A DNA stretch of 64,000 bases from assembly GCA_963765765.1 (NCBI GenBank), contig CAVXYC010000020.1, positions 1 to 64,000 on the forward strand. The letters run 5' to 3'. A model generated the notes under the pieces. It did no database searches and was not told the origin of the DNA. It was given only the letters and a program-made list of their open reading frames with translations. Source of the stretch: an uncultured Chloroflexia bacterium. Its GTDB lineage: Bacteria; Chloroflexota; UBA6077; JACCZL01. Position 1 is the stretch's first letter. The number at the start of each line of letters is the position of its first letter. Below are positions 1 to 64,000 of the stretch, in pieces. The position numbers and the translations under genes are program-made.

Positions 1-738
1 TGGCCGAGCTGCTGCTGGACCACTACCCCGATGAGCGCGCCGAAGCGCTGGAGCACCTGGACTTCGCTATCGGCGAGGTGCAGCAGATGAAGATGCAGCC
101 CATGCTGGAGCGAGCACTGCGCCGCAAGCTCCACCTCCAGGGCGTCGATTCCGTCTTACCCAGCACATCGATCGACGCAGTGGCGATCGCCGTGCAATCG
201 GAGCGCCCCAATCTGCAGCCCCACGCCGCGCCCGACGGCACCGTCACCTTGCTCTTCACCGACATCGAAGATTCGACGGGCTTGACCGTGCGCCTGGGCG
301 ATCAGCGCTGGCTGGAGATCTTGCGGGCGCACCACGCGCTCATCCGCCAGCAGGTGCACGATCATGGCGGATTCGAGGTCAAGTGCCAGGGCGATGGTTT
401 CATGCTGGCCTTCGGCAGCGCGCGTCGCGCGTTGGAGTGCGCGGTGGCCATTCAGCGGGCCGTCGAAGCCGGCAACTGCGGCCCACCCGAGACACCTATC
501 CGCGTCCGCATCGGGCCTGCACACCGGCGAGGCGCTCAAGGAAGCCGATGACTTCCATGGCAAGCACGTGGTCCTCGCCGCGCGCATCGCCGATCAGGCT
601 CATGGTGGCGAGATCCTGGTCTCGGCGCTGCTGAAGGAGCTGACCGGAGCAGTGGCGGATGTGCAGTTTGACGAGGGCCGTGACGTGGCGCTCAAGGGAC
701 TGGACCGGCCGCACACCGTGTTACGCGGTGCGTGCTGA
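1..738 (+). CDS. C-terminal part (TPR end + class III nucleotide cyclase) of kinase-STAND-cyclase paralog 1; 5' part outside window; one apparent frameshift
   Basis: [13 protein letters not shown]...MKMQPMLERALRRKL, then cyclase motifs [22 protein letters not shown] and, in the shifted frame, [26 protein letters not shown]. Closely similar to the C-termini of the two downstream copies. Confidence 0.9.
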
Positions 739-740
739 GT

Positions 741-3700
741 ATGCGACTGGCGGGCGCATCCAGCGGCAGATCGATCGCAGCTTCCGACTTGAGGCCGGCT
801 CTGAGCGGCACAGCGATGATCGCAGACTGGACGCGGTGCTGGAGCTCGCCACAGCCGTGCTGGCGCTGATCCCGACAAGCGACGCGTTGGTTGCAGAGTC
901 TGCGGACCGCGCATGCTGAGGCGCCCCGGCCATGACCATTAGATCCCCCCATCGTCGGCGGCACTGTCAGCCACGGCAATAACCAGCGACACGTTCGCCA
1001 ACGGCCGCTACCAGGTCACGCGGCTGCTCGGCGAAGGCGGCAAGAAGCGCGTCTACCTGGCCCATGACACGCTGCTCGATCGCGAGGTTGCCTTCGCGCT
1101 GATCAAGACCGAGGGCCTGGATGAGGCGGGCCGCGAGCGGATTCGCCGCGAAGCCCGGGCCATGGGCCGTCTGGGATCCCATCCGAACATCGTCACCGTG
1201 CATCGATCTCGGCGAAGAGCAGGGGCAGCCGTATCTGGTGACCGAGCTCATGCCGGGCGGCGATCTGCACCGCGATCCTGGCCGCAGGCGCCGGAGCATC
1301 GCCTGCCGATCGACGCAGGTCCTTGACATCTGGCCAGCAGCTCTGCCGGGCGCTGGAGCATGCCCACGCGCAGCGAGCTCATCCACCGCGACCTCAAGCC
1401 CGGCAACATCTGGCTCACCGCCGATGGCACAGCCAAGCTGGGCGACTTCGGTCTGGCCGTGGCGTTGGATCAGACCCGCCATACCCAGCCGGGCATGATG
1501 GTCGGAACGATGGCGTACATGGCCCCCGAGCAAGCCATCGGCGGGGCCGTGGATGCGCGTTCGGATCTGTACGCGCTGGGCTGCGTGCTGTACGAGCTGG
1601 TCTGCGGGCGCCCGCCGTTCGTCGGCGAGGAATCCGTGGCCATCATCACGCCAGCATCTCAATACCCCGCCCGTCGCACCCTCCTGGCACCGGCCCGAGT
1701 GCCCGCCGGGCCTGGAAGCGCTGATCCTGCGCTTGCTGGAGAAGGATCCCGGACAAGCGGCCCGCCTCGGCCGGCGAGGTGCTCCAGGCGCTGAGCGCGA
1801 TTGACCCTAGGCCAGCCGACGTCGCGTGCCGACAGCGGATGCGACTCCCACCCGCGATGGATCCAGCGCCGCGCTCGTACCGCCAGACCTTCGTCGGCCG
1901 CGAGGCCGAGCTGCGCAGCTCGAAGAGGCCTTCGACGCGGCGCTCTCCGGCCAGGGCAGCCTGGTCATGGTGGTCGGCGAGCCGGGCATCGGCAAGACCA
2001 GCGCTGTGCGAGCAGCTCGCCACCTACGTCACGGTGCGCGGCGGCACCGCGCTGGTGGGCCACTGCTATGAGGAAGGCTCGCTCTCCCTGCCGTATCTGC
2101 CCTTCGTGGAGGCCATGCGCAGCTACGTGCTGGCCCGCGACCCGGACGGGCTTAACGAGCGACCTGGGACCGGTGCCGGCGACGTGGCCCGCATCGTCTC
2201 CGAGGTGCGCGAGCGCGTCGCCGTCCGGAGCGGCCACCCGGGCGATCCCGAGGAGGAGCGCTGGCGCTTGCTGCAGGCGGTGACCGGCTTCCTGCGCAAC
2301 GCCAGCCCGGTGCGGCCCGCTGCTCATCGTCCTGGAAGATCTGCACTGGGCCGATCGGGCACGCTCGATCTGCTCCAGCACGTGGCCCGCAACCTGGCCG
2401 GGCGCGCGATTGCTGATCGTGGGCACGTATCGGGACGTGGAGGTGGATCGCGCCCATCCGCTCTCCTCGGCGCTGGCCGAGCTGCGGCGCAGCGGCGCCT
2501 TCAGCCGCATCCCGCTGCGCGGGCTGACGGTGGACGAGGTGCATCGGATGATGCACCTGATCCGCGGCCAGGAGGTGCCCTGGAGTCGGGCCGAGGCGAT
2601 CCACCGCCAGACCGAGGGCAATCCGCTGTTCGTCCAGGAGGTGCTGCGCTACCTGGTGGAAGAGGGCCTGGTCGTGCGCGAGGGCGGCCAGTGGGTGCGC
2701 ACCGATGGCAGCGATCCCGAGGCCGGTATTCCCGAGGGGCTGCGCGACGTCATCGGCAAACGACTCTCGCGCCTCGGCGAGCTGGGCAATCGCGTGCTGA
2801 GCGTGGCCTCGGTGATCGGCCGGGAGTTCCGCCTCGATGTGCTCGAGCGCGTGGCCGGGCTGCCCGAGGAGGAGCTGTACAGCGCGCCTGGACGAGGCGC
2901 GCGATCGGGCGGTGGTGGAGGAGCGCAGCGGTCCGGCCGGGCGCCGTGACGTATCGCTTCACCCACGCCTTCTTCCGCCAGACGCTGTACGAGGAGCTGA
3001 GCGCGCCGCGGCGCATCCGGCTGCACCAGCAGGTGGCGCGGGCGTTGGAGGACGTCCACGGCAGGCGAACGGAGGAGCACGCCGCCGAGCTGGCCGAGCA
3101 CTTCTGCGCACTCGTCGGATCCCGGGGATCTGGAGAAGGCGGTGCGGTACGGCGAGCTGGCGGCGCAGCGGGCGCTGAGCGTGTACGCCTACGGGGAGGC
3201 CGCCCGACACCTGGAGCAGGCGCTGGAGGTCCAGGAGGTGCTGGACCCGGACGACCACTCGAAGCGCTGCGATCTGCTGCTGGCACTGGGCGAAGCGATG
3301 CTGCCACTGGAAGACCCGGTGCGCGTGAGTGCCACGGTCGGCACCGGAGGCGTTCGCGCTGGCCGAAGCGCTCGGCGACTCGGACCGCGCCGCGCGGGCC
3401 GCCATCCAGGCCTGGAGTCTTTGATTCGCTCGACGGGTTCCACTCCACGGCTTGCCGGCGTCCCGGAGTTTCAAGAGTGGGCGGCCCGCGCGGATCGCTG
3501 CGCGCAACCGGGGACCGCCCAGCGCGTCTACGCCGACATCTACCAGGGGCTCGCGCAGATCGGTGCCCGGCCGGCCGCGGCTGGGCATGTGTTCTTGAGG
3601 CGCGCGGTGGAAGGGGCGCTCACCCTCGATGACACTCCCTGGTGTTCGCGGCGGCGGGGTGGGCGTTCCGGAACCTCAGCGCGCTTCGGGACGGTGACAC

Positions 3701-5263
3701 GGTGATGCGTCTTGCCCAGGAGGTGCTGCGCCGCCCGCGCCATGGCTCACGGGCGACCGACCTGGGAATCTGCCTGTACTGGGCGGGGATCAGCTGCTTG
3801 GCAGCGGGCAGCGCGACCACGCCGAGATAGCGTGGCGCGAGCTGACGCAGCTTGCCGAGCACACGCAGGATCGAAGCTGCGAGTCCAGGCGCTGACCCCG
3901 CCCGCTGTCCTGGCGTTCGTCGATGGGCGTCTCGAGGAGGCGGTCGCATTATTCGAAGCACGCGCCGCCACGGCGCTGGAGCTGGGCGTCGGAGTCGCTG
4001 CGCCCCGCGAAGCTGAGCGCCCCGGCGCTCCTGTACCTCGGGCGTGGTACCGAGGCCGTCCTGGAAGAATTGCGGGAGATCTACGAACGAATGCCAGGGC
4101 CGTCCTGACCAAGCGAAGGCGGCGCTCGTGCTCGCCTTGCTGGGGCGCCACGCCGAGGCGCGGGCCATCCGTGAGCGGTTCGAGGATATCGGATCGGAGC
4201 ACGACGAAACGAGTAAGGGACTTCTTGTGTCCCTGTTCGAAGCGGCAATCCTCGGCGCCGACCGGGAGACCCTCAGCGCGCTCCTGCCTCGATTTGCGCC
4301 GCTGGGGAACACGTTGTGGATCAGCCGAGCGGGTCGTTCGAACCGCACCTCAGCGTCGGCCGACTCGTGGGCGCAGCTGCCGTGCTGCTCGGTCAGTACG
4401 AGGAGGCTCGCGACTTCTACCACAGGCGCTCGACGCGTGCGCCAGGGTGCGGTTTCGTCCCGAGATCGCCATCATCCACGTCCATCTCGCCGAGCTGCTC
4501 CTGGATCACTACCCGGACGAGCGCAATGCTGCCATCGAGCATCTCGACTTCGCCATCGGCGAGCTGCGCGCGATGAAGATGCAGCCCATGCTGGAACGGG
4601 CCCTCCGCCGCAAGCTCCAGCTCCAGGGCGTCGAATCCATCTCACCCAGCACCTCGATCGACGCGGTCAGCCTCGCCGTGGCCATCGAGCGGCCCGATCT
4701 GCGGCCCCACGCCGCGCCCGATGGCACCGTGACGCTGCTGTTCACGCGACATCGAAGACTACAGCGCCATGACCCTGCGCCTTGGCGATCAGCGCTGGCT
4801 GCGAGGTGCTCCGTGCGCACCACGCGCTCGTCCGCCAGCAGCGTGCAGGATCACGGCGGGTTCGAGGTGAAGTGCCAGGGGGATGGCTTCATGCTGGCGT
4901 TCGGCAGTGCCCGGCGGGCGCTGGAGTGCGCCGTCGCCATTCAGCAAGCCTCCACTCCGACGCCCCAACCGCCGCAGCCGTCCGCGTGCGCATGGGCTTG
5001 CACACCGGGAGGCCATCAAAGAAGAGGACGACTTTCACGGCACCACGTGGTCCTCGCCGCGCGCATCGCCGAGAAGGCCGAGGGCGGTGAGATCCTGGTC
5101 TCGGAGCTGCTGCGGACCCTGCTCGGATCGCTGGCCGGGGTGGAGATGCGCGATGCCGGTCGCAAGCAGCTCAAGGGCTTGCCCGGTCGCCACACGGCTC
5201 TATCAGGCGGTGTGGGATGGCGAACGGGCGCATCCAGCGCCAGATCGATCGCCTGCTCGATGA
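741..5263 (+). CDS. Ser/Thr kinase - STAND (AAA_16-type) NTPase - TPR - class III cyclase, paralog 2 (many apparent frameshifts)
   Basis: Joined frames give [31 protein letters not shown]; [43 protein letters not shown]; a helical repeat region; and cyclase motifs [10 protein letters not shown] and HVVLAARIA. The exact ends are uncertain. Confidence 0.85.
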
Positions 5264-8200
5264 GATCGACAGCGTCGGATCCGAGAGGAGCTGGACGACG
5301 GTGCGGGACCATGCCCAGCACGTGCTGGCGCTCGATCCCGAGCAACGTCGATGCGCTGCGCTTTCTCGTGGCCATCGCCGAGCGCGCGCCTTGGCGATGC
5401 CGCGTCGGCAACCGGCCCGGGGCATCAGCCGCCCCGATGCAGCCGGCCCCCAAGGCTTTCGCCAACGGCCGGTACCAGGTGTCGCGACTGCTCGGCGAGG
5501 GGGCGAAGAAGCGTGTCTTCCAGGCCCACGATACCCGACTGGGCCGGGACGTGGCCTTCGCGCTGATCAAGACCGACGGGCTGGATGCCACCGGCCGCGA
5601 CCGCCTGCAGCGCGAGACGCGAGCCATGGCCCGACTGGGGACCATCCGCAACATCGTCACGGTGTTCGACCTCGGCGACGATCACGGCCAGCCCTACCTG
5701 GTAAGCCAGCTCATGGCCGGGCGGCAGCCTGGATCAGCGGCTGGCGCAAGCATCGGAGCATCGACTGCCGCTGGAGCAGGCGGTAGCGATCGCCGTGAGA
5801 GGTGTGCCGGGCGCTGGAGCATGCGCACGCGCACAGCGTGATCCACCGTGACCTCAAGCCGGGCAACATCTGGCTCACGGATGACGGGACAGCCAAGCTG
5901 GGGGACTTTGGTCTCGCGGTAGCCCTGGATCAGACCCGCCATACCCAGCCCGGGATGATGGTCGGCACAGTCGCCTACATGGCGCCCGGAACAGGCCATT
6001 GGGTGGCGGAGTCGATGCGCGCAGCGATCTCTACAGCCTGGGCTGCGTGCTGTACGAGATGGTCTGCGGCCGACCGCCGTTCGTTGGCGACGAGAGCGTG
6101 GCGATCATCAGCTCAGCACCTCAATACGCCGCCGGTGAATCCGTCCTGGCACCGTCCCGATATCCCGCCGGGCCTGGAAGCGCTGATTCTCCGCTTGCTG
6201 GAGAAGGATCCGGGCAAGCGGCCTCGAGTCGCGTCGGACGTCTCCAGGCATTGGCGGCCATCGACCTTGAAGCATCCCCGCCGCGACCTCGAGATCGAGC
6301 GGTCCCCGTCGGCGCAGTGCGCAGGACGCGCAGCTCTACCAGCAGACGTTCGTGGGTCGCGAGGCAGGAGGTCCGCCAGATCCAGGCGGCCTATGACGCT
6401 GCCGTCTCCGGCCAGGGCAGCCTGGTGACGGTGGTGGGCGAGCCGGGCATCGGCAAGACGGCACTCTGCGAGCAGCTCGCCACCTATGTGGCCGTGCGCG
6501 GGGGCGAACGCTGGTGGGCCACTGTTACGGCGAAGGCTCCACATCGCTCCCCTATTTGCCGTTCGTCGAGGCGCTCCGCATCTACGTGCTGGCGCGCGAA
6601 CCGGATGCGCCTGCGCAGCGAGCTCGGCCGGCGCCGGGGACCTGGCCCGCATCGTCTCCGAGGTCCGCGAACGCCTCCAGGTCGAGCCGCGACCCGGGCG
6701 GTGACCCGGAGGAAGACCGCTGGCGACTCCTGCAAGCGGTCACCGGGTTCCTGCGCAATGCCAGTCGCGTGCAGCCGATCGCTGCTCGTGCTGGAAGACC
6801 TGCACTGGGCGGATCGCGGCACGCTCGATCTCCTGCTGCACGTGGCCCGCAATCTGGCCGGCGCCCGGCTGCTCTGGTGGTCGGCCACCTACCGCGACGT
6901 CGAGGTGGACCGCGCCCACCCGCTGTCATCCGGCCCTGGCCGAGCTGCGGCGCGATCCGCGACCTTCATGCGCGTCGCCCTGCGCGGGCTCACGGTGGAC
7001 GAAGTCCATCGGATGATGCAGTCTGATTCGGGGACAGGAAATTCCCTGGAGCCGGGCGGAAGCGATCCACCGTCAGACCGAGGGCAATCCACTGTTCGTC
7101 CAGGAAGTGCTGCGCTACATCGTCGAGGAGGGCCTCCTCATGCGCGAGGGCGGCCGCTGGGTGCGCACCGACGCCGGGCGAGCCGGACGCCGGCATACCA
7201 GAGGGGCTGCGCGATGTGATCGGCAAGCGGCTGACCCGGCTGAGCACGTCGTGCAATCGGGTGCTGGCCGTTGCCGGCGGTCATCGGCCGGGAGTTCCGC
7301 CTGGATGTGCTCCAGGGGGTGGCCGCCTGCCCGAAGAGGACTTGTACGCGGCACTGGAGGAAGCCCGGCCGTGGCGGTGGTCGAGCAGCGATCGGCAATG
7401 GGCAGCGGTGTCACGCTTCCGCTTCGCCCACGCCTTCTTCCGCCAGACCCTGTACGAGGAGATGTTCGTGCCGCGCCGGATCCGCTTGCACCAGCAGGTC
7501 GCCCGGGTGCTGGAGGAGGTCCACGCGCGGCGGCTGGAGTGAGCACGCGGCCGAGCTGGCCGAGCACTTTGCCCAATCCACGGAGCCGGAGGATCTGGCC
7601 AAGGCGCTGCACTACAGCGAGCTGGGGGCCGAGCGGGCGCTGAGCGTCTATCGCCTATGCGGAGGCGGCGCGGCTGCTGGAACAGGCGTTGCAGGTGCAG
7701 GATGTGCTGGAGCCAGACGATCACACGAAACGGTGTGATCTTCTGCTGGCGCTGGGCCAGGCGCTCATGCCGGCCGGCGAGCCAGAGCGGGTGAGCGACG
7801 AGATTGCCTCGCAAGCGCTGGCGCAGGCCGAGCGCGCGGGCGACGCCACGCGTGTGGCCAGGGTGTCGCGGCTGGCGCTGGAGGCCCTCCATCGAAGGCT
7901 GGCCGCGCTGGCGCCGGCACTCCAGCGTGGCGGAATGGGCCGAGCGGGCAGATGCGAGCCGGCCGACCCGGCAGTCCCGGAGCGAGCCTACGCCGATGTG
8001 CGATGGGACGGCTCCGCTCGCTCAGCAGCGCCACGAAGAGGGCGTCATCCTGCTCGCACGGGCGTGGAGCTGGCGCGAGAGCTAGGCGACGCGGAGCTCT
8101 TTGCGACCGCTGGCTGGCAGGCGATCCGGTTTCAGATGACATCAGGAACGAATGGCGGGACGCTGTAGCGCTGGCGGATGAGCTGCTGGCGCGACCGCGC

Positions 8201-9693
8201 GACGGGGTATCGCTTCGCACCCAGGGACAGATCCTGGAATTCTGCGGTAGCGCGCTGCTGGTGAAAGAGGACCGGGAGGGTGCGGTTCAATGCTGGCACG
8301 ATCTCGCGGAGTTGGCTGAGCGGAGCCGTGATCCATTCATTCGGCTGAACGCGCTGAGCTACCAGGCCGTCAGTCGCGATGTTGGACGGTCGGCTGGATG
8401 AGGCGGCCGAGCTAGGGCGCCGCCTGAGAGAACAGGGGGAGGAGCTCGGCGCTCCGCAGGTGGGCATGGGTTTCGCCGCGACGCGGCTGGACCGGCACTG
8501 CCCGCTGCTGGGTCGGAACGACGAGTGTCGCGAGTGGTGCAAGCATCAGCGCATGGGATGCCCAGGTGCGGCACTGTCCCACGCGCTCGTCGGAGACCGC
8601 GAGGAAGCGCGGAGGCTGCTTGACGATTGCCCTCAACCGAACCGCTACGGATGCTCCCGAGCCGAGCGGCTCGCGCTTTACCGGAGCTTCTCAACATACT
8701 CGTTCGATGCTTGGAGGCCGCGATTGTGCTTGAAGACACATCGCTGGTCCAGGTGCTTGCCCGTGAACTTCCGAGCGGCGCCGGCATTCCACCGGCCGAT
8801 CGCGGGCTAACCTGCCTCTATCGTCACCTGGGGGCCGCAGCGGCACTGCTCGGGGACACGAAGGAGGGGGTGGCTTGGTACCGGCGGGCGATTGACGCGT
8901 GCGAGCGAGTTCGCAGCCGTCCCGACCTGGCGCTGAGTCGCCTGGGGCTCGCCGAGCTGCTCCTGGATCATTATCCGGATCAGCAAGCCGAGGCGCTGGA
9001 GCACCTGGAATTCGTTATTGCCGAATGCAGGGCAATGCACATGCAGCCCGCGCTCCAGCGGGCTCTTCGACGGAAGTTGCAGCACCAGGGCATCGATGAC
9101 GAGCACTCCCGAGACGTCTATCGACGCGCTCACGCTGACCGTGCGGGCTGAGCGACCAGACCTGAGGCCGCACGCCGCACCGGATGGTACCGTGACGCTG
9201 CTCTTCACGGATATCGAAGACTCCAGCGGACTTGACCGTGCGACTCGGCGATCATGCGTTGGCCCAGGAGATGCTGCGCGCGCATCACGCGCTGATGCGG
9301 CAGCAGGTCGCACGATCACGGCGGGATTCGAAGTCAAATGCCAGGGCGATGGCTTCATGGTGGCCTTCCGTAGCGCTCGTCGGGCGCTGGACTGCGCGGT
9401 GGCCATTCAGCGGGCGGTCGAAGCGGACAACCCGATGCACCCTGAGTCAGCCATTCGCGTGCGCATCGGTCTGCACCCGGCGAGGCGCTCAAGGAAGCCG
9501 ATGACTTCCATGGCAAGCCGTGGTCCTTGCGGCGCGCATCGCGAATAAGGCCCAGGGGGGAGAGATCCTGGTGTCTTCATTGCTGCGCGATCTCACTGAT
9601 ACGGGAGCGGGCATCAGTTTCGATGCGGGTGACGACATCGAGCTGAAGGGGCTGGTTGGAACACAGCGGGTGTTTCGCGTGCTTCGGGGTTGA
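5217..9693 (+). CDS. Ser/Thr kinase - STAND NTPase - TPR - class III cyclase, paralog 3 (many apparent frameshifts)
   Basis: Starts [17 protein letters not shown]; [68 protein letters not shown]; ends [16 protein letters not shown]-stop at 9691-9693. Confidence 0.85.
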
Positions 9694-9767
9694 CGCACCA
9701 TCCCGGTCTCGCGACCTCGGGGGACGTGGAGTTCCGCGACGAGAGGTGACCACGATTGGAGCCAACC

Positions 9768-10684
9768 ATGATGATGCAAACGCACATGCCACCCGGGAGA
9801 GACGCAGGGCCGAGAGGGCCGCTCTGTTCCTCGACTACGACAAGGAAGAGCTCGACGCCGCCTATGACCAGGCGCAATGGGCATCCAACCAGGGCGAGAT
9901 CGCCAGGCGCACAGCTCAGAAGAACGGGTAGCCCTTGATCGCCTCGGTCCACCACGCCGACTCGCCTATGGATCCACCGAAATCGAGAAACTCGATCTCT
10001 ATTCCACGAACCGGCCGAACGCGCCAATCAACGTGTTCATCCATGGTGGCGCCTGGCACGTGGGCACTGCCGCTAATGCGGCGTACATGTCAGAGATGTT
10101 CATCGATGCTGGCGCGCACTTCATCGCCCTCGACTTCAATAACGCCATCGAAACGAATGGCGATCTCGTGATCATGGCGGATCAGGTCCGCCCGAGCCGT
10201 TGCCTGGGTGTACCGGAAACCACGAGCTTTGGCGGAGACTCCGACCGTCTGTATGTGTCCGTGTATTCAGGAGCGCACCTCACGGGCGTGGTGCTCACGA
10301 CCGATTGGCCGAAGGACTTCGGACTACCAGCCGACACGGTGAAAGGCGGTCTGTGCTGCAGCGGGATGTACGGCCTCTACCCGGTAGACCTCTCGGCCCG
10401 CAGCGGCTATGTGAAGTTCACAGCCGAGGTGATAGAAGCGCTGAGCTCTCAACGTCACCTTGACAAGCTGGCAGCACCACTGATTGTCGCCCACGGAACG
10501 TTGGAGACACCTGAATTCCAGCGCCAGAATCGGGAGTTCGCCAAGGCAGTGCAAGTCCGGAAAGCCGGTGACGCTCCTCATCGGCGAGGGTTACAACCAT
10601 TTCGAGATGTTTGAGACCCTCGGCAATCCGTACGGCTTGCTGGGTCGCGCGGTGCTCGAGCAGATGGAGCTCACGACTCCTTGA
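9768..10684 (+). CDS. alpha/beta hydrolase, arylformamidase (kynurenine formamidase)-like; frameshifted
   Basis: FLDYDKEELDAAYDQ, LAYG..EKLDLY, VFIHGGAW, SGAHL, ETPEFQRQ, GYNHFE across three frames. Confidence 0.8.
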
Positions 10685-10848
10685 TCGATGCCAGGTGAGG
10701 TTTATGAAGGCGTAGCGGACGCTAGAGCATTGCCCCCGGCCTGAGCCCAACCGTCAAACAGAGCTATGAGTTAGCGGCGCTGAGTGGAGCTCGTCCGGCC
10801 TCGTGGGCCCGAAGTCGAAATCATCGGTAGCCTCACACGGGGACGCCT

Positions 10849-11220
10849 TCAATAAACTGTGGCCCCCAGTCGGGTGGGCGTGCTCCTGGAGACCTCAAAT
10901 CCGACCGGTTTGAATAGCGCCCGATACTCCGCTTCCGTCCGTTCACGGCCGGTGAGCAGGACAAGCATATGCAGGTCCAGCCACTTGCCAAACGCCGGCT
11001 CGTTCCCCGGCGGGATCACCTGCTCCACAACCACGAGCTTGCCATCGGGCGGCATTGCCCGACGGCAGTTCGCGAGGATCTGGCCACACCGGTCGTCATC
11101 CCAATCGTGCAGAATTTGAGCAAGGATATAGACGTTGGAATCGCCAGGAACCGATGCAAAGAAGTCACCGCCGACCGCCTCGCAACGGTCGGCGACGCCC
11201 GCACTCTCGAGAAGTGGCTG
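10849..11220 (-). pseudogene. O-methyltransferase (Methyltransf_2) C-terminal fragment
   Basis: GVADRCEAVGGDFFASVP..VYILAQILHDWDDDRCGQILANCRRAMPPDGKLVVVE..DLHMLVLLTGRERTEAEY. Homology stops at about 11220 and no N-terminal half is seen. Confidence 0.75.
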
Positions 11221-11395
11221 CGTGATTACAGCGCTACGGTTGTTCCGGAATGGAATTGCTGCAAATGGTCACGGTTTATCACCGGGCAATATGCATCGGG
11301 ATGACCACGTGGAAGTAGTGTCTATGGCCATTCAGCAATCTACCGTTTCATTGACATGGACATTTCACGAGTCGCTGGCGTCGGTGCTTGGCCAA

Positions 11396-11791
11396 TCAGC
11401 ACTCGCGCAGCACCCAGGCTTCCATCCGCTCGGCCAGGCAGAACAGGTCCGCTGACTTCAGCTCAGGACGGCTGGCGCAGAACGCGGCCGCCGACTTGAT
11501 GCAGGACTCGCGGACGATCTGCATGTCCTTCGAGGGGAGCGAGCCGGCGATCGGGGACATCCAAAGACTCACGCGCGCGGGCTGGGCCATCCTCGAGCCG
11601 CGTGAGCACCCGAACGAAGCCGGAGCCGTCCAGGCGGACTTCGACACGTGACCGGGCACGACATCATCGATCTGCTCGAGCTTGGCCCACTTCGAGCGGT
11701 TCAGCCATTGGCCATCGATGCGGTAGCCGCGGTCGTTGACCGACTGCACCAAGCCGGTACGGACCTCGGCAGTGTGGCCATTACTGCTCAT
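11396..11791 (-). CDS. hypothetical mobile-element protein (likely frameshifted internally)
   Basis: MSSNGHTAEVRTGLVQSVNDRGYRIDGQWLNRSKW...KDMQIVRESCIKSAAAFCASRPELKSADLFCLAERMEAWV, with GGAGG shortly upstream of the ATG. Confidence 0.5.
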   Translation of the reverse strand: MSSNGHTAEVRTGLVQSVNDRGYRIDGQWLNRSKWAKLEQIDDVVPGHVSKSAWTAPASFGCSRGSRMAQPARVSLWMSPIAGSLPSKDMQIVRESCIKSAAAFCASRPELKSADLFCLAERMEAWVLREC

Positions 11792-11919
11792 CCTGTGCCT
11801 CCTGCCGTGGCTTCTCGGCTGCTGCGGGGCTGGGCGCCCTGATCGGCGCTCGAGGCGCTCCAGGACGGCGAGCCCCTTCGGTGTGATGCTGATGCGTTCG
11901 ATGGGCTGAGGGGCAGCCA

Positions 11920-12295
11920 TCAGGCCACCCCGTACAGTCGCTCGTACTCGTCGGCGCCGAAGGCTTGCAGCGATGCCGGGGCCTCGACGAACGCGATACC
12001 GAGCTGGCGAGCGAACCGAACGGCCAACTGGTGCTTGCAGGTCGCCACGCCGCGCGTGGGTGCTGTCCGGACAGTCACAGCTCGCCGCAGTGACTGTGTA
12101 GCTCTTGTTGGTGTCGCATTCGCTCGGGACCGTGTAGGAGCCGTCCGCGGCGTGGGTGATCGGTCGGAAGACGGCGATCAGCGCGGCCTTCTCGGCACGG
12201 GCCTTCAACTCGGGCGACCATCGGACCGTGCGCTCAACAATGGCGCGCAACGTGGCGACGGTGGGCGCGGTAGCGGAATTACAATGAGTCTGCAC
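11920..12295 (-). CDS. SWIM zinc-finger domain protein (frameshifted; 3' end approximate)
   Basis: YTVPSE..KSYTVTAASCDCPD, then CKHQLAV in the shifted frame, giving the CxC..CKH SWIM signature. Confidence 0.65.
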
Positions 12296-12361
12296 GATGT
12301 GACATCCTGTGTCCTTCGTGTCCGCCGCCTGAGAGGTGGAGTCTCAGGCGGCTTTCTTATA

Positions 12362-12380
12362 TCCAGATAATTCCAGATAA
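12362..12380. promoter_or_regulatory. Direct repeat TCCAGATAA x2 in the divergent intergenic region of the element; candidate operator
   Basis: atccagataa ttccagataa in an AT-richer gap between the SWIM gene (-) and the excisionase-like gene (+). Confidence 0.4.
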
Positions 12381-12451
12381 CACCAGCTAAGTCAAGCATG
12401 TACGGGGAGCAAATGGTATTAAATGTGGTAGACTGGACACAGAGGTTGACG

Positions 12452-12639
12452 ATGCCCACTGAAGAATTCCTTACCGTCAATGAGACGGCTCAGCGACTTA
12501 AAGATCAATCCCGAGACCGTGCGGGTCTGGATTCGCGAGGGGAAGTTACGGGCCGCGAACCCTCGGTGCCAGACGCTCAGGCTACCGGATCCCCGAGAGC
12601 GAAGTGCAGCGCATCCTCCAGAGCGCTTCCGAGGCATGA
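12452..12639 (+). CDS. Excisionase-like MerR/HTH_17 DNA-binding protein (apparent frameshifts)
   Basis: Joined frames give MPTEEFLTVNETAQRLKINPETVRVWIREGKLRAA..YRIPESEVQRIL; GAGG upstream; lies upstream of the integrase. Confidence 0.75.
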
Positions 12640-12910
12640 GCGCCTCACCAGAGCTTCGCGCTCTGATCGACGCTGTAATGACGGAGGACGGGAATGCCCG
12701 TCTTTACATCTGGAGGCGAATGGTGGAGGGGGATGGACGATTCGAATTCGTCTGCGCCCACAAGGCTGGGTCCCAAATGGAGAGAGGCCCGACCCCCCGA
12801 CGGTCAATGACCTCGGAACGCTGGCTGATCAGCTCCGCGCGGCCGGCATGACGGTGGAGCGCATGGCCGTACGCAACGGCTCCTACTTGTGGGTTCGGGA
12901 CGAGCGTTGA
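12636..12910 (+). CDS. hypothetical protein (probable frameshift)
   Basis: ATGA overlap with the xis-like gene; MSASPELRALIDAVMTEDGNARL...LADQLRAAGMTVERMAVRNGSYLWVRDER. Confidence 0.4.
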
Positions 12911-13392
12911 CCCGCCGCGGCGATGGTGAGGACTCGCTCTACAAGGACGGTTTACGTCAGGTAAGTGACCGTCCGTTCGTCGAGTTTCTCATCTGTTGCG
13001 TCACGAGTTGCACTCAGGATGGCATCCTGGTGAATGTACAAGATGCCGGTTGGAGTGAAGCGGCACTGAATGAATTTCCAGCTGAGTTTGAAATTCAAGC
13101 CGTATCCTGGTTATCGGTTCCGTGGGAGTATCGAGATCGCCACATCTTTTACGACTATCGCCTGATTGACGATGATGGCGGGCCTGTCGGGAACCCAAAT
13201 GCTGGCGATATCGTGGTTGATAGCGCTGCCTTTACTCGTCCTGGGGCAAATTTGCGCGTCGCGCTGCCCTTATCGATTACGCAGAGGATCCTCAAGCCTG
13301 GAGAGTACTTCCTCGAGTTTGACCTTCAGGGAACTGATTTGCTGACGAGCGAGAAAAAGACTATCCCGATTACTTTTCTTCAAGCTGTCTAA
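12907..13392 (+). CDS. hypothetical protein in an AT-richer insert; N-terminus mimics the integrase start
   Basis: Open frame (L)TRRGDGEDSLYKDG...EYFLEFDLQGTDLLTSEKKTIPITFLQAV; visibly lower GC than the flanks; true start uncertain. Confidence 0.45.
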   Translation: MTRRGDGEDSLYKDGLRQVSDRPFVEFLICCVTSCTQDGILVNVQDAGWSEAALNEFPAEFEIQAVSWLSVPWEYRDRHIFYDYRLIDDDGGPVGNPNAGDIVVDSAAFTRPGANLRVALPLSITQRILKPGEYFLEFDLQGTDLLTSEKKTIPITFLQAV

Positions 13393-13444
13393 TGCCAAAG
13401 AAACGTGAGCACAACACCGGAACGGTCCCCTACATGGCGCCATC

Positions 13445-14654
13445 ATGACCCGTCGAGGCCACGGAGAAGGATCCATCTACAAGGACGGCGACGGTCGATG
13501 GCGCGCCGTTGTGGATCTCGGCTGGCAGCAAGGCAAGCGCAAGCGGAAGTACCTCTCGGGGAAGACGCGCCGCGAAGTCCAGGAGAAGCTCTCGGCCGCG
13601 TTGCGCGCTCATCACCAGGGCATTGCGGTTGGGATTGACGAGCGGCAGACACTCGGGAAGTTCTTGACGCAGTGGCTCGAGTCTGTGAAGTCTTCTGTCC
13701 GCCCATCGACGCTTCGCTCGTACAGCCATTACGCGACATTCCATCTGATACCCGAACTGGGGAACGTCCGCCTCGCAAGCCTCACGGCTCAGCAGGTCCA
13801 GAGCATGCTCACTCGGAAGCTGGCGTCGGGCTTGGCGCCGCGGACTGTTCAGCACCTCCGGGCCGTGCTCCGAACCGCACTGGCGCAGGCGCTCCGCTGG
13901 GATCTTGTCCCGCGGAATGTTGCCGAGCTTGTCAGCGGCCCGCGCGTGGAAAAGGTGGAGATTCAGCCGCTCACTCCAGAACAGGCACGGCAGATGATCT
14001 CGGCGGTCCGAGACGATCGCCTGGGAGCGCTCTACATCCTGGCTCTGGCCACGGGGCTGCGTCAGGGCGAGCTGCTGGGTCTCCGCTGGCAGGACGTCGA
14101 TCCCGAGGGGCTCACGCTCCGCGTCAGTCGCACCCTGCAACGTGTCGACGGACAGTACCAGCTTCAGGAGCCCAAAACCCATCGCAGCCGGCGTGCATTG
14201 GTCCTTACCGGCCATCGCAGCGGAGGTACTCATTCGACACCGTGAACGTCAGGCCGAAGAGCGCGCCATATTCGGATCCGATTGGATCAATCAGGAGATG
14301 GTATTCACGACGGATCGCGGGGCACCGCTCAACACGAGCAGCGTGACCCATCGCTTTCAGGATCTGCTCAAGAAAGCCGGGCTACCGAAGCAGCGCTTCC
14401 ATGATCTGCGCCACGGTTGTGCAACGCTGCTGCTGTCTCAGGGCGTCCAGGGACGGACCGTCATGGGCACCCTCGGACACTCACAGATCAGTCTCACCAT
14501 GGACACCTATGGGCATTTGACGCCCTCCATGGAAGCCGACGCGGCCGCGAGGATGGATGCGATCCTTCGCGGCGATGATTCTTTTTCGCCCCGTTTGGCT
14601 GCCGACTTGGCTGCCAGTCTGAACGAAGCTCACGATGGAGAGCAGGAAAAATGA
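13445..14654 (+). CDS. int: Tyrosine recombinase/integrase (one apparent frameshift near 14210)
   Basis: MTRRGHGEGSIYK arm-binding start, GLRQGELLGLRWQDVD, EPKT, RFHDLRHGCAT, LGHSQISLTMDTYGH (the R-K-HxxR-H-Y set). Confidence 0.93.
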
Positions 14655-14688
14655 CCGCGTCCAAGATGGAGAACGGCCAAATTACGGG

Positions 14689-14761
14689 TGACCCCGGGCG
14701 GACTCGAACCGCCGACACATGGTTTAGGAAACCACTGCTCTATCCACTGAGCTACGGGGCC
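14689..14761 (-). tRNA. tRNA-Arg(CCT)
   Basis: The reverse complement GGCCCCGTAGCTCAGTGGATAGAGCAGTGGTTTCCTAAACCATGTGTCGGCGGTTCGAGTCCGCCCGGGGTCA folds to a cloverleaf with anticodon CCT. It is followed by CCC rather than CCA. Confidence 0.95.
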
Positions 14762-14995
14762 ATACACCGACACCTGGCCGATGCAGGAATTGTAACTCAG
14801 TGTTGTTGGTCAGTCCTCGGAGGGCTGGCGAACCACCTCTCGGTTACGACTGTCGCGCCAGATTTTGAATCCGTTCTGGAGCTCGCGACCAAGCAAAAAG
14901 GCCACGGTCCATCCGGCCACGAGCAGTGCGTACTGAGCAATCTCCACGAGGTAACTCCTGCATTGTGATGATGAGTAGGATAAACGATCGGTATG

Positions 14996-15039
14996 GCGCG
15001 CATTATGACAAATGCACGCGCGCATTATGACAAATGCAC
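14996..15039. repeat. Perfect 22-bp tandem duplication GCGCGCATTATGACAAATGCAC x2
   Basis: Read directly; each unit contains the dyad GCATT-N6-AATGC. Confidence 0.9.
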
Positions 15040-15099
15040 CGTTGTTTGCACCATCCTTTATGTTGAACGCTCGAACCGCGCAACGGTATTGGACCGCAC

Positions 15100-15132
15100 A
15101 AAAAACCCGCGTACTAACTAAGTACGCGGGTT
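15100..15132 (-). terminator. Intrinsic terminator after tRNA-Leu
   Basis: AACCCGCGTACT/AGTACGCGGGTT stem followed by a T-run on the minus strand. Confidence 0.8.
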
Positions 15133-15218
15133 GGTGCCGAAAGGGGGATTCGAACCCCCACGAGCGTAAGCTCACTACGCCCTGAACGTAGCGTGTCTAC
15201 CGATTCCACCACTTCGGC
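15132..15218 (-). tRNA. tRNA-Leu(CAG)
   Basis: The reverse complement GCCGAAGTGGTGGAATCGGTAGACACGCTACGTTCAGGGCGTAGTGAGCTTACGCTCGTGGGGGTTCGAATCCCCCTTTCGGCACCA has a long variable arm, anticodon CAG and an encoded CCA. Confidence 0.97.
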
Positions 15219-15315
15219 CGAATGCAGAATTATACCATTCAGCCGAGGGTGTGCCAGATCATAGGACCAGCGAACTCCAACCGAACTGCGCCTACTCCGC
15301 CACAAGGAATCGTCC

Positions 15316-16314
15316 ATGACCTCAAGCATTCAGCGCATTGATATCCATGCCCACGTGCTCGAAGAGAGCACCATGAAACTGCTGGGCGGGCTATCTCCAC
15401 TAGTCACTCCCAGACTGGAATGGGTCGGCGACACAACGACCCTCGTCATTCACGACTTCAGGTATCCGTTGTTCCCCCGAGGCGGTTGGGACCTGGAACG
15501 ACGTATCGGAGACATGGACCGGTCCGGCGTGCATCGGCAGGTGCTTTCCGTTCCGCCATTTACGTTCTTTTACGATCAAGATCCTCATCTGGCGGTGGAG
15601 ACGTGCGAGATTCAGAACAATCGCATCGCGGAGATCCTGGCCGAGCATTCGGGACGATTCTTCGGTTTTGCCGCGGTTCCACTTCAAGCTCCAGAGCTCG
15701 CGGCCACGGAGCTGGAGCGAGCAATTGGGCTGGGGCTTCACGGGGCAGAGATCTGCACCAACGTCGCGGGACGCAATCTCGATGAGCCGGAGCTCGATGC
15801 ATTCTGGGCGAAAGCGACCTTGCTCAACGTTCCGATTCTGCTTCATCCCCACAATGTGGCCGCTATGGATCGTCTCGGTAAGTACTATCTGAACAATCTC
15901 ATTGGAAATCCTCTTGATACAACCATCGCCATCGCATCACTGATCTTCGGCGGAGTCCTTGATAGGTTTCCCACGCTGAAGCTGTGTTTCGTGCATGGCG
16001 GCGGGTATTTTCCCTACCAATGGGGGCGCCTCGAGCATGGCTACCACGTTCGCGCTGAGCCGCATGTCAACGCGGCAAAACCGCCGCGCGAATATCTGGA
16101 TCGATTTTCGTTTGACACCATCACGCACTCCATGGGCGCGCTCGAATATCTGATCCGCGTCTTTGGATCGAGCCGCGTGCTGTTAGGTACGGACTATCCC
16201 TTCGACATGGGACTCGAGGATCCGCTGCCCATCGTACAGGGCCTCGAGTCAATCACGGATGATGACAAGGCCGCAATACTGGGTGGAAACGCCGCAAGGC
16301 TGCTCAACCAGTAG
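15316..16314 (+). CDS. Amidohydrolase_2 family protein (ACMSD-like decarboxylase/hydratase)
   Basis: IDIHAH, LLHP, HGGG, LLGTDYPFDMG. Confidence 0.88.
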   Translation: MTSSIQRIDIHAHVLEESTMKLLGGLSPLVTPRLEWVGDTTTLVIHDFRYPLFPRGGWDLERRIGDMDRSGVHRQVLSVPPFTFFYDQDPHLAVETCEIQNNRIAEILAEHSGRFFGFAAVPLQAPELAATELERAIGLGLHGAEICTNVAGRNLDEPELDAFWAKATLLNVPILLHPHNVAAMDRLGKYYLNNLIGNPLDTTIAIASLIFGGVLDRFPTLKLCFVHGGGYFPYQWGRLEHGYHVRAEPHVNAAKPPREYLDRFSFDTITHSMGALEYLIRVFGSSRVLLGTDYPFDMGLEDPLPIVQGLESITDDDKAAILGGNAARLLNQ

Positions 16315-16325
16315 AGAAGCGCCCG

Positions 16326-17591
16326 TCAGGTGGCCACAGGACTCGGCGCCGCGGAAGGCGTTGGCTCTCTCCGCGGCGTGCCACCAACTCCGAAGACCAC
16401 GACCGATGCGATGAAGCCGGCCAGCGCGCTGATGAGCAGGCTCGGCTCATACGATCCGTAGCGGTCATAGATCAAACCGTCTAGATACGCGCCCAGCGCC
16501 GAGCCAATTGGCATGATCGTGAACATGGAGCCGTAGATCGTTCCCAGTGAAGCCAGTCCGCAGCGATCGGCCGTTAATGCTGAGGTGAGTGGGCCGGTGG
16601 AGGTCCAGGAGATCCCCAGCAGGAGGCTTCCGAGATAGAGCGATGGTAGGTCGTGTGCCTGGAAGAGCACCAGGAACGAGAATCCACGGACGAAATAGAC
16701 CAGCGCGAGCACGTTTTTCCTACCAAATCGGTCCGCTACGGCGCCGGCGCTCAAACCACCCACGATGCTAAACGCACCTACAAGACCAAGCGCTTGCGCC
16801 GCGGCCATGTCATCCATACCCATGTCTGATGCGAACGGAATGAAATGCGTATTGGCAAAACTCATCGTGAAGCCGCACACAAAGAAGCCGAGCGTCAGTC
16901 GCCACAGATCGGGCTGTTTGATCGCTTCTCTGAAACTGATGCTCACGGCGTTGGCGTGCCGTCGACCTTCGGGAGTTCCGGCGCCATACGGCTCCATGCC
17001 CTTGTCAGACGGTCGGCTTGCCAGCAGAAGTATCGCCAGCGGGAGGACCAACAAGAGCATCCAGAGCGAGATCGTTCGGAAACCCGTTTGCCATCCGAAG
17101 GCCAGTACGATAAACATCGCCAGGGGCACAACGACGAGCTCTCCCATGGACGTTCCCGTGGATCCCAGCGAGAGCGCAAACGCTCTCTTCTCATAGAACC
17201 ATGCGCTCACCATAGACGTGGTAGTGACAGGCGAAGCCGCGCCATACCCGATGGCCAGCAGCACACCGTAGGTGAGAAAAAACTGCCAGTATTCAGTGGT
17301 GAATGAGCTCAGCAGCAGGGCAATCCCAGCAATTGCGAGCCCAGTGCAATACACCACCTTTGGTCCAAACTTATCTGTAAGCACACCCGCGGCGGGACGC
17401 ATCAGTCCCCCCAACAGGAGACCGGTGCTCTGAACCAGCGAGATAGAGGCGCGCTCCCAGCCAAGGGTCTCGGTCATCGGCTTCACGAACACGCCAAACG
17501 AGAATCGTGCGCCCGCCGATGAAAACGAGAGCAGCATGATCGTGGCTACAAGAATCCAGCCGTAGAACACCCTGGGATTGCGACCGAGCAT
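16326..17591 (-). CDS. MFS transporter
   Basis: 421 aa hydrophobic protein with GVLTDKFGPK and GAVADRFGRK MFS motifs. Confidence 0.9.
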   Translation of the reverse strand: MLGRNPRVFYGWILVATIMLLSFSSAGARFSFGVFVKPMTETLGWERASISLVQSTGLLLGGLMRPAAGVLTDKFGPKVVYCTGLAIAGIALLLSSFTTEYWQFFLTYGVLLAIGYGAASPVTTTSMVSAWFYEKRAFALSLGSTGTSMGELVVVPLAMFIVLAFGWQTGFRTISLWMLLLVLPLAILLLASRPSDKGMEPYGAGTPEGRRHANAVSISFREAIKQPDLWRLTLGFFVCGFTMSFANTHFIPFASDMGMDDMAAAQALGLVGAFSIVGGLSAGAVADRFGRKNVLALVYFVRGFSFLVLFQAHDLPSLYLGSLLLGISWTSTGPLTSALTADRCGLASLGTIYGSMFTIMPIGSALGAYLDGLIYDRYGSYEPSLLISALAGFIASVVVFGVGGTPRREPTPSAAPSPVAT

Positions 17592-17714
17592 GAGGCCTCC
17601 GTTCGGAGTGCGCGCCGGGCAAGCGCCAACGGTTCAGCTTATCCCAGGCCAGGGAACAGTAGCTAGAGGCCAGACGCCGAAGGTCAGGGAGCGGACGAAT
17701 CCAGGGAGGAGACT

Positions 17715-17771
17715 AATGAAGAATGCAGAATGGTCGCCGTCCATACGGCCCTATTCGTCATTCTTCCTTTC
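17715..17771. repeat. Imperfect palindrome built on GAATG/CATTC heptad-like units
   Basis: aatgaagaatgcagaatgg ... ctattcgtcattcttccttt between two minus-strand genes. Confidence 0.5.
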
Positions 17772-17809
17772 TTGCCCACTGCACTGCGAATCGCCTCTCG
17801 TCTCTAACG

Positions 17810-18328
17810 CTACTGCCTCTGCCTATCGCGCTCGTGCTTCTTAAGAAGCTCATCACTGGTGCCCTCTCGTGCGTTCTCGCGGACGGAGTCCACCGTGGAT
17901 TCTTCGGTGACATCGTCATCCAGAGCGATATCTCCACACGAGACGTAGGTCGCTTCGTCTTGTGGCGATTTATGGACATTGATCGCCATTGGCTCACTCA
18001 GAAGCGCTCCAAGATTGAGATCCAGCACTGTTTCTGACTTACCGTTCTCAACAGAGCTCAGAGGGTAGAGCGGCGTCGCGTTGGGCTCCGGGCAGCTTCC
18101 TAGATGGACGTGTGCGGGCTCGGGCCCAGGGGCGGGGTTGTCCAGGGCGACAACGACGCGAGTTTTGTCTCCTTCTCCGTACAGCGTTGCTTTGCCGGAG
18201 TGACCCGACCCGTTTTGCGCCATCATGCTGATGTCCACCGACTGTTGGGCGGCGGCCACACCGACGCTTAGAGAGAATGCGGATGCCAGCAACGCAAACC
18301 CAGTCGCAGCTCTCAATCGCTTTTCCAT
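17810..18328 (-). CDS. Secreted protein with a CHRD / Cu-Zn SOD-like beta domain
   Basis: Signal peptide ending AAAQ; SGKATL, PAHVHLGSC, AINVHKS, VSCGDI; GGAGG RBS. Confidence 0.65.
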   Translation of the reverse strand: MEKRLRAATGFALLASAFSLSVGVAAAQQSVDISMMAQNGSGHSGKATLYGEGDKTRVVVALDNPAPGPEPAHVHLGSCPEPNATPLYPLSSVENGKSETVLDLNLGALLSEPMAINVHKSPQDEATYVSCGDIALDDDVTEESTVDSVRENAREGTSDELLKKHERDRQRQ

Positions 18329-18519
18329 GCAACCACCTCCCGTGTAACGCGAGACCGTGAACTTGCCAAGACCTTGCCGCTGATGGCGTTTCGTAAGTTC
18401 TACGCATCACCGTGTCTGATTGGATCGCTTTCACCTGGCGCGGGTCATGCATGTCGTTTGGGGGGATGCACAATTCCCACGGTATGATCGCCATACGTCA
18501 AGCAATATCCGGAGAGTGA

Positions 18520-18846
18520 ATGCGGCGCATCGTTCGGGAAGGGATCGGCTATCCCGTGTACACAAATGAAGACGACGCGGTGACCAGTCACGCCGCGTGG
18601 GACGAGCGTCCGTCGGACCGCGAGCACTTTGGAATCTGTCAGCTCATCGCCAACGCGCTCGGCTACCAGGTAGGCGAGTTTTATAACGCTATGCGCTACC
18701 ACCAGTGGCTCCATGCCGGCCCACCTAACGAAGAGCTTCCTCCGGATCATTGGATCCGAGAGCAGCGTGAGCGCGCCGCCCATGTGCGATGTCCGAAGTT
18801 TCGTTATCGCATCACCATTGAGGTAGAAGAGCTCGATGACCCATGA
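18520..18846 (+). CDS. hypothetical protein
   Basis: 108 aa ORF with GGAG upstream; overlaps the next ORF. Confidence 0.55.
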   Translation: MRRIVREGIGYPVYTNEDDAVTSHAAWDERPSDREHFGICQLIANALGYQVGEFYNAMRYHQWLHAGPPNEELPPDHWIREQRERAAHVRCPKFRYRITIEVEELDDP

Positions 18847-19141
18847 GGAAAGCACTAACGCTGGAGACCTGAGTTACCGCGAGCGGTTGGGCAACACGCT
18901 GAAGAAGCGAGACCATCAGGTGTTGCGCGACTTCTTGCTCCAGCAGGCGCGCACGTTTGGCGACAATGCCCAGGTTGCGGCCATCTCAAGCCAGTCCGAT
19001 GACGAGATGGCGCAGCTCATGCATCGCATGATTCTGGCTCGACCGGATCTCAAAGAGCTGCATTCTGCGAGCCGCGATGCGATTGGCTTAGATGCTGCAG
19101 TAGTCAAACGTAAATCAGGTCCGCCGCGTAAGCGACGCTGA
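18836..19141 (+). CDS. hypothetical protein
   Basis: 101 aa helical-looking ORF coupled to the upstream gene. Confidence 0.55.
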   Translation: MTHEESTNAGDLSYRERLGNTLKKRDHQVLRDFLLQQARTFGDNAQVAAISSQSDDEMAQLMHRMILARPDLKELHSASRDAIGLDAAVVKRKSGPPRKRR

Positions 19142-19270
19142 TCCGGATAATCAAGGATTATCGGTCACCAATTCGCGATTCTTGAAAATGCCCATGCGCG
19201 CCGGCAGCGTTTCTTACAATGTCCATAGGACTGTCTCTGCAGATTAAGAGACACGGCCAGGGAGTGGCCA

Positions 19271-20131
19271 ATGCGGCGTCGGATCTTCCGCATCGGTTTA
19301 TTGATCGGATCGATGCTGTTTGCATGGGGCCTGGTGGCCGGCATCGCCGTGATCGTCGTTGGAATCATCCACCAGGGCGACTCACTGCTTGCGGCGCCTC
19401 AGTCGGTCATGCCCATGCGGGAGGCCATGGACCGAGTACGCGCCTTTGCCGAAGATCCGAAGCTCGATCTCAGCGGCGGACTTTCCCCAACAGTCCCTGG
19501 CGATGACTCGCGACCGGTCTATTGGTTCGAATCAGGAGCAGGAACGACCGTTGACGAGTTCAAAGTCGATGGTCTCAGCGGTGAAGTGCTCGAAGCAACA
19601 TTTCGGTCTCGCTTGATCCGAACAACACCGGATCGGCGCACCACGATGGAGCAGGCGGCGGTCATTGCTTCCGGATTCGCTGACCGGCGCTTCGATGGTT
19701 TTAGCAAATTGACCCTGATCGAGAGATCGTCGCTGCCTGCTCAAGATATTGGCGCGATCCACTCAATCAAATGGGTCCTGGTGGACGAGTCCACGCGGGC
19801 TGAGCTCCCTACATCAGTCACAGTGGGCGTTACGGGAACGGATGGGCGCGTGGTTCGCTACATCGCTCAGCGTGACCCGCTACAGATCGACACGACGCCG
19901 ACAATCTCGGCCGATCAGGCCTCCAGAGTCGCGCTATCGGAGGTTGCAGCCGACCCGAACTGGCGGGGTGCTACTGTGAGCTCGCGGCGCCTACAGGTGA
20001 TCTATGACGAGGTGGATCACCAACGTCTCGCCTGGGCCGTCGCCCTCGACGCGCCCAACACAGCGCCGAGCCCTATGCGACTCATGATGTTCGTCGACGC
20101 CAGGTCGAGCGAGATCATTGAGCTGAACTGA
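19271..20131 (+). CDS. Membrane-anchored protein with PepSY-like repeats
   Basis: N-terminal TM helix; FKVDGLSGEVL, ISADQA, MFVDARSSEII; GGAG RBS. Confidence 0.65.
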   Translation: MRRRIFRIGLLIGSMLFAWGLVAGIAVIVVGIIHQGDSLLAAPQSVMPMREAMDRVRAFAEDPKLDLSGGLSPTVPGDDSRPVYWFESGAGTTVDEFKVDGLSGEVLEATFRSRLIRTTPDRRTTMEQAAVIASGFADRRFDGFSKLTLIERSSLPAQDIGAIHSIKWVLVDESTRAELPTSVTVGVTGTDGRVVRYIAQRDPLQIDTTPTISADQASRVALSEVAADPNWRGATVSSRRLQVIYDEVDHQRLAWAVALDAPNTAPSPMRLMMFVDARSSEIIELN

Positions 20132-20153
20132 ACCCATCAATAGGCCCTCGATA

Positions 20154-20972
20154 TCAATCCACGGTAAGTGGCCGGGATTTAGAGAGCGTCTCCAGCATCG
20201 CTCCATGCAACAGGCCATTCGAAGTTAGTACCGTGATGTGCGGGGCATCGAGGTCGAGCGGCTGGCCGGTGATGTCGGTGACTGTACCGCCCGCTTCTTC
20301 CACCAGCAGGATACCAGCGGCAATGTCCCAGGCACGGATGGACGCCTCCCAGTACGAGTCAAACCTTCCGGCGGCGACATAGGCCAGATCAAGAGCCGCG
20401 GAGCCAATACGACGCACCGCCTGCGAGCGCTGAGCGAAGGCCGCAAACTGACCAAGAGCTCGCGGAAGAAGCTCCTTCTCATACGGGAAGCCGGTAGCCA
20501 CAAGCGCTCGCCGCAGGATGGACACCCTGGAAACATGGATGGGGCGGCCGTTCAGCGTTGCACCGCCACCACGTGATGCGACGAAAAGCTCCGTCTGGGT
20601 TGGATCGTAAATGACACCAACTTGAACTGCTCCCGCACGCTCGTACGCAACGGAGACAGAGAAGGGTGGCAGGCCATGGCTGTAATTCGTAGTCCCGTCG
20701 AGCGGATCGATGATCCAGCGATGATCTGGATTGGTCCCACCGGTCGATCCCTCTTCCGCAAGGATCTGGTGGTCGGGAAAGACCTCTCGAATGGCCGCTA
20801 CAATCGTGGCCTCAGCCATGATGTCTGCTTCGGTGACGACATCGATCTCACCCTTGTATCGAATGTCGAGCACCGAGCCGAACCTTTCCCGAAGGATCGC
20901 GCCGCCCGCCTGCGTGGCTGCCACGGCTACTTCGACGGCACTTGAAAGGTCATGGTCGGGTGTCACGGACAA
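20154..20972 (-). CDS. suhB: Inositol monophosphatase family protein
   Basis: DVVTEAD, LAEEG, WIIDPLDGTTNY, RRIGSAALDL, WDIAAG. Confidence 0.92.
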   Translation of the reverse strand: MSVTPDHDLSSAVEVAVAATQAGGAILRERFGSVLDIRYKGEIDVVTEADIMAEATIVAAIREVFPDHQILAEEGSTGGTNPDHRWIIDPLDGTTNYSHGLPPFSVSVAYERAGAVQVGVIYDPTQTELFVASRGGGATLNGRPIHVSRVSILRRALVATGFPYEKELLPRALGQFAAFAQRSQAVRRIGSAALDLAYVAAGRFDSYWEASIRAWDIAAGILLVEEAGGTVTDITGQPLDLDAPHITVLTSNGLLHGAMLETLSKSRPLTVD

Positions 20973-21012
20973 GTCAACGGCTCCTCACTCAATCGATTCC
21001 ATAGCGTATCCC

Positions 21013-21050
21013 AATCAAAAACTCCCGCCACATGGCGGGAGTTTTTGATT
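21013..21050. terminator. Intrinsic terminator downstream of the ferredoxin gene
   Basis: Perfect inverted repeat AATCAAAAACTCCCGCCA-ca-TGGCGGGAGTTTTTGATT. Confidence 0.85.
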
Positions 21051-21073
21051 GTCAAAATGGGGTTCGACCGTGC

Positions 21074-21523
21074 TTAGCTGAAACGCTTAGCGTTCGCGGG
21101 TGCAACGTTTTCCGGCGGCTGGAGTACAATCGCGCCCTTATCGCATGCGGATTCGCACAAGAAGCACGAGACGCACGTCTTCGGGTTGGTGAGCTTGGCG
21201 GTTTTCAGCCACGGTGTCTCAGGATCACCTTCCAGGCTCAAGCACTCGAATGGACAGATATCGACGCAGTAGTTGCAACCGGAACAGATCTCGTCGGTGA
21301 CGACAGGCTTCGCCCATTCGGTCCTCCGGACCTTTTGAGCTAGATCACCGAACGAATCGAGGATCGCATCGTACGGGCATGCCCGACCGCATGCGCCGCA
21401 GTCGATACAAATTTGCGGGTCAATGAAGTAGAGCTCCTTCTTGACACCGTTGATTGCATCCACAGGACACACAATTTCACAGGCGGAGCAGCCGATACAC
21501 TTCTCGGTAATGAAGAACGCCAT
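21074..21523 (-). CDS. 4Fe-4S polyferredoxin (four cluster motifs)
   Basis: CIGCSACEIVCP, CIDCGACGRACP, CSGCNYCVDICP, CVSCFLCESAC. Confidence 0.92.
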   Translation of the reverse strand: MAFFITEKCIGCSACEIVCPVDAINGVKKELYFIDPQICIDCGACGRACPYDAILDSFGDLAQKVRRTEWAKPVVTDEICSGCNYCVDICPFECLSLEGDPETPWLKTAKLTNPKTCVSCFLCESACDKGAIVLQPPENVAPANAKRFS

Positions 21524-21641
21524 CGCTGCTAGTTATTCTCCCTTGAGTACACTGCCGTACAGTGAGAGTATATCAACCTGTCGGCGACCAACGTCGAAAG
21601 CGCATCGATCGCTGAGTTGAAGGGATTGGAGAGCCGAAATC

Positions 21642-22490
21642 GTGCCGAGTATCGGTGCCCACGTGAAGGGCGGAATAAAGGGCGGAGTTGCTCACGCGCG
21701 CGAAATCGGCGCCCAGTCAATGCAAGTGTTCGTCGGCTCACCCCAGATGTGGGGGACGCCTAAATATCTCGACGAGGACATCGCCGCGTTCCGTGATGGC
21801 GTTGCCGATCAGAAGCTCGGGCCCGTATTCGTGCACGGGATATACCTGGTCAACCTCGCCTCGGGAAATGAGGCCGTCTACGGTAGGTCAGTCACTGCAC
21901 TTCGCTCGCAGCTCAATTGGTCCGATCGCATCGGAGCTGAGGGCCTCATCTTCCATCCCGGCTCTGCACTGTCGGATAGCTACGAGGTTGCCCTTGGTCG
22001 CGTCGTTGCTGCGCTCAGTGCAGTGCTAGATGGATATGAGGGAAGCACACGAATTCTCCTTGAGGTGTGTGCGGGGCAAGGGCAGACCATCGGAGATCAG
22101 TTCGAGGAGCTTGCCGACATCATCCACGCGCTAGACGACGATCCCAGGCTGGGTGTGTGCTGGGATACCTGCCACCTATTCAACGCCGGGTTCGACATCT
22201 CCACTGAAGAGGGACTAAACGAGACAATCGATTCATTCGAGCGAATTGTCGGTTTCGATCGGCTGGACGCGATTCACGCCAATGACTCGAAGACCGCGCT
22301 CGGCGCCCGCGTTGACCGGCACGAGAACATCGGGCTCGGACACATTGGCGAGGAAGCTTTTGAGCGCATGCTCAATCACCCCCAACTCCGAGACCTTCCA
22401 TGGATGCTGGAGGTTCCCGGCATGGAGAAAAAGGGACCGGACGCGGAGAACATCAAGGTCCTCAGGCGGCTTGCGGGGTTGAAGATCTAG
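21642..22490 (+). CDS. nfo: Endonuclease IV (AP endonuclease)
   Basis: IGAHV, VHGIYLVNLAS, FHPGS, WDTCHLF, HANDSK, DRHENIG. Confidence 0.93.
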   Translation: MPSIGAHVKGGIKGGVAHAREIGAQSMQVFVGSPQMWGTPKYLDEDIAAFRDGVADQKLGPVFVHGIYLVNLASGNEAVYGRSVTALRSQLNWSDRIGAEGLIFHPGSALSDSYEVALGRVVAALSAVLDGYEGSTRILLEVCAGQGQTIGDQFEELADIIHALDDDPRLGVCWDTCHLFNAGFDISTEEGLNETIDSFERIVGFDRLDAIHANDSKTALGARVDRHENIGLGHIGEEAFERMLNHPQLRDLPWMLEVPGMEKKGPDAENIKVLRRLAGLKI

Positions 22491-22504
22491 GGACGCCCGC
22501 GGGG

Positions 22505-24901
22505 TCAAGGCATCAGACCCATCGCCCGCCAGAACGGCACGCTGACAAGTACGCCAACGAGTATGGCGGCGGCGTAGACAATGGCGATCGGGCGGATCTG
22601 TTCATGAGAAAAGAGTCGGCCGTCGACGCCACTGTAGAGCGCGAGATAGATCGTGCTCTGGTAAGGCAAGATCCAAAGGTTCGTCGCGGTCAGGGCGATG
22701 ATGCCAATGACAAATGGGTTGATCCCAATTGCCGCCGCCGGCGGGCTCATGACAAGGGTGAAAAGCACCGAGGCTGCCTGCCACCGCACCACAAACGACA
22801 TCAGAATGCCGACCCCCGCAAATCCAAGAAGGAAGAGAGTCGGCACACCAGCGAGCGGTGCAAGAAGCTGCGACATCGTTTCGCCCATCCACGTATCGAC
22901 TTTGAGCGTTGTGAATACTTCTCCGAGACTCGTGATCGCACCGAAGAAAATGACGAAGCTCCAATTAATGCCGTTTCGGAAGCTGTTCGTATCTACGATC
23001 CCGAGACTGCCCAGTACCAGTAGGCCTGCGCCTGCGATCCAGGCGGCATTGATCTTGTGCCACGGTTCCGTCACCAGGCCGACAATCAGCATCACCATGA
23101 CCACCGCGGAGATCCACTCGGCTGATGAAGGCTTCCCAAGCGCCTCAGTCTGCGCGCGCAGGAGCTGATTGCTCACTTCGATGCGTGCGCCATCGCGGAA
23201 CTTCCAGATTGCCGCCGCCAGCGTAATGACAAAGAGCGTTGCATGAAGCGGCAGCGCACCGATGAGCCACGGGAGAAACGAGAATTGTGCCTGGACTTCT
23301 GCCGGGAGCACACTGTGGACGAGTAGGCCACTGGACGTACCAGTCAGGAACAACGTGCCCATCAGGCCGAACCCCAGGAGCGTGGCGATGCCAATGATGA
23401 CCGAGCTCGTCCCTCTTCTCGCCAGGCCAAACGCGTCCACCATCTCTAACCCAACGGGCGCGGATAGAGCCATTCGACTCGTCGCGTTCGGCATCGATGG
23501 AGTGAAGAGCAGCCCGGCTGCGGCCAGCGTGAGCGATTGGGCAACGAGATTTCGGGGAGCCCGGTTGGCGAGCGATAACACAGCTCGATAGAGCAGCCCA
23601 GTCTTGCCGATGCCAACCCCGATGCCCAGGATGGCGAGCACCACGAACCAGGTGGTATTCGCAAAGCCCGAAAGCGCAACGCGAGCCGGCACCAGTCCCA
23701 ATCCGGCCCAGCCCACGATGAGAAACACGGCCACAAGGTGATCCGCGATCACTTCAAGAACCATGAGCGGCACGCTCGCCGCCAGGATCGCCAGGGCAAG
23801 CTGACCCTCGCGACTAAGCCCGGGAGGCGGCGGCGGTAGAGCAATCAGCGCAAAAAGCGCGATTGCCAGGCCGATGCCCCACTGATTTTTCCGCGAAAGC
23901 GTAACGAATCCGCGCTTCTTCACTACGTCTGCGGCAACATTCTCGACAAAGCTGGCATTTATCAATTCGAGACGCGGCTCGTTTTTGAGTGCCGCTGACG
24001 GAACAGTGCGGAGCCACTGTCGGAGTGATGTCCTATCGGCATCAGAAAGCGTTCCGTTGGCCGTCTCTAGGAGACGTACCACTTCGCTCCACATCTCAGC
24101 CGCTCCATAGTGACGTGCGGCCGAGGGCGTGTCTCCCTCGCTCTCACGAGCCTGAGCGATGATTCTGTGTACATCGCGAAGCTCATCCACCGAGGCAGTG
24201 CTCACCAGCTCCGCATTCAGCGCATCGCGGAGTGGACGCATCATCACGCCGCTACCTGAACCCAGAGACACGAGCGACGGCTCTTCGGCCAGCAATTGCA
24301 ATGCAGCTTGGAGGCGATCACCCCCTAGCGCGGCTATGACACCGGCGGACAACGATTCTGCAAGCGAGGCATGTCGCAGGGCCTGCCGAGCGTCGGGATC
24401 GATGAGCTCAAGTCGGCGGTTAATCATCGAGCGCAGCGTGCTTGAGAGCTCTGCTATTGCCCGATTACGCGCCTGGAGACGTTCTCCGAGCGCCAGATTG
24501 AGGCGACGACCGAACTCGGGATAGAGCCCGGCAAGCTGGCGATACCGCGCCTGGGTCAGATACAGCGCCATGACGGTCGTTCGGGCGACCAATCCGGCAC
24601 CGCCCTCCATTACACCTCCGAGCGCCACCTCCCCGAAGGTATCACCCGGCTCAAGCATGGCAACGGATTCAGCCGAGCCATCTGCACGCTCAGTGACAAT
24701 GTCCGCGATTCCTTCGCACAGGATCAACAGACCATCGGCGTGACTACCGACCGGAACCATGACTTCGCCTGGTTCGTAGAGTCGTGCCTCTACCGCGCTG
24801 ACCAGCTTTGCGAGCTCAACGGAAGGGAGCCCCTTGAACAGCGGGGCGGCGGCGATGGCTCGATTGACGTCGTGGTCGGCTTTGATCATTGGACGAGGCA
24901 A
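22505..24901 (-). CDS. cNMP-binding domain + MalT-like helical segment + SLC13/DASS anion transporter fusion
   Basis: PLFKGL..LEPGDTFGEVAL; a central helical region; C-terminal TM domain with GLSREGQLALAI, MPNATSR, INWSFVIFFG, PYQSTIY. Confidence 0.85.
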   Translation of the reverse strand: MPRPMIKADHDVNRAIAAAPLFKGLPSVELAKLVSAVEARLYEPGEVMVPVGSHADGLLILCEGIADIVTERADGSAESVAMLEPGDTFGEVALGGVMEGGAGLVARTTVMALYLTQARYRQLAGLYPEFGRRLNLALGERLQARNRAIAELSSTLRSMINRRLELIDPDARQALRHASLAESLSAGVIAALGGDRLQAALQLLAEEPSLVSLGSGSGVMMRPLRDALNAELVSTASVDELRDVHRIIAQARESEGDTPSAARHYGAAEMWSEVVRLLETANGTLSDADRTSLRQWLRTVPSAALKNEPRLELINASFVENVAADVVKKRGFVTLSRKNQWGIGLAIALFALIALPPPPPGLSREGQLALAILAASVPLMVLEVIADHLVAVFLIVGWAGLGLVPARVALSGFANTTWFVVLAILGIGVGIGKTGLLYRAVLSLANRAPRNLVAQSLTLAAAGLLFTPSMPNATSRMALSAPVGLEMVDAFGLARRGTSSVIIGIATLLGFGLMGTLFLTGTSSGLLVHSVLPAEVQAQFSFLPWLIGALPLHATLFVITLAAAIWKFRDGARIEVSNQLLRAQTEALGKPSSAEWISAVVMVMLIVGLVTEPWHKINAAWIAGAGLLVLGSLGIVDTNSFRNGINWSFVIFFGAITSLGEVFTTLKVDTWMGETMSQLLAPLAGVPTLFLLGFAGVGILMSFVVRWQAASVLFTLVMSPPAAAIGINPFVIGIIALTATNLWILPYQSTIYLALYSGVDGRLFSHEQIRPIAIVYAAAILVGVLVSVPFWRAMGLMP

Positions 24902-25044
24902 GAATACATCAGGGCCGCTGCCCTGTGGAAAGCAACGGCCCTGTAGCCCGTGGCAGGACAGCCGCCTTGAGCTGTCTTGCGCCTATGCTAGTGGCGATAG
25001 AGACGGACAGCGATAAAAAACTGTCCGTCCTGCACTCGCCCGGT

Positions 25045-26444
25045 TTATTTCACGGCGGCCGCGAGCGACTCCGGAATTGGCTTGTCCACCTTGACTGGCT
25101 TCACGTGCGAAGCGGTGAGATGCTCCGTGTCGACGACGTTCAGTTTGTCCATCAGGAACTCAAACTTGTCCTGGATCAGCGCGCCCATCTGGGCACGAGT
25201 GTCCGTGGGGAGGTCCCAGGTCTGCTGCTTGAATGGGCCCCATGCCTTCTTGCGCGTCTTGTAGATAAACTGCTCGTCCGTTTCGCCTTCAACCGCCTCG
25301 TCTGCGCACGCCTCACGCAGATACTTGTAGATGTCCTGCTTGAGGTCTTCGGGGAACGCGCCGCCGTCAAAGAGAATGTTCTGGAACTCAGTGGCGAGGT
25401 GCACTTCCAGACAGTCCTGCTGAGGGAACTTGTCAAAGGCCTCAGCCTGGGAGTGTGGACGCACCGTGCTGCACCGCTCCGCCCATACCCTTCGTTCGGG
25501 CAACCGCGGAGAGCTCCTTGAGCGTATCGAAGTCAAGCTTGACTTGCGCTATGGAGCCGTCAGGCAGAACAACGCCGCCGTGGCTCGTTCCGGTCTGGAC
25601 GCTGATCTTGCTCAAGCCGCGAGCCTTGCCCGTCAAGCTCGGAGAATACGCGCTCAAAGCCATCGGCATAGGCGTTGAGCTCATCAGGCGTGCTGTTCTT
25701 CTTGCCGACTTCACCGATCTCGCCGCCGGTGCTAATGGTCACGCCGTTCGGCTCGAGATCACGAACCAGCTTGGCCAGCTCAGCACAGCGCTCATAGTTC
25801 GTCCGCTGCTGCTCATCCAGTGTTGGGAAGCTCAAGTCAACCAGCGTGGACGTATCGATGTCGATATTGAAGAACCCAGCGCTCACGGCTTCGCGGATGA
25901 GCTTGCGTAGTCCTTCGATCTCGCCCTCGGGGTCCTTGCCATAGTTCTTGGCACTCGCCTGGAAATGGTCGCCCTGAATGAAAATCGCGCCCGTGTGGCC
26001 TTCTTTGATGGAAGCCGCCGTGACAACCGTGGCGTACTCGTCTGGCTTCTGGTGTGTGTAGCCCATTTCAGACTTGGCCAGCTCAAAGATAAATGGACCA
26101 ACCTTCTTGGCATGCGCCGCGCGCACCAGTGCGCGAGACACGTCCCACGCCATGGCGCGGACGTTGACCGCGGGAACCGTCGCGGACGCATACTCTCCGC
26201 GCTGCCGGGCCTGGTAAAGACCGTCGATGCTGGCGGGTTGTACGCCAACTTCCCAGGCAGCCTGCCAGATAATCCACCGCGCCGCGTCCTTGACCTCTTC
26301 AGAACCAAACACCGCGGCATAGACCAGCCGATCGATCACCGTGCTTCGAAGCTGCGCCGCGTCAGTGACCTTCACGGCGGCCCCGTTAATCTCAAGGCAC
26401 GAGCGAACGTCGTTGAGCAACTCGGAGAGCGACCCGTAGCCCAT
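25045..26444 (-). CDS. Class II fructose-bisphosphate aldolase-like protein (frameshifted)
   Basis: AGGAGG RBS, MGYGSL; [67 protein letters not shown]. Confidence 0.85.
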
Positions 26445-26585
26445 GGAAACCTCCTGTAGAACCGCTATTACTGTCCACAGTACTAGGCGCGCATACGCCG
26501 AAGCAAACAGTTGAAGAAATCTCAACCGTTCAACCGCGCTTATGTCAAACCACAAGCTGTTCCGCGCCTGCGCCAGTCTTTAGAA

Positions 26586-26683
26586 TGACTCCATCGTCCT
26601 TTGGGAGAGGACACGGCGAGGGTCGACAGATATCCCAATCGCGAGCCCCTCACCCAACACCCTCCAAAAGGGCGATAGAGTCA
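26586..26683. repeat. Imperfect palindromic (REP/MITE-like) element
   Basis: tgactccatcgtcctttgggagagg ... ccctccaaaagggcgatagagtca, with an internal cccctcaccc. Confidence 0.6.
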
Positions 26684-26732
26684 ATGGCTGGGCGGAAGCG
26701 GGGGGCACTCGATCGCTGGATATAATCTATCC

Positions 26733-27204
26733 GTGACCCTCCCCCTTCACCCGAACACGATCGCCGCCTGCGAACGAATGGATGCCGGGGAATCCTCGAG
26801 GCCGATGCGAGGAATCACCATCGACGAGGCTCCTGTTCGGCATTGCGCAGTTCAACAGGCGCGATTTTTTTCCATGTCACGAAACGCTCGAGGCCATGTG
26901 GCTGGAAGAGTCCGACGATGTGCGCTATCTGTACCAGGGCATCCTCCAGGTTGGGGTGGGGTATCTGCACCTCATGCGAGCAAACCATCACGGGGCCGTG
27001 ACAAAGCTGCACTCTGGTTGCGCGCTCCTGGACTACTTCAAGCCAAGCTGCATGGGGGTTCAAGTCAGCTCGTTGTTAACGACGGCACGAGCGCATCTTG
27101 AGCTCCTTCAGGAACTGGGCCCCGAGCGACTCTCAGAGTTCGATCTCGAGGACATTCCAACCATCACGGTCTTATCGGGATCCGGAGGCGAGGCACGGAC
27201 GTGA
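26733..27204 (+). CDS. DUF309 domain protein (5' frameshift)
   Basis: GIAQFNRRDFFPCHETLEAMW..LYQGILQVGVGYLH..NHHGA; TATAAT at 26721. Confidence 0.8.
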
Positions 27205-27686
27205 CCGGGAAGCGCAAGCTCTTCTGGATTCGGCTGGTCTATGGTGCATTCCTGGTCTGGCTATCGTGGGATATTCAGGGGTCAATAAAGGAGACCGCGG
27301 CGATCTTCAGCGAGACCGGGCATTGGTCCGGTTGGCCCGTCATCGGCGGTCTCAGCGCGCTGGAGCTCACGTTCTGGACGTACATCGTACTGTTCGTTCT
27401 TGGCATTTTCTTGATGGGCGGACTGCTCGTACGCATTCTCAGCTTCGTGACAGTCGTGCTAGCGCTGACGTCATTCGGCGTCTTTGGATTCAATAGCTGG
27501 TTCACCCACACGCTGGTACTTCTTGGAGCCCTCGTCATCCTGATTCGCGGAGGCGGCGCCGGAACGATGGACTCGGCGCTTGGCGCCATGCAACGGCGCT
27601 CACTTGAGCGAGAGGCAGAGCGCGAGGCTGTCAGGCAGGCCGAGAAGGCGTTGAAGGAGCAAGACGCATCCGGCGCTAACGCGTGA
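27201..27686 (+). CDS. Membrane protein (about 4 TM, loosely DoxX-like)
   Basis: Hydrophobic helices and GGGAGTMDS; GTGA overlaps with both neighbours. Confidence 0.7.
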   Translation: MTGKRKLFWIRLVYGAFLVWLSWDIQGSIKETAAIFSETGHWSGWPVIGGLSALELTFWTYIVLFVLGIFLMGGLLVRILSFVTVVLALTSFGVFGFNSWFTHTLVLLGALVILIRGGGAGTMDSALGAMQRRSLEREAEREAVRQAEKALKEQDASGANA

Positions 27687-28663
27687 GCCTGGACGTCACT
27701 TCACGCGACCCGCTGGGCGTGCTGAGCACAACACTCTCAGTCGTGGAGCAGGCTAGCTCGGTACGTATAGAGCCGCCCAAATTCCCAGGCGTTGCTGAAT
27801 CTCTTCGCTCGTCTCCACCAGCCACACCAGAGTGGCGCGCCCCTCCTCACTGGTGGTCCGACGACCCAGCTCTCACGACCATGTACGTCCTGGTGTTGGA
27901 TGCGCTGAACTTCTGTTTCTGGGGCGAGCCGCGCTGGACGGTAACAACAACGGCTGAGGAAATCAACGGGTACTTCGCGCTGGCCGCGGCGCTTACAAAG
28001 AGCATCGAGCGAGGCGATCCGCTGCTCGATGCTTCCTGGCTTTCGTCGGTGAGCACAGAAATGCTCCGAGTCGTGCTGGACGGAAACAATCTGCTCCCAC
28101 TGCTCGACGAGCGCGCCGCAAATCTACGCGAGCTGGGAGCGGCGATTCAGACCGATCTGGCTGGCAATCCCTTGCAGTTGATCACCGATGCTCAAGGGGA
28201 CGCGACCGGCATCGCGGACCGAGTCATCCGAATCTGTCCGTCCTTCAATGACGTTGCGAACTTCGACGGACAGGAGGTGCGGTTCTTCAAGCGTGCCCAG
28301 ATCCTCGCCAGCGACCTCGCGGGCGCACTCGGACCATCGTCGCCCTACGCGATCACGGGTCTGGAGAAGCTCACCGCGTTCGCCGACTACAAGGTGCCGC
28401 AGGTGCTGCGTGAGCTCGGGCTGCTCTCTTATGCGCCCAGACTGGCCGGAAAAATCGATCATCAGATCGAGATTTCGCCCGGCTCTCGCGAAGAGATGGA
28501 GATTCGCGCCGCCACTATCTGGGCGGTGGAATCTCTCCGCCTGGAGTTGGCCAACCAGGGAGCGTCATATGACGCCTACGAGATCGACTGGCTCCTCTGG
28601 AACATCGGCCAGTCGCTCGAGAGTCCCCGCCCGTACCACCGCACGCGAACGATTTACTACTAG
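27683..28663 (+). CDS. qng1: Queuosine nucleotide N-glycosylase (DUF2419 / Q_salvage)
   Basis: VLDALNFCFW, GYFALAAAL, FFKRAQIL, LTAFADYKVPQVL, EMEIRA, IDWLLW, PYHRTRTIYY. Confidence 0.92.
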   Translation: MSLDVTSRDPLGVLSTTLSVVEQASSVRIEPPKFPGVAESLRSSPPATPEWRAPPHWWSDDPALTTMYVLVLDALNFCFWGEPRWTVTTTAEEINGYFALAAALTKSIERGDPLLDASWLSSVSTEMLRVVLDGNNLLPLLDERAANLRELGAAIQTDLAGNPLQLITDAQGDATGIADRVIRICPSFNDVANFDGQEVRFFKRAQILASDLAGALGPSSPYAITGLEKLTAFADYKVPQVLRELGLLSYAPRLAGKIDHQIEISPGSREEMEIRAATIWAVESLRLELANQGASYDAYEIDWLLWNIGQSLESPRPYHRTRTIYY

Positions 28664-28716
28664 CGTCCCTCCGGTGGCGCGGGTCTCCGTACCCGCCAGG
28701 ACCGGAAGGGACGCTA
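28661..28716. terminator. Hairpin between convergent genes with an internal GGTG-type REP-like palindrome
   Basis: TAGCGTCCCT-CCGGT ... ACCGGA-AGGGACGCTA enclosing ggcgcgggtctccgtacccgcc. Confidence 0.55.
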
Positions 28717-28724
28717 ATACACGC

Positions 28725-29328
28725 CTACAGCGGCTTGCCCCAATGATCGCGGAAGCTCACCTCCGCCGGTGCTTTCCTGGTCAGCGGTCCGAAATTTTTC
28801 ACCGGATATCCCATCGGAATGAGCGCATAGGTGTCCACGTTCTCCGGGATACCCAGAATCTCCTTGATCTGCGTCTCTCGATGCTGGTGAATCGTGGTCA
28901 AGACCGTTCCCAGGCCAAAGGACCGCGCCGCTAGCATCAGGTTCTGCACAGCAGGATAAATCGACGCGCCAGTCGTTCGTTTCGCGGGCTCGCTGCCTGG
29001 TTCGTTCTCCATGCAGACAAGAATGAGCACCGGCGGCTCAGTCCCCATCGTGTCAGGGAGGTGACTGGGCCCGCGCGATGGCCCGGTTGGTCGGCCCGGA
29101 AGCGGCCGATAGTAGAAGGATCTCACGGTACTCATTCCCGATTTTTGCGCGGACTTCGGGGTCGGTGATGACGACAAAGCGCCATTTCTGTGAGTTGGAC
29201 CCGCTTGGCGCTCGTACGGCAGCATCTAGCACCTTTTCGATCAGCTCATCCGGTACCGGGTCACCGGTGAACTCTCGGTGCGAGCGGTTTGTATACATTA
29301 CGTCGAAGATATCGCGCGTTTCACTCAT
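28725..29328 (-). CDS. Nitroreductase family protein (one frameshift)
   Basis: NRSHREF..RAPSGSNSQKWRFVVI; ASIYPAVQNLMLAARSFGLGT; IPMGYP. Confidence 0.88.
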
Positions 29329-29532
29329 GTTTCATGCTCCAACGGGTTCGCCTGCATCGTAGGTGAGAGCACGGTCTCGCGTCGAGAATCGCTCCGCGGC
29401 ACGGACCCCTTACGCCTGGGACGCTCCGCTTGTCCTTGCACTTGGGATGGTGCGCAGGACGGGGCTTGTCTACGGACAAGCCCCCGCGCTACCGCCTATG
29501 AGTCCGCGGCGAGCGGGTACCATTGCTCTGAG

Positions 29533-30787
29533 ATGAAGGCCGTGTCACTCGAGATCTTGAGCACTGACACCACGAGCGCCGCTCGCCGAGGTATCCTGCA
29601 TACCCCCCATGGGGACATTCAGACACCCGGCCTTCATTCCCGTTGGCACGCAGGCGGCGATCAAGGGAGTCACTCCCGCGGAGCTACTGAATGCTGGCGC
29701 TGACGCAGTTCTGGCGAACACCTACCACCTCTACCTGCGTCCTGGATCGGAGCTCATAGCTCAGCTCGGGGGGCTCCATCAGTTCATGGCCTGGGATGGC
29801 CCAATTTTCACGGATAGCGGCGGCTACCAGGTGTTTAGCCTGGGCTTCGGCATCGAACATGGCATCGGCAAGCAGGTGGGCATGTTTCCGGATGAGCCGA
29901 GTGACGGACTGGGCGGACCGCGCAAGCCGGGTCAGCGACCGAAGCTCACAAAGGTCGATGACGATGGCGTTGGGTTCACCAGTCACATTGACGGCTCCCG
30001 TCATCGGCTGACTCCCGAGAGCTCGATAAGGATCCAGGAGCAGCTTGGCGCGGACATCATCCTCGCCTTCGATGAGCCCACCTCTCCGCTGCACGACGAA
30101 CGCTATACCCGACGGGCGATGGAGCGGACGCATCGGTGGGCCCAGCAGTGCATCGAGGCGCGCACGCGCTCGGATCAGGCGCTCTACGGAATTGTTCAGG
30201 GGGGCGCCTTCGCGGAGTTACGTAAAGCTAGCGCAGATGTTATCGGGAGCCTGCCGTTCGATGGCTACGCCATTGGCGGCTCCCTGGGCCGGACAAAGCG
30301 CGACATGGACCACGTGCTGGCCTGGAGCATATCGAGCCTGCCGTCATCTGCGCCGCGACACATGCTTGGCATTGGCGAGCCCGACGATTTGTTTACCTGC
30401 GTAAAGCGCGGTATCGACACGTTCGATTGTGTGGCGCCCACGCGTCACGCACGACACGGCGTGCTCTACACCGCGACGGGACGACTCAACATTGTCTCCG
30501 CCAAGTTCCGTGACGACGATCGCCCAGTCGAATCCGGCTGCGAGTGTTACTGCTGTCGTGAGTTCTCACGGGCCTATCTCTGCCATCTGTTCCGTGCCAA
30601 AGAGCTGCTGGCCTACACGCTGGCGTCGATTCACAACCTGCACACGATTCTGGGATTGATGCAACGCATCCGAGCAGCCATTGTCCGCGGCGAGCTTGCT
30701 GAGCTCGAAAATACGACGATCGACGCCTATCGCAACCACACTGAGGGCGCCCTACCCTGGGGCGCCGCAATGGTCCAGGAGGGCTGA
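29533..30787 (+). CDS. tgt: tRNA-guanine(34) transglycosylase (5' frameshift)
   Basis: ARRGILHTPHG, PVGTQAAIK, LANTYHL, TDSGGYQVFSL, GIVQGG, FDCVAPTR, CECYCC..HNL zinc site. Confidence 0.95.
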
Positions 30788-30788
30788 G

Positions 30789-32409
30789 CTACGGGCGCGG
30801 ACGAGCATCCCGACTCGTGGCGGTTCCCTCCACTGTCGCCGCAAGAGCCCGCCAGGTGGCCATGAGCTGATCGAAGTCTCCCCGCGTCACGACAATAACA
30901 TCGACCGGAGTGACCGCCCGTACTGAAGCATTGCGCCGTTGGTGACGGAGTAATGCCATCTCACCGAACGACTCCCCCGGGCCAAGCCGAGCAATCTCCC
31001 GCTCATCTCCATTGACGTTCTGCACCACTTGCGCTTCGCCGCGCTCAATGACGTAGAACGCGTCCGCGGTGTGTCCCTGGCGAATGATCATCTCACCCTC
31101 ATCGTAAAAAGCCGAGGTTATGCGGTCTGTCCTATCGACATTGAGCTGCGCCAGATCGCGACGGAAGAACAGATCAAGATTCCAATCGAGCCAGACTCGC
31201 AGCTTGCGGTCGAAACCCGGGAGGCGCATCAGATAGAAGCCTCTCCAGGCGAGCCACGCGCTCAAGCCGGCCAATCGAAACGTGTTGCCGAGCTCCGCCA
31301 CCGCGGATTGGTGCCCCAACGAGACCATCTGTCCCATGCCACGAAATCTGAAGGGCACCAACGCGTCGCCCTTGAGACGCGCGTATACGTTCCTCGCCAG
31401 CGTGTCCGCCTCCCGCAGGGCAAACTGTGCACTCGGCGGAGCGAATCCGGAGCCATCAACGAGGGGAACAGCGGCACAGTCACCCAGTGCCCACACGTCA
31501 TCCCGTCCCTGCAGACGCATCGTCGCATCAACCAACAGCCGACCGCGCTCTTTGGGCACGTCAAGAGGCTGAATGACGGGGTTTGGCGAGGCGCCAACGG
31601 CCACGATGAGCGAGCGGGACGCGATCACTTGACCGTTAGCCAGGTGCACATGCGTGGCAGTGGCGGACTGGAGTTGCGCGCCGAGACGGACCTCAACGCC
31701 ACGCTCACTGAGTTTGCGGTGGGCGAACGCGGCAAGCTTTTCCCCCAATCTCAGGAAGAATCCGCTGTCCGCGTTGAAGCAACACCACCTTGATCTCAGA
31801 CCGATCGATGGATGGATAAAGCTCCACGGAGTCAACCAGGTAGTCATAGAGCTCCGCGGCCATTTCCACTCCGGAAAATCCAGCTCCACAGACCACAAAA
31901 GTCAGCAGCGGCGCTCGCATCGAGGGATCGGACATCGCCGCGGCCGCTTCTACCATATGCACGGCGCGATTCCGAATGTTGAGCGCATCCCCGATCGTCT
32001 TAAACGGTAGTCCATGCTCGGCCACACCCTGGAGGCCGGTCAGGTTCACCGACGACCCGAGCGCTACCACCAGTGTGTCGAAGGAAAGCGTATGCGATTC
32101 AGTTGTCGCCGCGTCACGCGTCTCGACAGTGTGCGAGTCGAGGTCGATCGACTGAACCGTCTCGACTCGAATCGAAGTCCTGGGAAGCATCGAGCGGAGC
32201 GGACTAAGGATATGTGTCAGCTCGACGCTACCCGCCGCGGCTTCAGCGAGCATGGGTAGAAACAGCAAGTAGTTCGTCTGGCTGACCAGCGTGACCCGGA
32301 TTCTTGGGCCACGTTTTCGCGCGAGCTTCTGGAGGGTCTGGGCCACCGTCACGCCACCGAATCCACCACCAAGGATGAGGACGCGGTGAGGTGCAAGGTG
32401 GTTGGCCAT
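30789..32409 (-). CDS. ndh: Type II NADH dehydrogenase with a C-terminal cNMP-binding domain (one frameshift)
   Basis: ILGGGFGG, FLPML, VVCGAGFSGVEMAAE, WALGDCA, APPSAQFA, then IIRQG..FYVIERG..GESFGEMALL..RNASVRA; GGAGG RBS. Confidence 0.88.
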
Positions 32410-32660
32410 GTATCAACCTCCAAAGGTAACACCGAAAAGAAGCACTCGGGGCGCTTATGGGAATTTCCACCGGGACGTTCTAGGCGGTGCGCCGGGGAGC
32501 TTTCTTCGTCATACACAGCCTCCCCGGCTGGGTGCAGGCGCCCCGTGTGGGAGGACTCGCCATGCTAGCCAGCGATGGATTGGCGGTGAAGCTTGCGTAT
32601 GGCATTGTTGCGGTTCGAACGTTTCAGGCAGTTTCGCGTCGCGCCAAAGACTGCCAGTCG

Positions 32661-33602
32661 CTAGATCAATACATCCAGCGACTCAGAGAGCTCGTCCGCG
32701 GTGGCGATGCCTTCAAATCGATCTCGAATGATCCCGTTGCGATCCACGATAAAGATCCACGGCTCCGTGAGAAGCTGCCATTCCGCGACGGCATCCGCAA
32801 GCACGCGATCGCGTGGCTCTTTAAAAATCTCAATGTGCACGAATGAGGCTCGGCCCACGTAGCGCGGCGCCATCTCGAGCACGACGCTGAGCTGCGGCGC
32901 GCACGTCAGCGTCGTGCAGAACCCGGGCGTCGCAAAAGCCAGTAATGAGGGTTGCCCGGACTGCACCGCCGACGCAATGGTCTGGTCATGCAATGAGCAC
33001 GGGGGAGCGGCGGAGCAGATCGTCGAGAGGTCAGTGACGTCCCTTGACGTCAGCGATTGGGTGGCTCGAGCCTTGTCGCCGATCATAGGTGATTGGCCGC
33101 GCTCTTTGACATCCACGGCGATGCGCGCCGAGACCGGCGCGGCGTCAGGCGTTGGTCGCGCCACTACCTCAAGCCCCCACTGACCTGGCCGATCAAACGT
33201 AGCGCGACTTGCGTAGACGCCCCGCTGACGGTACTCCACCCACCGATAGATTGTTTCCGTCTCTGAGACTTTCGTCCCCTGCGTCCCCTGGATCTGGTAA
33301 AGACTGACCGTGGCTTGAGCGTCAACGATGGGCTGATTATCCGGGCCAATCAGACCCATCGCGAGGCGATTTGGTCCTACCACCAATTCGGACGTGGCCA
33401 TCGCAATCGTGAGTGGAGGGGCCGTCTTAGCCACCGGTGTTGGAATCGCCGGAGCTGGAGCCGAGCATGCCGCGGCCAGCATTGCCAGACTACTAGCACT
33501 CAGCGCGCCAAGCATTTCACGCCGAGTGAGAGTCCGCCGGAATTGACCTCGTGACCTACCAATAAACCGAGCCGCTCCGGCCGTTGCTCCGTTGTTATAC
33601 AT
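32661..33602 (-). CDS. Tat-type lipoprotein with a C-terminal thioredoxin-like domain (true start probably downstream of 33602)
   Basis: TRREML..LAAAC; FATPGFCTTLTCAP; WQLLTEPWIFIVDRNG. Confidence 0.75.
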   Translation of the reverse strand: MYNNGATAGAARFIGRSRGQFRRTLTRREMLGALSASSLAMLAAACSAPAPAIPTPVAKTAPPLTIAMATSELVVGPNRLAMGLIGPDNQPIVDAQATVSLYQIQGTQGTKVSETETIYRWVEYRQRGVYASRATFDRPGQWGLEVVARPTPDAAPVSARIAVDVKERGQSPMIGDKARATQSLTSRDVTDLSTICSAAPPCSLHDQTIASAVQSGQPSLLAFATPGFCTTLTCAPQLSVVLEMAPRYVGRASFVHIEIFKEPRDRVLADAVAEWQLLTEPWIFIVDRNGIIRDRFEGIATADELSESLDVLI

Positions 33603-33882
33603 ACCGATGAGGATAAGAACGAGCGAGATCGGCGGGCAACCTCAACGCCCCAGGGGAGACGCTCGTCACGCCTCTGAGACCTTGATCACGATCCTGTGAC
33701 AATCCTGATGTCTTATTGCCATTTTCAACATACACCTCTCTATAATGCCTCGCGCCAGGATGAACACGTAGCGGACATCCGAGAACGGCGCGCTTCCGCG
33801 CAAGACCACGATCCCCCCATTGTGAGTCGCGCTCACGGACGCTCGGCACTAATCGAGTGGACCTGACCTCAAGGAGGATCGA

Positions 33883-35188
33883 TTGGGACGACTTGCGAAT
33901 ATGGCTGGGGCGCTTGGGCTCGCGACACTTGTGAGTGTTGGAAACCTATCCAGTGCGCACGCGCAGCCGACAGTTCCGCCAGGGCCGACACAAACCCCCG
34001 GGCCGATGCAAACCCCCGGGCCGACACAAACCCCCAGGGCCGACGCAAACCCCCGGGCCGACACAAAGCCCAGAGCCGACGCAAACGCCCGGGGTGGTGC
34101 AAAGCCCAGGGCCGACGCAAACCCCGGGGCCGACGCAAAGCCCAGAGCGATCGAAGAGCCCCGAGTACGGGATGAACATTTTCATCTGGGGCAATCCGAA
34201 CACCACAGAACGTGATCTTGGCCTTATGCGCAACGCGGGATTTAGCTGGCAGAAGACCCTCTTCAAATGGCGCGAGATCGAGGGGGAGGGCAAGGGCCAG
34301 TTCAATTGGACCGAAGCGGATCGCGTGGTGGCGGCGTCCAAGGCTAACGGCGTGAAGATCATTGCCCGAGTGGATTTCAACCCCTATTGGGCACGAGCTG
34401 ATGGCGCACACAACGGCCCACCGGACAATCCGCAGGATTTCGCCGACTTCATAACCGCGCTCATCAGCCGCTACGGCAGCCAGTCGACGATTGGTCGAAT
34501 TCAAGCGATTCAAATGTGGAACGAGCCCAACATCGATAAGGAATGGGGCCTCCAGCCGATCAATCAAGCATCCGCCGCGGACTACGTGACGCTGCTGAAG
34601 GCCGGTTACACCGCCGCGAAAGCCGCAGATCCAAGCGTCATTGTCCTTACCGGCGGTCTGTCACCGACCTGCACCGATAATTCGAACGCTCGTCCGGATG
34701 ACGTCTTCCTCCAGTGGATGTACGATGCCGGCGCGGCAAGCTACTTTGACGTTCTGGGCGCACATGGCGCGGGCTACGACAAGCCGCCGACAGCATCACC
34801 TCAGGAATCGGCTGATAAGCACAGTGGTTGCCGGGCGTTCACCTTCCGCCGAGTGGAAGATCTTCGTGACGTGATGGTTGCTAACAAGGATGCTGACAAG
34901 CAGGTGTGGCTGCTCGAGTTTGGTTGGACCACCGATCAGGTGAATCCTGCCTATGCATGGCATGCGGTATCGCCAGAACTTCAAGGCGAATACCTCGTTG
35001 GCGCGTATCGATGGGCGAATCAGAACTGGGCACCGTGGATCGGTGTCATGACCTTGTGGACCTTCCCCGATCCGGCGTGGAGCCCGGCGCGAGAAGAGTA
35101 CTGGTGGGCCATTACCGATCCCGACGGTTCCACTCGCCCCGCGTATCAACGCCTTGCAGCGGCTCGCGCCACGGGTGAGCTTCCTTAG
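33883..35188 (+). CDS. Secreted glycoside hydrolase (GH5/GH39-like clan A) with a Pro/Thr/Gln repeat linker; frameshift within the repeat
   Basis: AAGGAGG RBS, signal peptide ending AHAQ, PGPTQT repeats, MWNEPN acid/base, GAHGAG, WLLEFGW nucleophile. Confidence 0.85.
33978..34165 (+). repeat. 18-bp degenerate coding tandem repeat (about 10 units, PGPTQT/S)
   Basis: Successive cc(c/a)gggccgac(a/g)caaa(c/g)c units. Confidence 0.9.
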
Positions 35189-35280
35189 CTCGCCACTACT
35201 TCAATCATCGAGTATGAAAAGCACGGCGCCTGACGGCGCCGTGCCTTCGTTTTAGATAATCGGGTAGGCTTGTCGCGCCA

Positions 35281-35907
35281 TTGACGCTCGCTCAAAGGCG
35301 GTGGTACAACGCCACATCCAGACCGCTCTCGGAGTTCGCATTGCGTCGCTGGCGGGATACCAGTCCCAATCAACACGGCGACAATGCGCGAGGCCACGCC
35401 GATGGCCCGCCAACAGGTCGCAGACGGGCTCGCCCTCAGGCCATCAACGTCCGCAGGGGCGAGACTCGTGGCTCGGACACTGACGAAGATGAAGCACGTC
35501 CCCGAATTCGTCGCCGGGCCGGTGGCGTCAGAAGCGCGGCCCCCACACTCGGACTCCCAATGGAGCCACGAGCGCTCGCCATTGTTGGCGCCGCGGCGAC
35601 TGTCCTGCTGGTGCTGGCAGTGTTGCTAACTCGCGCTATCTCACCATCCTCGCCGGAGCCAACACCCGCCCCAGCAGCGGCGGTAGAGTCACCAACGCCC
35701 GCCGGCCCAACGGTCGTTCCTACGCAGGGGCCAATCCAGGCGACCATCGTGCCGCTCGAACCGAGCTATACGGTGCAGGCGGGTGATAACCTGGCCATCA
35801 TAGCGAGACGATTCAACACCACCGTTGACGGGATTGTGTCAATCAACAACCTCACCGATCGAAACGCGCTTCGAGTTGGACAACGCCTGATTATTCCCAC
35901 GCAGTGA
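35281..35907 (+). CDS. Membrane-anchored LysM domain protein
   Basis: TM helix, Pro/Thr linker, YTVQAGDNLAIIARRFNTTVDGIVSINNL..LRVGQRLIIP. Confidence 0.85.
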   Translation: MTLAQRRWYNATSRPLSEFALRRWRDTSPNQHGDNARGHADGPPTGRRRARPQAINVRRGETRGSDTDEDEARPRIRRRAGGVRSAAPTLGLPMEPRALAIVGAAATVLLVLAVLLTRAISPSSPEPTPAPAAAVESPTPAGPTVVPTQGPIQATIVPLEPSYTVQAGDNLAIIARRFNTTVDGIVSINNLTDRNALRVGQRLIIPTQ

Positions 35908-35965
35908 TGTACTTGCTATTGATCCGTTAGGGAATTGATAACCCTGTCTACCTGCCGTCTCTGTA

Positions 35966-37021
35966 ATGGAGACCTACAATCAGGCCGACCCAGTCACATT
36001 TGACCACGGAGTGTCGTTGCCCCGTTCCAATCCAGGCGACCGACGGCCAACCCGGCCAGCTCGACCGCCACGCCGAGCGCCTCAGCAATCAACCGCACCA
36101 TTCAATTTTCTCGGCTTCCTGGCTCGATCGCTCATCGTCTTTTTGACAGTGGTACTGGTTTGGAAGCTTCTCAGCTTTGGTCTCACTACCTACGAAGAGG
36201 CGAAGTTTCAGCGCACCGACATCACGACGCTGATTCAGCCCGCAACGCCGCAGCCGTACCTGGACCCCGCCCTGGAAGCACAGATACGGCGCGCTGCCAT
36301 CGCCCCAGGAACCGTATCGGTCTCCATTCGCAACATCACCACTGGGGCGCAGGCGGAGATCAACGGGCAAGAAGTGTTTCCTGCCGCTAGCCTGTTCAAG
36401 CTGCCGGTCCTTGTGGAAGTGATCAAACAGTACCGATCGGGGCGAATCTCGCTGGACGATCCGATACAGATTCGCCAGGATCAATGGACCGATGGCTCGG
36501 GCGTGCTCCAGGCAAGAATTGGTGAGCGAATCCCAGTGCGCGAGCTTTTGCGGCTCATGATCGCCGAGAGTGACAACATCGCGGCGCTCGCGCTGATCGA
36601 TCTGGTTGGTGTCGACAACATCAATCGAACGATGCAAAGCATCGGCCTCGAGTGGACGAAGGTCCAGGATCGACGAGCCAATAACCTGCTGCATGTCACT
36701 ACGGCGCGAGACATGGGCATGCTCATGGATGTGTTGGCCACCGGCCAGCTCGTGGATCGAGAGACGTCAGAAGAGACAATCCGCCTATTGGAGCTGAAGC
36801 AAGCTCAGAACTGGCTGGACGATCGTCTTCCGTGGTTCACCCGCGTCGCCCACAAGTGGGGCGAGCTTCCCAGCGTGCGTCACGACGCCGGTATCCTCTT
36901 CACGCCACGCTCCACCTTCGTCGTCGTAGTCATGACCCAGGGAGCCGACGTCGCCAGGTCCGGCGACGTCATCAGCAGCGTATCAAGGGTGGCATTCGAT
37001 TATTTTGAGCGGGTGCCGTAA
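35966..37021 (+). CDS. Membrane-anchored serine hydrolase, class A beta-lactamase-like (Beta-lactamase2)
   Basis: FPAASLFK, ESDNIA, TTARDM, AHKWG, HDAGI. Confidence 0.85.
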   Translation: METYNQADPVTFDHGVSLPRSNPGDRRPTRPARPPRRAPQQSTAPFNFLGFLARSLIVFLTVVLVWKLLSFGLTTYEEAKFQRTDITTLIQPATPQPYLDPALEAQIRRAAIAPGTVSVSIRNITTGAQAEINGQEVFPAASLFKLPVLVEVIKQYRSGRISLDDPIQIRQDQWTDGSGVLQARIGERIPVRELLRLMIAESDNIAALALIDLVGVDNINRTMQSIGLEWTKVQDRRANNLLHVTTARDMGMLMDVLATGQLVDRETSEETIRLLELKQAQNWLDDRLPWFTRVAHKWGELPSVRHDAGILFTPRSTFVVVVMTQGADVARSGDVISSVSRVAFDYFERVP

Positions 37022-37135
37022 GGGCGAGCTTCTGCGCGCACTCCAAAGCCTTCGCCCGCGGCGTAGTGCAGATCGTCCCTTGACCACCATCCCTTCCGCA
37101 GCGCAAGGTTAGGTCGCCTTGCGGAGGGTTATCGA

Positions 37136-38127
37136 ATGCTTGTGTGTTTTCTGGACGCGCTCGAGGGGCGTATCAGTGAGTTTCCGAACGAGTATCTCGC
37201 CGCGCACGATGTGACGCTGGCTGGCGGTGATACAACGGCAGTACCGCGTGACACAGAGGCGCTCATCACCTGGGGCGATGCGTTGGACGACGCGCTCGTC
37301 GGTCGACTTCCGAATTTGAAGCTGGTGCAGCGAATCGGCTACTTCAATGGGGTAAGCCTGACGCCGGCGCAGGCCGCTGGCGCTCACGTGGCCGTATGGC
37401 CGAAGGGCGTGTCCAATCGGGTTGCCATGCATGCCACCACTTTTCTCCTGGCACTAAGCAGGCAGCTTCTGGCGAGCCATCGAGCAACGATTGCAGCGGA
37501 GAACGAGGCGGGTTTCGAGCCGGCGATCACCGATAACCGCGCCGCGGCAATGAACTGGCCGCTCATTCGAGATGTGGATCACACCATCCAACAAGACACT
37601 TGGGATCATCGGGTTCGGTGAGATCGGTGCGTGCTTCTCGCGACAGGCACACGCCTTTGACATGGATATCCTGTACTTCAAACGCACGCGGATGTCCCCC
37701 GAGCGGGAGGAGTTCTTCGGCGTGACGTATACGCCGCTTGATGAGCTATTGAGCATCTCGGACTACGTCGCGTCCTTTGTCCCTTTCTCGGCTGAGAGCG
37801 AAAAAATGCTCGGCGCGCGTGAAATCGGACTCCTGAAACCGTCCGCGTACTTCATCAACTGCGGGCGTGGGAAACACTGTCGACGAGCCGGCGCTGATAG
37901 ACGCACTCGGGAACCACGCCTTCCGTGGAGCGGCTCTGGACGTTTACTCCATTGAGCCCGTTCCAGCCGGGCATCCAGTTCTGAGTCTGGACAACGTCAT
38001 CTACACGCCACACAACGCTGGCGGAATCGGCGGATGGCACGACGTGTTTGCTCGAATCTCGCGTAACCTGGACCTTGTGACTGAGGGCCGATCTCCTGTG
38101 TCCTGGGAGGTTCCACCGACGGAATAG
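37136..38127 (+). CDS. D-isomer 2-hydroxyacid dehydrogenase family (frameshifted)
   Basis: KTLGIIGFGEIG, FINCGRG, GAALDVYSIEP, TPHNAG. Confidence 0.85.
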
Positions 38128-38180
38128 AATCTCATTCGGGCCCCCTACCAGGCGAACGCGGTCACGATTGTCGGAGTCTT

Positions 38181-38210
38181 TGTCATCCTTCGCCGCGGCT
38201 CAGGATGACA
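38181..38210. repeat. GTCATCCT...AGGATGAC REP-like palindrome (short copy)
   Basis: tgtcatccttcgccgcggctcaggatgaca; same family as the copies at 41793 and 52461. Confidence 0.65.
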
Positions 38211-38305
38211 GGGCGACCGGATTGCACTGATCGCTTCGCACTAAGACAGACGCTAGGGAGACCGCCGCAAACGGAACCTTTAACACCTCAAAGGACTAGC
38301 CTACG

Positions 38306-38770
38306 ATGAACGATATCGAAGCGATGCAACGGTGCATCGAGCTCGCCCGGCTCTCCGTGGCTCAGGGCGATCATCCCTTTGGTTCACTGGTTACTCGCGA
38401 CGGCGAGCTCCTCTCGGAAGGTTTAAACCTGGTGGTGACCGAGCTCAATCCGACCTCGCATGCCGAGACGGTGGCAATGCGCAATGCCTGCCGTACCGTT
38501 GATGCGCTCAACCTGCAAGGGACAACGCTTTACACGAGCTGCGAGCCATGTTGGATCTGCTCCTGCGCCATTCGAGAGCTCCGCATCGGCCGCGTGGTAT
38601 TTGCGCTGACGTCACCGAAGGGCGGGGGATACTCGTCCCAGAACTATCCAATCCTGACTGATGCAACCATTGATCGCTACGGACCACCGCCGATCGTGGA
38701 GACCGGCTTGCTGGCAGATCTCTCTCAAGCGCTCTGGACGGAGGTCGGTTGGCCGAAACAACGAGACTAG
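38306..38770 (+). CDS. Nucleoside/guanine deaminase (CDA superfamily)
   Basis: PFGSLV, HAE, LYTSCEPCWIC. Confidence 0.9.
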   Translation: MNDIEAMQRCIELARLSVAQGDHPFGSLVTRDGELLSEGLNLVVTELNPTSHAETVAMRNACRTVDALNLQGTTLYTSCEPCWICSCAIRELRIGRVVFALTSPKGGGYSSQNYPILTDATIDRYGPPPIVETGLLADLSQALWTEVGWPKQRD

Positions 38771-38901
38771 CCGCGCAGCCTGGGCATCCTTTGCTCGGAA
38801 CTTATCAGTCCAACCCATCGTCTCATTAGTGTGGGCGCGTTCGTTCGCCAGCGTGCATACTGACCGAGCCTGGCTGTGCGCCGTTGCCCCGAACTGAATC
38901 T

Positions 38902-39762
38902 ATGACACATCACGTCCGACTCATCTTCATCGTCACGTTACTACTGGCGCTTCTGCCTGCGTGCAGCCAACCTTCGGGGCCGGGTGTCGTCTCAGGGCAA
39001 ATCAAGTTCCTTGCCCCGGACGGCAGCGTGCGGAACCTTCCTGGGGCTCAAATCATTCTGCGGGGCGCGCAAGACACATACACTGCGATTTCAACCAACG
39101 GAGAAGGCGACAATCCTGACGCCGGTTACAACTACCGCATCGAATCGGTTTCGCCAGGGCGCTACGTCATGGCCGTGACTCCACCGGCGGGTCTCAGTCT
39201 TCAGCCAGAAGAAGGGATCACTCTGGAAGTCGAGCCGAGCGAGACCTACGCCCAGAGCGCGCTTCTGCTCCCCGAAGGTGTCGCCAAGCCGCGTCCTCTC
39301 ACCGGCGACGAGGCAGGAAACGGTCAGGTTGGGTACAGCCAGAATGGCCAGCGCACAACCTATTCCAGTGGCGGGCTGGATCTTACTGACTATCTGTTGA
39401 TGTACATGCTTTTCCGGAATCCCGGCGGCTACGGATTCGGGGCGCCACCCGTGATCGTCAGCAATCCTGGATCGACCGGCCCTAACGGCTCGCGTTACCG
39501 GGTGGAGCCGCCGCCCACCCAAACGTCGCGTGGCGAGCCGATAACCAAAGCTCCGCAAGGCGTTCCCGGACAGGGCGCAACGCGACCGGGCTCTTCCTCA
39601 TCGAACAGCTCGAGCCAGCCAAGTACCTCAAACGGCAGCTCGAGCCAGCCGACCACGAAGGCACCGTCGCAGGGTGCCAGTCGCCCATCCGCTCCAGCTC
39701 CCAGTCGACCATCGGGCTCGTCCAGCCGGTCGAGTGGCGGTAGCGGCGGTGGTAGAAAGTAA
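38902..39762 (+). CDS. Lipoprotein with a beta-sandwich domain and a Ser/Gly-rich tail
   Basis: Lipobox LLPAC; DYLLMYMLF; ends SSRSSGGSGGGRK. Confidence 0.75.
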   Translation: MTHHVRLIFIVTLLLALLPACSQPSGPGVVSGQIKFLAPDGSVRNLPGAQIILRGAQDTYTAISTNGEGDNPDAGYNYRIESVSPGRYVMAVTPPAGLSLQPEEGITLEVEPSETYAQSALLLPEGVAKPRPLTGDEAGNGQVGYSQNGQRTTYSSGGLDLTDYLLMYMLFRNPGGYGFGAPPVIVSNPGSTGPNGSRYRVEPPPTQTSRGEPITKAPQGVPGQGATRPGSSSSNSSSQPSTSNGSSSQPTTKAPSQGASRPSAPAPSRPSGSSSRSSGGSGGGRK

Positions 39763-39805
39763 GCATCACCATGATGCTGACCCCAACGGAGTGTGAGCCA
39801 CTGAT

Positions 39806-40633
39806 ATGGATATTGGCCCGATTATCACCGTCGCCATCATTCTCGGAATCATCGCCATTGGGGTGTACGTCGCAATGAGCCAATCACCACTACCCCGGCG
39901 CATTCGTCGATTAATCACATCCTGGCGTACGCCCGAAAAAACGGAAGAAGCACCAGCGCCGCGACCGAACGCACGGTGGGGAGAAGACCCCGATCACGTC
40001 AATGAGGCCCGCGAAGTCGAGCGAATCACGGGAGTCATCCGTCTCGGTGACGCGCTTACAGTGGTCACCAACGATCCATCGCATTGGGGCGCAAAAAGCT
40101 TCGAGATTCAGGGCAACGTCACGAGCGTCGCGGAAGTGCAGACGCTGGACGTAAGCGGGAACTTCCAATTTCGATTTCTCACCGTTGACATGGTGGGATC
40201 CGACGCCAACACCATCATCATTGAAGGCGACTCACCGCAGAGCTCGATCGTTTATTTCGGCCGAGCGTACACATCCGAAGATCGCATCGACGACGTCGCG
40301 GCGGGCACCATCACAACTCGTCTGGCCGAGGAGCGGGATCGATATCGAAATGCCGGAGCGCCCGAGATGGCCACAACACTGCCCGTCTATGAAGCCGGCG
40401 CGCTCATGGCGGGTCGCTACGATGGCCGCCTGGCGGTGCTCGAGTCTGACGCCGCCAAGGGATACCTCCCGGCCAGTGCCCGGAGCGACGAAGGTCAGCC
40501 ATACACAGATGCCACCGTCCGGCTCGATGGCAGTGGCTGGTACGTACGACTCGTTGAAGTGGGCGCATATAGGTTCCTGCTGGAGCTGGAACCGCTCAAG
40601 CTTTCGGATATCACCATTCATCATCGTGCGTAA
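39806..40633 (+). CDS. Membrane-anchored hypothetical protein
   Basis: 275 aa ORF with an N-terminal TM; overlaps the next gene. Confidence 0.7.
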   Translation: MDIGPIITVAIILGIIAIGVYVAMSQSPLPRRIRRLITSWRTPEKTEEAPAPRPNARWGEDPDHVNEAREVERITGVIRLGDALTVVTNDPSHWGAKSFEIQGNVTSVAEVQTLDVSGNFQFRFLTVDMVGSDANTIIIEGDSPQSSIVYFGRAYTSEDRIDDVAAGTITTRLAEERDRYRNAGAPEMATTLPVYEAGALMAGRYDGRLAVLESDAAKGYLPASARSDEGQPYTDATVRLDGSGWYVRLVEVGAYRFLLELEPLKLSDITIHHRA

Positions 40634-41282
40634 CGCCACGGCCCTTGGCCGATTCGCCGGGCCTACCCGGCGGCTCGTATCAGCGATTCCCGTTCTCTAT
40701 CTGGCATACCTCCTGGTCACCCAGGTACGCGCAGACTGGCCCGCGCTCTCTGACCCACAGTGGGATGCGGATACACTCCTAGCACTCGCCGCCAGCGGAT
40801 ACCTGGCCCTGCTAATTGCCAGCTATTGGGGCAAGCCGGCATTCGTCGCACAGCGGCGCGACGCCTTCGCGATGCTCACAACGGTAATAGCAATAGACGC
40901 ATTCGGAGTCATCTCTCGGCAGCCGGTCACGCAACCGGACGCGTGGCCGCCCGCCGCGGCCTTGATGATCATTGGCACGATCGTCGCCGCCTGGAGCCTG
41001 CGAAGCCTCGGTACGTCGTTCAGTCTGCTACCGCAGGCGCGCAATGTTGTGGCTGACGGACCGTACGCGTACCTGCGTCACCCCATGTACGCCGGGGGTA
41101 TTTTGATCACGCTGGGCGAGCTCTGGCTGCGCTGGTCCCCTCTCGCCATTCTGGTCTGCGCCGTCGCAGTGCTCGCGCAGCTTGTGAGAATTCAAATGGA
41201 GGAGCGCCTCCTCGAGAACCAGTTTCCCAGCTACCGCTCATACCGAGCTCGGACCTCCGCCCTGATACCTGGCATTTATTGA
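40626..41282 (+). CDS. Isoprenylcysteine carboxylmethyltransferase / PEMT family membrane protein
   Basis: LGTSFSLLPQAR..GPYAYLRHPMY..EERLL..YRSYRART. Confidence 0.85.
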   Translation: MRNATALGRFAGPTRRLVSAIPVLYLAYLLVTQVRADWPALSDPQWDADTLLALAASGYLALLIASYWGKPAFVAQRRDAFAMLTTVIAIDAFGVISRQPVTQPDAWPPAAALMIIGTIVAAWSLRSLGTSFSLLPQARNVVADGPYAYLRHPMYAGGILITLGELWLRWSPLAILVCAVAVLAQLVRIQMEERLLENQFPSYRSYRARTSALIPGIY

Positions 41283-41291
41283 GAGGCTTGC

Positions 41292-41750
41292 ATGGACATT
41301 GTTAATGACCTGGCTTATACGACCGGTATGGTCCTGTTCGGCGCGTTGATCGCGCTCGTTCTGGCCGCGGCCACGTCCATGCTCCTACTTCGGCAGAGCT
41401 GGCCGGCCATCAGGCAGGAAGTAGTGCAGCGTAATAGCACCGGCTATGGCGTCCTCACCGGTTCGGTATTCGTTGCCGTTTGCGCCCTCGTCGGAGTGGC
41501 GAACCGCCAGAGCATCTCGCCGGTGTGGGACCCAACGTTTTCGGAGCGGGTGAGCTTTCTGCTCCTGTGGGTCATCTTCGGCCAGGTGCTGTCATTCATC
41601 CTCTGCTACCTTGTGAACTTGATTCTCTTCGGGCTCTCACCATCACGTGTTACGAAGGAGTTACGCGACGACAAGAACGCCAGCGTAGCCGCGATCACCG
41701 GTATGACCTATCTGGGCGTGTCGATGTTGGTCGTATTTCGGATTTTCTGA
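41292..41750 (+). CDS. DUF350-like membrane protein (two-repeat form)
   Basis: Four TMs with repeated IRQEVVQRNSTGYGV / VTKELRDDKNASVAA motifs; GAGG RBS. Confidence 0.65.
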   Translation: MDIVNDLAYTTGMVLFGALIALVLAAATSMLLLRQSWPAIRQEVVQRNSTGYGVLTGSVFVAVCALVGVANRQSISPVWDPTFSERVSFLLLWVIFGQVLSFILCYLVNLILFGLSPSRVTKELRDDKNASVAAITGMTYLGVSMLVVFRIF

Positions 41751-41792
41751 GCCCGGGACTATCTGGGGTTCACTTGGATGAATGACCAGGTG

Positions 41793-41883
41793 TCCCCGTC
41801 ATCCTGAGTGCAGCGAAGGATCTTCGCCACCGGCGTCCGAATCACTGCGGAAAGATCCTTCGCTGCACTCAGGATGACGGGGA
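41793..41883. repeat. REP doublet: perfect inverted repeat of the GTCATCCTGAG family
   Basis: tccccgtcatcctgagtgcagcgaaggatctt ... aagatccttcgctgcactcaggatgacgggga. Confidence 0.88.
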
Positions 41884-41953
41884 AGCTGGGGTCTGGATCG
41901 TTGGCTCGTATCCGCACGGAGTCTCGATCTATGGCGTTCGATTTACAAGAAGC

Positions 41954-41997
41954 AGCGAAAAGCCCTGGTCTCAAGACGAGAACCAGGGCCTTTCGCT
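41954..41997. terminator. Intrinsic terminator-like hairpin between convergent genes
   Basis: agcgaaaagccctggt ... accagggcctttcgct. Confidence 0.7.
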
Positions 41998-42014
41998 AGT
42001 TGTCGGTGAAGAAT

Positions 42015-42947
42015 CTAGCTCTTCACCGTGCTCGGAACAAAGATCTCCTCAGGACTCACAGATCCGGAGATGATCTTCTGGTCGGCAGCGAACTTGATGA
42101 TCGCCTCGAGTGCCTTGCGGTTCGCTTCCACGCCGTAGGGCACGGGATCCGCGCCAACCAGGTCGCGTGAGGCGGCAAGCGTCTGCGCCTCAGGAGCGAG
42201 CTCGCCACTCGAATTCAGCGTGCCAAGGAATGCTTCTTTGGAGGCCTTGAAGGCGTTGTAGATCTCGTCAGCAACGCCCGGGTTCGCCTGAAGAACGGAG
42301 TTCTTGATTACGATCATGTGGTTGATCGGATAGATCCCCGTCTTCTTGTACCAGTCCGCGGCGGCCTGCTGAGCATTGGGAATCAATGGTTTCACATCCG
42401 GTGAATCAATCTTCCCGAGGCCGATACCCGCGGCGAGCTCGCCATTGGCCACCATGTCGGCCAGATTAGCTCCCTCGGGAGCCTTCTCCACGTTGCTGGG
42501 CGCTTTGTACTCGGCGACGTGCTCTTCGTCCGCGATAACGAGGGTGGTCTTGTCCCAGTCCACTCCGTACTCGCTGGCCAGGATGCCACGAGCCCACACG
42601 CCGGTGGTGACAGTGTATGCACGTACGCCTACCCTCTTGCCCGATAAATCCGACGGCTTCTCGACACCGGATTTCGTGTTGTACGACGTAGCGCCATGGT
42701 GCCAGGCCCGCACTGGGAACACTGGGATAGCCGTGAACTCCTTACCGTTTGCGCGTGCACAGAGATAGGTCGTGATCGCCATCTCGCAAACGTCGAACTC
42801 GAGCGTTCGAACCATGCGGCGGAACGCACCGATGATCGGTGCCACTTCGACAAAGTCCAGATCGATCCCGCTCGGCTTGACCGAGCCGTCTTTGAGAGCC
42901 GCGGTGTGCGGATACGTGGCGATTGCCGTTTTCAACGAGAGTGCCAT
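42015..42947 (-). CDS. 4,5-dihydroxyphthalate decarboxylase-like SBP-fold protein
   Basis: FRRMVRTLEFDVCEMAITTY, IPVFP, GVRAYTVTTGVWARGIL, GIYPINH, PYGVEANR; GGAGG RBS. Confidence 0.82.
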   Translation of the reverse strand: MALSLKTAIATYPHTAALKDGSVKPSGIDLDFVEVAPIIGAFRRMVRTLEFDVCEMAITTYLCARANGKEFTAIPVFPVRAWHHGATSYNTKSGVEKPSDLSGKRVGVRAYTVTTGVWARGILASEYGVDWDKTTLVIADEEHVAEYKAPSNVEKAPEGANLADMVANGELAAGIGLGKIDSPDVKPLIPNAQQAAADWYKKTGIYPINHMIVIKNSVLQANPGVADEIYNAFKASKEAFLGTLNSSGELAPEAQTLAASRDLVGADPVPYGVEANRKALEAIIKFAADQKIISGSVSPEEIFVPSTVKS

Positions 42948-43034
42948 TGAAGCATGCCTCCAGAAAGTTCGCTGTTTAATCGGGGTCGGAGTCTAGGCGA
43001 ATCCAGGTAAGCCGTCAATCTACGCGGTAAGCCG

Positions 43035-44051
43035 TCAGCTGGGCGCGACCGTGATGCTGAGGACACCAGGCAGACCGCCCAATAACTGGTGGAACGATTC
43101 GGCACCGTCCTGACTCTGCCAGACGGCACCGTCAATCATCCCCGCGTAATAAGTGTCCGTCGACTCAACATCGCCAGTGAGCGCGCGTGGCACTCCAAAG
43201 TAGCCTTCGGGCAGACCCTCGCGCATCATCGTCCAGCTCTGGCCTTGATCTTCGCTGCGGATGAAGAACACGCCAGGATCCATTGGCTTCGACCACATAG
43301 CCGGCCCTAGCTTGGAGACGGCGCTTACGATGACCTGAGGGCGCGAGGGGTGAATCGCGATATCGGCAGGCGTGTAGCGGCAATCCACGATGCCGCCGTT
43401 CGACAGCGTCCAGCTATCACCGCGGTTCGTCGAGCGATACATTCCTTTTCCACCGGACGCGATGATCGTGGACTCGTTGTCCGGCATGATGGCCACGGCG
43501 TGACCATCGTGATCGAATCCTTCTGCGATCTGCTCCCAAGTTTCACCGCCATCCAGCGTCCGAACTGCCCAGCCTTCCTCGATTGCGCCGTAAATCAACT
43601 TCGGGTTGCCTGCGTGCAAGCTAATGGATTTCATGCGGCTGATGTGCGGCGGAACCGGCCCGGTCCACTCGCGAGTCGTGGGCAGGAAGTCGAGCTTGCG
43701 GAACTGCGTCCAGGTCTCACCATGGTCATCGCTGGCAAAGATAGCTGCCGGGCTGGTGCCTACGAACAACGTGCGGGTCACCGGGTGCTGCGCGATGCTC
43801 CAGACATCCTTATAGACGAGGCCGTTATTCAGCTCCTTCCAGCTCTTCCCGCGATCGTCGCTGCGAAAGAATCCTGCGCGCGTCGTGCCTGCATAGATCC
43901 GATTGGGATCGTCAATGTCGACAACCACGTTCGAGCGCATGGGCCCGGCGCCCTGGAAAGCCAGGAGTTCGGCCGAGTGGCCACTTCCGTTCGATGAGCC
44001 GACGAACAAGCCGTCGGTAGTTCCAATCAAGAGAGTGCTCGAGCTTGCCAT
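43035..44051 (-). CDS. BNR/Asp-box beta-propeller protein
   Basis: Repeated SDDRGKSW, SDDHGETW, TLDGGETW, STNRGDSW, SEDQGQSW, SQDGAESF; GGAGG RBS. Confidence 0.85.
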   Translation of the reverse strand: MASSSTLLIGTTDGLFVGSSNGSGHSAELLAFQGAGPMRSNVVVDIDDPNRIYAGTTRAGFFRSDDRGKSWKELNNGLVYKDVWSIAQHPVTRTLFVGTSPAAIFASDDHGETWTQFRKLDFLPTTREWTGPVPPHISRMKSISLHAGNPKLIYGAIEEGWAVRTLDGGETWEQIAEGFDHDGHAVAIMPDNESTIIASGGKGMYRSTNRGDSWTLSNGGIVDCRYTPADIAIHPSRPQVIVSAVSKLGPAMWSKPMDPGVFFIRSEDQGQSWTMMREGLPEGYFGVPRALTGDVESTDTYYAGMIDGAVWQSQDGAESFHQLLGGLPGVLSITVAPS

Positions 44052-44131
44052 AGCGACCTCCTCAGGAGTTCGGGTTATTCGGACGGCGTGTACCAGCACG
44101 GCGCATAGGCCGAAGACTTCCGGAAGCAACT

Positions 44132-44365
44132 ATGGTCCGCGGAGGCCCGAGTGTCAAGCGATGCCGATTGACTTTCTACGACGTCCGCACCTTCTTAAAG
44201 TCTCGGCTTGTCGAGGAGTTTGCCATCCCCACGTTCGCGGTACGGGACGATTTTTCCGAGAACTGGCTTGTTCGCGCGGGCCAATTGCTTTACGAAGCGA
44301 AACGATGGGGCCGCGACCGCGAGACAGGCTCGCTGCCTTCAGTCACTACCGCGGCCGCCTGCTGA
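44132..44365 (+). CDS. small hypothetical protein
   Basis: 77 aa ORF filling an intergenic gap; no motif; start uncertain. Confidence 0.3.
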   Translation: MVRGGPSVKRCRLTFYDVRTFLKSRLVEEFAIPTFAVRDDFSENWLVRAGQLLYEAKRWGRDRETGSLPSVTTAAAC

Positions 44366-44420
44366 GGCCGCGCACTCCTGACTGACTGCCAGAATAGCGG
44401 GCTGGTACCATGCTGGCACT

Positions 44421-45155
44421 ATGCTCGAAATATCATCGCGCCGGCCCCGTCAGTTCCTTTTCGCATTCAATACAGCGCTCGCAAGCGCGGCGCTTTTTGT
44501 CGCAACGATCGCTCATGCTCAGCCAACAGTCCCAGTCGCTGAGGACGAAGTCAGCGAGGGGGACACATCAAAGCCAAACGTCGCGCTTGTGCTCAATGTA
44601 GGAGCCGGATTTGAGCCTGGCCTCTCTATGCTCCAGGCGCTGTCCGATCGCAACCAGAAGCTCACATTCTTTGTGATGGGCTGGTGGGCCGAGCGACATC
44701 AGGACCAGCTTCAGCTCATCGCAGACGGCGGTCACGAAATAGCGAGCCACGGCCACTCCGTGTTTGAATTGACGAAAGTCTCCGACGCCGCGATACGAAA
44801 CGATCTGCAGGCCGCGGACGCCGCCATCAGCGCCGTGACTGGCAAGTCGACAAAGCCGCTCTGGTCACCATCTGCCGGCGACCGAAATGCGCGCGTGCGA
44901 GCCGTCGCCGCCTCCGAGGGCTATCGGCCGATCCTCTGGACGCTGGACAGCCTGGATTGGACATCCGATGCAACAGAGCAGAGTGTGTACACGCGGGTCA
45001 TGGAGCGCACCGGTAACGGCAGCATCGTGGTGATGCACTTCGATAGCCCCACCACCGTCCGTTCAACCGCGCTGGCTCTCCCAAGGATCATCGACGACCT
45101 GCGCGCGGGCGGGTACAAGATCATGACAGTGACGGAGCTGATGACTCAGCCTTGA
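44421..45155 (+). CDS. Secreted polysaccharide deacetylase (NodB) family protein
   Basis: Signal ending AHAQ; TFFVMG, HEIASHGHS, WTLDSLDW, IVVMH. The canonical TFDD motif reads VLNV here. Confidence 0.82.
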   Translation: MLEISSRRPRQFLFAFNTALASAALFVATIAHAQPTVPVAEDEVSEGDTSKPNVALVLNVGAGFEPGLSMLQALSDRNQKLTFFVMGWWAERHQDQLQLIADGGHEIASHGHSVFELTKVSDAAIRNDLQAADAAISAVTGKSTKPLWSPSAGDRNARVRAVAASEGYRPILWTLDSLDWTSDATEQSVYTRVMERTGNGSIVVMHFDSPTTVRSTALALPRIIDDLRAGGYKIMTVTELMTQP

Positions 45156-45183
45156 TTCTCGGGGTTGCGGGAGATCGGGAGGA

Positions 45184-45279
45184 ACCCCACCCCAGCCCTC
45201 CCCGCTGCGGCAGGCAGGGAGCGTGTTTAGGAAAACGAGAACCTGCCCTCCCTGCCGCAGCGGGGAGGGCTGGGTGGGT
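45184..45279. repeat. GC-rich palindromic REP/MITE-like element
   Basis: cccagccctccccgctgcggcagg ... cctgccgcagcggggagggctggg. Confidence 0.82.
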
Positions 45280-45345
45280 CGTCCTCTCGAACACCAGAAC
45301 CGCCTCTATCCTGAAACTTAGCCTTCCGTCGTATCATTTACTCTG

Positions 45346-46344
45346 ATGCTCAAGCTCTCTGTCCTGGACCAGTCGCCCATTGCGCGCGGCAAGACACCGG
45401 CCGAGGGTATCCAGGACACGCTCAGGCTCGCCGAAGCCGCGGATAAGCTTGGTTACCAACGGTACTGGCTAGCAGAGCATCACTCCAGCAAGCGACTGGC
45501 CAGCCCTTCGCCGGAGATCCTCATTGGTCAGGTCGCCGCGCGAACGTCCCGCCTGCGGGTGGGCTCCGGCGGTGTCATGCTCTCTCACTACAGCGCGCTG
45601 AAAGTCGCCGAATCGTTCCGCACGCTGGAGGCACTGTTCCCCGGCCGCATCGATCTTGGGATTGGGCGCGCGCCTGGCAGCGATCGACTCACCGCTCAGG
45701 CGCTGGCATCCGGTCCCGGCGCAATGAGCATCGAGTACTTCCCGAATCGGATTGCCGACCTGGTGCGCTTCATCCACGATGAGGTGGAACCAGAGCATCC
45801 CTTCGCCAATGTGCACGCCATGCCCACGGGTGAAACGTCCCCGGAGCTATGGCTGCTGGGCTCGAGCGCCGAAAGCGCCTCGTTCGCCGCGCATTTCGGG
45901 ACGGCATTCTCGTTCGCCCAGTTCATCACCGCCGAGGGTGGCCCCGCGGTAACCAGGGCCTATGCCCGCGCCTTCAAACCCTCCCAATATCTTGCTCAGC
46001 CCCTCGCCAACGTGGGCGTATTCGTCCTCTGCGCTGAGACTGAAGAGGAGGCCGCCGGATCTGAGCGCGCGCGCCAGCTTGCCCTGATCCGCCGATATAC
46101 CGGCCAGGACGGCGGCCCATATCCCAGTGTTGAAGAAGCCCTGAGCTATCAGCTCTCGGCACATGAGCTGGCGATACTGGAGCACGTGCGAAGCCGCACC
46201 ATTGCCGGAGTGCCCGAGGTGGTGCGAGCGAAACTCGAGGAGCTCGCCGCCGATTTCGAGGTCGATGAAGCAGTTGTCGTGACCGTGACAGCGGACTTTG
46301 AATCCCGCTTGCGCTCATATGAGCTTCTGGCAGCAAGCGTTTGA
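45346..46344 (+). CDS. LLM-class flavin-dependent oxidoreductase (YhbW-like)
   Basis: LSVLDQSP, YWLAEHH, GSGGVMLSHYS, GRIDLGIGRAPG, WLLGSS. Confidence 0.92.
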   Translation: MLKLSVLDQSPIARGKTPAEGIQDTLRLAEAADKLGYQRYWLAEHHSSKRLASPSPEILIGQVAARTSRLRVGSGGVMLSHYSALKVAESFRTLEALFPGRIDLGIGRAPGSDRLTAQALASGPGAMSIEYFPNRIADLVRFIHDEVEPEHPFANVHAMPTGETSPELWLLGSSAESASFAAHFGTAFSFAQFITAEGGPAVTRAYARAFKPSQYLAQPLANVGVFVLCAETEEEAAGSERARQLALIRRYTGQDGGPYPSVEEALSYQLSAHELAILEHVRSRTIAGVPEVVRAKLEELAADFEVDEAVVVTVTADFESRLRSYELLAASV

Positions 46345-46367
46345 GATGGTGTGAGGCGCAACCGATT

Positions 46368-47261
46368 ATGAAAGTTCGCATTGGCATTGGACTGGGCACG
46401 CAGAGCTTTCCCGTCGGACGGCTCTTTCCTGGAGCTGTGTCAGGAGATGGAGCGCATCGGCATCGATTCCATCTGGCTTTCGGAGCGCCTCACCGGACCG
46501 GCGTACGATCCGATCGTCAGCCTTTCATTTGTAGCGGGCGGGACGAAGAAGCTGAAGCTCGGCACCAGCGTGCTCGTTCTGCCGGGTCGGAACCCCGCGA
46601 TTCTCGCCAAAGAGCTCGCAACGCTCGATCGTCTCTCGAATGGTCGCATCATCCCAGCCATGGGTCTGGGCGTGGTGGATCCGATTGAGCACCAGGCCTT
46701 CCGTGTACAGCGAACCGAGAGATCTTCGATCTTCGACGAATCGCTACCGCTCCTACGTCGATTCTGGTCCGAAGATCACGTTACGCACCACGGGCAACAT
46801 TTCGACTTTGAGGACGTACCATCCAGCCGAAGCCGATTCAGCAGCTTCCAGACGTCTGGCTGGGCGGCATGGCTCCGAGCGAGCTACGCCGAACGGGCCG
46901 ATTGGGTGACGGCTGGCTGCCCAGCACGTGCACGCCCGCTGAAGCAGCCGCCGGTCGCGCGGCGATCGAGGAAGCCGCTGCCAACGCAGGCAGATCAATC
47001 GAACCGGAGCATTACGGCGCGAGCATCACTTATGTCGAAGATGAGATTCCAGACTACCTGGCCAAGCGCATCACCCGTCGACGCCCCGGAATCGATCCTC
47101 GGGAGCTCGTACCGATCGGGCTCAAGGAAACTCATGCGCTGATGGAGCGCTTCATCGACGTGGGCTTCACCAAGTTCGTGGTGCGACCTGCGAAGGAGCC
47201 GGAAAGCTGGACGCCTGAGCTCGAGCGCATCGCCGACCACCTCCTTACGCTGGAGAACTGA
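46368..47261 (+). CDS. LLM-class (possibly F420-dependent) oxidoreductase (frameshifted)
   Basis: MKVRIGIGLG, GIDSIWLSE, LGTSVLVLPGRNP, LATLDRLSNGR, GRLGDGWLP. Confidence 0.88.
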
Positions 47262-47386
47262 GGACAGGCACATGGCAGACGAATCACCGTCACAGGATGA
47301 ACTCCTCGGAAGTGGAATGCCAAGCTCCGCTGGGCGGGAAAGCGGCGCAGACCGCCGCAGTCCACAGCGCTTCACGCTGCCGCGAT

Positions 47387-48688
47387 CTAGCTCGACGCTC
47401 CCGGCACATGGTCCTCGAGCCTCGGACTCTCAACTCTCGGCGCACGCACGAACGGGATCAGGGCAATAGCAATGGCAACCATCACCGCCAGGAGTCCGAA
47501 TATCGCGCGTGGTCCATAGAGATCGGCGAGCCGCCCGGCCAGAATACTCGCCACCGGAGCCGCGATCGCGCCGCTCGCCGCTAGTGCTCCAGTTGCCGTG
47601 CCCATGTGTTGTCTCGGCACCAGATCGGCGAGGAGCGGCAGCGTCATTACCATGATGGCGGCGTTGCCGAACCCAGCGAACATGAATAGTGCTGCGCCCT
47701 CCGGAACAGTGGTGATGCCCAAACCGCCGAGTGCCACGCAGCCCATCACTGCGTAGCCAGCGCTCAGCACCCTGCGCTTGCCGAACCGATTCCCAAGCGC
47801 AGCCGCGGGGATGGCCAACGCCGTGGTCATGATGAGCATCAACGCCGGCAGCAGTTGTGCCTGTCCGACCGATGCCCCAAGGATATCCCGCGTATACACC
47901 GACACCAGCGGCAGCACCGCGTTCAGGCCCGACCAATACGCAAACTGCACGACGCAAAGCATTACGGCCCCGCTGTACCGCCGGGCCCCTTCGATGAGTC
48001 CGAGCCCCGTTTCCGATTCAACAACTGCGGACAGGCGGTCTGCTCGCCAGGCTTCAGGGTCAGGCTCCCGCACTCCGAAGACGGTCAGCAGCATGCCGAT
48101 AGACATCAGGACGCCGGCCAGCAAGAACGCCTCGTCGGGTACGCGGTCGGTCCAGAGCACGAAGCCCAGGAGCAGAATGGCCACCTGCCCAGACATGTCC
48201 ACGACCACGTTGAAACCTGAGAGCGTATTGCGATCTTCCGGGCTGGTGATGTCGGCCAGAAGCGCCTTATGCAGGTCGTCCATACTGTTGAAAGTGATGG
48301 TGAAGAGGAAGATGCTCGTGATCGCCGCGACCAATCCCGGTGCGGCATCTGGAAAGAGCCCAACCCCGATCGGAAGCCGCGAAATGTACGGTGTGGCAGC
48401 CAGCAGCACCGCGGAGCTCAATCCGCCTACCAGGATGAACGGTCGGCGCCTTCCGAGCCACCCAAGCCACAATCGATCAGACCACGTTCCCACCAGGGGA
48501 GAAACGAGCGCTCCTTCGAACGAACGCGTGTTCCCCATGAGCCCAAGGACCAGATACGAGCTCGTCAATCCGCTCAACCAGAGGGTGAGCGTGAAGTTAT
48601 TGAACGCACTGAATACCCCGATGCTGAAACTGGCGCCAAGATATGCGAGCCAGAGACGGCGACGGGCCGAATCTGTATCAGTCGTCAT
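47387..48688 (-). CDS. MFS transporter (maltose/sucrose-like)
   Basis: GTWSDR..LGRRRPFIL, ALLADI, GNRFGKRR, about 12 TMs. Confidence 0.88.
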   Translation of the reverse strand: MTTDTDSARRRLWLAYLGASFSIGVFSAFNNFTLTLWLSGLTSSYLVLGLMGNTRSFEGALVSPLVGTWSDRLWLGWLGRRRPFILVGGLSSAVLLAATPYISRLPIGVGLFPDAAPGLVAAITSIFLFTITFNSMDDLHKALLADITSPEDRNTLSGFNVVVDMSGQVAILLLGFVLWTDRVPDEAFLLAGVLMSIGMLLTVFGVREPDPEAWRADRLSAVVESETGLGLIEGARRYSGAVMLCVVQFAYWSGLNAVLPLVSVYTRDILGASVGQAQLLPALMLIMTTALAIPAAALGNRFGKRRVLSAGYAVMGCVALGGLGITTVPEGAALFMFAGFGNAAIMVMTLPLLADLVPRQHMGTATGALAASGAIAAPVASILAGRLADLYGPRAIFGLLAVMVAIAIALIPFVRAPRVESPRLEDHVPGASS

Positions 48689-48842
48689 CCGTCACCTTTC
48701 CGCCCAAGTTACTCGGAGCCAGATCGCGACCTCAGTTAGCAAGCTAATGACTGCTTCGACCCGAGTACAGCAATCAACGGCACAAGCATACTCAACGGAA
48801 GCCGCCCACATGATCGGGAGAATCGACATCCCGCCGGCGGCG

Positions 48843-48966
48843 CGACTGGGACCGCCGACATCCTGTCGGCTCGGGCCGGCCGGTGGACGGCACTGCCCGC
48901 TTAAATGTGAAGTTCTGAGGCGGCCCATTAGGGCCCGAGCCGACAGGATGTCGGCGGTCCCAGTCG
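48843..48966. repeat. Perfect 35-bp inverted repeat (REP doublet)
   Basis: cgactgggaccgccgacatcctgtcggctcgggcc (48843-48877) and its reverse complement (48932-48966). Confidence 0.92.
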
Positions 48967-49194
48967 AACGGAGCCGTCAAGATCGGTCCATGCCACGATC
49001 CTCAACCGCATGTTCGTGCAGGCTTCGCCGTCCGATGTCCGTTGACGCTGAGTTGTCAGGGTGCTACTGTGCCGCCTGTCTGGCCACACGCGGTCGTCAT
49101 GTCACTCTCGTTTGACGCACCTATGTCCCTTGCAGTGAAAGTCTGGGTGATCGTCCAAGTGCTGGCGGAGCTATCCGTCGAGATTTGAGCTCCA

Positions 49195-50481
49195 ATGATC
49201 ACGAACACAAGCAAACAACGGCTCGAGCGGGCCATGCTCGATGGCTTGACGGGCACATCCCGAAAGTCCGAGCCGGCTCGGGGAAAGTCCGCGGCCGGAG
49301 GATGGATTTGGGGGGAGCCTGAGCATTACGACAGAGCTCTCGCGATGGACCCCATGCAGCTCACGGCGTTTCTGCAAAAGACGCAGCCGGAGATCCCTGA
49401 CCTTGAGATCGGAAGTCCATCGCTGCAATCGTTTCTCACGCTCCTCCAGGATGAGATCATCCGGCGCGGCGTGGTGGATGTCCTTCGACGCGGAGTGAAG
49501 GATGGCGCCCATCATCGGGACTTGTTCTTCGGCGTGCGCACATCCGCGGATCCACCATCGCCCCGACGCTTTACACAGAATCGGTTCAGCGTCATACCTG
49601 GGCTTCGCTACAGTGAGGACGAGTCCCGGCCCACCGTGGATGTCTGCCTTTTTGTGAATGGCCTGCCCATCGCCACGATCGAGCTCTCAGAACGATCCGC
49701 AGACGATGCGATTGAGCGATACAAGAACATTCCCGCAGCTCAGGAGCCGCTCTTCCAGCCCGGTCGTTGCATGGCTCATTTCGCCGTGGACGAGAAGCAG
49801 GCATACGTTTGCTCCGAGCTTCGCGGGGCCGATTCGAGATTCCAGACATTTAATCAGGGTTCAAGTGAAGGAGCTGGAAATTCTCCCAATCTCTTTGGGA
49901 TCGCCACAGAGTATCTCTGGCGAGACATCCTCACGCGACCGAGCATGGTTGACATGATCGAGAACTACGCGCAGATGTTCGAACCAGATGACGGGCTCAC
50001 TGTTGACTCGCGTGCGGCACCGATCTTCCCGCGATATCACCAGCTCGATGTCCTTCGCCGACTTCTCGCGGATGTAGAGAATCGCAACGTCGGTCAACGC
50101 TACCTGTTAGAACACTCGGACACCAATGGCACGTCGCATTCCATAGCCTGGCTCACCGGTCAGCTTATTGACGCACAGCAAGATAGCGTTCGCATCTTCG
50201 ACACTGTCTTCGTGCTGACGGATCGACCGTCCCTCGTCCGTCACGTCGGGGAATCGGTCCGTGGATTCTCTAGAGTCGGTGCTCAGGTACGGCCCGAGAT
50301 AGACGCATCGACGCAGATCCAGGCAGCCATCGAGAGCGGCGCGAGAATCATCATCGCCAACGTCGACCAGCTCCCAGCGATTCTGGATGAGATCGAGGCA
50401 CACCAGCGCGGTCGCAGATTCGCATTTGTCTTTGATGAGGCCTCACAGATGGGACTGAGGAGCAGATTAACGGGGCGTTAA
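49195..50481 (+). CDS. hsdR: Truncated, catalytically degenerate type I restriction subunit R homolog, copy 1
   Basis: NRFSV, DVCLFVNGLPIATIELS, AHFAVD, FPRYHQLD, HSDTNGTS (eroded Walker A), VLTDR, VFDEAS; stops at 428 aa. Confidence 0.8.
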   Translation: MITNTSKQRLERAMLDGLTGTSRKSEPARGKSAAGGWIWGEPEHYDRALAMDPMQLTAFLQKTQPEIPDLEIGSPSLQSFLTLLQDEIIRRGVVDVLRRGVKDGAHHRDLFFGVRTSADPPSPRRFTQNRFSVIPGLRYSEDESRPTVDVCLFVNGLPIATIELSERSADDAIERYKNIPAAQEPLFQPGRCMAHFAVDEKQAYVCSELRGADSRFQTFNQGSSEGAGNSPNLFGIATEYLWRDILTRPSMVDMIENYAQMFEPDDGLTVDSRAAPIFPRYHQLDVLRRLLADVENRNVGQRYLLEHSDTNGTSHSIAWLTGQLIDAQQDSVRIFDTVFVLTDRPSLVRHVGESVRGFSRVGAQVRPEIDASTQIQAAIESGARIIIANVDQLPAILDEIEAHQRGRRFAFVFDEASQMGLRSRLTGR

Positions 50482-50659
50482 GCGGACGTACGCCCCTACC
50501 GAATACGAGCACCTTTGTTTTCGCTCCGACCGCCAACGCCACTACGCTGGAGCTCTTTGGCCGGCCGTTCAACGATCGCGGCACCACAAAGTATTCCCCC
50601 TTCCACTCGTACATCGGATAGTGTCGGCTAGCGAGTTGCGGATGTCGCCGGCAGCCAGG

Positions 50660-50817
50660 GCGGCCGATCATCTTGTCGGCCGGGCCCCTGAGGGCCGCCA
50701 TCGGGCACCACAGCTACGGTACGTTAATGGTACTTAGCCGGCGGCCCTTCGGAAGGGCCGGGCCGACAAGATATCGGCGGTCGCAGTTCAGTCGGGTCGA
50801 CAGCACGTCGGCGGTCC
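50660..50817. repeat. Degenerate REP cluster of the same family as 48843-48966
   Basis: gccgatcatcttgtcggc, gccgacaagatatcggcggtcgcagt and gtcgacagcacgtcggcggtcc, compared with gccgacaggatgtcggcggtcccagt. Confidence 0.7.
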
Positions 50818-50834
50818 AGCGCTATGATCTCCGA

Positions 50835-52371
50835 ATGACTACGTACGCCGGCGGGCCTCGATTAGAGCGCACCATCCTGCAAGCACTTACGGGCAAGCGG
50901 GTCGACGTGACGCGCGCCTCGCGCGACCGCATGGAGACATCGGGCGGATGGCGCTGGGGGCAACCCGAGGACTACGACCCGGAATTCGTACTGGATCCGA
51001 TCCAATTATGGGAGTTCCTGTCCACCACCCAGGTCACAAGCGAGCAGGAGCGACAGATCGTGGACCTCAGTCCAGGTAGCCCAACTCGTCAGGCGTTTCT
51101 CTCAGCGCTTCGCTGGGAGGTCTCCTACCGGGGCATTGCGGACGTGATGCGGCGCGGTATGTCCTACGGCCCGCTCAGCCTGACGTTGTTCTACGGTCTC
51201 TCCGGACCACCACCTCATGGATCGATGCGGCTGTTCCGCATGAACCGATTCAGCGTGACGCCGCGGCTCCCATATGGCCGGAGATGAGACTGGCGACCGC
51301 GTGGACCTTTGCTTCTTCCTCAACGGGCTGCCCCTCTTCACTGTCAAACTGGCGGACGGCTTAGAGATTGCAAATGAAGAGGCGGCGATCGACTGGTACA
51401 GAGAGATATCGCCAGGCTCGGCGAAACTCTTCGAGACAGGCCGTTGCCTGGCTCATTTCGCGGTTGATGATCAGCGAGTCTCCTACTGTGCCAATCTCGA
51501 TGAATCGGACTCGGTGTTTCATCCGTTCAACCAGGGGCTGAGTCAGCGCGCGGCCAACCGTCGGAAGCTCTTCGGTGTCCCAACAGAGTATCTCTGGCGG
51601 ACCATTCTTACTCGCCGAAGCGTGGTGGATCTCATTGAGAACTACGCTCTGATCGTGGCAACGGAGGATGCAACGACCGGCGCCGCGGGTCGAGCCGCGA
51701 TCTTCCCACGCTACCATCAGTTAGATGTTGTGCGTCGCCTTCTAGCGGACATCGACTACTACGGGGTTGGCCGCCGCTACCTGATTCAGCACTCGCAAGG
51801 AAGCGGGAAATCTCAGTCGATGATCTGGCTCATCAGTCAGATAATCGCGCTCGAGCTAGTTGATATGGCGATGTTCGGTACAGTCGTCATCGTGACAGAT
51901 CGGCCCTCATCAGATCATTGGCTTCTGGACTCGGTTCGACAATTCTCGCGAGTGAGCGCGATTGTCGACGCCAGAGAAATGAACACCGCGCACATTGAGG
52001 AGAATCTGGAAAGTCCCAACCGGATCATTCTCGTGAACGTGAAGGACTTCGCGTTTGTCCTGGACGAAATCAAGGTGCACTTTCACGGCTACGGCTACGC
52101 CATCGTCATTGATGAGACACAATCATCGACGCCCGAGAGCTCAACCTCTGATTCTGCTCACAATGATTCATCAATGGTCGCTCAGGGTCCCGACACCCTC
52201 GAAGACCAGGTCAACCGTGCCATGGCCGACCGCGACTATCTCCCGAACGCGAGCTACTTCGTCTTCAGCTCCACGCCAAACGGAAAAACGCTTGAGCTGT
52301 TCGGCAAGTCCTACAACGATCGCGGAACGATTAAATACCGGCCCTTCCACCAGTTCGGCCTCTCCGAGTAG
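50835..52371 (+). CDS. hsdR: Truncated, degenerate type I restriction subunit R homolog, copy 2 (one frameshift near 51280)
   Basis: GQPEDYD, NRFSVT, DLCFFLNGLPLFTVKLA, FPRYHQLDVVRRLL, HSQGSGKS, VTDR, VIDETQSS, FSSTP; ends PFHQFGLSE. Confidence 0.8.
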
Positions 52372-52460
52372 CGGAACCGAGCCTTGAAGCTCCGAATTGA
52401 TTCCGCCTAGCCACCCGATGGCTAACAGCCCCGGAATGCGTTCGTGCTTCAACCCCCTCG

Positions 52461-52547
52461 TTGTCATCCTGAAGCGCAACGAGGATCACCCCCGCCGGAT
52501 TCCAGGACCCCGCGGAATAGATCCTTCGCTGCGCTTCAGGATGACAA
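52461..52547. repeat. REP doublet of the GTCATCCTGA family
   Basis: ttgtcatcctgaagcgcaacgaggatc ... gatccttcgctgcgcttcaggatgacaa. Confidence 0.8.
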
Positions 52548-52692
52548 GATTCCGGATTCGTTCTTGCCATCACAATCATTGACACTACTAAGGGATGAGC
52601 GCCTCGGTCGATTCTTCTGACCTCCAAGCGCCGCCCGCAAAGGCGTTAAGTCAGGTCATTTGCCAGGCGTGATCCCGCGATAAGGTGAAGCC

Positions 52693-53298
52693 GTGAAAAC
52701 GGTACTCGGTGTTGCTCTTGGGGTCGGATTCGGCGTCATCGGTCTCGGGCTGCTGGCATGGTTCGTCCTGCGGGACCCCATCGCGTCAATATTCGGGCCT
52801 CCGAAGACCACGACCTCCGTGAACCTCAACCAGACACAACTCGTCAAGAAATACATCTACGCCGAGAAGGACATTACGGTTCGCGTACCGGGTAAGGAGC
52901 CACGGTTGTTCGGCCTGCTCGAGGCAGAGCGGCTCTACCTGAACACTGGACGCTGCAGCGCCGGCATCGATTACAGCCATCAGAATTTTGAAGTGGTAGA
53001 GCGTCAGGAACGGTCGATCTTCATCCGCATTCCGCCGCCAGAGCTCTTTCTCTGCGCATTTATCGAGGCTGGCCAGCTATGGGACGGCAGCGGACTTGTC
53101 GTCGCCTCAACCGACCTATCAAACCGCCTGGCGTCGGTCGCCTTCGACGAGCTGCAAGCGCAAGCGCCCAAAACCGACCTCCTGGACAAAGCCCGAATCG
53201 AAGCGTTGGATCAAGCCGAGCTCGACATGTATCGACTCGGGTTTGAAAAAGTTCGAGTTGAGTTTCAACAGACCCGCGATGATGCCGTACCGCGCTGA
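52693..53298 (+). CDS. DUF4230-like membrane-anchored protein
   Basis: N-terminal TM; GRCSAGIDYS, IRIPPPEL, LLDKAR, LGFEKVRVEF. Confidence 0.72.
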   Translation: MKTVLGVALGVGFGVIGLGLLAWFVLRDPIASIFGPPKTTTSVNLNQTQLVKKYIYAEKDITVRVPGKEPRLFGLLEAERLYLNTGRCSAGIDYSHQNFEVVERQERSIFIRIPPPELFLCAFIEAGQLWDGSGLVVASTDLSNRLASVAFDELQAQAPKTDLLDKARIEALDQAELDMYRLGFEKVRVEFQQTRDDAVPR

Positions 53299-53523
53299 AC
53301 GGTGCTGGTCAAGGTCCGCTGGAGCTCTCATGCTCACAAATCGCGTGAATCTGGTCTGAACGGCTCGACGTCTAGATGCACGTCAACAGGGTTCGGGCGC
53401 ACCACACCTGCTCGTCTAAAGCCCTGCAAGGGCGAGTCTTCGGATAGTGGCGCTCAAAGCCGATGGTAGTTGCTGACAACCAAGTCTTTGAATCTCAGGT
53501 GTCAGCAACCACCACGTGATCGG

Positions 53524-54372
53524 CTATGCCGCACCCATCCTCAGTCCCTCAATAGTGTGGGCCTGGACGATTGGCTCGAGCTGGTCGACGATCCGTCCGG
53601 CGAGGTGCCGGCGTCCCTCCTCGGGCACCGTTTCAGCAAAGTCCCGAGTCAGCTGCAGATCATGTCGTTCGGCATTGCGAGCATCCGGTGCGTCCACACC
53701 GAGCACCAGCACTGGGCGCGATTGGTCGGAGCGGTTCGGCGTGCCCCGATGGATGGTAAGTGCTGATCGTGCCGAAATATCCCCCATCTGAGGCATCTTC
53801 CGCTGGACTCGCTCCTCATAGCGACCGAACAGTGACTCGGGCGGGAACATGCCGTCCGCGAATTCGGAGGGGTCGTCCCACTGCGTCCCGGGCGCAATTT
53901 CCAGCGGACCCATCGCCTCCGTCACGTCGACGGCGGTGATATTGAAGGCCAATGAGTTCAACCGGCGACCGACAAGTGTCGCCTCGGGAGCGGGAAAGTC
54001 GCGGTGCCACGGCTGGAAGGCGGCACCCGGCAAGGGCACGTCATAACCAATCTCAACGATTCGATAGTCAGGCCCCAGGATCGCCTCGCAAACGGTAGTG
54101 ACCCACGGATGGGTAACGAGGTCTACAAAGCCGCGGATGTCCTCCGGGTGGATCTCTGAGTAGTAGCGTTGCGGACCCCGGCCGACTGTGCCGCCAGGGC
54201 GCTGCACGGCCTGTGCAAAATGGCGCTCAATGTCCTCGCGAAGCGCGTGAACCCACTCCCGTCTAAAAGCGCCCGTGCAGCTAATGATGCCGTCCCCGTA
54301 AAGGCCGCTCATCACACGGGCGATGTCAAATTGCGCTGCCTGCTGCCGCTGCGGCGAAGCGACCGTGCGCAT
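53524..54372 (-). CDS. Phytanoyl-CoA dioxygenase (PhyH) family protein
   Basis: QPWHRDF, MGPLEIAPGT, TIHRGTPNRS..RP; AGGAG RBS before MRTVAS. Confidence 0.88.
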   Translation of the reverse strand: MRTVASPQRQQAAQFDIARVMSGLYGDGIISCTGAFRREWVHALREDIERHFAQAVQRPGGTVGRGPQRYYSEIHPEDIRGFVDLVTHPWVTTVCEAILGPDYRIVEIGYDVPLPGAAFQPWHRDFPAPEATLVGRRLNSLAFNITAVDVTEAMGPLEIAPGTQWDDPSEFADGMFPPESLFGRYEERVQRKMPQMGDISARSALTIHRGTPNRSDQSRPVLVLGVDAPDARNAERHDLQLTRDFAETVPEEGRRHLAGRIVDQLEPIVQAHTIEGLRMGAA

Positions 54373-54841
54373 GGTATGTCTCCTGGTGTCTCGTTGTCCG
54401 CTGTACACGATCGGGAGACCATCGACGGGGCACACCGACTCCCGTTTAGGGAGCGCCACCGAACATTGATCGCTCCCGGCCGCACATCGTGGAGAGTACA
54501 CGTGCCCTGGCATCACGGACAAGAGTGCGTTGGCCCTAGCTGGTGGCCGCCAGACATGGATCCAACTGTGTTGGATCGACGGCATGTGATCGAACCGAAA
54601 ATAACCAACGTGAATCACGAAAGCTTGAAGCCATGGTAGCGACGACTAATTCTGCGCCCTGAAAATGCCAGAAGCGCCCGAATGGTGACCCCGATGCCTG
54701 TATGGCGCTGGGTTACGCGGTAGCGAGCGCGGCAAGGCAATGCCGATGTGACCGGGATGTCAATGCGCCACAGACATTCGCAGCCACTTCTCCACCGCGC
54801 TCAAACATGTTACCGTGCGCCTGGCGGGAGGACCATCCAGC

Positions 54842-55765
54842 ATGCGTGTGGCCGTTCCAGATTTGATCTCGAATTCTTACTTTCCCGCGGTGGCGGCGGT
54901 TGAGCTGGGATTCTTCCGGGATGAGGGCCTGGACGCGGGGCTCGAGCTGCTGTTCCCGGTCACCAGTACCATGCAGGCACTGCGGAATGGCGAGCTTGCA
55001 TTCGTTGCCGGTGCCGCGCACGCCACGTTGGCGGCCTTTCCCGAATGGCAGGGGGCAAAGCTTCTGGTGGCTCTGGCGCAGAACATGTACTGGATGCTGG
55101 TCCTCCGATCTGACCTGCAGGCATCTCGGGGCGACATCAACGCGGTGAAGGGACTGCGAATCGGCGCCGCGCCCGGGCCCGACGCCGGCTTGCGCCGGAT
55201 GCTAATCGAGGCGGGTATCGATTCCGAGCGTGACCAGGTGGAGGTCGGCCCGATCCCTGGAACCAGCGAGCCGGGCGTGTCGTTTGGGGTGACAGCTGCC
55301 AGGGCGCTCGAAGAAGGACGGCTGGACGGCTTCTGGGCCAACGCCATGGGTGCTGAAGTGGCGGTCCGCCGCGGAATCGGGACGATCGTGCTGGACGTTC
55401 GACGCGGCGATGGCCCTCCGGCCGCTCAGCGATACACCTTCCCGGCGCTGGTCACCACGGACGAGCGGATTCAGAAAGAGCCAGAGAGCGTGGCCGCGGC
55501 GATTCGAGCGATCCGTCGGGCTCAGAAGGTCCTGCGCGAGGATCCCTCACGGGCCACCGCGGTTGGTGAGCGGCTATTTCCCGCCACCGAGGCGAGACTC
55601 ATCGCTCAGCTCATCGAACGAGATCTGCCGTACTACGAGCCAGAGATCTCGGAAGACACGGTGACGAGCTTGAACCAATTTGCTCAGGACGCCGGTTTCC
55701 TCAGGGCACCTGTGCCCTACGATCGGGTGGTCGCCACTCAATTTAGCCACTTATGGAGAGAGTAG
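54842..55765 (+). CDS. NitT/TauT (NMT1/THI5-like) SBP-fold protein without a signal peptide
   Basis: PDLISNSYFPAVAAVELGFFRDEGLD, KGLRIGAAPGP; GGAGG RBS. Confidence 0.82.
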   Translation: MRVAVPDLISNSYFPAVAAVELGFFRDEGLDAGLELLFPVTSTMQALRNGELAFVAGAAHATLAAFPEWQGAKLLVALAQNMYWMLVLRSDLQASRGDINAVKGLRIGAAPGPDAGLRRMLIEAGIDSERDQVEVGPIPGTSEPGVSFGVTAARALEEGRLDGFWANAMGAEVAVRRGIGTIVLDVRRGDGPPAAQRYTFPALVTTDERIQKEPESVAAAIRAIRRAQKVLREDPSRATAVGERLFPATEARLIAQLIERDLPYYEPEISEDTVTSLNQFAQDAGFLRAPVPYDRVVATQFSHLWRE

Positions 55766-55797
55766 CCTGCTCCCTCAAGCGAAACGGAGTAAATCGC

Positions 55798-56163
55798 ATG
55801 CCCAAGCCTGAACGGGAGTTCTTCCCGGTGACTGATGTTGAGTGGACCCCGGCGCTGGGCGGCGTCGTACCCGGGCTGTACGAGCGAATCCTTGCGGCAG
55901 ACTCAAGCACGGGTGTTGCGACTCGGATCCTGCGCTTCGATCCAGGCACCGATACAAGTGCTGCCGGCGTTCAGATCCACACCTTCTGGGAAGAGGTCTA
56001 CGTGCTCGAAGGCTCGCTCCACGATCTGACCCTGAAGGAGACATTTCCGAAAGGCACCTACGCCTGCCGACCACCGGGTATGCCGCACGGTCCGTGGGTG
56101 GCGCCTGAAGGATGCTTCACGTTCGAGGTCCGCTATGTGACGTATGGTTCGGATCGACCTTGA
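55798..56163 (+). CDS. Cupin (ChrR-like) protein
   Basis: MPKPEREF, HTFWEEVYVLEG, YACRPPGMPHGPW; GGAG RBS. Confidence 0.85.
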   Translation: MPKPEREFFPVTDVEWTPALGGVVPGLYERILAADSSTGVATRILRFDPGTDTSAAGVQIHTFWEEVYVLEGSLHDLTLKETFPKGTYACRPPGMPHGPWVAPEGCFTFEVRYVTYGSDRP

Positions 56164-56581
56164 AGATCACCTCGCCGAAAATGTGGTGGCCGCGGTAGGG
56201 GCAGCCGGGGGCGGTAGCATGCGGTCGTCGGATACCGGTCGGGCCGCCCTGGTCGTCGGTGGCACACTGCCCACCCAGGCGGCATGAACTACGCGCGGCG
56301 ATTCGAGGCTGAACTGCGCGATCCTGTGCTGGGCCGCGTTATCACACATCGCCTACAAGATCGCGATGCCGTCGACCCCAGCCAACCCTCGTCCGGAGAT
56401 TTAGACGCTGCTGCCCCTCACGATCGGCATCGTTGTCATCTGAATGCAGTGAAGGATTTTTCGAGCAGTCTCTCCGTCCGAGGCCGGGGATCCGCTGGGC
56501 AAGAACCCTCATTGTGTTCGAGATGACACGGAGACGGGGTCGTTCAACTGGCCGGTAGCACAACGCCTGACAGCTGCCTTA

Positions 56582-57784
56582 CTAGCGAGCCTCGTGGTGA
56601 GCCAACGCCGCTGGATCCTGCCCCCAGCCCGCGCCGCCCGCGCCCCAGCCCGAGGTCGGATCGATCGCTTGCGCATACGCGTCGGGGTCGCGGAAGAGGT
56701 CGCTCTGCCAGATGCGCATGGCCTGCGCGTGATTCGAGGCGACGGCAGTGACCGCCGCGGGTCGTCGCTCGGCATCATACGCTTCGAGGGCCGCATCGAT
56801 GTCTTCGTCCGAGCCATCATTGAGCAGCACCGGGGCGATCTGCTCCGTCAGTCTTGCCGCGGCGGTAATGGCCAGGCTCATGCCGGTGGCACCGGCCGGG
56901 TGTGTGGCGTGAGCGGCGTCGCCGACGATCGCCGCGCCGGGGGCCCAGAACCGATCGGCAACGTGACGCGATAGGCGGTACATGTGCGCGTCAGCCTTGG
57001 AGAACTGAAGTGCTTCTAGCATTGGAAACCGACGCATCACATGGTCGCGCAATGCTGGGTCCGGTTGCCTGAGCAAATCTCCGCGCTGGCCGAGTCGGAA
57101 CACTAAGAGAATTCGGAACGCCTGCCGTGGCCGTGAGGTGACGGCGAGTGCGCCGAAATCGTCCAGGTACCAGTGCAGCGCGGCCGGCAGCTCAGTGGGC
57201 CCGTGGCCGCCGATGATCACCTGCTCGTGATCGTACGGCTCCGGATCCACCACAATGCCGGCCTGTCGCCGGACGAGTGACTGCGAACCGTCACAGCCAA
57301 CCACGACCCGAGACGTCAGCACGATCTCGTCGCGAGTGTCTTGTGGTCGGAATCGAACTCCGACGATGCGGCCATCCTCGCACCGCTCCAGGCCAGTCAC
57401 GGTCCCCGGCTCGGCACGCACACTCGGCCAACGCGATGCGCACTCGTGCAGAATCGCCTCGATCCTATCGTGCGGTACGGAGATCGTTCTGCCGGCCGGG
57501 CCTTCGCCGGCGGCCGTGAGCGGAAAGCGCGCGATCAATCCGCGTGCGGCATGACTGACACCTAGCTCAGTGATCGGCAGCGCCCCGTCGGCGTGAAGGG
57601 CTGCCAGCACGCCCCATTGGTCCAGCATGCGAAGCGTGGGTGGGTGAAGATTGTCGCCGCGAGTGCTGTTGACCTCGCGGGTGACTTTTTCCAGCAAAAG
57701 CGTGGGTACGCCGGCGCTGCCCAGTGCATTCGCCAGCGCCCCGCCGGCAACGGCTCCTCCGACGACGATGACGTCAGCGTCCAT
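56582..57784 (-). CDS. FAD-dependent monooxygenase (FAD_binding_3)
   Basis: VIVVGGAVAG, VGCDGSQSLVR, VGDAAHATHPAGATGM, YDAERR; GGAGG RBS. Confidence 0.9.
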   Translation of the reverse strand: MDADVIVVGGAVAGGALANALGSAGVPTLLLEKVTREVNSTRGDNLHPPTLRMLDQWGVLAALHADGALPITELGVSHAARGLIARFPLTAAGEGPAGRTISVPHDRIEAILHECASRWPSVRAEPGTVTGLERCEDGRIVGVRFRPQDTRDEIVLTSRVVVGCDGSQSLVRRQAGIVVDPEPYDHEQVIIGGHGPTELPAALHWYLDDFGALAVTSRPRQAFRILLVFRLGQRGDLLRQPDPALRDHVMRRFPMLEALQFSKADAHMYRLSRHVADRFWAPGAAIVGDAAHATHPAGATGMSLAITAAARLTEQIAPVLLNDGSDEDIDAALEAYDAERRPAAVTAVASNHAQAMRIWQSDLFRDPDAYAQAIDPTSGWGAGGAGWGQDPAALAHHEAR

Positions 57785-57898
57785 GGGCTCCTCCGTTGCG
57801 TGCTCAGCTTAAAATGGGAATCACTATGTCAGGCGGCATGGTATCGCAATTATGGCTACGCAGTGTTGGTGCCGATAAAGCCACCATGAGCGGCGATG

Positions 57899-58429
57899 CT
57901 AGCGCGGCTCGGTGTCTCTGTCCAGTGTGTTGACAAGCACGTGGTAGGAGACAGTGTCCCAGGCATTGTGAATGCCGATAAAGAGCAACAGTAGCGTCGC
58001 GGTTGCAACGCCAAACAGGGCCTCGAGCGTACGGAATAGAGCCGCGAGTGCCGACACCGCGAGGATTGCGCAGCCGCCAGAGGCAGCAGAACATGACACG
58101 ACCAGTCCTCGAAATCGGGCTGATATATTGTTTGGCGTCGCATGCGGCGTGCAGCGAGCCCGGCGTACACCCCTCCACTGATGCCGATAAAGCCCCAGAG
58201 CATAGCAATGGGAATAATTGTTGGCCAGGGAGCGCGAAGAATCGCTGACAGCAGCAAGGCCGCGGCGAATGGACAATCGTCGGCGATAAAGGCGGCGCCG
58301 GCGGGCCACCGCGCGTAGGAGCGGCCTCTCAGCGATGAGCGTCGTCACGGCGAACTGCAGGCCGATCAGGGTGCCCGCGGTCGATCCGACGATGACGTAG
58401 AAGCTCTCCCATTCGGCAAACTCTGCCAT
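57899..58429 (-). CDS. Membrane protein (frameshifted)
   Basis: WESFYVIVGSTAGTLIGLQF..PDFEDW..LLFIGIHNAWD. Confidence 0.7.
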   Translation of the reverse strand: MAEFAEWESFYVIVGSTAGTLIGLQFAVTTLIAERPLLRAVARRRRLYRRRLSIRRGLAAVSDSSRSLANNYSHCYALGLYRHQWRGVRRARCTPHATPNNISARFRGLVVSCSAASGGCAILAVSALAALFRTLEALFGVATATLLLLFIGIHNAWDTVSYHVLVNTLDRDTEPR

Positions 58430-58657
58430 GCGATCACCTGCGTCACCTCTGAGCCTCGCGAACCCCCTGAGTCTGAGCCATGCCTCAGATGCAAGCGGCA
58501 TTTGGGAACCAGCGTACTATTTCCTATGGCATGAGAACGGGCACAGGAGCTGCCGGATGTCGCTACGAATTACAACCGGGCGTTCCAGATTATGTCGATG
58601 CGGTCGACGGCCGCTAGCTTCGCTTGACTGGCACTTGTACACTGCAAAATAGGTCAT

Positions 58658-58927
58658 TTGGCCGATGTGCGGATTGGCCTGCACTTCTATCATGCCCGCA
58701 TGACGGTCGATGAGGAGCGTAGCCAACTGTCTTGCCGCGAGCACGACGTCGCGGCGCTCGTCGCCCGCGGCCTCACCAACGCGGAGATAGGTGAATGGCT
58801 TGCGGTGGACCGAGAAATCGTTGCGAACGATGTCGAGCGAATCCTGACAACGCGGGGCTTCAATCGCCGAACGCAGATCGCCGTCTGGGTCCTGGAGAAT
58901 GGTCTTCTGCCCCCCGAGCCCGCCTAG
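58658..58927 (+). CDS. Stand-alone LuxR-type HTH protein
   Basis: LSCREHDVAALVARGLTNAEIG..ILTTRGFNRRTQIAVW. Confidence 0.72.
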   Translation: MADVRIGLHFYHARMTVDEERSQLSCREHDVAALVARGLTNAEIGEWLAVDREIVANDVERILTTRGFNRRTQIAVWVLENGLLPPEPA

Positions 58928-59419
58928 GCAGCACCGTTGTGCACCGTACGGTGACGCTCGAACAGCCGATCCTGCCCTTCAGGCCTCGTCGGCGGAGTAC
59001 GCGCTCGGGTCCAGCAACCGCTTGATGTCGAGTGTGATCGCGTGCCGGCGCTTGGCACGCACCGCGTCGTCCAACGAATCCCACGCCGACCACACAGATC
59101 ATCGAGGTCCGCGCGGGTTAGGCGGGCAAACAGCGATGGTGCCAGTGGCGGCAAGCCCGGTGCCTCGAGATCATCAGAAGGCACTACTATTGAGAGCGCG
59201 GCGCTGCAGCTGGGCAAGCGCAAATGGCCTGCTCGATTGCATCCGCAACCACGATCGAAGTCGAAGATGCGCGCCCTTTGGGTGCAGTGTAAGCCAGGTG
59301 CCCGTGTGCGGAACGCATGGAGGCGCGAGCGTTCGGCCTAATTCCTCAGCTCTTACGCCGCCTCAACCTCTTCGAAACTGTCCATATAACAGCATCTGGA
59401 TTGCGGGCACCTTGACTCG

Positions 59420-60256
59420 TTAGCGGTGCTCCTTATCGGCTCCGCTCGCTTCGATATGGTAAGCCAAGCGCGCTTCTCTGCTTACCCGGCGCAACGTCAT
59501 CGAATGGCGGAAACGGTTCGCCGGGTGTGTGTTCAAAGCCACCAAAGCAGTCTTGCCGGAGCCCAACTGATAGGTGCGCTGCACCTCCACCGCGACTGAG
59601 CCAGCCAGAATCTCCAGCTTCGCCGCGATCGCACTTGCAACGGTGCATGCTGTGATCTCCTGGTGTACCTCGCTGACCCGCTCACCGAAGAGGTCCTCGA
59701 TCAACTGGAATATAGGGCCACGATTCCCTCGCAGCAATCGACCAACCGCTGCGAATTCGGCATTGATGAAGATCTCTGTCCAGCAATACGGCGACTCACT
59801 CTGGCGGACGGTACGCCGACCGCATACCTTGAGCCAGCGATCGCCCACGGCGCCCCCGATACGCTCCACAAGCAGAGCATCCGCCGTAACGGTAGCCGTC
59901 GTCTCGATATCGAACCGCATGTCTTTCACGAAGGTGCTTAAATCAGTGATGGACGTGACTTCGTGGACATACGAGTGGGATGTGCTGTCCGGGATAACCG
60001 TCGTCCCGGAGCCCTGGCGTGACACCACCAGGCCGCTCTGCCGCAGCTGGCGCAGAGCTTCTCGCACGGTGTAGCGACTCACAGAGAACCGCTGGCACAG
60101 CTCCCCCTCAGTGGGCAGGGTCGATCCGATGGCGTAGGTCCCGCTGACGATCTCGTCTTTCAGGACATTAGCCACCTGCAGGTAGAGCGCCTCGCCCGGT
60201 GCGCTCTCGAAGCGGTCGGGCGAAGTCACCGTTCTCTTCCTCTTAATCAAAATCAT
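59420..60256 (-). CDS. GntR/HutC (UTRA) transcriptional regulator
   Basis: LYLQVANVL..LPTEGELCQRFSVSRYTVREAL..RQGSGT and a C-terminal UTRA-like domain; start uncertain. Confidence 0.88.
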   Translation of the reverse strand: MILIKRKRTVTSPDRFESAPGEALYLQVANVLKDEIVSGTYAIGSTLPTEGELCQRFSVSRYTVREALRQLRQSGLVVSRQGSGTTVIPDSTSHSYVHEVTSITDLSTFVKDMRFDIETTATVTADALLVERIGGAVGDRWLKVCGRRTVRQSESPYCWTEIFINAEFAAVGRLLRGNRGPIFQLIEDLFGERVSEVHQEITACTVASAIAAKLEILAGSVAVEVQRTYQLGSGKTALVALNTHPANRFRHSMTLRRVSREARLAYHIEASGADKEHR

Positions 60257-60721
60257 GATGCGGCATCCGTGGGATAGCCCCTCGAATGATCATGACTTCA
60301 CAATGGAGAAGACAAGCTTCATGCATGGATCAGCAACGGCCGATGTCCGCGCGCCACGGCAGAAGGTCGGGCGCCACCGGACGCCGCTCCTCGGCGCACT
60401 TGGGCTCGTAAAAGGCAAAGACCGTCCGGTCATCGTTCTCATAGTCCATCTGCAGGCCACCTTCTTCACGCTCTTGTCCTTATTCTCGCAGGTGTGCTGC
60501 CCGGTGCTGGAGAGATAGTAGGCGCTGTTATTGGGCTACTGAGACCAACTTTTCCGTCATATGCGTCGATCCAAGAACGTGATGGTGCGGTCAGACAGCG
60601 ATGACGGTAGCTGCGACGGCATCCTGCAACCTCGGCCCGAAGCTTTCGTTGCTCGTCGTGCGGGGCATCGGCGCAGCGTGAATGTCGTTGACGTCAGGAG
60701 GATAAATCAACTAGGCTCATG

Positions 60722-60809
60722 ATCCGGACAAGTCCGTATCCATTGACTTAGCGAATTGGATGCACGGATACCTCGTGCATAACAACTACTCCGATTTATC
60801 CGGACAAGT
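60722..60809. promoter_or_regulatory. Two copies of ATCCGGACAAGT; candidate GntR-family operators
   Basis: Exact 12-mers at 60722-60733 and 60798-60809 flanking a TTGACT hexamer, upstream of the divergent GntR gene. Confidence 0.45.
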
Positions 60810-61196
60810 TTGAGGATTCCGCTTAGTGCGCTGTACATGCGCCCACGCCCGATTGCACCCGAAGAAAGAGGCCGAGATGCTGTCGATCACCGGCATGCGG
60901 AGTTGGCGATGGATTGGCCCGAACTAGACGCGCACGGCGCGGAGTTGAATGCCAGACTGCAACGCGGCGCGTTTCACGGACTACCGCCGGTGACGCTCGA
61001 GGGCGGACATGTGATAGAAGCGGAGCTCATGGCGCGGATTGTGCTCGCCGATATCGAGCATATCCGCGAGTGGGACCATACTTATCCGATGAATCCGACC
61101 AGTGAGAGGCGGCTCCAGGCAGTTGGATCGGAAGCCCAGCGGTTACTCCGGCCAGACTCGGTCCGGCGCGACGGTGCCGCGGATCAATCTCGGTAA
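60810..61196 (+). CDS. hypothetical protein (start uncertain)
   Basis: 128 aa ORF; no recognised motif. Confidence 0.4.
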   Translation: MRIPLSALYMRPRPIAPEERGRDAVDHRHAELAMDWPELDAHGAELNARLQRGAFHGLPPVTLEGGHVIEAELMARIVLADIEHIREWDHTYPMNPTSERRLQAVGSEAQRLLRPDSVRRDGAADQSR

Positions 61197-61300
61197 ACTC
61201 TTGCAGGCATAAACCTGCCGTTTGAAATTCTCGCCCTGCTCGGAATTCTCGGCCGCTTGCCTGGTCTCTCGATTTGCTCGGTCATCCACGAGCTGCCCGA

Positions 61301-61543
61301 CTATGCCTGGGTCGGACCACCTGGCTCGGGCCGCGGACTGTCATATTCGACCTCATAAGCGTCCGGATAATGCTCTACACTCCGCACCAATTCAGTGAGC
61401 GCGGTCGTTGCGAGCTCCATCTGCTCGAGTACCCGAATGGAAATGGGCGAAAGCTCGGGCATTTCCCGAAGGAACTGAAGCCCGACCCGAATGGCCGTGA
61501 CGTGTCCAAGGACTCTGTGGGTGATGTCGGCATTCAAAGGCAC
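61301..61543 (-). CDS. small hypothetical protein, weakly HisKA (DHp)-like
   Basis: ADITHRVLGHVTAIRVGLQFL..VLEQMELATTALTELVRSV two-helix pattern; GAGG upstream. Confidence 0.4.
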   Translation of the reverse strand: MPLNADITHRVLGHVTAIRVGLQFLREMPELSPISIRVLEQMELATTALTELVRSVEHYPDAYEVEYDSPRPEPGGPTQA

Positions 61544-61781
61544 GCTGCATAACCTCGGCCGCCCGTGGTCTTACACCCCAATTCGGGCAAGTAGGGCGTT
61601 GAGTGAACAGGGTGCAGCAATCATGCCGCAGGTGTACAGGATGATGCGGCGCCATGCCGCTTGTGTGGCTTCAGTAGCTCCCACGGGACGCTGGGCATCT
61701 CTTGATCGCTTACCCGCTTCTCGGACCCGCCGTGCGCTTGTCACGATCAGGGCGAGCGGTCATGCAGCGTGCCCACCCGAC

Positions 61782-62407
61782 TCACGGCATAACGGGTGCC
61801 GCGAGCCGGGTGGGCGTCACGCCGCTGAGGATAAGCTCCACCGCGACGGCGGCGATCCGGAAGCCGAACAACTTCTCGGTGACCAGCATGCGCTCTTCGT
61901 TGAGCGTGGGGCCCAGCCGATTGGCCCAGTGGAAGACCGCCCAGTCGAGGGCGAGAACGGCCCCGAGGCTAACGATCGCCCCCGCCAGGTCTCTCAGCGT
62001 CTGGGCCTCGGCTTATAGCGTCACCAGCCCGACGAAGCCGACCGGATTGAGCAGCTACGGTACGGCCAGTGGGACCTGCGCGAGCTGCATTGGGTCCTTT
62101 CATCGACGAGCATTCGGATGGACTCGGCATCCTCGAGCACCATGCGAATCGGAAGGACAAGCAGGATGACGCCACCCACGATAGACGGCGCCGCCACCGT
62201 AAAGTGGAATATGATGCGCAACAGCTCGCCCAGCAGGATCAGTGTGAGAGCCGCCGTAGCCGCCGTTGTGAGCATCTTCCACTGCACCCGTCTCCTGGTT
62301 GCCGCGTCGAGTGAAGCCGTGAGTTGCAGAAGCCGGACAAGCGCGATCTTTGGCCCGATACCGATGAGAAGGACGAGAAAGGTTTCGAGAAATCTGGTGC
62401 GGGCCAC
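61782..62407 (-). CDS. MarC family membrane protein (multiple frameshifts; possibly a pseudogene)
   Basis: LLIGIGPK, LGELLRIIFHF, IVGGVILL, PLAVP, IAAVAVELILSG. Confidence 0.7.
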
Positions 62408-62524
62408 GACATCGATTCCATTCGCTACAGGTCAGGAGAGTCGTGAACTGAGCGTCTCGAGCGGCTGACGCCGACTGTCGAGTGTCGGGGGCACCTCGCG
62501 GTATTGATCAGTTCCGGTCCGAGA

Positions 62525-62980
62525 TCACAGATCCAGGATCACGTGCTTCCCGTAGTGATGCATTTCCCACGCGCCATGTTCGGCCAATACCGCTCGAACA
62601 CGGTCGACGTGGTCTTGATTTGGGGCGTGGACGGCAATGATGACGTGCATCTGGTCCGCTTCCTCCACGTATCGCGTAACCAGGAGGCTTTCGTCGGTTT
62701 CCAACATATGCGTGAGGCGCGCGATCCTGCCACGGCGCTGTACGGTGGAGCGCGCGGCCTGGGCGAACCAGGCTCCGTCCGCCAGGTCCACGTCGCCGTC
62801 CGACACGCCAGCGTCCCTCAGTGCCTGAATGGCGCGCTCGGCGGTGGACCGGTCGTCGATTACGGCCACGATGTCCTCCAGTGGGTAGAACCGGTCCATC
62901 ATGGTCGGAACTGATTGCCAGGCCCGCGAGGGGTCCTCGTCGACGGGCCATCGATGCTCCGCGTGGGAGTGCTCGGTCAT
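62525..62980 (-). CDS. hypothetical protein
   Basis: GGAGG RBS; FYPLEDIVAVIDD..AERAIQALRDAG..VRAVLAEHGA. Confidence 0.7.
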   Translation of the reverse strand: MTEHSHAEHRWPVDEDPSRAWQSVPTMMDRFYPLEDIVAVIDDRSTAERAIQALRDAGVSDGDVDLADGAWFAQAARSTVQRRGRIARLTHMLETDESLLVTRYVEEADQMHVIIAVHAPNQDHVDRVRAVLAEHGAWEMHHYGKHVILDL

Positions 62981-63314
62981 GGCGTACCTCCTGGCGACGG
63001 GCGTCCGCGCCCGGCGGACGGCGTCACCGCCCGCGGCAGCGGATCTCCCTATCACCAACCAGCATAGGCAAGGTGCCGTCGGCAGCAGAGGCCGGTTGAC
63101 ACTACGCGGGGCGGACACTCGGCACGGTTCTACGGTGCCGCGCCGCTGAGCAAGCTGCCTCGGCGCGGGCTACTTGCGCTCTCGCGAAAGACGATCTACT
63201 CATAATCGAGCAGATTCGGGAGCCATGGAATTGAGATCTCCGAGCTGCCCAGAGCAAGTGTGACCACAATGAGATTCGGCGCTGCTGTTTCTTCCGTGGC
63301 AAGTCGATCTACCC

Positions 63315-63653
63315 TTGTTCATGCTTCTGTTTCCCTCCATGTCGGCCGCGAACCGCGATCGCAAATGGCGGATGGTGCTTCATGCGGCGGTACTGGGATC
63401 CATCGCTCTGCTCTCTCTGGTGCACCTGTCGCACGCTCAAACCAAGGGCAATGACTCGGCCACATTTGTGAACGTTGTTGGCGCAGCCACCCTCGATGTC
63501 GAGACGTTCGACGGTCAACTGGAGCGAGTCCGGTTGACAGGGATCGGCGGTCCAAGCATGGCCGACGTCGGTCGGAGTCAGGTCCGCTTTGCCGAATATC
63601 GTCCCAGCGATGTTTTGCGGACACCAGAAGAAAGTATGGCAATGTGGGGCTGA
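63315..63653 (+). pseudogene. Thermonuclease (SNase)-like N-terminal fragment with a signal peptide
   Basis: HAQ signal end, then NVVGAATLDV..ERVRLTGIGGP, a degenerate form of VIDGDT..VRLIGIDAPE; the rest is absent. Confidence 0.4.
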
Positions 63654-63823
63654 TCTGGTTGTCGATTCGGATAGCTCCAGATCGAGTGCCGCGAGAGATC
63701 GACTGACGCGCCGCTTGCTCTCTTTGCGGCTAACAATCGCTGTAGCGGTCACCACGTACCTTCGCACTGATCTCTAATTGCCGGTAGCATTGACCGAGAA
63801 TTTCGCCAGTCGGAGACGCCGTA

Positions 63824-64000
63824 GTGAGCGCAAGTGCCTTATTCGACCTCAGCGGGAAGACCGCCATTGTGACTGGAGGAGCGTCAGGCATCGGTCAGGC
63901 GGTTGCTCTGGGATTGGCCGTAAGTGGCGCCAATGTCGTCATAGCCGATCTCAACAAGGCCAATGCCGAAGCAATGGTGCCTCGTATTGTGGGGCTCGGA
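63824..64000 (+). CDS. SDR family oxidoreductase (runs off the window)
   Basis: LFDLSGKTAIVTGGASGIGQAVALGLA..GANVVIADL; GGAG RBS. Confidence 0.88.
   Translation, partial: MSASALFDLSGKTAIVTGGASGIGQAVALGLAVSGANVVIADLNKANAEAMVPRIVGLG

Follow-up and report, generated by a model that had tools for sequence, protein, structure and literature searches.

The protein kinases encoded at the start of the window, the 64,000-nucleotide stretch of Chloroflexota DNA analysed here, belong to a PknB-like bacterial clade whose beta-3 lysine has disappeared and in which a lysine stands in the glycine-rich loop, the arrangement known from WNK kinases. We consider it likely that the members of this clade are working kinases, that the likeness to WNK is convergent, and that the frameshifts in the window copies are assembly errors. 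In protein kinases the beta-3 lysine anchors ATP, and WNK is the textbook exception. The available sections of Kannan et al. (2007, PMC1821047) present WNK as the sole functional ePK family without K72. A large bacterial clade that has fixed the same lysine swap, is under selection and retains all of its other catalytic residues means that this solution would have evolved more than once. Motif-based pipelines would mislabel such proteins as pseudokinases. The clade also offers simple bacterial proteins for testing the mechanics and the regulatory consequences of a relocated lysine, and its kinase-STAND-cyclase sensors are a little-studied class that has multiplied in Chloroflexota of soil and groundwater. 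These results are of limited value in that they are computational and that the window's own copies are frame-broken.

The first position of the window falls within a tandem array that comprises three paralogous genes (Table 1). The encoded proteins run from a short helical N terminus through a Hanks-type Ser/Thr kinase, an AAA_16/STAND ATPase and TPR-like repeats to a class III cyclase, and the array products are large cytoplasmic signalling proteins. In the full-length relative P0024, Pfam Pkinase (PF00069) scored 171.7 bits (cut-off 31.7), which places the protein among the Hanks-type kinases, and the C-terminal Guanylate_cyc domain (PF00211) scored 72.8 bits against a cut-off of 21.9. Pkinase, AAA_16 and TPR_12 were found together by Pfam in P0024, P0036, P0060 and P0151, a kinase-STAND-TPR combination like that of PknK, and AAA_16 was also detected in window copies 2 and 3. 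The C-lobe fragments in the window matched Pkinase with 64.5 (copy 2) and 63.7 bits; the N-lobe fragments by themselves reached 28.3 (copy 2) and 29.4 bits, under the 31.7-bit cut-off, which applies to whole proteins. The neighbourhood of the array contains a fragment of an integrase gene and further split genes, and a split HsdR-like gene is found at 49189-52368.

Table 1. Positions in the window of the three array genes and of their recognizable domains and motifs
Feature	Position	Strand	Evidence or remark
Copy 1, C-terminal fragment truncated by the contig end	3-738	+	tblastn with P0024 residues 1223-1460; ORF translations
Copy 1 content: end of the helical/TPR region and class III cyclase (about 231-720)		+	Guanylate_cyc match 231-452
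Copy 2, whole gene, ends approximate	741-5226	+	tblastn frame map; three-frame translations; sequence at 741
Copy 2 kinase domain (Pfam Pkinase), split among three frames	994-1800	+	Pfam on fragments; indel list
Copy 2 Gly-rich loop GEGGKKRVY	1030-1056	+	frame 1; Lys18 codon 1045-1047
Copy 2 strand beta-3 VAFALIK	1087-1107	+	frame 1; Ala35 = 1096-1098, Lys38 = 1105-1107
Copy 2 alphaC glutamate Glu53	1150-1152	+	expected salt-bridge partner of the catalytic lysine
Copy 2 HRDLKPGN (1384-1407), DFG (1444-1452), activation segment, APE (1522-1530)	1384-1530	+	ORF 1360-1794
Copy 2 AAA_16 (STAND-type NTPase), frame-broken	1904-2400	+	AAA_16 match 1904-2035; tblastn with P0024 residues 320-535
Copy 2 class III adenylate/guanylate cyclase, approximate	4720-5210	+	tblastn of P0024 residues 1202-1466 onto 4426-5223; P0024 Pfam domains
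Copy 3, whole gene, architecture as copy 2, frame-broken	5217-9690	+	tblastn, indel list, AAA_16 match
Copy 3 kinase domain	5458-6290	+	
Copy 3 Gly loop GEGAKKRVF	5494-5520	+	translation read from 5491
Copy 3 strand beta-3 VAFALIK	5551-5571	+	translation read from 5491
Copy 3 AAA_16	6365-6874	+	
Copy 3 cyclase	about 9100-9680	+	

The preliminary description had reported that two kinases of the array lack a beta-3 lysine and carry one at the sixth position of the Gly loop, and copies 2 and 3 do read this way. As described, both copies have HRDLKPGN and DFG; APE is whole in copy 2 (ORF 1360-1794), whereas a 1-nt insertion interrupts it in copy 3 (ORF 5802-6428). Copy 2 holds the HRD Asp, the catalytic-loop Asn, the DFG Asp, APE and the alphaC Glu. 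The swap is not confined to the window. Among 260 kinase domains drawn from the best 150 of 1.84 billion representatives, 69 have Ala or Ser at the beta-3 site, and all 69 have Lys at Gly-loop position 6. The 166 domains with a beta-3 Lys all have Gly, Ala, Ser, Thr or another non-Lys residue at position 6, and Lys at both sites was found in 0 of the 260. This motif pattern is well beyond chance. The 69 domains, together with one N-truncated member, form a single clade with a FastTree support of 0.998; it comprises hundreds of 90%-identity clusters and occurs mostly in Chloroflexota/Dehalococcoidia and Solirubrobacterales. The trait is present in 46 of 70 genome loci and in 117 of the 120 nearest database proteins, and in every one of these 117 the beta-3 residue is Ala, Ser or Gly and E53 is retained.

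The other catalytic positions are strongly conserved. In A1 (67 sequences) there is no variation at G13, G15, K18, H129, R130, D131, N136, D149, P176 and E177; conservation is at least 90% at E53, K133, F150 and G151, and L152 follows D149-F150-G151. In A2 (31 sequences) K18 and E53 are invariant, and the alphaC residue 53 is E in 68 of the 69 family domains. The proposal that there is a prokaryotic kinase family with a WNK-type arrangement is thereby borne out: the arrangement is invariant family-wide and the other catalytic machinery is kept. Two further positions distinguish the clade. Position 17 is Lys or Arg in 55 of the 69 family domains versus Met in 108 of the 166 canonical domains, and position 50 is Val, Ile or Leu in 62 of the 69 versus Phe in 138 of the 166. 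According to the bSTK atlas preprint, in its accessible sections, the Gly-loop Met packs on the alphaC RF-Phe.

The register of the beta-3 strand was examined by alignment and structure prediction. The alignment to PknB is ungapped across 29 residues and places K18 on S23, A35 on K40 (the catalytic Lys) and K38 on R43. HMMER comparisons with StkP and PknB give the same picture, with the family Ala over the catalytic Lys and the ALIK Lys over the Arg of VAVKVLR. The spacing of 17 residues from K18 to A35 equals that from G55 to K72 in PKA. In WNK, K72 has moved to position 55 (K233), as stated in the available part of Kannan et al. (PMC1821047), and Lys18, at the sixth position of the Gly loop, occupies the K233 position of WNK1, an equivalence based on the spacing and on that paper. 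A short profile from the Gly loop to beta-3 (A3) returned no WNK among the 40 PDB matches listed. An AF2 model of a family kinase domain (pLDDT 90.9) has beta-2 at residues 18-25 and beta-3 at residues 30-37 (DSSP). In this clade the catalytic lysine of beta-3 has given way to Ala or Ser, and an invariant Lys stands at the sixth Gly-loop position, at the start of beta-2. From there Lys18 would extend to the phosphates of ATP and to the conserved Glu53 of alphaC. The shift was accompanied by a rebuilt interface between the Gly loop and alphaC, in which the Gly-loop Met gave way to Lys or Arg and the alphaC RF Phe to Val, Ile or Leu.

Several other readings of this active site have to be weighed. 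Lys38, the lysine of ALIK, could act as the canonical lysine if beta-3 were shifted in register or bulged, which would make the active site ordinary and the Gly-loop lysines incidental. It lies just three residues past the canonical site and is Lys in 62 of the 69 family domains and in 113 of the 117 nearest trait-bearing proteins. However, it is Arg or Gln in 7 of the 69, and in 12 Solirubrobacterales-type loci the site holds Glu, Asp or Ser, with K18 and E53 retained. Because of this replacement in the Solirubrobacterales branch we regard a register shift, which the preliminary description had itself named as fatal to its proposal, as highly improbable. It is also at odds with the ungapped PknB alignment from the Gly loop through beta-3, in which Lys38 falls on Arg43 of VAVKVLR, a site that is often basic in ordinary kinases (Arg in 31 of the 166 canonical domains). 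In addition, beta-3 stops at residue 37 in the AF2 model, and a strand residue at i+3 would be expected to face the other side. Judged from these exchanges, Lys38 is probably dispensable; it may have a local role in the Chloroflexota branch, where it is well conserved. A different possibility is that the domain is a true pseudokinase, with no phosphotransfer, that regulates the STAND ATPase and the cyclase by binding nucleotide or by dimerising. The VAIK Lys is missing in every family member, with Ala or Ser in 69 of 69 domains, and families without it are annotated as pseudokinases in the accessible sections of the bSTK atlas preprint and of PMC12599244, in agreement with the standard sequence definition. 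The fused output domains would also be able to carry the signalling. Nevertheless, we find this unlikely: the bacterial pseudokinase families in the available descriptions have a degraded HRD and/or DFG as well, whereas this clade shows little or no variation in the HRD Asp, the Asn, the DFG Asp, APE and the alphaC Glu and has an invariant Lys that compensates. The kinase domain is under strong purifying selection, and WNK shows that such an arrangement can be active (PMC1821047, in the part available). We infer from the conserved motifs that the clade members are working kinases rather than pseudokinases, with Lys18 as the proposed catalytic lysine by homology of position. As for what such kinases might sense, an anion- or osmolarity-sensitive enzyme had been suggested by analogy with WNK, whose lysine shift is tied to a chloride sensor in the available text of PMC5346417; here the vacated beta-3 site would be the anion pocket. 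We think this scarcely credible. The chloride pocket of WNK1 is built from Leu369 and Leu371 of DLG (PMC5346417), and because it needs these leucines and the family keeps DFG (D149 invariant, F150 in at least 90% of 67 sequences), chloride sensing is unsupported. The fused STAND/TPR sensor modules suggest other inputs, and no ion-transport genes were tied to the array. A broader version, in which the relocated Lys is not just a neutral substitute for the usual ATP anchor but part of a ligand-gated active site, and an anion or small ligand bound in the rebuilt cavity acts as a switch of the kinase in the way that chloride does for WNK, is very doubtful. In that case the ligand may even be the nucleotide from the protein's own cyclase, and the STAND sensor would link cAMP output to phosphorylation.

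The state of the window copies raises the question of whether these genes are alive. Copies 2 and 3 are broken by many small indels (1-4 nt in copy 2), and copy 1 has a single frame switch near 514. The preliminary description spoke of two complete kinases; neither copy is an open reading frame, since relative to one intact paralog the kinase domain of about 820 nt carries 7 indels in copy 2 and 6 in copy 3, and copy 2 requires at least 5 frame changes in this domain alone. Its argument that sequencing error was unlikely applies to the motif pair of Gly-loop Lys and absent beta-3 Lys, which is common to all six paralogs in this genome, and fails for the genes with their many indels. The window copies could be real, recently dead pseudogenes of a decaying array, with the family functional elsewhere. 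Five of the six paralogs carry 3-9 indels per kinase domain of roughly 820 nt, and the arrays have about one frameshift per 100-270 nt, a density far higher than in rpoC of the same contig, which is intact over 1458 aa. Decay would fit with the integrase fragment and the other split genes nearby, and with DNA differences of 17-27% the paralogs are too unlike one another to mislead an assembler as near-identical repeats do. Set against this, pairwise dN/dS lies at 0.14-0.23, with 0 stops among the 264-270 codons restored in 5 copies; decay would not be expected to bring seven indels unaccompanied by a burst of neutral substitutions. Moreover, rpoB, which is essential and single copy, is frame-broken in the same assembly, as is a dnaE paralog. 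One public run (0.05 share of the sampled words), from another sample, contained short contigs of relatives, 304 of 661 being less than 90% alike, and single-base differences occur in these contigs at or close to the frame switches at 1650, 2000, 2400 and 2886. In the relative G140 there are 5 matches with open frames of 1310-1358 aa. Because of the low dN/dS (0.15-0.19), the lack of stops and the frame-broken rpoB of the same genome, the frameshifts are most likely assembly indel errors and not gene death, and we hold the pseudogene reading to be rather unlikely.

The preliminary description had left convergence and common descent with WNK side by side, and our comparisons favour the former. 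The best sequence matches of the family are PknB, StkP, PknA, PknE and Stk1 (E 1e-57 to 1e-46), and the best Foldseek matches are the same bacterial kinases, with TM scores of 0.77-0.87. WNK is absent from the Foldseek matches listed (ranks 1-49). In two N-lobe searches of the PDB, WNK1 appeared near rank 58 (E 0.009) in one and near rank 35 (E 1e-7) in the other, where StkP had 5e-8 and 2e-16; WNK3 was likewise among the low-ranking matches of the N-lobe searches. Because the closest sequences and folds are those of PknB, StkP, PknA and PknE and not WNK, the WNK-like lysine appears to have arisen independently within bacterial kinases, and the resemblance would be convergent. We also considered whether eukaryotic WNKs descended from the bacterial clade and set this aside, as the nearest relatives of the clade are PknB-like. 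In the freely available main texts, including the accessible sections of PMC12599244, bioRxiv 10.1101/2025.01.12.632604 and PMC1821047, we found no account of Hanks-type kinases from bacteria that form a family with a catalytic lysine in the Gly loop.

Compared with WNK kinases such as WNK1, the clade shares the absence of a beta-3 VAIK Lys and the Lys at the sixth Gly-loop position, 17 residues before the vacated site, and it likewise keeps the alphaC Glu, HRD and the remaining catalytic core. It differs in the beta-3 residue, which is Ala or Ser in the family and Cys in WNK1, and in Gly-loop position 5, which is Lys or Arg (with P0005 as the exception) where WNK has Phe. The family has DFG whereas WNK has DLG, so that the chloride-pocket leucine is missing, and it has no WNK accessory domains, its kinase being joined instead to AAA_16, TPR and cyclase domains. 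The overall domain, the activation segment and the catalytic loop resemble those of PknB, PknA and PknE of M. tuberculosis, StkP and Stk1. In contrast to these kinases, the clade has exchanged three residues, the canonical Lys of beta-3, the Met of the Gly loop and the RF-Phe of alphaC, and while the PknB group consists mostly of membrane receptors, the clade kinases are STAND fusions.

In architecture the clade resembles PknK-type kinases, in which an N-terminal kinase is linked to an AAA_16/STAND NTPase followed by helical repeats. Mycobacterial cyclase-AAA-TPR proteins share this ATPase-TPR scaffold, with a class III cyclase. PknK of M. tuberculosis has the canonical lysine. Unlike in PknK or the mycobacterial cyclases, a single polypeptide here combines kinase and cyclase, and the lysine of the kinase is relocated. 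Another large fusion of kinase, cyclase and ATPase-like domains is TIGR03903 (TOMM system kinase/cyclase fusion), the best NCBIfam model for P0024; the score of 336.1 bits lies below the cut-off of 705.75, so P0024 is not a member, and the match omits the kinase N-lobe (P0001 residues 55-272 only). The domain order of TIGR03903 presumably differs from the order here. The bSTK atlas preprint mentions a multi-domain PknK family in the sections available. The CP1 pseudokinases, described in the accessible sections of O'Boyle et al. (2025, PMC12599244), combine a cytosolic kinase-like domain with a COG3899-type predicted ATPase and in part lack the VAIK Lys. Unlike the clade, CP1 comes from cyanobacteria and proteobacteria, has GAF/PAS domains and shows variably degraded HRD and DFG; its description, in those sections, includes no compensation by a Gly-loop lysine, and the clade retains all other motifs. 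A microbial charge shift from position 72 to 55 has been proposed for CAK-chloro, of the choline/aminoglycoside-type kinases, in the available part of Kannan et al. (2007, PMC1821047). CAK-chloro proteins, however, are small-molecule kinases that are not Hanks-type, with Arg55, Met72 and a Phe in place of the alphaC Glu (PMC1821047), whereas the clade described here has a lysine at the corresponding position and keeps this glutamate.

The pairing of a lysine at the sixth position of the Gly loop with an alanine or serine in strand beta-3, as found in the kinases at the start of the window, is a family trait rather than the result of chance. We searched 1.84 billion representatives exhaustively and took the best 150 proteins, which contain 260 kinase domains, each alignable over at least 200 residues. 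The Gly-loop lysine (Lys18 in the family numbering) occurs with alanine at beta-3 position 35 in 61 of them and with serine in 8, and we call these 69 the K-shift domains. The 166 domains with a beta-3 lysine have glycine (114), alanine (30), serine (11), threonine (4) or another non-lysine residue at the sixth position. None of the 260 domains has lysine at both positions, and none has a beta-3 alanine or serine without the Gly-loop lysine. In a FastTree tree of all 260 domains, the 69 K-shift domains and one N-terminally truncated member form one clade (support, 0.998). A second database gave, among its best 120 proteins, 117 single-kinase family members, all with Lys18 and Glu53 and with Ala (115), Ser (1) or Gly (1) at position 35; the other three are multi-kinase proteins with canonical motifs. 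The alphaC glutamate is retained in 68/69 K-shift domains. Position 17 is Lys or Arg in 55/69 of these domains versus Met in 108/166 canonical ones, and the phenylalanine of the alphaC "RF" is replaced by Val, Ile or Leu in 62/69, versus Phe in 138/166. According to the bSTK atlas preprint, this Met and Phe pack against each other in a contact that is typical of bacterial kinases. Since both swaps accompany the lysine shift, the interface around the lysine has been rebuilt as a set.

HMMER alignments with StkP and PknB place the family alanine on the catalytic lysine and the lysine of ALIK (Lys38) on the arginine of VAVKVLR. The family profile aligns with PknB ungapped across 29 residues (K18 to S23, A35 to K40 and K38 to R43), with no indel from the Gly loop to beta-3. 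The spacing from K18 to A35 is 17, equal to that from G55 to K72 in PKA; in WNK, K72 is shifted to position 55 (K233) (Kannan et al. 2007, PMC1821047), and the beta-3 lysine is a cysteine, the lysine having migrated to beta-2 (2025 review, PMC12599244). An AlphaFold2 model of P0001, the kinase of the only intact paralog in the assembly, was built from 67 aligned sequences (pLDDT, 90.9) and has beta-1 at residues 6 to 14, beta-2 at 18 to 25, beta-3 at 30 to 37 and alphaC at 44 to 59. These predicted limits would make Lys18 the first residue of beta-2, as in WNK, and would put Lys38 just beyond the end of beta-3.

Among contigs from one genome per species, 70 loci match the N-lobe, and 46 of these have the Gly-loop lysine. 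The titles of the 46 are mostly Chloroflexota, Dehalococcoidia, SAR202 or uncultured "Chloroflexia"; twelve are titled Solirubrobacterales or Thermoleophilia, and one is a "Deltaproteobacteria" MAG. At the Solirubrobacterales-type loci the sequence is G[RE]GGRKRVY ... VAVAVF[E/D], with S at the end in one, and K18 and E53 are kept with no lysine anywhere in or past beta-3. In addition, position 38 is Arg or Gln in 7/69 K-shift domains. A register shift that would bring the ALIK lysine into the canonical site, the outcome named in the preliminary description as refuting its reading, is strongly disfavoured by these residues. In an even sample of the phylum, the family was found in at least 6 of 401 genomes, the present one included (E <= 1e-22), which is a lower bound, as only 14 candidates were scored per genome. 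In the genome of one relative we counted 8 copies, and five of these lie in open frames of 1310 to 1358 aa, so multi-copy expansion and intact genes are normal for the family.

The assembly (6.49 Mb in 33 contigs; G+C, 61%; completeness, 91.8%; contamination, 6.9%) contains two tandem arrays of the gene, the first occupying the first 9.7 kb of the window with three paralogs on the plus strand. Full-length relatives of about 1270 to 1500 residues have an optional double zinc ribbon, Pkinase, AAA_16 (a STAND-type ATPase) and TPR repeats, and only a subset carries a C-terminal Guanylate_cyc domain. In the window copies, a short helical N terminus stands in place of the zinc ribbon, and the cyclase is present. 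IMG labels family members [quoted passage not shown]; the nearest NCBIfam model is TOMM kinase/cyclase fusion, and the family scores far under its cut-off.

Kinase motifs and array copies, in window positions unless contig C23 of the same assembly is named
Feature	Position	Strand	Remark
Copy 1	3-738	+	Truncated by contig end; C-terminal part remains (end of TPR region, class III cyclase)
Copy 2	~741-5226	+	
Gly loop, copy 2	1030-1056	+	GEGGKKRVY
Lys18, copy 2	1045-1047	+	Putative catalytic lysine
beta-3, copy 2	1087-1107	+	VAFALIK
Ala35, copy 2	1096-1098	+	At canonical Lys position
Lys38, copy 2	1105-1107	+	ALIK lysine
Glu53, copy 2	1150-1152	+	alphaC; expected salt-bridge partner
Copy 3	~5217-9690	+	
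Gly loop, copy 3	5494-5520	+	GEGAKKRVF
beta-3, copy 3	5551-5571	+	VAFALIK
Second array	C23:28000-49000	-	Four to five paralogs, kinase-STAND-TPR-cyclase

The motif positions in the preliminary description are exact. HRDLKPGN and DFG are found in copies 2 and 3 alike, and APE is whole in copy 2, but in copy 3 an insertion of 1 nt interrupts it. The two kinases are not complete, as was claimed, because relative to P0001 (C23 42298-41480) the kinase domain of copy 2 lies in three frames with 7 indels and that of copy 3 has 6; three further paralogs have 3 to 9. In the C23 array the kinase domain is intact in only one paralog (42592-40367), inside a 742-aa open frame.

These frameshifts are quite likely errors of the assembly rather than marks of truly decayed genes. 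Pairwise dN/dS against the intact paralog is 0.14 to 0.23 for five copies, and none has a stop codon in its 264 to 270 frame-restored codons, a pattern hard to square with the gradual gain of 3 to 9 indels in each. The essential rpoB gene (C20:326017-329370, minus strand, on the contig of the window) has its middle section, profile positions 556 to 724, out of frame, and a dnaE paralog (C18:163984-167678, minus strand) is likewise split, indicating that indel errors extend beyond the kinase arrays. In a rock metagenome, contigs of relatives show single-base differences from the window at 1650, 2000, 2400 and 2886, all at or close to tblastn frame switches, which also argues against decay. In its favor, rpoC, adjoining rpoB, is intact over 1458 aa, indel density is high in the arrays, and the paralogs diverge by 17 to 27% in DNA, so that repeat collapse is no obvious cause of indels.

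A few kilobases downstream of the array, the ORF at 13445-14242 (+) matches Phage_int_SAM_3 and, for the Phage_integrase profile, the first part only; it is a tyrosine recombinase that is truncated or frame-broken. A type I restriction R-subunit-like gene at 49189-52368 (+) is seemingly split, with HSDR_N in 49189-50478 and SWI2_SNF2/ResIII in 51259-52368; the intervening pieces have no family match, and its helicase C-terminal part was not found. Adjacent ORFs at 45346-46341 and 46381-47139 (+) both match the luciferase-like monooxygenase family, the second covering profile positions 25 to 156 only. The two may be tandem copies, one of them truncated, or may reflect a further frame break.

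We propose that Lys18, at the start of beta-2, would give the ATP phosphates and Glu53 the charge that beta-3 usually provides, and that the kinase would be active and operate within a STAND-type sensor. Nucleotide-dependent assembly of the AAA_16/TPR scaffold could then gather the kinase domains, and the cyclase domains where present. That the K-shift domain is instead a pseudokinase seems improbable. G13, G15, K18, V20, H129, R130, D131, N136, D149, Y173, P176 and E177 are invariant in the 67-sequence alignment, and the clade fits none of the seven bacterial pseudokinase families ActPs1-3, GLW, CP1, DYD and DLHK, as far as the accessible portions of their descriptions go. Class III cyclases usually have a transition-state Asn (VNxAAR); at this site the cyclase domains of the window (4426-5223) and of relatives (e.g., C23 42710-43828) read ...[11 protein letters not shown].... 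Less than 30 kb from the cyclase-bearing array, two cNMP_binding proteins are encoded at 22508-24901 (-) and 30792-31898 (-), one (798 aa) fused to a Na/sulfate-symporter-type transporter and the other to an NDH2-like pyridine-nucleotide oxidoreductase fragment; both may act as cAMP effectors.

The evolutionary pattern supports well the WNK-type geometry predicted for the family in the preliminary description, and of the two origins considered there, convergent or related, the likeness is convergent, as the clade is nested within bacterial PknB-like kinases. A whole-domain sequence search of the PDB gave StkP as the best match (1e-57), followed by PknB, PknE, Stk1 and PknA, and Foldseek gave PknB, PknA, Stk1, PknE and PknF (TM, 0.77 to 0.87), with no WNK among the matches listed. 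The N-lobe alone reached WNK1 at E 0.009 (about rank 58), and the family N-lobe profile did so at E 1e-7 (about rank 35), versus 2e-16 for StkP. A search of openly accessible full texts did not find the K-shift trait in print, and the accessible parts of two bacterial kinase papers from the Kannan laboratory invoke WNK solely as a eukaryotic analogy. The suggested sensing of chloride or osmolarity is unsupported beyond the analogy with WNK, because the family retains DFG(L), whereas in WNK1 the leucines 369 and 371 of the DLG motif make up the chloride pocket (PMC5346417). One giant relative (P0005, 3024 aa) combines GAF and two AAA_16 modules with two tandem K-shift kinase domains, whose motifs are GEGAYKRVY/VALALLK and GEGAFKRVY/VALALVK. 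With an aromatic residue directly before the lysine, its Gly loops resemble that of WNK, GRGSFK.
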